38,989 nt of DNA, from positions 1-38,989 of IMG/VR virus record IMGVR_UViG_3300044267_006294. One strand, 5' to 3'. Positions 1 through 38,989 of this stretch are shown in pieces (the first letter of the stretch is position 1; every line of letters starts with the position of its first letter). The DNA is from a virus (lineage: Duplodnaviria > Caudoviricetes). Under the pieces are notes generated by a model. The model worked only from the letters and a program-made list of their open reading frames with translations. It was not told where the DNA came from and ran no database searches. A program made the position numbers and the translations under genes.

Positions 1-67
1 AGGAGGCGGGTGCCGAGCCTTCCGTGCTCGTCTCCGCCCCTTCGGCAGGGGTATCGTTCTCACTCAT
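1..67 (-). CDS. 5' end of an acidic protein running off the window (MSENDTPAEGAETSTEGSAPAS...), candidate capsid scaffolding protein
   Basis: ATG at 67 with GGAG 6 nt upstream (TAGGAGAATAAAATG). Acidic/Pro N-terminus and position downstream of portal and Zn-ribbon genes suggest scaffold; the function is inferred. Confidence 0.55.
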   Translation of the reverse strand, partial: MSENDTPAEGAETSTEGSAPAS

Positions 68-76
68 TTTATTCTC

Positions 77-595
77 CTACATACCCGGGGGCAGCATACC
101 AGCAGGTGGAGCAACAGCCCCCATTCCCATTCCCATATCCGGTCCAGCTGCAGCCATATCAACCGGCATCTCTTCCAGGGGAAGCTCGTCTTCCATTCCC
201 ATCTCGTTAGCGGCGGCAAGCTTCATCAGATCCATACGCAGCTGCATATCTCCCTCGATCATTGCTGCTAACTCCTCTACGGGCAGACCCGCCAGGTCCT
301 CTCGTTGCTGAGCGGCTTCGTACACGGCAGCTGCGTTTTCTTCGCCGACCACCTCGATTAGGGCGGACATGTCTTCTTCGGGAGGGGCTTCTTCCTCGAC
401 GGGAGCTTCCTCGACGGGAGCTTCCTCGACGGGAGCTTCCTCTTCCATGTCTGCTTGCATGTCGGCTTCTACTTCTTCAGGTAATTGAGCCATTGCGGCC
501 TCCTCGTCTCCTGCAAGAATGGCATCAGCGATCCCCAGAAGAGGTTTTAGGTGTGTTTCAAAGCTAAAGCTTTTGTTATTTTCGCGATCAGCCAC
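77..595 (-). CDS. very acidic, Met/Glu/Ala-rich hypothetical head-assembly-region protein
   Basis: ORF 77..607; the GTG at 595 has a GGAG SD 5 nt upstream and is the better start. EEAPV repeats and an M/G/P-rich tail. Confidence 0.75.
   Translation of the reverse strand: MADRENNKSFSFETHLKPLLGIADAILAGDEEAAMAQLPEEVEADMQADMEEEAPVEEAPVEEAPVEEEAPPEEDMSALIEVVGEENAAAVYEAAQQREDLAGLPVEELAAMIEGDMQLRMDLMKLAAANEMGMEDELPLEEMPVDMAAAGPDMGMGMGAVAPPAGMLPPGM
391..442. repeat. 15-bp in-frame tandem repeat (CTTCCTCGACGGGAG x3.5) encoding EEAPV
   Basis: Perfect copies read directly at 391, 406, 421 and a partial copy at 436. Confidence 0.95.
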
Positions 596-608
596 AACGG
601 CTCCCACA

Positions 609-617
609 ATAATATCA
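609..617 (-). promoter_or_regulatory. putative extended -10 promoter TGaTATTAT
   Basis: Minus strand reads ccTGaTATTATtgtGGGAG in the short gap before the 595 start. Confidence 0.4.
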
Positions 618-625
618 GGTAAAGA

Positions 626-853
626 CTATTCCGTTTCTGTCTCTTCAGGCAAGGCAGAAGGTTCCGCTAACTCAAAAGCGACAGCGGTGCCGTACATGAG
701 GATACTCTTGTTCGGCAACTTCCGTCTATCTCCTGTAAGAGTGTCCTCGTAAACGGTCATGTCGTAAGGCATTAACTCACCGACTCGGCGCAATGTTCTG
801 AAGTGGGTAGTTGCGCGAATGTTGGCTTCAGAGAGAATGGTTGGATCTGGCAT
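626..853 (-). CDS. hypothetical protein (MPDPTILSEAN..., 75 aa)
   Basis: ATG at 853 overlaps the TAA of the upstream gene (TAATG). Confidence 0.75.
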   Translation of the reverse strand: MPDPTILSEANIRATTHFRTLRRVGELMPYDMTVYEDTLTGDRRKLPNKSILMYGTAVAFELAEPSALPEETETE

Positions 854-1377
854 TACTGTCCCCAACTCCCCGCGTTCTTACCCACGGAACCCACCTTCTT
901 TTGAGCGGCGGTTATTGCCTTCTGCGGGTTTTGGTTGTGGGAGATAGCCTTTCTTTCTGCAATCGCAGAGCGGGCCTTGCTCTCCTCCTTAACTTCTTTT
1001 GTTACCTGCGCGTCGATGTTCCGACTCTTTCGGTCTAACCATTGGTTGTGCATTCGCTCATCGATGCGGGTGTCTTTCTGGGTCTGAGTCTCGCTCTCGA
1101 CTTCCACGCGATGTCCGGGGAAGCGCTCTTCAATAACCTTGACTGCGCGGTTGTAGTCTTCCCGCGTCTCGCAATACCCGAGGACTCCCATGTCGATCGG
1201 CGTGAACGAGCCAATGCCATCGCCGCCGACCCCAGGAAATTTACCGTGAGTCCAGTCAATAGAGCGATCCCCACCGCAGCTTGGACACGGCGGGGGACCA
1301 CTCGACCTTCGGTAGAAGACATGGGGATCTTTCTCCTCGCAGGAGTTGCACTTCAGACCATGAGCAACGAACGCCAT
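853..1377 (-). CDS. Zn-ribbon protein (FmdB-like CxxC...CPxCG)
   Basis: KCNSC...PPCPSCGG at the N-terminus. Such genes commonly lie between portal and scaffold in podovirus-like phages. Confidence 0.75.
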   Translation of the reverse strand: MAFVAHGLKCNSCEEKDPHVFYRRSSGPPPCPSCGGDRSIDWTHGKFPGVGGDGIGSFTPIDMGVLGYCETREDYNRAVKVIEERFPGHRVEVESETQTQKDTRIDERMHNQWLDRKSRNIDAQVTKEVKEESKARSAIAERKAISHNQNPQKAITAAQKKVGSVGKNAGSWGQ

Positions 1378-1388
1378 CTACTTTCCCT

Positions 1389-1571
1389 CTAAGACCCTTT
1401 CACTGATCCAATTTCAATCGACTCAATCGTAACTTTGGGCTCTTTCTTCTCTTCTTGAGCAAGGAGTTTCTTCTTCTCCTCTTCTTGGGCCGCCTTCTTC
1501 CTCTTCGCCATCATCTGCTCGTAGGTCAAGCCCTCTTTGCGCTCTTCTTTTGTTCGGGGATCTTCAGCCAT
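1389..1571 (-). CDS. small Lys/Glu-rich hypothetical protein (60 aa)
   Basis: ORF with GAGGAAGG SD upstream; charged helical composition. Confidence 0.7.
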   Translation of the reverse strand: MAEDPRTKEERKEGLTYEQMMAKRKKAAQEEEKKKLLAQEEKKEPKVTIESIEIGSVKGS

Positions 1572-1607
1572 TAGTACGCAACCCTTCCTCGTCCAAGACC
1601 GCCACGA

Positions 1608-1727
1608 CTAATAATCCTTCTTGTCCATGGCTTGCTTAACCAGCTTCTTCTTTTCCTTTTTAATGACCTCGTCCGCTGTCTTTTTACCGAAGTGAGCAGA
1701 TTTTCCTTTCTTTCCGTATCCAGGCAT
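1608..1727 (-). CDS. 39-aa Lys-rich protein MPGYGKKGKSAHFGKKTADEVIKKEKKKLVKQAMDKKDY (not in ORF track)
   Basis: Translated by hand; GGGAGAGG SD before ATG 1727; TAG at 1608-1610. Confidence 0.75.
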   Translation of the reverse strand: MPGYGKKGKSAHFGKKTADEVIKKEKKKLVKQAMDKKDY

Positions 1728-1745
1728 TTTTACCTCTCCCGATGT

Positions 1746-1976
1746 TTAGTACTTAGGCTCTCTGGGACCTAAGCTGTCTGACAAGAGTATTCTCTCATTT
1801 TCCGACAAATTTAGCCAAGCTTCTGTTCTACTTTGTTTTGCGATAAGGTCCGGTCGCCAGGACGGATGGGGCTTCTTTAACTTCCACCGCTCGTTGTCTT
1901 CAATAGGTCTTGTCGGGATAAAAGCATCTGGCTCAGGCTCTTTGCCGTCAACAGCGCTAGGAATATACTCAGCCAT
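1746..1976 (-). CDS. hypothetical protein (76 aa)
   Basis: ATG overlaps the upstream HNH stop (ATGGCTGA); GGAGAGGG upstream; looks more AT-rich than its neighbours. Confidence 0.65.
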   Translation of the reverse strand: MAEYIPSAVDGKEPEPDAFIPTRPIEDNERWKLKKPHPSWRPDLIAKQSRTEAWLNLSENERILLSDSLGPREPKY

Positions 1977-2316
1977 AACTACTACCCTCTCCGAGTGCTT
2001 CTCTTAGCTTACCACGATTGTCGTGGGGATCTGTAAGCTGCAGGTTGCTGGGAGAATTATCGGTAGGGTCTCCGTTTTTGTGATGGACGTCTTTACCCGC
2101 CACAGCCTCTTCGCCTACTTGTTTTGTTTTGGCAGCACGGGCGGCGTTTCTGCCCGATCGGCGTGCTATCTGTTTTTTGGTGCCGTGGTACTTCCTGTAT
2201 TCTCTTCTGTAGTCCCTTTTTTTCTTACGTTTCTCGCGCCTTTCTTTGCGATTCTCGCGCCTTTCTTCGCGCCTTTCTTCGCGCCTTTCTTTTCGATCCT
2301 CTCGTCTTTCAGACAT
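1969..2316 (-). CDS. HNH endonuclease with Arg/Glu-rich N-terminus
   Basis: KDVHHKNGDPTDNSPSNL...DNR HNH signature preceded by RDYRREY..YHG. Start at 2316 (TAATG overlap) is preferred over 2364. Confidence 0.85.
   Translation of the reverse strand: MSERREDRKERREERREERRENRKERREKRKKKRDYRREYRKYHGTKKQIARRSGRNAARAAKTKQVGEEAVAGKDVHHKNGDPTDNSPSNLQLTDPHDNRGKLREALGEGSSYG
2234..2290. repeat. 12-bp in-frame tandem repeat (TCGCGCCTTTCT) encoding ERRE
   Basis: Three adjacent copies at 2255-2290 plus one at 2234-2245. Confidence 0.9.
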
Positions 2317-2735
2317 TACGAAACCATCCCTGCCCACACAACGCAGACTCGCGCAGAAGCGCATTTAAAATCAAGCGCTTGACAGTATCCGAGGTCTCCT
2401 GCCTCTACAGCTCTTTCTGGGTCAGCCTCGTCTCCAAGACCGCCTTCGATACAAGCAAGCGTTTGGTCGGTGGTGTCGAAGAACGAGCAGTTGGCGCAGC
2501 GCATGGTCATGGCGTTTTCGACGCTGTCGTTGAACTTGTCTGCGTACTTTTGCCAGAACTCAGCATTGCCGCCTTCGTCGTCGAGACCAGGGTTGGCTGG
2601 ACCGTACATCTTGGTGTCCAAGGCGTTCTGGCGATTTTCAAGGTTGAGCTCAAGGTTCTGGGTGGCCTCGGGACAAGCATCTACCGCACGGGCATCTTGT
2701 CGAAGGATAGCCATCATCTCGTCGTATTCAGCCAT
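2316..2735 (-). CDS. Cys-rich protein with HiPIP-like Cys spacing (putative Fe-S or Zn binding)
   Basis: RCANCSFF...GYCQALDFKCASARVCVVW; TAATG coupling at both ends. Confidence 0.75.
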   Translation of the reverse strand: MAEYDEMMAILRQDARAVDACPEATQNLELNLENRQNALDTKMYGPANPGLDDEGGNAEFWQKYADKFNDSVENAMTMRCANCSFFDTTDQTLACIEGGLGDEADPERAVEAGDLGYCQALDFKCASARVCVVWAGMVS

Positions 2736-2944
2736 TACTTCTTCTCTTTGGCTAAGGCCATTCGGTTCTTCGCAACCATATCGTAGTAGTCGCCAGAGAG
2801 CTCTTTACCCTCTTTCTTTGCCTTCTTTACTGTCTCTGCCGTGCTCTTGATCTCCGCGGCTTGCGCGGTCGCTTTCCCCTCGGACATGCCCGCGGTGTAC
2901 TTGGCGGGCACTCCCTTGTCGTAGGGCTGTGTTTTCTTTGCCAT
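2735..2944 (-). CDS. small basic protein (MAKKTQPYDKGVPAKY..., 69 aa)
   Basis: ATG 2944 with GAGG SD; the 3013 start in the track overlaps the upstream gene. Confidence 0.75.
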   Translation of the reverse strand: MAKKTQPYDKGVPAKYTAGMSEGKATAQAAEIKSTAETVKKAKKEGKELSGDYYDMVAKNRMALAKEKK

Positions 2945-2946
2945 GA

Positions 2947-3225
2947 CTACCTCAGATCTGTGTCGTGTTTCTTGCTTCCCTTGATGAAGCTGTTGACACG
3001 ACCCATGGCCCACTGGTGCGGTGACATGCCAGGTCGAGAGCCCGAAGAGTAGTATGCACCCATGCCTCGACGGTAGACTTTCTTCAGCTTGCCCGAGCCG
3101 ATGCCAGACTCCTTGGCTTTGTTGCTAAGAGTCTTTAGGGTCTTCTCGCTGAGCTTCTTACCAGAGCCTTGAGCCTCGTCTTTGAGGTTCTTCTTTTTCT
3201 TCTCGTACTCGTCTTTCTTAGCCAT
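2947..3225 (-). CDS. basic protein, DUF5824-like
   Basis: LKKVYRRGMGAYYSSGSRPGMSPHQWAMGRVNSF resembles the VYxRGxxA...RPG..PxxWxxARVxSF motif recalled for DUF5824; TAATG start at 3225. Confidence 0.7.
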   Translation of the reverse strand: MAKKDEYEKKKKNLKDEAQGSGKKLSEKTLKTLSNKAKESGIGSGKLKKVYRRGMGAYYSSGSRPGMSPHQWAMGRVNSFIKGSKKHDTDLR

Positions 3226-3533
3226 TACCATTTCACCTTGTCGGCCCAGTAGGCGGCGCTCATCTTGCCCTTCTTGATGTTCTTAGCGTGTCGAGACTTG
3301 AAGCTCTTGCGCTTCTTCTTCATCTTGTCGGACTCGCCTTCCTTGGGCTTACCCGCGGTCTTGGCTCCCTGCTCACCGAAGCGTATGATCTTAAACTTAC
3401 CACCCTCACACGCCAGAACCATGTGGCTCTTCTTAGGGTGGTTGGGTGTCCTCTTAGGCTTGTTACAGCCTTCAAGGTTGTGCTCAGCCAAGATCTTCTT
3501 CTTGCGTACAGCGGTGTAGTAGTCGTCAGCCAT
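3225..3533 (-). CDS. conserved basic phage protein (KIIRFGEQG...RKSFKSRH...SAAYWADKVKW)
   Basis: Motif pattern recurrent in small phage head-region proteins; TAATG coupling. Confidence 0.8.
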   Translation of the reverse strand: MADDYYTAVRKKKILAEHNLEGCNKPKRTPNHPKKSHMVLACEGGKFKIIRFGEQGAKTAGKPKEGESDKMKKKRKSFKSRHAKNIKKGKMSAAYWADKVKW

Positions 3534-3658
3534 TAGTACTTCTTAGAAGTTTTCTGCTTGCTCTTAATCGCAGCTACTTGTTTAAGAGCGTCTTTACGGC
3601 TCTTGACCTTGCTGTTCTTTGTGGCTTTGTATCCGCCAGGTACTTTCTTAAGGGGCAT
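3533..3658 (-). CDS. 41-aa Lys-rich protein MPLKKVPGGYKATKNSKVKSRKDALKQVAAIKSKQKTSKKY (not in ORF track)
   Basis: Exactly fills the gap with TAATG overlaps at both ends; GGAGG SD in the upstream gene's last codons. Confidence 0.85.
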   Translation of the reverse strand: MPLKKVPGGYKATKNSKVKSRKDALKQVAAIKSKQKTSKKY

Positions 3659-4032
3659 TATTCCTCCTTCCAAGTAAGGTGACCGGTAACGTGAATCACT
3701 CCTCTGGGCGTTTTCAGAAAAGAGAATCGTTTGCCTTCAGAGTCTTCGAAGATCTCGTAATCCATACCGTCTTTGCTACCTGAGTATACTTTCGACCCTT
3801 TAGACAACCGCTCGTAATCAATACCTGAGGCTCTGTAAATGTCAGATGCGTATGCAATATGGCCCTGGTCTTTGCCTGCGTAAGGTCCGTGCTTCTTGGC
3901 GTAGTGAAGTGCGTCGTCAACGTGGCGACTCTGCTTTCTCATTTTTTGGAGAATATCAGAAGCTGATGGGGCGTCTCGTTCACCGGGCGCTGCCCCTGCT
4001 GGACCCTCGTACATTTGGTCTAAAGAACCCAC
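3658..4032 (-). CDS. hypothetical protein (124 aa)
   Basis: GTG start overlapping the TAG of the mini-ORF (TAGTG), with GAGGAAGG SD. Confidence 0.7.
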   Translation of the reverse strand: MGSLDQMYEGPAGAAPGERDAPSASDILQKMRKQSRHVDDALHYAKKHGPYAGKDQGHIAYASDIYRASGIDYERLSKGSKVYSGSKDGMDYEIFEDSEGKRFSFLKTPRGVIHVTGHLTWKEE

Positions 4033-4091
4033 TATCCTTCCTCTCGGATGGGCGCGTCACCGCCTGCTGCCATGCTGTCTTCCTTAGGCAT
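4032..4091 (-). CDS. 19-aa mini-ORF MPKEDSMAAGGDAPIREEG, a copy of the portal termini
   Basis: ATG 4091 overlaps the upstream TAA; TAG 4032-4034 overlaps the next GTG; codons 4-19 match the portal C-terminus (15 of 16 aa). Confidence 0.6.
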   Translation of the reverse strand: MPKEDSMAAGGDAPIREEG

Positions 4092-4500
4092 TACTTTTCC
4101 TGTGCCTGTCGTCTTAACCGGTCCATTAAGGTTCTATAGTCGCCGCCCTCTTCAGGGCGTTTCCATGACCCCTGAGCAAAACTATCGGCTTCTTGCTGTG
4201 TATCGAAGCTAAACAGCTCGCCTCTTTCCCGCGCCATTTCGAAAGCCTCTGAACCGGCTAACTCGACCCAGTCTTGCGGGTCGGGGCTTACGTTCTCTGG
4301 ATCTCTCGGGAATAGAGTCGGTAGCGCGTAATTGTCCATCGAAGTCATTAAAACTGTCGACGTAGTGCCGTCCGGGTTCTGACGACTCACGGGTCGCATT
4401 TGATGGACTTTTCGGGAATACCGACGGTGCTGCCTGCGCTGCTGCGACATCAGCCTTCCTCTCGGATGGGCGAGTCACCGCCTGCTGCCATGCTGTCTTC
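4036..4500. repeat. 47-bp direct repeat, copies at 4036-4082 and 4454-4500 (1 mismatch)
   Basis: CCTTCCTCTCGGATGGGCG(C/A)GTCACCGCCTGCTGCCATGCTGTCTTC read at both positions. Confidence 0.97.
4091..4450 (-). CDS. hypothetical phage protein (NPDGTTST...PTLFP...RGE..F...A..FA.GSWK) lying between the direct repeats
   Basis: TGATG coupling to the portal stop and TAATG coupling to the mini-ORF. Confidence 0.8.
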   Translation of the reverse strand: MSQQRRQHRRYSRKVHQMRPVSRQNPDGTTSTVLMTSMDNYALPTLFPRDPENVSPDPQDWVELAGSEAFEMARERGELFSFDTQQEADSFAQGSWKRPEEGGDYRTLMDRLRRQAQEK

Positions 4501-6177
4501 TGGGGCTGCCGGCTGAGCCTCTCCACCACCCCCGCCCATTAGGGCTACGAGCTCTGGTGGTAGGCCGCCTTCTGCTCCCATCGGCGGGCCGCCCCCGCCC
4601 GGTGCGCCTGCTCCGCCCATCGCAAGCTGCTGCGCCATCTGGGCTTCTGCTTGCGCGGCCATTGCCACATCTTCCTCGGGCATGAGAAGTCCCATCGGGA
4701 GACCGATACCCTTCACGATCTCCTCGGTCAGGCGTCGACCGTCGACATTCGGGTCTTGCTGGAGCAGCGGGATGAGCTGAAGCAGTGTCTCTACCATGAC
4801 TGCTGGGTTGGTCTTGATGGGGTTGTAGCTAACCATCTCGAAGTCTACTTCGACATCAGCGATGGTGGAGATGTCTACCGCAGCCCACTTTCTATCCCCG
4901 GCGACACGGATCATCTTTTCGCCCTTCATGTACTTACGGCACAGGTAGAAGCACTTTGCAGCCATGTCTTCCATGGCGTCGTTGATGTGTCCTTCTCGCG
5001 TGGCCAGACGGTTCTTCATCTGGGCATCGATGATCGCCATTTCCGTAGCGGTTCGAGCTCCGACCACTTGCCCACGAGCAGCTTCAGCCAGGGCTGAGAT
5101 GAACGCGGCATCGTCTTCTTGCCGGGCTACGAACTCTTTTACACCCTGCGGGTTCTGCGGGTAGGGCATCTCGTAGAACAACGATCCCAGTGAGCGCAGT
5201 GCTTCGGAGTTCTGCGGGGCGATGCCCACGAAAGATCCAGCTGATGCGGCTACTGCCTTGTTTAGATCTTCCTCACTAATGCGCCCGGCGTCGTAGAGGA
5301 CTCTGGGAATCATAAGATAGGTGATACGCTTCATATGCGTAAGCAGGTCGTTAACCGTCTCTTGCTGGGTCAAGACAAGCTGTACTTCGCTCAGCCCCAG
5401 GCAGTCCACGCCCGACTGGTTGAGGCTGAACATGGAGTAGGGGATGTAGTCAATGTCGTCTTCGAACACGACCTTGTCGAGCTGCCTAACGTAGTGCTTG
5501 ACCTTGTTGGTCTCTCGATCGTAGTACTCCCAGACTGTGATCCACTCGAAGGCGTCGCGAACGGCGTTGGTCTCACCGCGCTGCTTCGAGCCGAGCATCC
5601 ACTTCGGGAAGCGATCTGGCTGAACATCGTCCAGCTTGGCGTCGTAACGACCAGACTCCACACGGGCTTTGAACTCGGAGAAGGGGACGACGGTGGCTTC
5701 GAGCCAGTACTTAATGTCGTCAACGTCGCGCACAGTAAGATCGAAGAACACCGTAGAGGGATCGCAGACCTTCACTACGGGCCTGTCTTCTGTCTTGTTC
5801 CAGCTGGTCTTGAAGATGCCTCGCTTACAGAGAACAGCGTCGATCAACGCTGTTGCTGCGCGTCTCCGCATGCGGTTGGAGCGGAAGACGTACTCGAGAA
5901 GTCCTGTTACGGACGGCGACTGGTCCTGGCTACGGGCGTTGCGCGGGTTAGCTGCCACCTGGGGGTTGGGTCCCAGAAGAGCAGAAACCGCAGTATCTGC
6001 GATAGCATAGATAAGATTCTTAGAACACAGGTGAAGGTTTGTGTTCGTGTCGAGGTCCGTAGACCGCTGCGTCCAGAAGTCTCCCCGGTAGTACCGACGG
6101 GCCTTGTCGAAGATCTCCTTCTCCTGGCTCTTGTAGAACTCCAGGTGGCGATCGATAAGAACGGAAAGCTTAGGCAT
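4450..6177 (-). CDS. portal protein (P22/podovirus-like)
   Basis: 575 aa just downstream of TerL; RRYYRG, NLIYAIADT, GIFK..W, VWEYYD, RG...RTATE motifs; Gln/Gly/Met/Pro-rich tail. Confidence 0.9.
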   Translation of the reverse strand: MPKLSVLIDRHLEFYKSQEKEIFDKARRYYRGDFWTQRSTDLDTNTNLHLCSKNLIYAIADTAVSALLGPNPQVAANPRNARSQDQSPSVTGLLEYVFRSNRMRRRAATALIDAVLCKRGIFKTSWNKTEDRPVVKVCDPSTVFFDLTVRDVDDIKYWLEATVVPFSEFKARVESGRYDAKLDDVQPDRFPKWMLGSKQRGETNAVRDAFEWITVWEYYDRETNKVKHYVRQLDKVVFEDDIDYIPYSMFSLNQSGVDCLGLSEVQLVLTQQETVNDLLTHMKRITYLMIPRVLYDAGRISEEDLNKAVAASAGSFVGIAPQNSEALRSLGSLFYEMPYPQNPQGVKEFVARQEDDAAFISALAEAARGQVVGARTATEMAIIDAQMKNRLATREGHINDAMEDMAAKCFYLCRKYMKGEKMIRVAGDRKWAAVDISTIADVEVDFEMVSYNPIKTNPAVMVETLLQLIPLLQQDPNVDGRRLTEEIVKGIGLPMGLLMPEEDVAMAAQAEAQMAQQLAMGGAGAPGGGGPPMGAEGGLPPELVALMGGGGGEAQPAAPEDSMAAGGDSPIREEG

Positions 6178-6186
6178 TCTCTTATC

Positions 6187-6342
6187 CTACGACTCGGTGG
6201 CTTTCTTACGGGCAGTGGTCATCGTTCCTCGCAAGCCTGCCGCCTCTTCTACCTTGGCCTTTGCCTTTGCAAAGTCTGCTGCGGCGGTGCCAGAAAACAT
6301 TTTTCCGCCGTAGGTCTTCTTTGGGTCTTTCTTCTTTGCCAT
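6187..6342 (-). CDS. 51-aa Lys/Ala-rich protein MAKKKDPKKTYGGKMF...RKKATES (not in ORF track)
   Basis: Fills the TerL-portal gap; ATG 2 nt after the TerL stop; TAG at 6187-6189. Confidence 0.75.
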   Translation of the reverse strand: MAKKKDPKKTYGGKMFSGTAAADFAKAKAKVEEAAGLRGTMTTARKKATES

Positions 6343-6344
6343 GG

Positions 6345-7982
6345 TTACATCCAGTTCCTCGGGGGAGGCTTAAAGAGGTTTCCTGCTTCTTTAGTAGACT
6401 TGCGCTTGTAGCGGTCCAAGTCTCCTATAGTCAGCTGCCCAGCAGGGCGCTGGTCTATTTCCGGTTGGATATTAGCGCGTGTGAAGTGTCTGCGCGAGAG
6501 AATGTCCGCCGCCATGATAGCCGTTCGGGCACGGTCGAAGTGATGCGTGGTACCGTCTTGGCCTTTTACGCGCTTATTATTAGTGCCGTCGTAGTTAACG
6601 AGTTGGTGCAACATGCCTCGGGAGATGATGTCTATCTCTTCTTCTCGCAGTAGCTGGACGAGCATCGCTTCTGCTTCCTGAATCCTCTTGGAGGTGGCGT
6701 ACCATCCGGGGTGGTTCCGATTCGTCCACAAGAGGCTCGGGCACTTCTTGTCTTTAAGAATGGCAATACAGGCCATAGCGTTGGACTCTACGGCTATTAG
6801 AGCTCCGTTGTAGTGTCCTTGCACCCTCATTAGTCTTGCGGCAAACCGTCCAGGGTCTTCTCGATCTTCCCAGAAAGCTACCTCTTTTCTTGTAACAGCG
6901 TCCCAGACAGTCAGCGCGCTCTTATCTCCAGAGCGACCGTAGCCCGCGGGGTCAGCCGTAATTAGGTAGGAGCTGTTGTTTTCTGGCATGTCTATGACGC
7001 AACAACCCAGCGGGCCCTCGGGGGGATCTGGCTGAGACTTTGCCAGCAGCGGCTTTAAGACGTCAGCGGGCATGACGGGTGCGAGAGAGCCTAGCCAGCC
7101 ATCATACGGGTCGGAAGGGTACTTTGCGCAGAATAGCCGGGAGTCTCCTACGAACTCTGTGTTCAGAGCGCTGCGTCTGAAGGCCATGTTCTGAAGAGTC
7201 ATGCCGTCGTGCTGCGACATGTAGGTCTCTTCTTCAGAAGTGATGTCGGAGAGCGGAGCCTCTATGGCACAGCTGTTGTCCTTCCACCAACTGAGAAACA
7301 CGGGGTTAAAGCGACTCTTTCCCTCCAAGGCCATCTGCCACATGCGCTCGTGGTGCGAGCCTGCACGACCAGGCGTCGACTCCAGTATGACGCGGGCATT
7401 GGGTCTCTTATTGACTGTCGGGAAGATATTGATAGCGGCCTTCTGCTGCCACTGTGCCTCACCAAACTCGGTGATGACGAGACGGTCGATCGAGCGACCG
7501 ATGGCTGGAGAGCGCCCACCGGCTGTGAGGACCTTGATTCCTCCGCCGTGGCAGAAGTGCATCTGCGTAGTTCCTGCCTTCCTTCCCTTAGCCAGGGGCA
7601 CGCGGACGTCGTCGGGGAGTCTTTTATAGGCGTATAAGATACGCTCGAAGATGTCTTCGGCTGTGTCTTGACGCTCTGCGATAAGCAGCCCCTTGACTCC
7701 TTCGAGGTACATGCAGTCGCGCAGCAGGAGCATAACGGAGATCGTGGTAATCTTCGCCTGGCGGAACTTGTTGACGATGTTCCAGCGATGTTCATGGTAT
7801 GCGGTAATCAGCTGTTGCTGTGTGCTGGTAGGGGTCAAGAAACCGCTGGACTCGTCTTCTCTGACAATCTGACACATCGACACGAAGGCGTCGTAGGTAG
7901 CGAACATCGCCCGCACCTTGGACTGGTTTAGTGATGCGTGTTGCGTGAGCTTTGCGCCATTCGGAAGGGCTTTTAAATCCAT
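6345..7982 (-). CDS. terL: terminase large subunit
   Basis: ATPase motifs VNKFRQAKITT (Walker A region), LVITE (Walker B) and ILESTPG; RNase H-like nuclease motifs LITADPAGYG..GD.S, AVESN, HHFD. Confidence 0.92.
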   Translation of the reverse strand: MDLKALPNGAKLTQHASLNQSKVRAMFATYDAFVSMCQIVREDESSGFLTPTSTQQQLITAYHEHRWNIVNKFRQAKITTISVMLLLRDCMYLEGVKGLLIAERQDTAEDIFERILYAYKRLPDDVRVPLAKGRKAGTTQMHFCHGGGIKVLTAGGRSPAIGRSIDRLVITEFGEAQWQQKAAINIFPTVNKRPNARVILESTPGRAGSHHERMWQMALEGKSRFNPVFLSWWKDNSCAIEAPLSDITSEEETYMSQHDGMTLQNMAFRRSALNTEFVGDSRLFCAKYPSDPYDGWLGSLAPVMPADVLKPLLAKSQPDPPEGPLGCCVIDMPENNSSYLITADPAGYGRSGDKSALTVWDAVTRKEVAFWEDREDPGRFAARLMRVQGHYNGALIAVESNAMACIAILKDKKCPSLLWTNRNHPGWYATSKRIQEAEAMLVQLLREEEIDIISRGMLHQLVNYDGTNNKRVKGQDGTTHHFDRARTAIMAADILSRRHFTRANIQPEIDQRPAGQLTIGDLDRYKRKSTKEAGNLFKPPPRNWM

Positions 7983-8027
7983 GTGGGTACCTTAACATGA
8001 TATAAGAGATCGAGAGAAGGAGCTGCT

Positions 8028-8183
8028 ATGGCTATAAGCCCTGAAGTTTTGAACACTACCTATCCAAACCCTGGGCCCAACCGGGCGGATTGGCGGAAGA
8101 AGAACCTGAAGAAAGTGGCTAAGAAGCTTCGCGCTAATGACCCTATGACGATCAAGAGTGGTCAGAAGCTGAAGACTTATTAA
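8028..8183 (+). CDS. 51-aa Lys-rich protein with MCP-like N-terminus: MAISPEVLNTTYPNPGPNRADWRKKNLKKVAKKLRANDPMTIKSGQKLKTY (not in ORF track)
   Basis: AAGGAG SD 5 nt before ATG 8028; TAA at 8181-8183; AAG-rich codons like the other small genes. Confidence 0.8.
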   Translation: MAISPEVLNTTYPNPGPNRADWRKKNLKKVAKKLRANDPMTIKSGQKLKTY

Positions 8184-8230
8184 AATAAAACTACTAAATA
8201 GTTGCATCGATTATTTGAACGGTGTAGATT
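8177..8230 (+). promoter_or_regulatory. sigma70-type promoter for the MCP operon with AT-rich UP element
   Basis: TTGCAT (8202-8207), 17-nt spacer, TAGATT (8225-8230); A-tracts at 8177-8200. Confidence 0.7.
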
Positions 8231-8236
8231 TTCCAC

Positions 8237-8404
8237 AGCACCCGAAGTGTCGTTGAGTAGCCCGTAAGGAGCTCAACATAAAGGCGCATGCGGGCAGGCA
8301 AGACAGCCCGGTCAGTTATGACTTTCAGGTTTTGTTTCTCGACTTCAAAGTCGGGGCGTAGAACTCGTTGTGAGCCTGCCGTCCCGCATTTCAAAACAAG
8401 GTGC
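8237..8404 (+). ncRNA. putative structured 5' leader RNA of the capsid operon
   Basis: Several nested complementary segments read by eye (see findings); no plausible ORF; no family assigned. Confidence 0.5.
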
Positions 8405-8409
8405 ATTAA

Positions 8410-9468
8410 ATGTCCATCTCAACCGAAGTATTGAATACTACGTTTGCAGACCTTCGCGGTCCGCTCGTAAATTCTTTTGTTCGGAGCAATGAGCTGTTCG
8501 ATGCGCTGAACACCAAGGCTCGCATGCCCATGGAAGGCGGCTCGTTCATCGAGCGTTCCTTCAGTGGCGGTGCTCCAGCTCGCGGTGTCGGTGTATACGT
8601 CGGCGATGAGCTCCTCAACATGACCCGTCGCCAGCAGGTGAAGAAGTTCCAGGTGGAGCCTCATCGTCTCGTTGTCGCCGTCAACATCCCCAAGAAGGAA
8701 CTCCAGATGAACAGCGGCAAGCTTGCTGTGGTTCGTCTTATCGAGGAGTACCCTCAGACGGTGATGGAAGGCGTCAAGGCTGACATCAACGCTTACATGC
8801 TTACCGGCGCTAGCCGCGGCATCGTGTTCCAGACGGCTGAGCTGAAGGGTCTTATGACTCTGAACGGTCAGGTGTCGAGCGGTATCGGAACTGGTGTGAC
8901 CAATGGTCTACTGGACTTTGATACTCCCGCTAACCAGACGGACACGGTTCAGAACGTGGCAAAGAGCTCCAGCTATTTCCACTTCAACCAGAGTGCTGAC
9001 ATCACCAGCTGGGCTACTCACGGGCTGTCGCGTTTGCGTCAGTGCTACCGTCAGGCAGCTCACTATGCTGGCGGACCTGGCAAGGGACCAGATCTCTGCA
9101 TCATGGATGATGACACTTATGCCAACTTCGAGGCTTTCAAGCGCGATGCAGTCCGCATCCAGCTTATCGAAGACAAGACCGAGAAGAGCAACATGCTCGG
9201 ACTGGACCTTGGTGTGGCTAAGGTGTACTCCTCCCTGGACTTGGATCGGACCGCTTCGACCTTCTCTGGCGTAGCTAGCGACGGCGTTGCTTACATCCTC
9301 AATACTGACTACATCGAGATGCCTATGCACGAGGCTCCAAACATCAGCGAGTTCAAGGAACGAGTTGGTGACCAGGACGTCGTCACAGCTATCTTCTCGA
9401 TGCAGGCCAACCTTATCAGCACAAAGCTTCCGGCACAGGGTGTCGTGAGTGGCGGCGCTAGCGCTTAG
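8410..9468 (+). CDS. major capsid protein (HK97 fold, capsid_maj_Podo-like)
   Basis: 352 aa; LNTT...GGxxI...YxGxExL...ELxxNSG...GL...DL...YILNTDY pattern; strongly biased codons; follows a strong promoter. Confidence 0.9.
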   Translation: MSISTEVLNTTFADLRGPLVNSFVRSNELFDALNTKARMPMEGGSFIERSFSGGAPARGVGVYVGDELLNMTRRQQVKKFQVEPHRLVVAVNIPKKELQMNSGKLAVVRLIEEYPQTVMEGVKADINAYMLTGASRGIVFQTAELKGLMTLNGQVSSGIGTGVTNGLLDFDTPANQTDTVQNVAKSSSYFHFNQSADITSWATHGLSRLRQCYRQAAHYAGGPGKGPDLCIMDDDTYANFEAFKRDAVRIQLIEDKTEKSNMLGLDLGVAKVYSSLDLDRTASTFSGVASDGVAYILNTDYIEMPMHEAPNISEFKERVGDQDVVTAIFSMQANLISTKLPAQGVVSGGASA

Positions 9469-9477
9469 GAGGTCATT

Positions 9478-9999
9478 ATGGGAACTGTGAAAACTGACGC
9501 TATTGACGCGACTTATACCTATGAAGCTTACCCTGTAGGCACTCGGTACGTGCAATCTGCTGACGAGGTAAACGCAGCCAACTCGACTCACTACGGTGAC
9601 CGAGAGTGGATCTTCGTTTACAACGACGACTCTTCGGCTTTCGCTGAAGGTAACGTGATCATGCTGGATAACAGCGATTACGCTCCCTTCCACGGACTGC
9701 TCTCCACCGCGACACTTCATGTGTATCGGATTCTTGGAGTGGCGGCTCATGCGATTGCTGCAGGTTCTTATGGCTGGATCATCGCTAAGGGTGCGGGTGA
9801 AGTTCAGTGTGACGGTGGTGTTGCTCAGGGTGACCGTTTGGTTGCTCATGCAAGTACCGCGGGTATCGCTGATACAATCACCCTGAATGCCGACGCAACC
9901 ACCGACAACCTCGAGTGTGTCTTTGCTATGGCTCTTGAAGCCGATGCAGGTTCTTCTTCGGGAGACAAGGCCACTTGCTGGATCAACGGTGTGTGGTAG
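9478..9999 (+). CDS. capsid decoration/cement-like protein
   Basis: Directly after MCP with AGGAGG SD; GTR...REWIFV...GVA..AIAAGSYGWI..G motif typical of post-MCP genes. Confidence 0.7.
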   Translation: MGTVKTDAIDATYTYEAYPVGTRYVQSADEVNAANSTHYGDREWIFVYNDDSSAFAEGNVIMLDNSDYAPFHGLLSTATLHVYRILGVAAHAIAAGSYGWIIAKGAGEVQCDGGVAQGDRLVAHASTAGIADTITLNADATTDNLECVFAMALEADAGSSSGDKATCWINGVW

Positions 10000-10011
10000 T
10001 TAGCTGATTCG

Positions 10012-10020
10012 TGATACATT
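10012..10020 (+). promoter_or_regulatory. putative extended -10 promoter TGaTACATT abutting the terminator
   Basis: Matches TGnTAnnnT immediately before the hairpin. Confidence 0.45.
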
Positions 10021-10056
10021 AGGGTCGGGGCTCATTGGGCCCCGGCCCTTTTCTTT
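10021..10056 (+). terminator. rho-independent terminator after MCP and decoration genes
   Basis: AGGGTCGGGGC / GCCCCGGCCCT stem followed by TTTCTTT. Confidence 0.85.
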
Positions 10057-10065
10057 GGAGGGAAG

Positions 10066-11568
10066 ATGGACGTATCTCTTGGAGCTCTTCGCGAGCGTCT
10101 TCTGGAAATGCGAGCGTGGGATAGCTCTGGGTCTACGTTCGACAAGCGGGTTCGCTCTGCTTTGAACGTGGCTTTAGATCGTCTCGCGGGGGACGTTCCT
10201 GAAGCGCTTGTTCCCGACGAAGAGCATATCGTTCTGAACAAAGACACGGTCAGCGGAGACCATAACCTGGCGATTAACTACTACACAGATGACCGTATGC
10301 TTAAGATTACGGACACCGCTGGAGTCAATCTCGGCAACGCCTCCGTAAATGCAAAAGCGGCTACCTGGTACAGCAGCACGTTCAAGTCCGATGGGACTTG
10401 GGACGGCATCATGCACCTGGAGGTAAAAGACACCGCGGGCACTTGGCACCGCAGGCAGTCCCGAGAGTGGTGGGTAGACGGAGAAGTTGTCTACGTTTCC
10501 ATCGACAGGCCTTGGCCTAATACGAACACGCTGATGACCTTTAGGATCTATCAGCCCGAGTTCTTCGTCAGCGACGATGTGATGCGCATTCTCGAGCCCA
10601 TGAGGTTGTACGACAACACTCGTCAGCAAGTCTGGGCTATCGACACAGCGGGCGCCTATAGACAAGACATGGTGGATTTCCAGGGAGAGAGCACGGGCCG
10701 CCCCTATCGATTCTACCGCAGCAGACACTTTCAAGTACAAGCGCCTCGTCGTGCTGCGCTGGCGCGTTTCCATCTGAAGTGGAACGGTCCCTGGCAACAA
10801 GGAAAGTTCTCCTTTGTCTACACCTATGTGTGGGGCAAGAAGGACGACGAGTGGCAGCAGTCTCCGATGGGGACGAACGACCCTGTCTGGGAGAGCGCGC
10901 CATCGCCCGTGAGCAACGAGGTTGATCACGACTCTTTGAGCAGTGTCGGTAAAGCCATCAACATTCAGATGACGAACATCGATCAGATGACTGGCTTTGG
11001 GGTCACGGGGACTACTCGTAGATCTCACTCAGGATTCCGCCTCCGTATCTATGTTGCGCGCACGGACGTGAAGGAGTTCGGAGGAACAGCCACGGGATAC
11101 AACAACGTAGAGAAGTCAGGTGTTTATTACTTTCTCACGGAGATTGACCCTGAGGACGTTACCCCTGACGCCAGCTATACGTGGGACGGCAGCGTCGTCC
11201 CTGACTACTATCGTCCGCTGAAGCACTCCACTGGGTACTACGCTTATAAGCCTTACCCTCACCAGGATGCTCGCTACGAGATCGACATGCGTGTCCTTAG
11301 GCTTCCGCCTAAGTTCATAGACGATCAAGACACCGCGCCGATTCAGCGAGACTCCGTGCCGGCGTTGTTGGAGCTGTCTCTATACTACTTGTGTCTTCAG
11401 GACGGTGTAGACCAGAACGGCGCGCAGATGCACCTAAGAAGGTACGAAGAGCTGGCTAAGAAGTACCGTTTGAACTACGCTACACCAGGCAGGATTGTGG
11501 AGCCGGTTCCTCTCGGGGGACACTCCGGCAGAAGTCGATATGGTGTCTTCAGCACAAGCGACACCTGA
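10066..11568 (+). CDS. head-tail adaptor (tail tubular A-like) with large inserted beta domains
   Basis: N-terminal helices LGALRERL...VRSALNVALDRL and C-terminal LPPKFIDDQDTAPI...ALLELSLYY...RRYEE typical of podovirus adaptors; GGAGG SD. Confidence 0.7.
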   Translation: MDVSLGALRERLLEMRAWDSSGSTFDKRVRSALNVALDRLAGDVPEALVPDEEHIVLNKDTVSGDHNLAINYYTDDRMLKITDTAGVNLGNASVNAKAATWYSSTFKSDGTWDGIMHLEVKDTAGTWHRRQSREWWVDGEVVYVSIDRPWPNTNTLMTFRIYQPEFFVSDDVMRILEPMRLYDNTRQQVWAIDTAGAYRQDMVDFQGESTGRPYRFYRSRHFQVQAPRRAALARFHLKWNGPWQQGKFSFVYTYVWGKKDDEWQQSPMGTNDPVWESAPSPVSNEVDHDSLSSVGKAINIQMTNIDQMTGFGVTGTTRRSHSGFRLRIYVARTDVKEFGGTATGYNNVEKSGVYYFLTEIDPEDVTPDASYTWDGSVVPDYYRPLKHSTGYYAYKPYPHQDARYEIDMRVLRLPPKFIDDQDTAPIQRDSVPALLELSLYYLCLQDGVDQNGAQMHLRRYEELAKKYRLNYATPGRIVEPVPLGGHSGRSRYGVFSTSDT

Positions 11569-11573
11569 TTTCT

Positions 11574-11582
11574 TGTTATGCT
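11574..11582 (+). promoter_or_regulatory. putative extended -10 promoter TGtTATGCT
   Basis: In the 55-bp gap before gene 11624. Confidence 0.35.
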
Positions 11583-11623
11583 TGCTGTGCGCAATGACGC
11601 ATTAATCAAAACCAGAGGAACGA

Positions 11624-12094
11624 ATGTCTAAGCAAACGCAGGGATTGACTGCAATCCCGAGGCCCCAGCTGGGCGATCTAATGTATCGCCACACCCTTAT
11701 TGGTCTTCGGGAGGAAGCCATGGTGGTGAGTATCAGCGGGCCAGAAACAGATCGCAGCATGTGGTCTTCTGTCATGATGACCAAGAACGGGGTCGAGTTC
11801 GTCGGTTCCGATCAAGAGCACCGCGGTAAGTACGACTGGGTACCGCTTTCTTGGCAGTATGACGAAGAGCGGAAGGCGTGGGTTTTGCCTGCGGACTCCG
11901 AGCAAGCTGTGTCGGACGCAAAGGCTGTAGATGCCAAGGACTGGGATCTACCTACTCCTGTAGAGGGCGAGAGGTACATGACCTGGAGGGCTCGTGCTCT
12001 TCGAGAGGTTCCTGGTCTTCGTGGAGCATCTGGAGCAAAAGATATCTTGTCGGACGCCTGGAAGGAGCGCGAGCAAGCCGCTCCTGCTAAGTAG
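11624..12094 (+). CDS. hypothetical protein (156 aa)
   Basis: GAGGA SD; fills the gap between adaptor and nozzle genes. Confidence 0.75.
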   Translation: MSKQTQGLTAIPRPQLGDLMYRHTLIGLREEAMVVSISGPETDRSMWSSVMMTKNGVEFVGSDQEHRGKYDWVPLSWQYDEERKAWVLPADSEQAVSDAKAVDAKDWDLPTPVEGERYMTWRARALREVPGLRGASGAKDILSDAWKEREQAAPAK

Positions 12095-12103
12095 GTAAGA
12101 TAA

Positions 12104-14242
12104 ATGGCAGGACCTGCGAGCAACCAACCGATTAGCTTTATCGTCCCCGCGGGCGAAGAGCAGGTCCTGTATTCTGCCAGTGCGCTGTCTTACAAGGTTC
12201 AGAACCTGGAGCTGACTCCCGAGGGGACGCTCCGGTCTGTAATCGGCCCTACGCGCTACGAGCCTGATAGGACCGAGGATGAGGAAGGCACGACGCACGG
12301 AGCTCCGCACGGAATCTATCATGCGGGGCTCCTCGGCGGGATAGCCGATACCTTGATCGTTCGCATGGGAACAGAGCTCAAGAGACACGAGGGGTGGTCT
12401 CGGAGCTTTCGCACCTTGGTCACAGACCTGTCGAACGAGCACAGACCGATATATCCAGACCAGTTTACAGTTCTAGGAAACGTCATCATCTGGACAAACG
12501 GCATTGACCGAGCCAGGGTTATTGCTCACGATGGCATGGTGGTGCCGCTGGGTTTCGACCAGGCTCCGGGCCCTGCCTTTACAGAAGGTCCTCAGCAGCC
12601 TAACCCTACAGACAGAGACACACTCTACTCAAATGCGCTGGGTTATTCTTGGCCGGGAAAGATCGGCACTATAGGGGATGTCCTTGACGGGCAGACGGGA
12701 GCTCTTCTTGCAGGTGGTTGGTATTACTACGTGCAGTGGGAGGACGTCTTCGGAAATCTTTCCGCGCTCTCTGCGCAGAGCGCCTTAGTTTCTGTAAAGA
12801 CCCTGCAGGCAGATCCCTACACCGAAAGCTCAGCTGCGCTTGCCACGGAGATTGACGACCTGACCAGACAGTTTCTGGTAAGGGTGTCTGGTGATGCGCC
12901 CGAGCACGCAGTGGCTTTTAGACTGTACAGAACGCCCGACGTTAAGAACAAGAGCGTAGTTCCCCAACTACTTGCTCGGGTTTCGGGCAGCAAACAGTTC
13001 TTCTACCCAGACAACCTTCCCGATGCCGCCTTAGGTCCTGTTGCTCTTGAGACCGTGCCAGTCCCCGTGTTTCGCGTCATGTGTACACACCAGGGACGTC
13101 TTGTCATAGGGAACACGGTTGACGATCCTGGTGTGGTTCGCCGCTCACAGGTCGGTCTGCCGGGAACCTTTGCTGCGCAAGATTGGATCTACCCCGACTC
13201 CGGCGGGTCGGAAGTCACAGGGCTCGCCTCGCATAACGGTAAGCTTATTGCTTTTACCGAGAGCAGTACCTACGAGCTGGAAGATTTTGCTATACCTGTG
13301 CCGCTCGCTCAGGGAATCGGGTGTGTCGCGCCTCGATCTATAAAGGCGCTGCCTGACGGGACGTTGATCTGGCTTTCTCGCGACGGCTTCTACGGAATGA
13401 AGAACGGTGTGGTCAAGCACCTGAGCCGATCTATCAGCAGGACCATACGCAATTACATCAACAGGACGCGTATGCGGATGGCCGTGTCTGTGATAGATCC
13501 AACGAGCGGAGAGTATCGTTGTGCATTAACTCCTGCGGGAGATGTGAATCAGTCCCTTCTTCTCTGCTTTGACGGAGCCCACTGGAAGCGCCAGAAGCTC
13601 GGCCTCCACATTGCCGACATCTGTCAGACGGATGACTACAGGCAGTTCGTTCTGGCAGCAGGCTCGCATCGGAAAGGCGCTGTCACGACAATAAAATCTG
13701 CCGTTCAAGAGGGCTCAGATAACTTCGAGCTCTCAACGAGTACGGAGACCGTTGTCATAGACAAGAACGAAGTCTATGTCATGGACCGGGCAACTTCCGC
13801 TTACGATCCTCCTGATAGAGAGATTATCTATCGCTCGGGTTGGATGCGCGGCGACAAGGTCGGTCTTACGCCGCTGCACATCCGTACTATGTACCTGGGT
13901 TTAGTAGACGCCTGGAACGGGAAGTTTACTATTCGATTCTACAGAAACGGTTCTTGGGCGGATGTTGTCAAGATGGAAGACGTCTTGTCCATCGGCCTGG
14001 ATGACGAGACGGGTGTTGTCGATGACATCACGGGTAAGGCAGTGCTCGGAGCAGCCAAGACACATGACCCTCGGTTGTTCTGGAGGCAGGTCCCGGTTGG
14101 TTTAGAGAACGCGTACTCCTGGGCTTTCGAGATAAGCGCGGACTTTCCTACCCGGCTGCACATTGCGTCGTTTGTTTTTGATATTACGACAGCCACGGCA
14201 GGTAATGTTCGCGGTCGAGTGCCTAAGCGCGACGATGTCTGA
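12104..14242 (+). CDS. tail nozzle / DNA stabilisation protein (tail tubular B or P22 gp10-like beta-propeller)
   Basis: 712 aa; NLELTPEGTL, HQGRLVIG, GIGCVAPRSI, LIWLSRDGFY and YRSGW motifs. Confidence 0.8.
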   Translation: MAGPASNQPISFIVPAGEEQVLYSASALSYKVQNLELTPEGTLRSVIGPTRYEPDRTEDEEGTTHGAPHGIYHAGLLGGIADTLIVRMGTELKRHEGWSRSFRTLVTDLSNEHRPIYPDQFTVLGNVIIWTNGIDRARVIAHDGMVVPLGFDQAPGPAFTEGPQQPNPTDRDTLYSNALGYSWPGKIGTIGDVLDGQTGALLAGGWYYYVQWEDVFGNLSALSAQSALVSVKTLQADPYTESSAALATEIDDLTRQFLVRVSGDAPEHAVAFRLYRTPDVKNKSVVPQLLARVSGSKQFFYPDNLPDAALGPVALETVPVPVFRVMCTHQGRLVIGNTVDDPGVVRRSQVGLPGTFAAQDWIYPDSGGSEVTGLASHNGKLIAFTESSTYELEDFAIPVPLAQGIGCVAPRSIKALPDGTLIWLSRDGFYGMKNGVVKHLSRSISRTIRNYINRTRMRMAVSVIDPTSGEYRCALTPAGDVNQSLLLCFDGAHWKRQKLGLHIADICQTDDYRQFVLAAGSHRKGAVTTIKSAVQEGSDNFELSTSTETVVIDKNEVYVMDRATSAYDPPDREIIYRSGWMRGDKVGLTPLHIRTMYLGLVDAWNGKFTIRFYRNGSWADVVKMEDVLSIGLDDETGVVDDITGKAVLGAAKTHDPRLFWRQVPVGLENAYSWAFEISADFPTRLHIASFVFDITTATAGNVRGRVPKRDDV

Positions 14243-14253
14243 GGAGAAATAAG

Positions 14254-15897
14254 ATGCCTTACATTTTTCCTAAAAGACAACTGCGAGCTCCTGATGTCTT
14301 AGATCCAACAGAGCTGAATGAGGACTTCATTCCTGCTGTTGAGGTCGTGTGCGGCAAGCTAAACGCGCACAACATCGAGCAGACGTCTTCGCTTACTCTT
14401 GAGACGGACGGCTCCTCCACCCCTTACTACAAGTACTACCTGTCCGAGCAAGCTGCCGATCCCGGCTTTGGAGCCTCGGGGGCGCACACGCCGCCACGAG
14501 CGTCGGCTACTGATTATGAGCACATTATCAGAAACGACATGGAGTGGGACGCGATAGACTCGATGAGCGTTTCAGCAACAACAGGACTGTCCACGCTCTG
14601 GGTTACCGGCAGGGTCCAATACATCTGGCTGGGTTTTACCGCAGAGAATACCGAGCTAAGAACGATAACGGTGACAAACGCGGACGGTGACAAGGAGACA
14701 CAGTTAGTGTCTAGCACTATATCTGGACACCGGTGGAGTAAGGGAACAATACCCTGTCGTGTGCAGTTTGCTGTTCGAGTAAACGGGGCTGTCTTACCTC
14801 ACACTGTTACAGGCAAGATCAATCCCTTTGAGCCTTCCGTGTTACCCGTGAAAGCTGTAAGTCAGCGCGTAGCCTCTTTGGATTCAAGCGGTAGCGCTGT
14901 AGGCGGTTCCCGGTTTCCTGGGCCCGGTATGGAGTGGGATAGCCAGGCGACTGCTTGCGGACCTGAGGCTTGCTCGATTCGTATAGGGACGGCGGTGGTT
15001 GTCCAGCCTGGAACGCACACGGTAGATATTGTAGCAAGAAGGGTCCCTCCTGTGGGCCAAGAGGTTTACTCAGGAACTGGCTTAGAGGACACGTCGAAGT
15101 GGGAAGAGAACTACGTCGCTGTCTTTAACAGATCGCTGTTTGTGCTGGACGTTCCTACCTTTCCTCCCACAGCTTCTAACGTAGTCAGCACGGTGGCAGA
15201 CACCTTTGATTCTGAGGAGACGATCAGCGCAAAGAGCCTCGGGTTAAATAAGATAGATGTTGCTCGGGATGCTCTGAACTCTCTTGAGGCAGGCTCTTTA
15301 GCCCGTGGGGCTTTGTGTAGAGATCACTTGCCTTCTGCTGTCGTAGCAAAGGCGACAACAGCGGTGACAGGAGACCCGGTGTCTGTGTCTGCCGACTACC
15401 CCGGCTGGTCCACAGCGACGAAGACCACCTCCAGCTCAGGGACAGGTTGGTATCTCCTGCGTGACGCGAGCTCTAATCAGCTTAAGACAAGCGTAGGGTT
15501 TTCCTTGGACACAACGTCTGTGTTTATTGTATTAGGAAACGCACACGTTCAGTCTCTACGAAACTCTACAACTAGCTCAGACCTGAACGAGTTCGGGTCT
15601 CTTGTTATTGGCTACGAAGACGCGGGCGGTGGTTTTCACATCATACCTGTTAGCGAGGCGTACATTAACCACTACGCAGCTCTGCACGGTTTAGTATCGA
15701 CTGACCCTGATTATACTTTTAAAGAGCAGATCGACGTTCCGCTCTTTGCAGCTATCACCTCGGCGGACGTGTCTGCCGCAACGGGCGGCTCCACTGTATC
15801 GCACTTCGGCATCTACGCAGCGACGATGTCTGACGTCGGTCAACCCAAGCTGATGTTCCGTAGAGGTAACCTCAGCGTCATTCAAGTCATGGTGTGA
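14254..15897 (+). CDS. tail structural protein, apparently two beta-rich modules
   Basis: GAGGAG SD; N-terminal DVLDPTELNEDF attachment-like motif; Ser/Thr/Gly-rich. Confidence 0.65.
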   Translation: MPYIFPKRQLRAPDVLDPTELNEDFIPAVEVVCGKLNAHNIEQTSSLTLETDGSSTPYYKYYLSEQAADPGFGASGAHTPPRASATDYEHIIRNDMEWDAIDSMSVSATTGLSTLWVTGRVQYIWLGFTAENTELRTITVTNADGDKETQLVSSTISGHRWSKGTIPCRVQFAVRVNGAVLPHTVTGKINPFEPSVLPVKAVSQRVASLDSSGSAVGGSRFPGPGMEWDSQATACGPEACSIRIGTAVVVQPGTHTVDIVARRVPPVGQEVYSGTGLEDTSKWEENYVAVFNRSLFVLDVPTFPPTASNVVSTVADTFDSEETISAKSLGLNKIDVARDALNSLEAGSLARGALCRDHLPSAVVAKATTAVTGDPVSVSADYPGWSTATKTTSSSGTGWYLLRDASSNQLKTSVGFSLDTTSVFIVLGNAHVQSLRNSTTSSDLNEFGSLVIGYEDAGGGFHIIPVSEAYINHYAALHGLVSTDPDYTFKEQIDVPLFAAITSADVSAATGGSTVSHFGIYAATMSDVGQPKLMFRRGNLSVIQVMV

Positions 15898-15898
15898 T

Positions 15899-16711
15899 AT
15901 GACGGTTATTACTCCGTATAACTACGTCGACGGGAACGTCCTTGACCCCGACGGGCACAACGACAACGTGTACTCGAGGCAGGCAGGAAGGGGCATCCAG
16001 TCAGAAGCTAATGGCGGTCTGAACTCTTTTAAGGCGGACTTTGCTGTTAAGAAAGAACATGTCTGGCCTGAAGAGGCCGTGCGTATACGACAAGACTCTG
16101 CTCTGGAGACTATAGATATCTTCAGTGACGCTCACGCAGACTCTGGAACTGCGAAGTACCGCGTGGTCGCCGGGTGTGCGGTAAAAGTCTACGTGCCCTA
16201 CGCGGCTACCTTGGCGCTCTGGGAGTGGTCTGTGTTTATCAGCCAGGCCAGGTTCTTTGTTCATCTCCAGGATCAGGTGTTCAGCCCAAAAGACGACGGG
16301 TCCGTGGCTGTCGCCGCAAAAACGGCTGAGCCTAACATTATCATTCGAGCTCGTTTGACGGACAGCGCTGGCACAGTGACGAACCTCGCTCACTCTAAGA
16401 GATTGTTAGCACAGACTATCGGGTTTGATGACAAGGAGCCGACCGGCTCTCTTCCGACGTCTTACGAAGATAGATCTGCCCTGCACTTCGGAATGCACCA
16501 TCTTCAAGAGTCTGTGGCCGCGGGGTGGCATGAGCTTTCTCTGACTGCTCATCAAGAGTTTGTAACTCACGAGGTAGACGACGATTCCCGAGAACTGTTC
16601 CAAGCAGAGCTTGCGCGCTCTAGAGGGCAGACCACTGTTAATAGAGATCACGTCTTTTATCAGAGAGCTAGCTTCGGTATTCGAAACGCACGCGTGCTCA
16701 CTCTTCTCTAA
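15899..16711 (+). CDS. tail structural protein
   Basis: N-terminal DGNVLDPDGHNDN motif similar to the preceding gene; beta-rich. Confidence 0.65.
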   Translation: MTVITPYNYVDGNVLDPDGHNDNVYSRQAGRGIQSEANGGLNSFKADFAVKKEHVWPEEAVRIRQDSALETIDIFSDAHADSGTAKYRVVAGCAVKVYVPYAATLALWEWSVFISQARFFVHLQDQVFSPKDDGSVAVAAKTAEPNIIIRARLTDSAGTVTNLAHSKRLLAQTIGFDDKEPTGSLPTSYEDRSALHFGMHHLQESVAAGWHELSLTAHQEFVTHEVDDDSRELFQAELARSRGQTTVNRDHVFYQRASFGIRNARVLTLL

Positions 16712-16722
16712 TCGAATACAAT
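16694..16722 (+). promoter_or_regulatory. putative promoter for ejection-protein genes
   Basis: GTGCTC, 17-nt spacer, TACAAT; AT-rich gap. Confidence 0.4.
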
Positions 16723-16744
16723 ATATTTCCTGTTGGAGGAGAAT

Positions 16745-17353
16745 ATGCCTATTACTGCTGCGACTGTAGGAACTATCGCTGCCCTGGGGGCGGCTGAGGC
16801 GGCTGCTCCGTTAATCGGGCAGGGGATCGCCTCTTTAGGAGCTGCTGGGAGAGAGCGTCGAGCGATGTTTCGTGAGGCGATTGCTCGCAGGCAATCGGGT
16901 AAGTACGGCATGTCCCGTGCAGAAAAGGACCAGCTTCAAGAGGACCTTGCGGGCACTCCCTCCGCGGGAGACACGACGGGTTCCGTCGGTGTAGGCGTCG
17001 GTCCATCTGCTGGTCGCTTAGCGGCTGCTAATCAAGCTAAGCTTCGCGAAGCTATGGATATGCGAGCCAAGGCGCGCGGCAAGGTTAACGAGCTGTCTCA
17101 GCAGAGGGCACTTGCTCAGAAGACAGCAGACGATCAGTTGATTAATCAGCGTGCGCTTGATGCGCAGAAGCTCGGCGCAGCGATCGCAGATACTGCAGTA
17201 GCCGCCGGCACGGGCGCTTACGCCGACGTTAAGCAAGGGCGAGAAGCTCGTGCGAAACAGGGGGTCGAAGCTATCCTTGAGTTAGACCCCGCTGCGCAGG
17301 CGGCAGCAAAGACCGCGGCGAGTACAGCAAGCGCCATGGGAGGAGTAGGGTAA
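16745..17353 (+). CDS. putative internal virion/ejection protein (small, Ala/Gly-rich)
   Basis: ATG 16745 after GGAGG; hydrophobic Ala/Gly N-terminus followed by helical Q/A/R-rich body, like P22 gp7 or T7 gp14 analogues. Confidence 0.7.
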   Translation: MPITAATVGTIAALGAAEAAAPLIGQGIASLGAAGRERRAMFREAIARRQSGKYGMSRAEKDQLQEDLAGTPSAGDTTGSVGVGVGPSAGRLAAANQAKLREAMDMRAKARGKVNELSQQRALAQKTADDQLINQRALDAQKLGAAIADTAVAAGTGAYADVKQGREARAKQGVEAILELDPAAQAAAKTAASTASAMGGVG

Positions 17354-20300
17354 TGTCTGAAGTAGACAGGCTAAGGCAACAAACGTATGGCGGAAGCGCT
17401 TCGACTGCCGACCCATCAGATAGGTCTGTTGGCAGGTACGACCCGGAAGTAGGGAAGTCGATTCGGAAGCTGGAAACTGAACAAGGAAAAGATTACGCGA
17501 GGCTTGAAGAGGGCGTCACGGAAGCTGAAAAGGATGTTCTCAAGGCTCAGGTAGATCTGGCCCAAAAACTTCTCGATCATAAAGCTGCTTTAGAAAGTCT
17601 CGCTCAGAAAGATTCGGAGGACTATAACGACAACGTCACTAAGCTCAAGACGGAGCTGATTAAGGCTCGTGCGGCTTTAGCAGACAAGCGCGCTGCTTGG
17701 AATACAAAAGCTGTTGACACAGCAAGAAGAGCCGGGTCTGACGCATCTGTTGCAGGCAAGAACCCTGCCGCGGCTGCTTGGACCTCTGTTTCTGACGGAC
17801 TTGTAGGAGATCAAAGCACTACGGTGTTAGATCCCCAGCTTCCAAAAACTCTTAACGAGATCAAAGACTCTTTTCCTTACGGCGTAGATTTCGACAACAA
17901 TTTTAACCTTATTAGCTGGGGGTCTATCACAGATTACACGACCCGTTCGTCCGTCCAGACCCTTTTGGACAGGGCTCAGCGTGTAAAGCTTGGTTTAGAC
18001 GACGCGGAGAGCGAGTACAATGATTTTGAAAGACAGCAAGGTGAGTTAGAAACTCTGCTTGCTACGCCCACCGAGACTTACGGCGCTACGCCGGAGTCAC
18101 GGAAAAAGCACTATGAGGATGTAACAGAGCAGTACAACAAGCTGTACAACGCTATTATCGGCACAGACCCTTACGAAAGGGCTCGGGATAGGCTGTATAG
18201 AAAAGAAGACGAGCAGTACTTTACAACGCAACGAAGAATTCGACTTGACAAGCTGTACGACGTCTACACGGGAGGCGAAGGCACCGCTTCTGCCACCGAT
18301 AAACTGAAGCTGGGTCAGGCCATACAACGTCTTGAGCAGACAGGTTGGCGCGCAGATAATCGTCCTGGTGATAACGTCGGTAAGACATTTGACGACACCG
18401 GCGACGGCGTCGTAGATCGATACATCGCGACGCCCGATGACCTCAAGGCCATCCTTGAGTGGGATACTCAGAAGAACCGCGGCGCGGGCAAGTACGGGGT
18501 TAAGCGGGGTTCAACAGGTTCCTTAGTTCGTTTCGAGGTGAAGGCTACGCCGCAGCAGCTGGCTTCCATGCGAGATGAAGATGGTCAGTACTCTTACGTT
18601 GTCGGGGAAGACGGCCAGAGATCTTACCTGTCGCCGTCGGAAGCCAAGGCTGTGCTGGACGCTGCTCTCAAGCCTGCTCAGGCGCAAGCAGTAAAAATCA
18701 CGGCAGGAAAGCACACCAAAGACGGCATCCGGCTCCCCAACGGCCAAGTTATGGTTTATAAAAGCGGCAGCCTGGTGGAGTTTCCGCCTGCCCTTCTGGA
18801 GCAAGCTACCGTAGAAGACGTCGGTTGGTATTCGTCAGAGCAGACCGTGGCGCTGCAGTCTGGCAGCCCGCCAGCACAGGCAGATCTTAAGATAGCTACT
18901 TCTCCTGAGCCGGTCTCTTCTCCTGTTCAGCGGACCCCAGAGGCTCCTCCTACGACGTTTACTCGCGAAGGCGAGAAGATGAAGATCCATGCCACCGACC
19001 AGATGACGTACCCTGCGGGGTCGATTCGTCTTCGCGGTGGGGAGACCATCTCTGCAGATCAAGTCGTGGGTCCCGTCCAGTTGTTCGCTTCTCTCACGCA
19101 GGACTTTGGGCTCACAGGAGATCAAGGCTCTTATGCGAAGTGGAAGGGTCTTCAGGCTCAAGGAAAGGTGCGTGAGTTTGTCTCTGGCGGAGCTCTAAGC
19201 AGGGGTCCTATCGCTTCTCGCATCCTCGGCGGGCTCCAGTTTGACACCTACGGAGTAGCGGGTAGACGAGCTCTTGACAGTATTTTCGGGAGACAACCGA
19301 GTGCTGAAGATCGCCAGTTCGTCGAAGACCCGTCCGCTGTGTCCGAAGAAGACCTGGACGAGGCAGCCGGGCTTACTGATGAAGCGCCCGCAGGCGAGAC
19401 TCGAAAGGAGCGACGTTCTCGCAAGGAGGAGATGAAGGAGCAGATGCGGCGCAGCGCAGAGAGGGATGAGTTGCCTGAAGAAGCGCTTGAAGAAATCCCT
19501 GAGGGAGAAGAGGCTCCTCGTCCAGAAATGTTGGCAACAACTCCTGGCGAGCGGCGCCCAGGCGCTCCTTTAAGAACAGACGCTCTGGACATTAAGGACC
19601 AGCAGGTTCCTGAAGAGACGGTGGCTTCTCTTGCCACAGATGCCATGGCTAAGAAGAAAAGAGAAGAAAAAGCGTTGGAGGTGCCGCCCGACCTGAGCAT
19701 CGTAGGTAAGCTAGACGAAATAGACGCTGCCGCTAAAAAAGACGCTCGTATGGCGGCTATAGAAGAAGGTCGTGAACTGGACAGGGCTTATAGCGAAGCT
19801 TTAGCCGATTGGAAAGACGCTGGTTCAGACCCGGCCAAGAAGCCTAAGAGACCCGTTAGTGTGGTAGATCCTGCGCCAGAGCCCTCTGTAGAGGAGTCCG
19901 AGGAGCCCTTTGTTCCTGCTGAAGAGCCTATCGGTGACGTGCCGGAAGAGACGCCACGAGCTCCGCTGACAGAGAGACAAAAGAAGAAGGCGGCTCGTAT
20001 TCTTAAGAGAGGCGACCTTCCTGTCATCAAAGGAGAGCCTGGGAAGCCTGCTATGAGCGACGAGGAGGTGCGAGCGGCTCTTGAAAGACTCGATGCTCGC
20101 CCTAAGCTGCCTCCAGGTTCTTTCGATATAGAGAAAGACTTTAGTGACCTGGACGAGATGGAGACGGCCTTTGGCACCACGAGCAAGAACCCGTCTCCAG
20201 GTCTTCGTGCTTTGATATCTTTCGGTGATAAGATCAACAGCGACAAGACCTTGGCGGAGAGGATGAGGGCGAGACGCGCCAAGAGTCCTACGGCCAAGAT

Positions 20301-20388
20301 AGACGCGGGTGATGAAATCGTGCCTTCTGCAAGCGGTACTCCGGTCAACCCTGATAAGGGATCGACGGTTCAGGAAGAGGAGGAATAG
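17353..20388 (+). CDS. putative ejection/internal virion protein (1011 aa; coiled-coil N-terminus, acidic Pro-rich C-terminus)
   Basis: TAATG coupling; position in the ejection-gene block. Confidence 0.7.
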   Translation: MSEVDRLRQQTYGGSASTADPSDRSVGRYDPEVGKSIRKLETEQGKDYARLEEGVTEAEKDVLKAQVDLAQKLLDHKAALESLAQKDSEDYNDNVTKLKTELIKARAALADKRAAWNTKAVDTARRAGSDASVAGKNPAAAAWTSVSDGLVGDQSTTVLDPQLPKTLNEIKDSFPYGVDFDNNFNLISWGSITDYTTRSSVQTLLDRAQRVKLGLDDAESEYNDFERQQGELETLLATPTETYGATPESRKKHYEDVTEQYNKLYNAIIGTDPYERARDRLYRKEDEQYFTTQRRIRLDKLYDVYTGGEGTASATDKLKLGQAIQRLEQTGWRADNRPGDNVGKTFDDTGDGVVDRYIATPDDLKAILEWDTQKNRGAGKYGVKRGSTGSLVRFEVKATPQQLASMRDEDGQYSYVVGEDGQRSYLSPSEAKAVLDAALKPAQAQAVKITAGKHTKDGIRLPNGQVMVYKSGSLVEFPPALLEQATVEDVGWYSSEQTVALQSGSPPAQADLKIATSPEPVSSPVQRTPEAPPTTFTREGEKMKIHATDQMTYPAGSIRLRGGETISADQVVGPVQLFASLTQDFGLTGDQGSYAKWKGLQAQGKVREFVSGGALSRGPIASRILGGLQFDTYGVAGRRALDSIFGRQPSAEDRQFVEDPSAVSEEDLDEAAGLTDEAPAGETRKERRSRKEEMKEQMRRSAERDELPEEALEEIPEGEEAPRPEMLATTPGERRPGAPLRTDALDIKDQQVPEETVASLATDAMAKKKREEKALEVPPDLSIVGKLDEIDAAAKKDARMAAIEEGRELDRAYSEALADWKDAGSDPAKKPKRPVSVVDPAPEPSVEESEEPFVPAEEPIGDVPEETPRAPLTERQKKKAARILKRGDLPVIKGEPGKPAMSDEEVRAALERLDARPKLPPGSFDIEKDFSDLDEMETAFGTTSKNPSPGLRALISFGDKINSDKTLAERMRARRAKSPTAKIDAGDEIVPSASGTPVNPDKGSTVQEEEE

Positions 20389-20390
20389 CT

Positions 20391-22442
20391 GTGTCGAATA
20401 TAAATATAGTCAAGGCAGGGGCAACGGCAGGGGCAGGGGCAACGGATGCCGCGGAGCTCCTTGACTTTATGGAAGGTATTGACGACGATTCGTCTGACAC
20501 TGTCGGTACGGACACGTCTGTCGGTACGGACACGTCTATCGGTACGGACACGTCTGCCGATAGGGGCGCGCCCGCCGCTCGACCTTCTGGCCGAGCAACA
20601 GGCGGACAATCGATTCCTTCGCGGCCTGCCGCCGAGCCTGCCGCCGAGCCTGCCGCCGAGCCTGCCGCCGCCGCTCCTGTCGCTCCTGTCGCCGCCGCTC
20701 CTGTCGCTCCTGTCGCCGCCGCTCCTGCCGCTCCTGCCGCCGAGCCTCTCAACTGGGATGAGCTTCTTGGCGTAGGCGACATTCGATCTGACAGGCGAAG
20801 ACGAGCCGCTAAGACTAAAGCCATTTCTAAGATAGAAAGCTTTGGTATAGACTACGATCGCTGGGCCGGGTTGCTTGATGGGTTGAATGATGAAGGAAAG
20901 AAGGCGCAGCCCTACGAATCCGCTCAGTACTTGATGGAGAAAGGCGCCGCTGGGGGAAGACCGCCTCCAGCGATAGTGACTCAGCAGGGAAGCACTCCCG
21001 ACGGTCCTAAAGTCTTTGGGGCCGAGGACAAGGACCTCGTTGCCGTCCACATCAGCTCTCTGACAGGAGAAGGCAAGTCTTTCAAAGACATAAACGACCT
21101 GATAGCCAAGGGTGCGGGAGACTACTTTCTGGGTAAAGAGTGGACTGATTGGTATCTTAACGAGATACAGAAGACAGGTTTACAGGGCTGGCTAACGATT
21201 GAGCAAGAGAAAGCTTTTGGTCTGGTTCCTTCTGAGGTTCCTACAGTTGGCGTGCTTGAGAAGGGACATCAGTACACCCCTATTTCGCAGCTGATGGAAC
21301 AGGGACACGTCCGTTCCTACAGCATGCTCGGGCAGCGAGGGGTCGTCGATCTCGATGCTGTGCGCACAAAAGACGCCACAATGAAGGTGCTTCGTGCCGC
21401 TAAACTCATGGAGAAGAGGGGCGTCGACCCCGAAACAATAGAGCAGTTTAAGTACGCGAGCGGAGTTGATCCGAGAGAAGAGGCCAACTTTAATGCCTTA
21501 GTGGCCCAAGAGTTTTCTCGACTTAAACAATATGACGATTCTGGGGCCATTCTTCCGATAGGAGCTCGTGGTAGGATTGTGGAGCTTTCCGAAGCAATCG
21601 CTTCAGCAGAGAAAGCGCTGGCTGCTGCTAAGGCAGAGCCAGACACGGCCACTAACAGAGCTGCTGTAGCGAAGGCCCAGCAGAAACTTGATGACGCTAA
21701 AAAAACCTACGAGGCAAAAGTACAGATCGCGCAGTTCAGTTCCCACGAAGACATCGACGAGAATCCAGGCCAGCGAAGAATATACAAAGAATACTCGGAG
21801 ACTATGGGGCCCTTAACCATGGGCACGCATGACGAAGCGAGGATGAAGATAGGTCCTGTGTCGGGCGCTACTGTCCGATTGGATAAAAGGCCGGGTCTAG
21901 CTCTAGCTCAAGGGACCGTGGGAGGAACGGACGCCGCAGCTGTTGAAGATCTGGAGCAGCTCGCTGCATACGTTGTTCACCAGAAGACCCGCGTTGCTGA
22001 AGCGTTCTACAGAAGAACGCAATTAGGTAGACAAGCAAAGGCTCTAGAGCAGACAGGGTATACGGGGGCGCAGTTGGATGCTGCCAGATCTTACGCCGAT
22101 TCTAACTTTCCTGCGGTAGAACGTGAATGGAGAGGAATTGTGCCTGACCTAAGATCCGATTGGAATAGAAAAGAGGGCGTAGTGATCCCCGAGAGAGCTC
22201 GTCAGAGAGAAGTCGAGCTCGAAAAAGAAAAAAACAAATGGTATGAATCTAAGGGCTACTCTTTTAGCGTCTCGGAAGGTCGATATCTCTTGACGGAAGA
22301 CGCCCGCTTGGCTGACGCACAAGCCGACACTCTTCGGAAAATAGCTAACGAACAACAAGCAGCCACAGAAGACATTAAGCGATACAAAGAGGGTCTCCGG
22401 GCTATGGGCGTATCCACTGAGTATTACGGGGGCGTAAGGTAA
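20391..22442 (+). CDS. putative ejection/internal virion protein (683 aa) with repetitive N-terminal linker
   Basis: GTG start with GGAGG SD; helical composition. Confidence 0.7.
   Translation: MSNINIVKAGATAGAGATDAAELLDFMEGIDDDSSDTVGTDTSVGTDTSIGTDTSADRGAPAARPSGRATGGQSIPSRPAAEPAAEPAAEPAAAAPVAPVAAAPVAPVAAAPAAPAAEPLNWDELLGVGDIRSDRRRRAAKTKAISKIESFGIDYDRWAGLLDGLNDEGKKAQPYESAQYLMEKGAAGGRPPPAIVTQQGSTPDGPKVFGAEDKDLVAVHISSLTGEGKSFKDINDLIAKGAGDYFLGKEWTDWYLNEIQKTGLQGWLTIEQEKAFGLVPSEVPTVGVLEKGHQYTPISQLMEQGHVRSYSMLGQRGVVDLDAVRTKDATMKVLRAAKLMEKRGVDPETIEQFKYASGVDPREEANFNALVAQEFSRLKQYDDSGAILPIGARGRIVELSEAIASAEKALAAAKAEPDTATNRAAVAKAQQKLDDAKKTYEAKVQIAQFSSHEDIDENPGQRRIYKEYSETMGPLTMGTHDEARMKIGPVSGATVRLDKRPGLALAQGTVGGTDAAAVEDLEQLAAYVVHQKTRVAEAFYRRTQLGRQAKALEQTGYTGAQLDAARSYADSNFPAVEREWRGIVPDLRSDWNRKEGVVIPERARQREVELEKEKNKWYESKGYSFSVSEGRYLLTEDARLADAQADTLRKIANEQQAATEDIKRYKEGLRAMGVSTEYYGGVR
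20501..20556. repeat. 18-bp in-frame tandem repeat x3 (VGTDTS)
   Basis: T(G/A)TCGGTACGGACACGTC at 20501, 20519 and 20537. Confidence 0.95.
20624..20747. repeat. 12-bp (PAAE) and 24-bp (AAAPVAPV) in-frame tandem repeats
   Basis: GCCTGCCGCCGA x3-4 followed by GCCGCCGCTCCTGTCGCTCCTGTC x2 plus a variant copy. Confidence 0.93.
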
Positions 22443-25400
22443 ATGTCTGACGAAACAGATGTCCTGAGTGTCGAAGAGCCTGTTGTCGAAGAAAAGTCAG
22501 CGGCAGAGCTCGCGGAAGAGCGGATTAGGGAGCTTTCAGGCGATGTAGATTATTCTATAGAAGAGGGGTTGTCTGTAGGACAGGCTCGCGGTGCTGAGGT
22601 CGAGGCTAAAAAGGCCGCTATTAAGGAGCGTACCGAGACTATCGATCAGTTGGACGTTCGAGGGCTGTTGCACTCTGTCAGTTACGGCAGGAGTCAACAG
22701 ATAAAGGGCGTTGTAAAACAAGGCTACGAGTCCCCTGACTCCATCTTAGAGAGTCATGCAGCGCGCGTTAATATGACTCCGATGGAGCTCCGCGGGAACC
22801 TGATAAAGTATGGGTACGGCTGGGAGTGGATGGCAGACGCCGTCGGTCGCGAGGGTCGTTCTGTAGATGATGTTCTTAAAGAGGCGAAGTCTCGCGGAAC
22901 AGTTGCTCTGCTCCCTGAGCGCGAGCGGGAGATCCGCATGCGCGGAGAGTCTCTCCGCGACGTCGCCGTTGATAAGTATATCGCGAAGGGAGAGGCTATC
23001 CCCGACGCGTTCCTTGACGACGCGTTTGTCGTGTCAGACACGCGTAACGCCATCATCGGTATGGACGCGGACGAGGAGGGCATGGCGGACATGTTCTCCG
23101 GCGAGGTCGGAAAGGACAAGGTCCTTAGCCGCCCAGGAGAGAAGGGCTACATAGAGGCGCAAGTAAACTCAGAGATGCTTCTCAGCATGCCCGATATAGC
23201 CCGGCTCGTTACCGAGTACAGCGGCACAGCGATGGGCGGAGACCAGTACCTCCGCAAGCGGAAAGAGAAGCTCTCAGCAGAGTATGCCCGCATCAACGGA
23301 AAGGAGCCCGACTTCTCCGCGGTCCGTGCTATGCACATGCAGGCAGCCAATGAGCTCGCTACTTTTAAGGTGGTGGGTGTCTGGCACTCGCCGATCTTTC
23401 TTAGAAGCGACACGCTCTTGCCTAAGGAAAGAGGCACCGATGCTCAGGGGCTCAGCCTCTATGACGCGTTTGCGCCTACCGTAGAAGTTATCGGCGTAGA
23501 CAACAAAGGTCGCTTTGTTATCCGCGAATCCACCGCGATGTCTCACCTGTTCGATAAAGCCGACGCAATGCAGGCAGGTGTTGTAGGCGCAGTCAAGTAT
23601 GGCGGCTGGGAGGGAGCGAAGCGGGGTATCGCGGAGAATCGAAACTTTCTTGAGGCTTCTATAGAGACAGCTTCTGCTGAGGACTTAGGTCTCTTCGGAA
23701 TGTCCGTGGCTGGCGGCGTGGGCCTACTCGGAATGGTGGCTTCTCCTGACCTGCTCTTTAGCGCTGCAGGAGCGCCTAAGGAGTTGAGAAAGGTTCAAGA
23801 CACCGTCAGGGTCATGAAGGGCGGGACCCAAGCGAGCAAGGCTCTTGAGACTATGCTCACTGCTTATAAAGCACAAGATCCTGCCGCTTTCGCGAGGCTG
23901 AGCAGACAGTTTGCTGCCGAGCACAAGCTTAGTGCAGAGCAGATAGACCAGCTCACAGTGAGCTTGTCTCCGCTCATGCAGAAGCAAAACCCCGACATCG
24001 GGGGAGCCGAGGGCATCGCCCTGGCCAACGCCCTCCCAGGGAAAGCGGGTGAGCTGCGGGTCAACCTTGCTCCAGAGATTCGCAAGGTGCAGTCTAAGCT
24101 GTCTACTAAGCCCGCGAGTGAGAAGGGTCAGAAGCCTCCGAAGAAGGGAGAAAAGCCGAAGAGACCTTCTGCCGCCGAGGAGACACCAGGTGTTACACCC
24201 GACCTCTATGATTTCGAGCGTCAGCTTAAGATCATCGAAGACGAACGAGAGCTGATAAACCTCAAGGGTATCGACGACGCCTCCTTCAGGGGGGTGCTTG
24301 ATAGAAAGATAGCTCTTCAGCGCACGGAGCTGCATAAGATACTGGAAGACGTCGGTCCTTCTAAGCAGGCTTATGAATATCGTTCTCAGCTCGGCGAGTC
24401 CCTGGGCGACGCCATGCGAGACCCCAACGCTTGGTACAAGAGCCAAGAGGATATTCTTCGGCAGTACGATGGTATGGCGCGCACCTATACCGGCAAGAAG
24501 AAAGACGCCCTTAAAGCGATCGATGACCAGGTAAAGGCTGGTGCGATCGACAGCAAGAGAGGCAAGGAGCTCAAGAAGGAGATCAACGCCGCGGCCAAGG
24601 CGAGACAGCAGGCGTATGAAAAGCTCCGCAAGATTCGAGACGAGGCACTGAAGCTGAAGCAAGAGATGCCCGACAAGGCAGCTCAGCTTGCTCTCTTAGA
24701 TCGAGCCGAAGCGGCTGTGATGACCAACATGGAGACGCGTGCCGCGGCCTCGTATGTCTTCTACAGCACGTTGATGGACAAGCTAAACCCGTATGGGAAG
24801 AAGCTGCTTGGCGTCGGTAAGAAGCGTACAGATCTAATAAAGAAGACTCTCGCAGATGACCTGGAGGCGTATGCAACACTGAGTGAGAACGCCCTTAAGT
24901 TTACTAAGCAGGCTATGGATAACTTTAATGTTAGCCGTAGTGAGGCGCTGAACGGCGCGCGTTGGTTAGAGTCTCGGGCTCGCCAAGCGGCGCGTAAGAA
25001 GGGAATCACTGTCGACGAGTGGTGGGAAACCCGCATTAAGGGCATCGAGTCTCGAGAAGACATACAAAAGATCACACAGGGTACCGGCGGTAAGAAGCCT
25101 AAGGACGTTGACGAGGGTGAGGAAGTCGTCGAGGAAGTCGTCGAGGAAGTCGTCGAGGAAGTCGTCGAGGAAGTCGTCGAGGAAGTCGTCGAGGAAGCAA
25201 CGGACTTTTCTGAGGTAATAACCAAGGCTTTGTCAGACCTGGAGAAGGCTATAGAGCCTTTAGACGAGCAGACCAAGTTTCTTGGAAACGCCTACAACAG
25301 GGTCAATAGAAGTGCCCTGAGGGATGTACTTAGCTCTTATTCTACTGTTAAGTACTCCGACGATATGGATGTCTTCCTGGAAGACTTGTCCAAGACCATA

Positions 25401-28400
25401 CGAAGCAACCAACAAGACATCGCCAAGGTCACTGACCTGCGGGCTAAAAAGGATTCTTCTCTTGCTGCGCAGAAGCAGGCTGAGCTGCAGAAGGTTCTGG
25501 ATACAAGAAACGAGATTGATCGGCTGCTCAGAAGTGTGCAAGACAACGCGAGCAATATCAAGCTTGAGCCTGCGCCTCCGATCAAGCCTGTTCCTTCTGT
25601 TGAGGAGCTAAGCCTTCCTCCTGCGAAGCCGCTCCCCGAGCCGCCGAAGGGTATGCCGAAGGCCAACAAGAAGGGCTTCGGTTACACGGAGCTGTCTCCG
25701 CTTGCTCTTGAGAAGGAGAACAAGTTCCTCGCCGATATAGGCGAAGAGATCTACACTCTCGACAGCTACGATTATTACACGTTGACGGTGGGCCAAAGAA
25801 AAGCACTAATAGACTTTCAAAAGGGCTTTTTAAATCGCATAAGCAACCGCCTTGAAAGTGTTCGGAAACAGGACTTTCCAGACATTGTTTTTCGTCTTCA
25901 GAAAGGCGTCTTCTCTGAAGTACGGACGATTGTTCCTTTAGATCTCAAGGGCAACCTTATCGCCCGCGCGGATGTCCCTGAAGAACTTCAAGAAGTCATA
26001 CGCCAATTCGAGGAGGCCGATGCCTACCTCAGCAGCTCTCAAGTGCGAGCAAAAAAGCGAGGCCTTGCGCCCAGGGAGTTGTACGATCACCTCGTCCAGT
26101 TCGATGCGCGCGTCAATCCCGATGCTCGACTTAGAGATGCTGTGCAGTGGCTGTATGACCACGGCCAGAACGCCGGATGCCGAGCTATCTGCCGACGATT
26201 GATTCAATCAGGCCAGATAGACGAGGGGGCTAGGTTCTTCGTCTTGAACGGGAGTGGGGCCTTAAGTATCGGCAAGCTCGACGCCTTTCTTGTCTCTGCG
26301 GGGGAGAGCAAAGTAGGGACAAAGCCGAAAGATTTCCGAGGCCTTGCGTCTGGGGATTATGGCACAGGCTTTTCTTGGAACATCGTCCGCGGTAGTGGAT
26401 ACAAGTCGACAGGGCTTACGGAAGAGACCATAGTCCACGAGATGCTCCACAACGCCACGTCGGAGGTCCTTCACCTCGCCTTAGTGCGTGGTAGGGGTAC
26501 GCCGGCTGTCAGGAAGGCGGCGAAAGACCTGGATGATTTCGCGGTACAGATCTACGACATCGCAGAAAAGGAAGTCAGACGGCTGAAAGCCAAGAAGGGT
26601 AAGACGTTTGAAGAGGAGAGGCGGCTTTCAACAGCTAAACACATTCTCAAGCCATATGTTCTCGGCAGCGGAAAAAGAGATGAGGTGATCAACCAGTTTA
26701 ACCGTAGCACAGAGCTCGTCTCTTACGCGATGTCAGACCCTGAAATTCAAGTGTTCCTTCGCAGCATCCCTATCGAGGAAGTTCTAAAGGCAGGCGAAGA
26801 GCCACGCACGATGCTCGACAAGTTCGTGGAGTTGATCGGCAGGCTCTTCTCCCCCGGAGGAAGGAAGCTCCCCGCGGTGGAAGAGAACGCCTGGCATCGA
26901 GCGCTTCTTCTTTCAGAAGACGTGCTTGCCGCATCAACAGCGCAGTCACTGTTCGCAGAGAAGACAACGGGTGTCAAGAACACGTATGCCGCCTGGCGGT
27001 CTAATGACAGCTACGAAACTACGGTATTTCTCGAGGACGTCAACTTACTGGACGCCTCGGTCTATGGAGACTTCAAAATTCAGCGTCAAGCCCTTAACGA
27101 CGATCTTTTTGAGGCTTTAGCGTATCACCACAGCTTCCTGTCAGGACGGAGCTCGGTTCCGCCTTCGGACCTACGGCTCTCCGATCTTCGGAAGAGTCTC
27201 GATGCGTTCGAAGCGGGCTTGCCCAAGGTTCTCGAAAAGGTCGATGCCGCAGCGGCAGACCTCGCGCTGAAGACAACTGAGAACGGGGCCTTTGGCAAGA
27301 ACCTCAAGGACACAGAGTACGAGATCGCCCTCAGCGCAGAGGGAAGCGCTGTACGCAAGAGCGCGGATGAGGGGTTCGTTTATCCCAAGAAGTACGCGAA
27401 GCTGACCAAAGCAGAGCTTGAAGATCTTGTCGTTAGTCTGAATAAGACCTTGAAGGAGCGACCTTCCGAGGGTGTTGACGCGCTCCGCACGGCTGCTTTC
27501 GACGAGCTTATGGATCTCCCCTTTATAGACGGGCTGAACTCAGCCGCAGGAGACTTCCGGTATATCAACGACGTAGATTTCTGGGAGATGCACAATCTCC
27601 CGAAGACAGCCACGCTTCAAGAGGCAGCGGACACGCACCTGAAGGCGTTGAAAGAGCGGCTAAAGGAGCAACAGATTACTTTCGATCAGAAGGTCGAGCT
27701 TAAGACAGAGCTTCTGAAGACTAAGATAACTGGCCTGCTTGAGCGAGAGCACGCTGCTTTTCGTGCCTTCGCTGCGGATATACGGAAGGACGACCTGTTC
27801 TCTGCCTCTCTCTACGATGAGCCTTTGTCCGCACTCGATCCAGGGGCGACTCGGGCTGCTGAGGAATCCAAGCTGTTTGATGATGCTGAACTGGCAGCTC
27901 TTAAAGATAGATCAAGGAGAACCAGCACCCAGGCGCAAGAAGGAATCACCCCAGCAAATGTAGGAATCAAGGGACTTTCCGAGGAAGGCTACGGGGATGT
28001 TCTTAGGGCAAATCCCACAGGACGTGCTGCTGCCGAGTACATCGTACAAAACGCGGACAGTGCCTCTTACCGTGTCATTGCACAGCGAATCCTTCCTTAT
28101 TTGGATGATGTGGAAGTCAAGGTTGTGGGCATGGGAGACGCTGCTCCTACCTCGATAGCTCATGGATTAGCCGCTGGGCGTAGTGAAATAGTTAAAGGAG
28201 AAGCGGGAGCGACGGTATGGATTCGGGGCATTCCAGGTTCTGCTTCGGGGCTAAAAACAGAGACTGTTCTGCACGAGCTTCTGCATGCTGCAACACAAGC
28301 TCGATTGAAGGACGCACAATATATAAAGAACCAGGACACCCGACTTGGTGCTGCTTGGACTGAGCTGAGAGAGCTTACTGGCGAGGTTATTCCTGAATGG

Positions 28401-31400
28401 CAAAAGAGAATAGATGCAGGTAAACCTGTTGGACCGCCATCGTACATCAACATGGATGAGGTCATTGCGTGGGGGCTGACCAACAAAGAATTTCAGGACT
28501 TCCTACAAGGAATTAAGCTGGAGGGAAACCAAACGGCCTTTGATAGGTTTGTCAATATCGTAGCTGCTCTGCTCGGTATCTCTACGCGGGAGAAGACCGC
28601 TCTAACGGAAGTCATTCGACTGACGGACGACATTCTCAAGGCTCCTCTTGAAGAACTTCCTCTCCGTAAGTGGACTGTTTCTGGAGAAGCGGGAGAAGTT
28701 GCTACTCAAGAAATGTCTGCTGTACGGGCTGCTCCTCCAGAAGCGCCTGTTGGAGGATATGCTCCTTTCTACAGTGCTCTTGAGCGGTCTGCGGAAGCTC
28801 TTCCAGACAAGATCGGCGTGTCGGAGATCTTGCCGCTTATCAAGAAGCAAGACCTGCCCGGTGTGGGCAGGGTAAAGCAAGAAGAGATCAAGTACACCCT
28901 CATGGAGGAGTTCGTAGAAGACCTCCTTGCCGATGGCGTGAAGAGCATCAGCAAAGATGACCTGCTCGCGTACATTGGAAAGAACCGAGTCACTGTAAAA
29001 GAATCAGCACCCGGAGGAATGTCCAGAGAGATGAGGCTCGCTCAGGCAAGAAAGGACAATGCGTTCAAGGGCGTAGAGCAGTCTTTAAGGGACATGGGCT
29101 ATACAGACCAAAGACTTCACAACTTCTCCGCGGATTCAGCGACAAGAACCGCCAACGAGCTTCTTGAAGACGCGCTGGGTTTTAGTCGAGCTGCAAGCAA
29201 CTTAAGGAATAAGGTTTACCGTCAGCGGTCTCGGTTGGAAAGCGCCGTTGACGCGTTAGGTCCGGTCTCTGGCCGGCAGGCTATATTGGAGGGCGGTCCA
29301 GTCTCCCGCATGGCCGCTTCTAAAATTGGAGAGTTAATAGACGACATCGGAGAGACAGGTCTCAGAGCTATTACAGGAGACGAGTTCGTCGATGCTCTGA
29401 AGGCAGATCGCGCTACTAACTTGTGGCCCGGAGTGGAGCCTTATGCAGGCCCAGAGAGTGCGCTAAACATTACTCCCAGGGCGAAGCAAGAGCTGTCCGA
29501 TGTTCTTAGACAGAAGGGACGCTTCTTTAAAAGAGTCGAGGAAGCCGTAGAAAGAAGGATCATAGGTTATTTTCACAAAGCCGATCTTCCTCAAGCGCCC
29601 AGGGGAGTCGTCGATGCGGAGAAGATTCAGAGCACGATCGAAGCTATAAAGACGAGGTTATCGGAGTACCAGAAAAGGCCCTCCTTCAGGTATCAACTCG
29701 AACGGTCTGATATATTAGACGATGACTTCTTTAATTTCGATATCTCTGCAGGCGCGGCTAGGGTAGAAGAACGAAAACTCTTTCTCGCATCGCCCGAGTG
29801 GAAGGCTGTTGAGGAAGCAGACCGGCAACGGAAAATCGTATTCAATGCCTCCCCTATCGAGACTTTAGGACCCCACTACCCCAGCTACGTTTCAGGAGAC
29901 ACCTCGAATTTAAGCAATACTTATAGAGAGATCTTGATCCAAAAGCCGCCTCCTCCTCTTGAAAGGCCCAGAACTGCTGCTGAGAAGAAAATAGACAGAG
30001 AGCTGGACGTTCTTATCACCAACTTCTCTCAATTCGACGCGGTAGACATGGACGACGCTTTTGCAGAGATTATGCAGAAGTACCCCGACTACACGCCCCC
30101 TCTATCCCCAGCAGGCTATGAGCCCTACAAGTCCCATAACTGGGATTTCGGGGATGTGGGGTACGACGACATCGTTGTCCACATTCGTACTCGGGACATT
30201 AAGGACGCGGAAGGCAACAAGGTCCTCTTTGTAGAAGAGATTCAATCCGACTGGCATCAAGAAGGACGGGTTCAGGGATACTCCGCAGAAGAGAATCGGG
30301 CTCTGAGAGAGAAGTTCGATAACCAGATGCGTGCCCTTGACGAAGAAGTGAAGAAGGTCACCGACGCTTGGACGTATTCTTTTGTCGAGAAAACCGACGG
30401 CTTTCCTCCTACTAAAAAGTTGTTTGTTGAGATAGACGGGACAGATTTTCAGAAAGTCTCGATTCCTGCGGATGTAATAGGCCAAGCGGGTCGAGCGGCT
30501 GGGAGCTCGGGGGATTACGCTCGGCAGGCAGTTCGCAACATGTTTATGGGCGCGCGTCCGGCGTCTGGATTCAATTCCTTTTTTCGGTCTCTCGAGGAAG
30601 CGGGAGTAGATCCCTCCGTCTTGCAACTACGAGATAGAGCGCAGGCTATCACTAGAAAGCAGCGAGCGGTTGTGCGCGGTCCTTTGCCCGATGCTCCCTT
30701 TAAGAAGACTTGGCCCAATGTCGCAGTCAAGCGGCTCTTACACTTAGCCGCCGAAGAAGGGTACTCCTCTATCGCGTTTACTAAGGGAGACGTCATTCAC
30801 GAGCTGGTGGGCGGCGGGCTATCTGGACAGGAGTACTTCTACAACAAGGTCCTTCCGAAAGTTATCTCTAAAGAAGCAAAGAAGGTAAACGCTACTGTAG
30901 AAGTAGTAAGCTCCCCGATTGGTGGAAAGGCGCTCACCGGCGGCTTAGATTTTGGAACGACAAAGAACGCAGACATCGCTCGGTCCCTGGAGGAGGGCGT
31001 TGTTACCATAAAGCTATCTCCCGAATCCAAGAAGATTGCTGAGAAGGGCCGTCCGCTGTTCCAGAAGCGTATAGAGGACGGCGTCGAGGTCGAGAAGTCT
31101 TCTGTCTCTTTCATGGAAGACGGACGCGCTGTCATTCGAGCTATGGAGCAGCCTGACTTCTCCTCGCTGGTCCACGAGATCGGCCACATTATCCGTCGGG
31201 ACATGGAGCCCGATGAGCTGGATGAGTACATGCTCTGGCTCACGGGTGAGCCGCACAAGCTTAAGGTTGAGGTAGAAGGTTCTCGCTTGGTCGGCACCGA
31301 CGCGGTGAAGGCCGAAGAGCTCTTCGCTTCTGCTTTCGAAGCGTACCTACGCGATGGTATCGCACCTACTAAGGGCATGATTAAAGTGTTCGAGGACGCG

Positions 31401-34400
31401 AAGCGCTTCTTGCTCACGATCTACGCCACTCTCGTCAAGCCCGATCAAGACAAGATTCAAGTAGTGCCCGAGGTGTCGGCGCTTCTCGACAAGATGCTGG
31501 GCGAAGTGCCCAGCCATAACACCGGGTTCAATCGACTAAGCAAGGCTTTCAAAGACGAGGTTATCGGCTCAAACTCTGGGCTCGGTGAGGTCAGCGTAGC
31601 TAACCGCGTGGCTGAGGATATGCGTCGTATTCTCCCGAAAGGTCAGAAGGCTTTCACGGAGGAGAAGGTTGCAAAGAAGATTGCGGAGCTACAGGAGCAG
31701 GTCAACTCAGGGGCTAAGACCTCTGAGGAGGCTGTGCTTGAGCTCCCGTTTAAGATCTTCTACAACCGCTTTGAGGACGGCAAAGACACCTTTACCCTTG
31801 AAGAGATAATCCGTCTGCAAGAGACACTCGAAGCAGAGAGGATACAAGCTCTTAGGCAGTCGTTGCCTGAGGTGTTTACCAAGGACAAGGTTAAGGCTGT
31901 GACGGAGCTTGACCCTGCCGAAAAGATTATGAACGCTCTGTCGGGCCCTGGCTGGACTAAGCAACTGAGCCGTGCCTGGATGTCCACTATCTTCGGTGGA
32001 GATGCGCAGAAGATAGGGCAGAAGAGCTTGCGTACATTCCCGCCGCTTCTTCGGTCGGACATCCACGCAGGAGGTCGAATCATAGAGCAGGCTTATGGTG
32101 AGACCGTTCGTCTGGTCGGAGAGGGAGACTGGGATAAGATCACAAACTACCTGACCGGGGAGCTGACTACCTTCAAGTTTGGCGGACGACAGCTGTTCTC
32201 CAGCGGCCACGACATGGCTAACGGTGTTTATGAGCTTATCCGTAGGGTGTCTGACGAGCTGAAACCAGAAGAGCTCGAAGCGATGAGGTATCTCTTTGAG
32301 GAGACCGGTCCTTGGCGAAGAGCTGCAGACGCAGACACCGCTGAGGTGAGGCTCTTCGATGACGTCTATGAGCCTATGCAGCACTCAAACCCCGATGCTT
32401 CTCTGATCGGAAGAACGGCTATTGAAAAGCTACTGGGCTCGAGCGGTACGTCTCTGTTTATGAAGGACATGGCTGGGGCGCTCGGCTTCGAGTCGAGACT
32501 GACAAGCCAGCAGTTCCGTTTCTTAGAAGGTCTGTTTCATGCCGCAGGGGTCACCACGAGAGACGGAAAGTATGTAGACACCGCTACTAAGGCAGCTCGA
32601 CAGAAGACCTTGCAAGGGCTGTTCTCTGATACCGCAAACTCTTTCGGCGACCGTGTCGGAAGCATGAACAAGTCCCGTCTTGCGATTCTTATGGCAGGTC
32701 ACGGAAACGTAAACAGGATCTACGAGAAGTGGTCTGTGCAAGGCCTGGCAATCAAGGAAGACGTCAAGGTTGCGTTCTTAAACTGGTCTAACGGAGAGAA
32801 GATTTCCGACGAGATGCTGCCCGAGGTTCAGAAGGTCACGAGGCGGTACGGTCTAAACGCCCGGTTCTTCGAAGAGCCTGCTATGGACACGGGCTACTTC
32901 TTGCCAGCGATTGCCAGGGACCGTCTTGCTGAGGCGCTTGCTCGCGGTAAGGAAGGCACTTGGAATCTTGCTGATGCCCTGACTAAGTCTGAGCGAGACA
33001 TGGGGAACGTCTTCGGTGGATTCTATCGGTACATGAAGCTGCGCATGACCCGTGGCGCCTTCGCGGTTCGTCAGCGGTACTTCTTCATGAACACCTTGGA
33101 CCACTTTAACCAGATGTCCATGATCACCGGTTTCCGCCCGGCGCTGGTCTCTACTATACGCGTAGCCGCACAAGATGTGATGGCTGTGCCCCTGGTGTCG
33201 AGAAGCCTGGCTATTCTGGAAGCTACGGGCGCGAAACCTCAGGCTATGGAGAAGTTTCGACGAGTTCTTCAGAGGGGCGGCGACAAGGCAGCGAGGGCCG
33301 TCGGCAAATTGCTTCGTGTCTCTAAGTACAGGTTGGACTTGAACGGTATCCTCGATGGATCTGTAGAGGTTGTGACCCTTAACAACAGAACTTACAGCGC
33401 AAGAGCTATCAGGGACGTCATGGTCGAGGAGGGGATCTTCGCCTCCTTCGACACCACTCAGCTCGCTAACGTGATCAAGAAGTCTGCTGATATGTCCCCC
33501 GGTAAGAGTTATCAGCTTCCTTGGAACCTCCCCGCAATCAATCCAAAGCAGCTCGCAGAGAAGGCCGAGGACGTTCTTCTTAAGAGCGTGACGGAGACAG
33601 CAGAGGCATGGTCCGAGCGTGAGCGCGCAGGTGCGATGCTAACCCTGATGGAGATGGGCATGTCTCCGAGGGCTGCTGCTCGGACTACCATTGACGCGCT
33701 CTATGATTACGCGGGTTCTATGTCCCGGATGGACCGTGCTTGGTTTGTCTCTTTGCTGTTCCCCTTCTGGGCTTTCCAGAAGAACGCGAATAAGCAGGTC
33801 GTAAACATGTTGTTCAGCCCTGCCGGTGTGTATCGGATGGGCGTTCTTCGCCGCGCGGAAGAGGGAATCCCTGAGCTCTACGCAGCCTTGATGTGGGAGC
33901 ACATGACGGGGGAGGACCCTTACGGTGTCTTCGATGTAGACAGCCTGCCTCAAGAGGTTCGAGACCAGTACTACATATATCGAGACCGACTCGAGAACGG
34001 CTACGGTCCTATAGAAGACCTCTCCCCTGAAGAGCAACAGCGTCTCTTCATCGCTTATGGAAAGACTTTAAACCAGCTAACGCCCGAGGAGATCTCAGTC
34101 ATAGAGAACGGATTCGGCTCTCCAGAGAACATGCCTGAGGAGCTCAAGACAGCAATCCGACAGCTGTTTACTACAGGAAGACACGGCACCTTCAAGGCAG
34201 CGGGCAAGATTTACCAGGTAGATCAGTTCCTGGAAAAGTACGCTGGATTTAATGAACCTACGCAAGCGAGCCTTGAGCTGCAGACTTATGTCATCCCGAA
34301 GCCTGATGTGTCTGGCAGGTCCTCTTACGTCAGAGATCGAGCCGGCTTCTTTGTCCCGCCCGCGATGACCGAGAATGTACGAAAGTACTACACCCACACG

Positions 34401-35126
34401 CGGTCCATCAGCAGTACCAAGGTAGATACTCCGTACACAGAGTTTCTTCTACCAGACACGACGATCAACGCCGGTTTCCGACATATCGCAAACACGGTTG
34501 CCTTTAGCATCCTTGCTGCCGATTACATGGGACTCGACGGCGGTCTCCTGACGGACTCTTCTGAAGGAGGCGACGCGATTATGCCCTCGATTCCTTTCGA
34601 GGAGGTCTTGTCCGTAAGAAGCACCCCTATTCCAGGTCTGTTCTTAGACATGGTGACTGACGAGCGGCTTCAGTACCCGCGCCGCGTGCACCCGCTCATT
34701 GCGGGGATTGTTGAAGACACCTTTAATATGAAACTTCTTAGAATCGCTAATCTGGAGAATGATCCTTTTAAAGATGACGAGCAATACACTCTTGAGGCGG
34801 AGGAGCGAACTGCTCAAGACTCGGGTGTTGTTCTTACCAATGAGCGCATATACATGATGCCGGGAGCTTGGCGTTTGCTCTTTGAGAACAGTCCTCTGGG
34901 GGAGCTCAATAGCGTGCTCATGCGGATGCCTACAAACATCCCGCTCGTTGAGACGGGACTCGATGTCGGTAGTGCAGTCGAGTTCCGTACAGCGTTCGAA
35001 CAGTTTGCAGATCCCGAGCAGTTGATTCAATGGGCTCGGTTCGTTACGGGTATCCAGACAGCAGAGGTTAAGCCTCAGCGTGCTGCCCGCTTGGAATCCC
35101 GCCAAACGCCTGAGAAACTAAAGTGA
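22443..35126 (+). CDS. giant polyvalent virion/ejection protein (4227 aa) with three zincin-like HExxH domains and an EEIQSDWHQ domain
   Basis: HEMLH at 26436, HELLH at 28272, HEIGH at 31173, EEIQSDWHQ at 30234; C-terminal ALYDY...FPFWAF motif typical of large phage ejection proteins. Confidence 0.85.
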   Translation: MSDETDVLSVEEPVVEEKSAAELAEERIRELSGDVDYSIEEGLSVGQARGAEVEAKKAAIKERTETIDQLDVRGLLHSVSYGRSQQIKGVVKQGYESPDSILESHAARVNMTPMELRGNLIKYGYGWEWMADAVGREGRSVDDVLKEAKSRGTVALLPEREREIRMRGESLRDVAVDKYIAKGEAIPDAFLDDAFVVSDTRNAIIGMDADEEGMADMFSGEVGKDKVLSRPGEKGYIEAQVNSEMLLSMPDIARLVTEYSGTAMGGDQYLRKRKEKLSAEYARINGKEPDFSAVRAMHMQAANELATFKVVGVWHSPIFLRSDTLLPKERGTDAQGLSLYDAFAPTVEVIGVDNKGRFVIRESTAMSHLFDKADAMQAGVVGAVKYGGWEGAKRGIAENRNFLEASIETASAEDLGLFGMSVAGGVGLLGMVASPDLLFSAAGAPKELRKVQDTVRVMKGGTQASKALETMLTAYKAQDPAAFARLSRQFAAEHKLSAEQIDQLTVSLSPLMQKQNPDIGGAEGIALANALPGKAGELRVNLAPEIRKVQSKLSTKPASEKGQKPPKKGEKPKRPSAAEETPGVTPDLYDFERQLKIIEDERELINLKGIDDASFRGVLDRKIALQRTELHKILEDVGPSKQAYEYRSQLGESLGDAMRDPNAWYKSQEDILRQYDGMARTYTGKKKDALKAIDDQVKAGAIDSKRGKELKKEINAAAKARQQAYEKLRKIRDEALKLKQEMPDKAAQLALLDRAEAAVMTNMETRAAASYVFYSTLMDKLNPYGKKLLGVGKKRTDLIKKTLADDLEAYATLSENALKFTKQAMDNFNVSRSEALNGARWLESRARQAARKKGITVDEWWETRIKGIESREDIQKITQGTGGKKPKDVDEGEEVVEEVVEEVVEEVVEEVVEEVVEEATDFSEVITKALSDLEKAIEPLDEQTKFLGNAYNRVNRSALRDVLSSYSTVKYSDDMDVFLEDLSKTIRSNQQDIAKVTDLRAKKDSSLAAQKQAELQKVLDTRNEIDRLLRSVQDNASNIKLEPAPPIKPVPSVEELSLPPAKPLPEPPKGMPKANKKGFGYTELSPLALEKENKFLADIGEEIYTLDSYDYYTLTVGQRKALIDFQKGFLNRISNRLESVRKQDFPDIVFRLQKGVFSEVRTIVPLDLKGNLIARADVPEELQEVIRQFEEADAYLSSSQVRAKKRGLAPRELYDHLVQFDARVNPDARLRDAVQWLYDHGQNAGCRAICRRLIQSGQIDEGARFFVLNGSGALSIGKLDAFLVSAGESKVGTKPKDFRGLASGDYGTGFSWNIVRGSGYKSTGLTEETIVHEMLHNATSEVLHLALVRGRGTPAVRKAAKDLDDFAVQIYDIAEKEVRRLKAKKGKTFEEERRLSTAKHILKPYVLGSGKRDEVINQFNRSTELVSYAMSDPEIQVFLRSIPIEEVLKAGEEPRTMLDKFVELIGRLFSPGGRKLPAVEENAWHRALLLSEDVLAASTAQSLFAEKTTGVKNTYAAWRSNDSYETTVFLEDVNLLDASVYGDFKIQRQALNDDLFEALAYHHSFLSGRSSVPPSDLRLSDLRKSLDAFEAGLPKVLEKVDAAAADLALKTTENGAFGKNLKDTEYEIALSAEGSAVRKSADEGFVYPKKYAKLTKAELEDLVVSLNKTLKERPSEGVDALRTAAFDELMDLPFIDGLNSAAGDFRYINDVDFWEMHNLPKTATLQEAADTHLKALKERLKEQQITFDQKVELKTELLKTKITGLLEREHAAFRAFAADIRKDDLFSASLYDEPLSALDPGATRAAEESKLFDDAELAALKDRSRRTSTQAQEGITPANVGIKGLSEEGYGDVLRANPTGRAAAEYIVQNADSASYRVIAQRILPYLDDVEVKVVGMGDAAPTSIAHGLAAGRSEIVKGEAGATVWIRGIPGSASGLKTETVLHELLHAATQARLKDAQYIKNQDTRLGAAWTELRELTGEVIPEWQKRIDAGKPVGPPSYINMDEVIAWGLTNKEFQDFLQGIKLEGNQTAFDRFVNIVAALLGISTREKTALTEVIRLTDDILKAPLEELPLRKWTVSGEAGEVATQEMSAVRAAPPEAPVGGYAPFYSALERSAEALPDKIGVSEILPLIKKQDLPGVGRVKQEEIKYTLMEEFVEDLLADGVKSISKDDLLAYIGKNRVTVKESAPGGMSREMRLAQARKDNAFKGVEQSLRDMGYTDQRLHNFSADSATRTANELLEDALGFSRAASNLRNKVYRQRSRLESAVDALGPVSGRQAILEGGPVSRMAASKIGELIDDIGETGLRAITGDEFVDALKADRATNLWPGVEPYAGPESALNITPRAKQELSDVLRQKGRFFKRVEEAVERRIIGYFHKADLPQAPRGVVDAEKIQSTIEAIKTRLSEYQKRPSFRYQLERSDILDDDFFNFDISAGAARVEERKLFLASPEWKAVEEADRQRKIVFNASPIETLGPHYPSYVSGDTSNLSNTYREILIQKPPPPLERPRTAAEKKIDRELDVLITNFSQFDAVDMDDAFAEIMQKYPDYTPPLSPAGYEPYKSHNWDFGDVGYDDIVVHIRTRDIKDAEGNKVLFVEEIQSDWHQEGRVQGYSAEENRALREKFDNQMRALDEEVKKVTDAWTYSFVEKTDGFPPTKKLFVEIDGTDFQKVSIPADVIGQAGRAAGSSGDYARQAVRNMFMGARPASGFNSFFRSLEEAGVDPSVLQLRDRAQAITRKQRAVVRGPLPDAPFKKTWPNVAVKRLLHLAAEEGYSSIAFTKGDVIHELVGGGLSGQEYFYNKVLPKVISKEAKKVNATVEVVSSPIGGKALTGGLDFGTTKNADIARSLEEGVVTIKLSPESKKIAEKGRPLFQKRIEDGVEVEKSSVSFMEDGRAVIRAMEQPDFSSLVHEIGHIIRRDMEPDELDEYMLWLTGEPHKLKVEVEGSRLVGTDAVKAEELFASAFEAYLRDGIAPTKGMIKVFEDAKRFLLTIYATLVKPDQDKIQVVPEVSALLDKMLGEVPSHNTGFNRLSKAFKDEVIGSNSGLGEVSVANRVAEDMRRILPKGQKAFTEEKVAKKIAELQEQVNSGAKTSEEAVLELPFKIFYNRFEDGKDTFTLEEIIRLQETLEAERIQALRQSLPEVFTKDKVKAVTELDPAEKIMNALSGPGWTKQLSRAWMSTIFGGDAQKIGQKSLRTFPPLLRSDIHAGGRIIEQAYGETVRLVGEGDWDKITNYLTGELTTFKFGGRQLFSSGHDMANGVYELIRRVSDELKPEELEAMRYLFEETGPWRRAADADTAEVRLFDDVYEPMQHSNPDASLIGRTAIEKLLGSSGTSLFMKDMAGALGFESRLTSQQFRFLEGLFHAAGVTTRDGKYVDTATKAARQKTLQGLFSDTANSFGDRVGSMNKSRLAILMAGHGNVNRIYEKWSVQGLAIKEDVKVAFLNWSNGEKISDEMLPEVQKVTRRYGLNARFFEEPAMDTGYFLPAIARDRLAEALARGKEGTWNLADALTKSERDMGNVFGGFYRYMKLRMTRGAFAVRQRYFFMNTLDHFNQMSMITGFRPALVSTIRVAAQDVMAVPLVSRSLAILEATGAKPQAMEKFRRVLQRGGDKAARAVGKLLRVSKYRLDLNGILDGSVEVVTLNNRTYSARAIRDVMVEEGIFASFDTTQLANVIKKSADMSPGKSYQLPWNLPAINPKQLAEKAEDVLLKSVTETAEAWSERERAGAMLTLMEMGMSPRAAARTTIDALYDYAGSMSRMDRAWFVSLLFPFWAFQKNANKQVVNMLFSPAGVYRMGVLRRAEEGIPELYAALMWEHMTGEDPYGVFDVDSLPQEVRDQYYIYRDRLENGYGPIEDLSPEEQQRLFIAYGKTLNQLTPEEISVIENGFGSPENMPEELKTAIRQLFTTGRHGTFKAAGKIYQVDQFLEKYAGFNEPTQASLELQTYVIPKPDVSGRSSYVRDRAGFFVPPAMTENVRKYYTHTRSISSTKVDTPYTEFLLPDTTINAGFRHIANTVAFSILAADYMGLDGGLLTDSSEGGDAIMPSIPFEEVLSVRSTPIPGLFLDMVTDERLQYPRRVHPLIAGIVEDTFNMKLLRIANLENDPFKDDEQYTLEAEERTAQDSGVVLTNERIYMMPGAWRLLFENSPLGELNSVLMRMPTNIPLVETGLDVGSAVEFRTAFEQFADPEQLIQWARFVTGIQTAEVKPQRAARLESRQTPEKLK
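25119..25197. repeat. 12-bp perfect tandem repeat GAGGAAGTCGTC x6.5 (EEVV)
   Basis: Read directly from the sequence. Confidence 0.97.
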
Positions 35127-35151
35127 CTTCCTTCGCTCACTGAGATATTAT
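35123..35151 (+). promoter_or_regulatory. putative promoter for tail-fibre and lysis genes
   Basis: GTGACT, 17-nt spacer, TATTAT. Confidence 0.55.
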
Positions 35152-35173
35152 TACCGCAATTGGAGATCTCTCT

Positions 35174-35617
35174 ATGTCTATTGGATTTGCTGGCTGGCGT
35201 AGCGCCGGCTTTGCCTACAAGAACGCGGCTTCTCTCACCAACAGTTTCACTGTGCATGCCTGTACGGAAGACACCACCAACTCCCCAGAGTCGGCTGCTT
35301 TTCCAAGGACGTGCAACATCCAGTCTATTGAGCTGGAGATGTCGAGTCTCTCTGGCAGTCCTTCTACGGTGACGTTGTTCTTGGCTCGAGATTCTGCCGG
35401 CGATGTGGGTGTCACACCTGGGTCCACCAGTGGCGCTACTCAGACTATCCAAGTGGGTAAGACCACCGCGGCTGACGGCACGGTGGTCTTTGCTGTAGAC
35501 TCGGACGTCCACTTCGACAGCAGCGTGGGAAGCACTTCGGCAGGAACGCTTTACGCAGTTGTTAAGCTCGATCAGGGCACGGCTACTTCTAATATCCGAG
35601 TGAACTGGAGGGGCTGA
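35174..35617 (+). CDS. beta-rich virion structural protein (147 aa)
   Basis: GGAG SD; Ser/Thr-rich; TGATG coupling to the next gene. Confidence 0.7.
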   Translation: MSIGFAGWRSAGFAYKNAASLTNSFTVHACTEDTTNSPESAAFPRTCNIQSIELEMSSLSGSPSTVTLFLARDSAGDVGVTPGSTSGATQTIQVGKTTAADGTVVFAVDSDVHFDSSVGSTSAGTLYAVVKLDQGTATSNIRVNWRG

Positions 35618-37278
35618 TGTCTTCTGTCTTCGATAACAACATCAAGGTAGACGCGTCTGGAAACGCTACCGTTGAAGGCGACTTAAAGGTCAGCGGAGAC
35701 ACGACGACTCTCAGCACGACCAACAGTGTCGTCAGCGACAAGCTTATAGAACTAGGCAACGGAACCAGCGGCACCCCGTCGGGAGATGCCGGCATTGTTG
35801 TTGAGCGAGGATCGAGCGATAACGCTGCTCTTATCTGGGACGAGAGTGCCGATACTTGGAAGGCTTGTACCACCTCTGCCACGGGAGCAAGCTCAGGTGA
35901 CCTGACCCTGACGGACGCTGCTCTGGCCTCGGCGGCGATCACTGCTTCGGGCAACATCACAACCTCCGGCGACATCATCCTCGACGATGGTGGCTCACTG
36001 AAGGAAGCAGGCGGCACTGCTGCGATCACCTTCGACGGCTCTGGACATGTGACCAAGATCGGCCAAGACTCGATGAGCTCGGGCGACGTGCTGACCTGGG
36101 ACGGCTCCAAGTTCGTCGGCGAGGCTCCTACGACTGGAGATGTCACAGGTGTCACCGCTGGGGTCGGACTCTCTGGCGGAGGATCGAGCGGCGCGCTTAC
36201 CCTGACGCTGGACCTGTCTGAACTGAGCGCGATCACGCCGACAGCGACCGATAGCTTCGCTACCCTGGACTCGGACGGCTCGACAGAGCAGCGGACGACG
36301 ATCACAGCTCTGAGCAGCTTTCAGGCGGGCTCAGGGCTATCGGCTTCGAGCGGCGTGCTCTCGGTAGATTCGATCACGTCTGTCGGCACCATCAGTACAG
36401 GAGTCTGGCAGGGTACCGCGATCGCTCAAGCCTACGTTGCGAACGACTCGATCAACGGTGACAAGATCGCAGATGATTCGATTAACTCCGAACACTACGT
36501 CGACGGCTCTATCGATACGGCGCACATCGCTGACGACCAAGTCACCCTGGCGAAGATGGCAGGGCTGGCGCGTGGCAAGTTCATCGTCGGCGACTCGTCC
36601 GGCAACCCTTCAGCCCTTGCCGCGGGCGCGAACGGCAAGATCCTGGTCGCCGATGCGAATGGAGATCCCTCGTGGACTACCCTGAGCGGAGACGCTTCCC
36701 TAAGTGCCGGTGCTCTGACGATTGCCACTGGTGCAGTCGAACACGCGATGCTCGGGGGCGACTGCGTAGATGGCGACAACATCGCGGACGACTCGATTAA
36801 CTCTGAGCATTACGTTGATGGGTCGATTGACACTGCCCACATTGCTGATGATCAAGTGACGCTCGCCAAGATGGCGGGGATCACTCGTGGGTCCATCATC
36901 ATCGGAAACGCGAGTGGCAATCCTGCTCTCCTCGGCATCGGCTCGAACAACTATGTGCTGACCTCGGATGGTACCGACATCGCATGGGCTGAGGCGTCAG
37001 GGGGCGGGAGCACCGACCTCAACGGGCTGAGCGCTGCTGTGGTCGACCTCACAACGGACAGCATTGGATTTGTCGACGCGAACGACAGTAACGCTTCAAA
37101 GAAAGAGAGCCTCGCAGATTTTCTTGGTCTGGTCGCAGGCGACGGCTTAGCACAAAATGGAACAACCAAAAAGCTGGAAGTTAGCGCGGCCAATACCGGT
37201 ACAGCATTGGCAAGTGGCGGCGTTAGAAGTACCGCAGATCAAGCAGGTGAGATCTTCGCCATGCAAGTTTTCAGCTAA
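35617..37278 (+). CDS. tail fibre-like protein (553 aa)
   Basis: GDLKVSGDTTT...DKLIELG...DAGIVVERG...WDESADTW, GDVTGVTAG.GLSGGG and IADDSINSEHYVDGSIDTAH repeats, all typical of phage fibres. Confidence 0.8.
   Translation: MSSVFDNNIKVDASGNATVEGDLKVSGDTTTLSTTNSVVSDKLIELGNGTSGTPSGDAGIVVERGSSDNAALIWDESADTWKACTTSATGASSGDLTLTDAALASAAITASGNITTSGDIILDDGGSLKEAGGTAAITFDGSGHVTKIGQDSMSSGDVLTWDGSKFVGEAPTTGDVTGVTAGVGLSGGGSSGALTLTLDLSELSAITPTATDSFATLDSDGSTEQRTTITALSSFQAGSGLSASSGVLSVDSITSVGTISTGVWQGTAIAQAYVANDSINGDKIADDSINSEHYVDGSIDTAHIADDQVTLAKMAGLARGKFIVGDSSGNPSALAAGANGKILVADANGDPSWTTLSGDASLSAGALTIATGAVEHAMLGGDCVDGDNIADDSINSEHYVDGSIDTAHIADDQVTLAKMAGITRGSIIIGNASGNPALLGIGSNNYVLTSDGTDIAWAEASGGGSTDLNGLSAAVVDLTTDSIGFVDANDSNASKKESLADFLGLVAGDGLAQNGTTKKLEVSAANTGTALASGGVRSTADQAGEIFAMQVFS
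36466..36879 (+). repeat. 33-aa identical protein repeat, copies at 36466-36564 and 36781-36879
   Basis: IADDSINSEHYVDGSIDTAHIADDQVTLAKMAG occurs twice; 22 of 33 codons differ synonymously. Confidence 0.95.
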
Positions 37279-37287
37279 GGAAGAACA

Positions 37288-37638
37288 ATGGCTACTATCG
37301 TAAAGCAAGAGTTTTCGGCGTCAACCGACGGGAGACCGATCGAAGTCGGCGATTCAAACACCACTATTCACGAGACACAAGCGGCGACAGGTGACAACAA
37401 CTACGATGAGATTTGGGCTTGGGCTACGAATACGTCGACTTCTGCGGTGGTCTTGACTGTTCTCTGGGGAGGCACCACAGACGCCGATGACAAGATCATC
37501 GTTACCATTCCTCCACGCGAGGGCTTGATGCAGATTATTCCTGGTTTGGTCTTGCAGAATGGGTGTGACTTTTTAGCGGTAGCAGCGGTCAACGACGTAA
37601 TCAATATCGTCGGATTCGTTAACAAGATTACTGCCTGA
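37288..37638 (+). CDS. tail-fibre-associated small beta protein (116 aa)
   Basis: AAGGA SD; STDGRPI...DEIWAWATN...IIPGLVLQN...GFVNKI pattern. Confidence 0.75.
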   Translation: MATIVKQEFSASTDGRPIEVGDSNTTIHETQAATGDNNYDEIWAWATNTSTSAVVLTVLWGGTTDADDKIIVTIPPREGLMQIIPGLVLQNGCDFLAVAAVNDVINIVGFVNKITA

Positions 37639-38492
37639 TGAGTAGACGCGAACGAACTCAGCACCTCGTCGGCTTTCGGGGCATCCGTCCCGATCGCATG
37701 TCGCGCTGGCGCACCGTCTTGGACTTGAACTTCAAGAAGAACTGCTGGACAGCAGGGGCTCTGACCGAGAATGCAGGTTCGCTCACGGTGCTCAACGGAA
37801 ACAGCTATCACTGTTATGTCCGGAACACCACGGACAATAGCTGGACGCAGACCGACGACACCGGGATGGTGGTCGACTTCGGCGGCGGGACCGCTGGAAA
37901 GAATAGGCTCACCATTAAGGTGCCCTACTTCCAGGTAGATAAAGATAACAGGCATCCCAGGATCCGAGTGTCAGCCAGCTTCAGCGGTCTCACCGTGTCG
38001 AATAATGGAGACTATATCGGCGTCGGCGCGACGGGCTTCTACGTGAACAACGCGAACCCCAAGAACCCACACGCTGTCGCCATCTATGACGCGAATAACG
38101 CTTCGACTCCTACCTTTAAGTATGGAGCCCAGGCTATCAAGGGGACGTGGGGATCTACAGGCTCAGGAATGGAGACGACTGGGCTTGTAGCTCCTGACTC
38201 TGCGGGCTCTACGACTGGCGTCATTGTGCTTGAGGACGGAGGGCAGGGTCTCTGGCTGTGCCGGGGGCACGACGGTGACGTGATTATAAAGGGCGGCAAT
38301 GCCAACGTGGACACGTTTCGATCGCAGGTCACTGCTGCGGGGTTCAATGGCCACACTTCCGACAAGTCGTTCTATCGAGCTGACGGCTCAAACTACGACG
38401 GTCCCTACGTCTCTCTATGGTGCAATGCTGGCGGAACGGGCGGGTCTCAGGCTGTGACCTGGGAGCAGTTAATCGTCGAGGTTTACTACTAA
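37638..38492 (+). CDS. beta-sandwich-type virion protein, possible receptor-binding module (284 aa)
   Basis: TGATG coupling; Gly/Thr/Asn/aromatic-rich; function inferred from position. Confidence 0.6.
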   Translation: MSRRERTQHLVGFRGIRPDRMSRWRTVLDLNFKKNCWTAGALTENAGSLTVLNGNSYHCYVRNTTDNSWTQTDDTGMVVDFGGGTAGKNRLTIKVPYFQVDKDNRHPRIRVSASFSGLTVSNNGDYIGVGATGFYVNNANPKNPHAVAIYDANNASTPTFKYGAQAIKGTWGSTGSGMETTGLVAPDSAGSTTGVIVLEDGGQGLWLCRGHDGDVIIKGGNANVDTFRSQVTAAGFNGHTSDKSFYRADGSNYDGPYVSLWCNAGGTGGSQAVTWEQLIVEVYY

Positions 38493-38695
38493 TGGCTGAT
38501 CTTGCATACATCTCCTCAGCGCGCACAACCGAGTACACTCACTTCCTCGAAGACGGTGACACTCCTCGGATGCCCGGTACTATGATCGAAGTCTTTATTC
38601 CCGACGAGCGGCGCAGTGACGTCGACCGAAACGCGGCTATGCGTGAGGAGTTGAGCGAGAAGATCGACGCAGCAATCACGGCGGCTGGTGGATGA
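38492..38695 (+). CDS. hypothetical protein (MADLAYISS..., 67 aa)
   Basis: TAATG overlap at 38490-38494 with GAGG SD. Confidence 0.7.
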   Translation: MADLAYISSARTTEYTHFLEDGDTPRMPGTMIEVFIPDERRSDVDRNAAMREELSEKIDAAITAAGG

Positions 38696-38946
38696 TCATG
38701 TCAGATACGCAGCTTGATAAGGTCTGGGCCGTCACGAACGGAATCCGGCGAGACGTTAGCGAGATTAAGGTGTGTATGGCACGTCTCGACGAGCGATCTG
38801 CTGCGAGAGAAGCTCAGTTCGACATGCAGAACCAGCGGCTGGACAAGATGGAAAGCAAGCTGCAGCGGCTGGACATGAAGGTAGCCGCCGCGATGGGCAT
38901 GGTAGCGCTTATTTCTTATGGACTTCAACTCTTGGTGGGCACGTGA
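38692..38946 (+). CDS. coiled-coil protein with C-terminal transmembrane helix (XhlA/holin-like)
   Basis: Heptad region followed by hydrophobic VAAAMGMVALISYGLQLLVG; ATGA overlap with the upstream gene. Confidence 0.6.
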   Translation: MIMSDTQLDKVWAVTNGIRRDVSEIKVCMARLDERSAAREAQFDMQNQRLDKMESKLQRLDMKVAAAMGMVALISYGLQLLVGT

Positions 38947-38989
38947 CTTATCTGCCTCCGATACTTCGATCTGTCCGTGCCCTCGGCTA
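38943..38989 (+). CDS. start of next gene (MTYLPPILRSVRALG...), truncated; possibly endolysin
   Basis: GTGA overlap with the previous stop; product inferred only from position after a holin-like gene. Confidence 0.35.
   Translation, partial: MTYLPPILRSVRALG

Follow-up and report, generated by a model that had tools for sequence, protein, structure and literature searches.

A conserved small phage gene at the head of the structural block encodes a likeness of the capsid N-terminal arm joined to a basic segment

The window analysed here is the whole of IMG/VR record IMGVR_UViG_3300044267_006294, a linear stretch of 38,989 nucleotides with a CheckV completeness estimate of 56%, in which a small gene stands at the start of the rightward block of structural genes, upstream of the gene for the major capsid protein (MCP) and divergent from that for the large terminase (Table 1). 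An SU10/P22-type portal at 4450-6177 agrees with the SU10-like MCP, and a single ORF of 4227 aa occupies 22443-35126 of the plus strand within the virion gene block, with no Pfam family at E <= 0.001. As the sequence-only reading of this DNA had claimed, the small ORF has 51 codons, an ATG start and a strong Shine-Dalgarno sequence; GAGG, GGAG or AAGG is found at the equivalent place in most relatives of the gene. Its translation is MAISPEVLNTTYPNPGPNRADWRKKNLKKVAKKLRANDPMTIKSGQKLKTY, and the remainder beyond the N-terminus is Lys-rich and basic, again as that reading had described, the protein containing 12 Lys and Arg residues against 3 Asp and Glu (net charge about +9). Residues 19-36 may form a helix, judging from the amphipathic basic pattern KRxxLKxLVxxRxKK of relatives. 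Searches of Pfam, PHROGs and PDB sequences with members of this small family gave no match for any member searched, blastn of 7600-9600 against cultured phages gave zero matches, and the top score in the ESM Atlas (0.77) was under the lead threshold.

Table 1. Features at the small-gene locus (positions of the window).
Feature	Position	Strand	Basis and remarks
Large terminase, divergent (context)	6345..7982	-	phrog_2, E 3.4e-22; start 45 nt from the small-gene start
Shine-Dalgarno sequence AAGGAG	8017..8022	+	5 nt ahead of the small-ORF ATG; read directly
Small gene, 51 aa plus stop	8028..8183	+	ATG start; unnamed family of 35-60 aa phage proteins
Codons 1-13 (MAISPEVLNTTYP)	8028..8066	+	putative copy of the first MCP N-arm helix, closed by Pro13; best-conserved part of the family
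Residues 19-36 (RADWRKKNLKKVAKKLRA), Lys/Arg-rich	8082..8135	+	alignments and charge count
Promoter-like block TTGCAT, 17 nt, TAGATT	8202..8230	+	conserved in L009, L010, L012, L014 and L019; putative function
MCP, 352 aa, HK97 fold	8410..9468	+	phrog_9953 'major head protein', E 2.8e-19; AlphaFold2; Foldseek
MCP residues 1-17 (MSISTEVLNTTFADLRG), N-arm start resembled by the small protein	8410..8460	+	small-family profile, E 8.9e-5

The stretch 7900-9500 was present nearly whole (at least half of the sampled words) in 18 run rows from marine, seawater or aquatic metagenomes, and whole or in part in 20 run rows from 16 studies, 13 of these rows being possibly the source of the same DNA. Two DNA runs revealed five single-base differences within the small ORF and no indels; by our reading two of the differences are synonymous and three are not (I3M, P17L and Y51S). 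Contigs from the metatranscriptome runs X19 and X20 covered parts of the MCP gene and none of 8028-8183, which has no bearing on expression of the small gene in either direction.

The gene that follows encodes a protein whose AlphaFold2 model contains the N-arm, spine helix, P domain and A domain of the HK97 fold. The model was built on a 125-row alignment, used instead of a shallower one of 22 rows that had given a pLDDT of 32.3, and reached a pLDDT of 91.4 and a pTM of 0.88, with a helix at residues 5-13. Foldseek retrieved 377 PDB chains with it at E <= 0.001, the best being the capsid protein of phage SU10 (7z48_F, E 2.7e-12), and the 42 matches listed comprise nothing but shell proteins of the HK97 fold, namely capsids of tailed viruses, that of HK97 among them, and one encapsulin. 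The MCP begins with MSISTEVLNTTF, and among its relatives, 190 of which were found at E <= 0.001 by a library-wide HMMER search, the start M-A-[VI]-S-x-[DE]-[VL]-L-N-[ST]-T-L-x-[DE]-L is kept down to about 23% overall identity in the 125-row alignment. The sole cultured phage with a tblastn match to the MCP was Bradyrhizobium phage ppBjS10J-1 (OP596615.1, 4878-6948; locus L043; 24.6% identity), whose MCP start (..GEIITTTLRNR) retains part of the N-arm motif. Directly 5' of its MCP gene lies a 361-aa Ala/Glu/Pro-rich gene annotated as 'hypothetical' and scaffold-like in position and composition, of which the window has no counterpart beside the MCP gene.

Between the small gene and the MCP gene, positions 8184-8409 of the window form a long conserved MCP leader, in which the promoter-like block comes first. 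A consensus promoter scan does not call this block; if it is a promoter, the MCP gene has one of its own and the small ORF is not an MCP leader peptide. The possibility of a leader peptide or upstream ORF was rejected, given that 226 nt with the promoter-like block separate the two genes, and in one clade three genes do so. The roughly 150 nt that follow the block fold to -62.3 kcal/mol (z -2.9), and in the consensus structure of six leader sequences 5 of 40 pairs are preserved although both of their bases have changed. The outer helix joins GCACC (8238-8242) to a GGTGC that overlaps the MCP ribosome-binding site AAGGTG (8398-8403), so that translation of the MCP may be gated by the leader fold. 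Positions 7900-8500 gave no match in Rfam.

The likeness between the two proteins was exactly as the sequence-only reading had counted it, nine of the twelve residues at the start of the small protein (MAISPEVLNTTY) being identical to those of the MCP. Among 77,908 twelve-residue windows taken from all six frames, the one in the small ORF is alone in having 9 identities to the MCP start, the runners-up having 6 (one window) or 5 (25 windows). A scoring matrix made from 16 distinct motifs, without the window and L028 lineages, was also run over the 54,520 stop-free eleven-residue positions of the six frames, and the small ORF ranked first with 16.5 bits, followed by the MCP start with 14.6 and a third position with 9.5. 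A chance likeness is rejected by these two counts. The corresponding DNA is identical at 24 of 36 bases (22 of 33 over codons 3-13), and over codons 3-13 the same codon is used for just three of the eight identical residues; the five synonymous differences pointed out before (ata/atc, agc/tca, gtt/gta, aac/aat and acc/acg) are all present. A DNA-level element was rejected as an explanation, the motif being constant under many synonymous changes, and so was recent gene conversion from the MCP gene, the identical residues sharing 0-4 codons per genome.

The profile behind the match to the MCP N-terminus in Table 1 (A1) includes the window member. In three relatives in which no small gene was found, the MCP N-terminus was the sole match of the profile, and in five near-complete relatives profile A4 found the small gene in all five, together with the MCP start in three. 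Neither the matrix scan of the window nor the A4 search of these five relatives revealed a third protein with the motif, and each genome has one copy of the small gene. The likeness of the small protein to the MCP is thus family-wide and at the protein level; the matrix scan, the profile match and the codon comparison uphold the earlier claim that the peptide, and not the DNA, is what has been conserved. In several lineages it extends past residue 12, to ..DL[RK]G. In L028 the small protein reads ..TTLSDLRG and its own MCP ..TTFSDLRG, and extended starts are also found in L052 (..TTYSDL), L080 and L108 (..TTRSDLRGG), L100 (..TTLPDLQ) and the L016 group (..TTRPDLK). Because of these extensions, it is reasonable to suppose that the MCP 5' end underwent a duplication of about 17 codons, probably once, and that the copy was afterwards kept at the protein level.

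Relatives of the locus were collected in two scans of viral contigs. The first, made with the MCP, gave 37 loci (MCP identity 62-100%), and a small ORF was detected upstream of the MCP gene in 26 of them by motif search and in a 27th (L013) by profile. The second, made with the MCP alignment, found 168 relatives, of which the best 80 were kept; with duplicates removed, the whole collection comprised 80 distinct MCP loci, 78 of them with an MCP long enough for a tree. The family profile detected the small gene at >20 bits in 39 of the 80 loci (37 of the 78 tree loci). A profile search of a library of 5.8 billion proteins yielded 157 candidates, including 54 proteins or clusters of 35-83 aa at E <= 0.1, whereas a single-protein search of the same library returned the protein's own cluster and one variant only. 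Conservation of the gene in relatives, which the sequence-only reading had proposed as a test, is borne out by these 39 loci and 54 library proteins.

Conservation in the family is highest in the motif, whose consensus is MIGTDVQNTT[LR]P. In a 53-row alignment V7, T10 and T11 are invariant and M1, I3, G4, D6 and P13 are kept at 90% or more; a variable linker follows (often PAKAxPA) and then the amphipathic Lys/Arg-rich stretch, the tails of the 53 sequences varying widely. Among 18 pairs from two subgroups the Nei-Gojobori method (NG86) gave 17 dN/dS values and one saturated dS. Fifteen of the 17 values are <=0.26, the others being 0.38 and 0.67, and the range is mostly 0.03-0.38, the value of 0.67 coming from a pair with just 10 changes. 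In the first 12 codons synonymous changes exceed non-synonymous ones (for example, 7.0 versus 0 and 10 versus 2). The ORF at 8028-8183 is a real, conserved gene under purifying selection, and both the anatomy and the selection to be expected if a mimic of the N-arm with a basic tail has a function (the helix copy, the basic stretch and the low dN/dS) are supported.

A degenerate DNA pattern for the motif detected 28 stretches in the viral collection, 27 of which fell in newly fetched loci. The MCP of this clade follows the small ORF within about 0.35-1.4 kb in 22 of the 27; among the other five, three end before any MCP, L128 is a chance match in a longer ORF and L132 has no regular-expression match. 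On these data, only phages with this MCP have the small family. Among 7998 candidates scored in a search for longer or fused members, none reached E <= 10, which is weak evidence, and a metagenome scan with A4 gave 84 pattern matches with one confirmed, the confirmation relying on the divergent member of the window. One contig of 1259 nt encodes a variant of 83 aa (protein P0002), produced by a deletion behind residue 46 that fuses the small ORF with another frame running across the MCP start; this is either a rare form or an artefact of assembly.

Co-variation of the small protein with the MCP N-terminus of its own genome, which the sequence-only reading had put forward as a test, proved weak. 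For 30 distinct pairs the mean BLOSUM62 score was 26.07 with the own MCP versus 25.81 after shuffling, and 173 of 5000 shuffles reached the observed score in a statistic that ignores kinship in the tree; the MCP N-terminus is nearly invariant in the present set of loci. All three lineages with Ser13 in the MCP (L028, L052 and L056) also have a small protein with Ser at the corresponding position, and because L052 and L056 are sisters these matches amount to at most two events, no more than a hint of co-variation.

The gene was not found in 41 of the 80 distinct loci, absence meaning that it was not detected in the 1.1-3 kb upstream or in the rest of the locus, with the whole contig searched in four records. 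In one complete genome of 68.8 kb with terminal repeats (G002) the family had no match except the MCP start. On a maximum-likelihood MCP tree of 78 rows, presence and absence require six changes (bootstrap range 5-6), and well-supported branches force at least four gains or losses. A clade of 29 loci is without the gene; L028 carries it, unlike its close sisters L079 and L084. The small gene is therefore a dispensable accessory and not a core part of assembly, since it is absent from 41 of the 80 relatives, including the complete genome G002, and heads must assemble without it in G002 and in the close sisters of L028. A scaffold, being required for assembly, would be expected in every relative that shares the MCP, and the small gene does not have this distribution. 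In genomes that lack it the spacing between terminase and MCP genes is only about 180-260 nt.

These data bear on the alternative of a decaying remnant, which the sequence-only reading had itself listed, for an MCP duplication at an inversion breakpoint, among the things that would overturn it. The ORF would then be a functionless leftover at a site of recombination, derived from duplicated MCP 5' sequence or from an MCP gene since replaced. The gene does adjoin the MCP gene at a divergent gene junction, and it is likely to have originated as a duplicate of the MCP 5' end. However, the frame is intact, with SD-like sequences, in 39 of the 80 distinct loci, dN/dS is well under 1 and many synonymous changes lie beneath a constant motif. 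The second module, the basic stretch, is conserved too, and in one clade the gene is located about 1.1 kb 5' of the MCP gene, among other genes. We rejected this alternative, which is extremely improbable in view of the dN/dS values, the 53-row alignment and the intact loci.

In that same clade the small gene comes directly after a gene of 72-87 aa and is followed on its 3' side by a 129-aa gene and a DUF5872 gene, and the slot between terminase and MCP genes is variable among relatives in general, unrelated small genes occupying it too. In L017 (1601-2770) it contains the 72-87 aa, 129-aa and DUF5872 genes, the first of which gave a weak Fusellovirus VP2 match (E 0.012, below the cut-off); L006 has a 109-aa glycine-zipper gene at about 2271-2815, and L024 and L027 have a basic gene of 57-59 aa upstream of the MCP gene. 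There is a weak likeness between the basic stretch of the small family and the C-terminal part of the 72-87 aa protein (..KRTLLKQIVLARTLGK..). The family profile matches this C-terminus at 6-11 bits in 17 related loci, and hhalign gives a probability of just 15%, so a link between the two may be considered a weak lead.

Variable slots of this kind are also typical of host-interaction genes, and capsid proteins trigger some bacterial defence systems. The small protein could accordingly be imagined as an anti-defence decoy, a free copy of the N-arm that would occupy a host immune sensor of newly made MCP and so blunt abortive infection. A small, dispensable and patchily distributed gene in a variable accessory slot between terminase and MCP would fit such a role, but the N-terminal motif is much better conserved than an arms race would lead one to expect and the basic tail would have no part to play, and we give this explanation little credence.

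The sequence-only reading had put forward three possible roles, namely the addressing of a basic cargo peptide to the prohead, the filling of N-arm sites at the portal vertex and a decoy that regulates assembly. Our tentative reading, whose chances we judge to be somewhat below even, is that the copied N-arm helix docks the small protein in the procapsid; the protein would then end up in the head interior as a non-essential basic peptide that faces the DNA. If the N-arm helices lie, as we presume, on the inner face of HK97-type shells and serve as docking sites in the procapsid, as N-arm helix alpha1 does for the scaffold of phage 80alpha (PMC5644958), then a free copy of the helix would go where the MCP helix goes and occupy the docking site of the MCP's own helix. 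A docked copy would bring the +9 tail to the inner surface of the shell, with the tail toward the DNA. What we infer here is that the small protein binds the MCP or procapsid, that it is packaged into the head, that its Lys/Arg tail touches the DNA and that the gene arose from about 17 duplicated codons. The net charge and the position at the head of the structural block are the layout to be expected of a packaged peptide. Several points run counter to docking: only about 8 helical residues are copied before Pro13 ends the helix, and so short a piece may fail to bind alone; the motif is present on one protein and not on a set of cargo proteins; and the gene is situated in a variable slot.

The same sequence evidence (the motif, the profile and the helix) would serve equally for a modulator of assembly that is not packaged, in which the free helix competes with the MCP N-arms for the scaffold, the portal or a neighbouring subunit and thereby tunes nucleation, timing or capsid size. 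Small proteins that compete for one site on a capsid protein are known from phage 80alpha and SaPI1, whose protein CpmB competes with the 80alpha scaffold, as described in PMC5644958, and a dispensable gene is compatible with such a role. Against it, nothing in the window could be recognised as a scaffold gene (29 proteins searched in Pfam gave neither a protease nor a scaffold family, and 25 scanned in PHROGs gave no scaffold), and a competitor has no obvious need of the +9 tail. We regard a modulator of this kind as rather unlikely. According to the same account, the C-terminal helix-and-hook of the 80alpha scaffold binds helix alpha1 of the MCP N-arm in procapsids (PMC5644958), and the 80alpha scaffold and CpmB are small proteins that affect capsid assembly through a short terminal helix at the N-arm (PMC5644958), a mode of action akin to the one proposed for the small protein. 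Their helices bind the N-arm, whereas the window protein copies it, and CpmB is the product of a satellite gene, whereas the small gene belongs to the phage itself.

Phage 80alpha also offers a model for another explanation, that of a shared N-terminal recognition signal through which a single protease, chaperone or modifying enzyme, of the host or of the phage, would act on both the MCP and the small protein. The 80alpha capsid and scaffolding proteins are described as having an N-terminal motif of ribosomal protein L27 that is cleaved by the host protease Prp, the N-terminal sequence of the scaffold being necessary for assembly (PMC5744158); in this phage two head-assembly proteins have a short N-terminal sequence in common (PMC5744158), as do the MCP and the small protein of the window. 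The motif lies at the extreme N-terminus of both window proteins, and the MCP has F12-A13. Nevertheless, the small proteins have Y-P, L-P, R-P or L-S at this place, so that an F|A site shared by both partners is not found, and Peptidase_S78, ClpP and S77 gave no match at E <= 1 in the five gene-bearing relatives searched, of which three have a completeness of at least 94%. The 80alpha motif mimics a host ribosomal protein and includes an F|A cleavage site, whereas the window motif is part of a helix conserved across the MCP superfamily, which favours a structural role over a removable tag; the partner in the window is a dispensable 51-aa basic peptide, and that in 80alpha a scaffold. A common recognition signal thus appears quite improbable.

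The closest functional model for the docking reading is the capsid targeting sequence (CTS) of phage T4, which directs encapsidation into the scaffolding core (PMC3012670). CTS proteins are described as diverse small proteins, packed with the DNA in the head, that have a short conserved N-terminal peptide (PMC3012670), and a conserved start with a variable tail is common to them and the small family. The CTS is common to several cargo proteins, however, whereas the window motif is present on the MCP and one other protein only and copies the MCP itself; neither a set of cargo proteins with the motif nor a prohead protease (S77, S78 and ClpP searched) was found. Outside the tailed phages, in a different virus realm, the microvirus phiX174 encodes protein J, a very small and highly basic DNA-packaging protein with a short capsid-binding end and a DNA-binding remainder. 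It would resemble the small protein, for which binding is proposed, in being a small basic protein with one short capsid-binding end, and differs from it in that its virus has ssDNA and the capsid-binding end is C-terminal.

A further comparison is provided by T4 gp61.1, a protein of 54 aa annotated as 'hypothetical protein' (AF158101.6, 18966-19130; L121), whose residues 2-38 are identical to residues 57-93 of gp23 (L122, 946-2511) at 17 of 37 positions (E 1e-9). Like the small gene of the window, gene 61.1 is a short ORF standing by itself, in which a copy from the N-terminal region of the phage's own MCP is joined to a charged Lys-rich tail, so that an MCP N-terminal copy with a charged tail is found in both. 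The two proteins are not homologous (hhalign probability 0.2%), and because of this the layout must have arisen at least twice, as a likeness of design only. The segment copied in T4 is preceded in gp23 by a leader and by about 56 residues in all, gp23 is annotated as cleaved by the gp21 protease and the tail of gp61.1 is mixed Lys/Glu; in the window the copy is from residue 1 and no known protease family was found. By tblastn, gp61.1-like sequence was detected in 1487 phage records. The literature search found no published function for gp61.1 and, in a coverage that left out most subscription journals, no description of a free-standing copy of a capsid N-arm. The earlier statement that no described case was known accordingly holds for the literature covered, but T4 gene 61.1 has the same layout and the 80alpha capsid and scaffolding proteins have N-terminal motifs in common.

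This likeness raises the idea that capsid self-mimicry is a general and overlooked design, in which unrelated phages (marine SU10-like podophages and T4, with its gene 61.1) would have independently joined a copy of their own capsid N-arm to a charged tail, either as an address for N-arm docking sites inside the head or as a blind for a partner or host sensor that reads the N-arm. The idea is doubtful, and if true it would define a new class of head-internal or decoy peptides by their mimicry of the capsid protein. It is testable in a standard laboratory phage, because T4 gene 61.1 has the same layout.

The small gene represents a new protein family, within the theme of short terminal addresses and mimics in head assembly, and its interest lies in the self-mimicry together with the independent recurrence in T4. 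Small proteins are often overlooked in phage annotation, and this family is widespread in marine viral contigs and clearly selected. If the N-arm copy is an address for the head interior, it would provide a protease-independent way of loading a peptide into an HK97-type capsid, and the first N-arm helix would be a docking element in a large, uncultured MCP superfamily; should its role be that of competitor or decoy instead, phages would have in it a new means of regulating assembly or of hiding the capsid protein.
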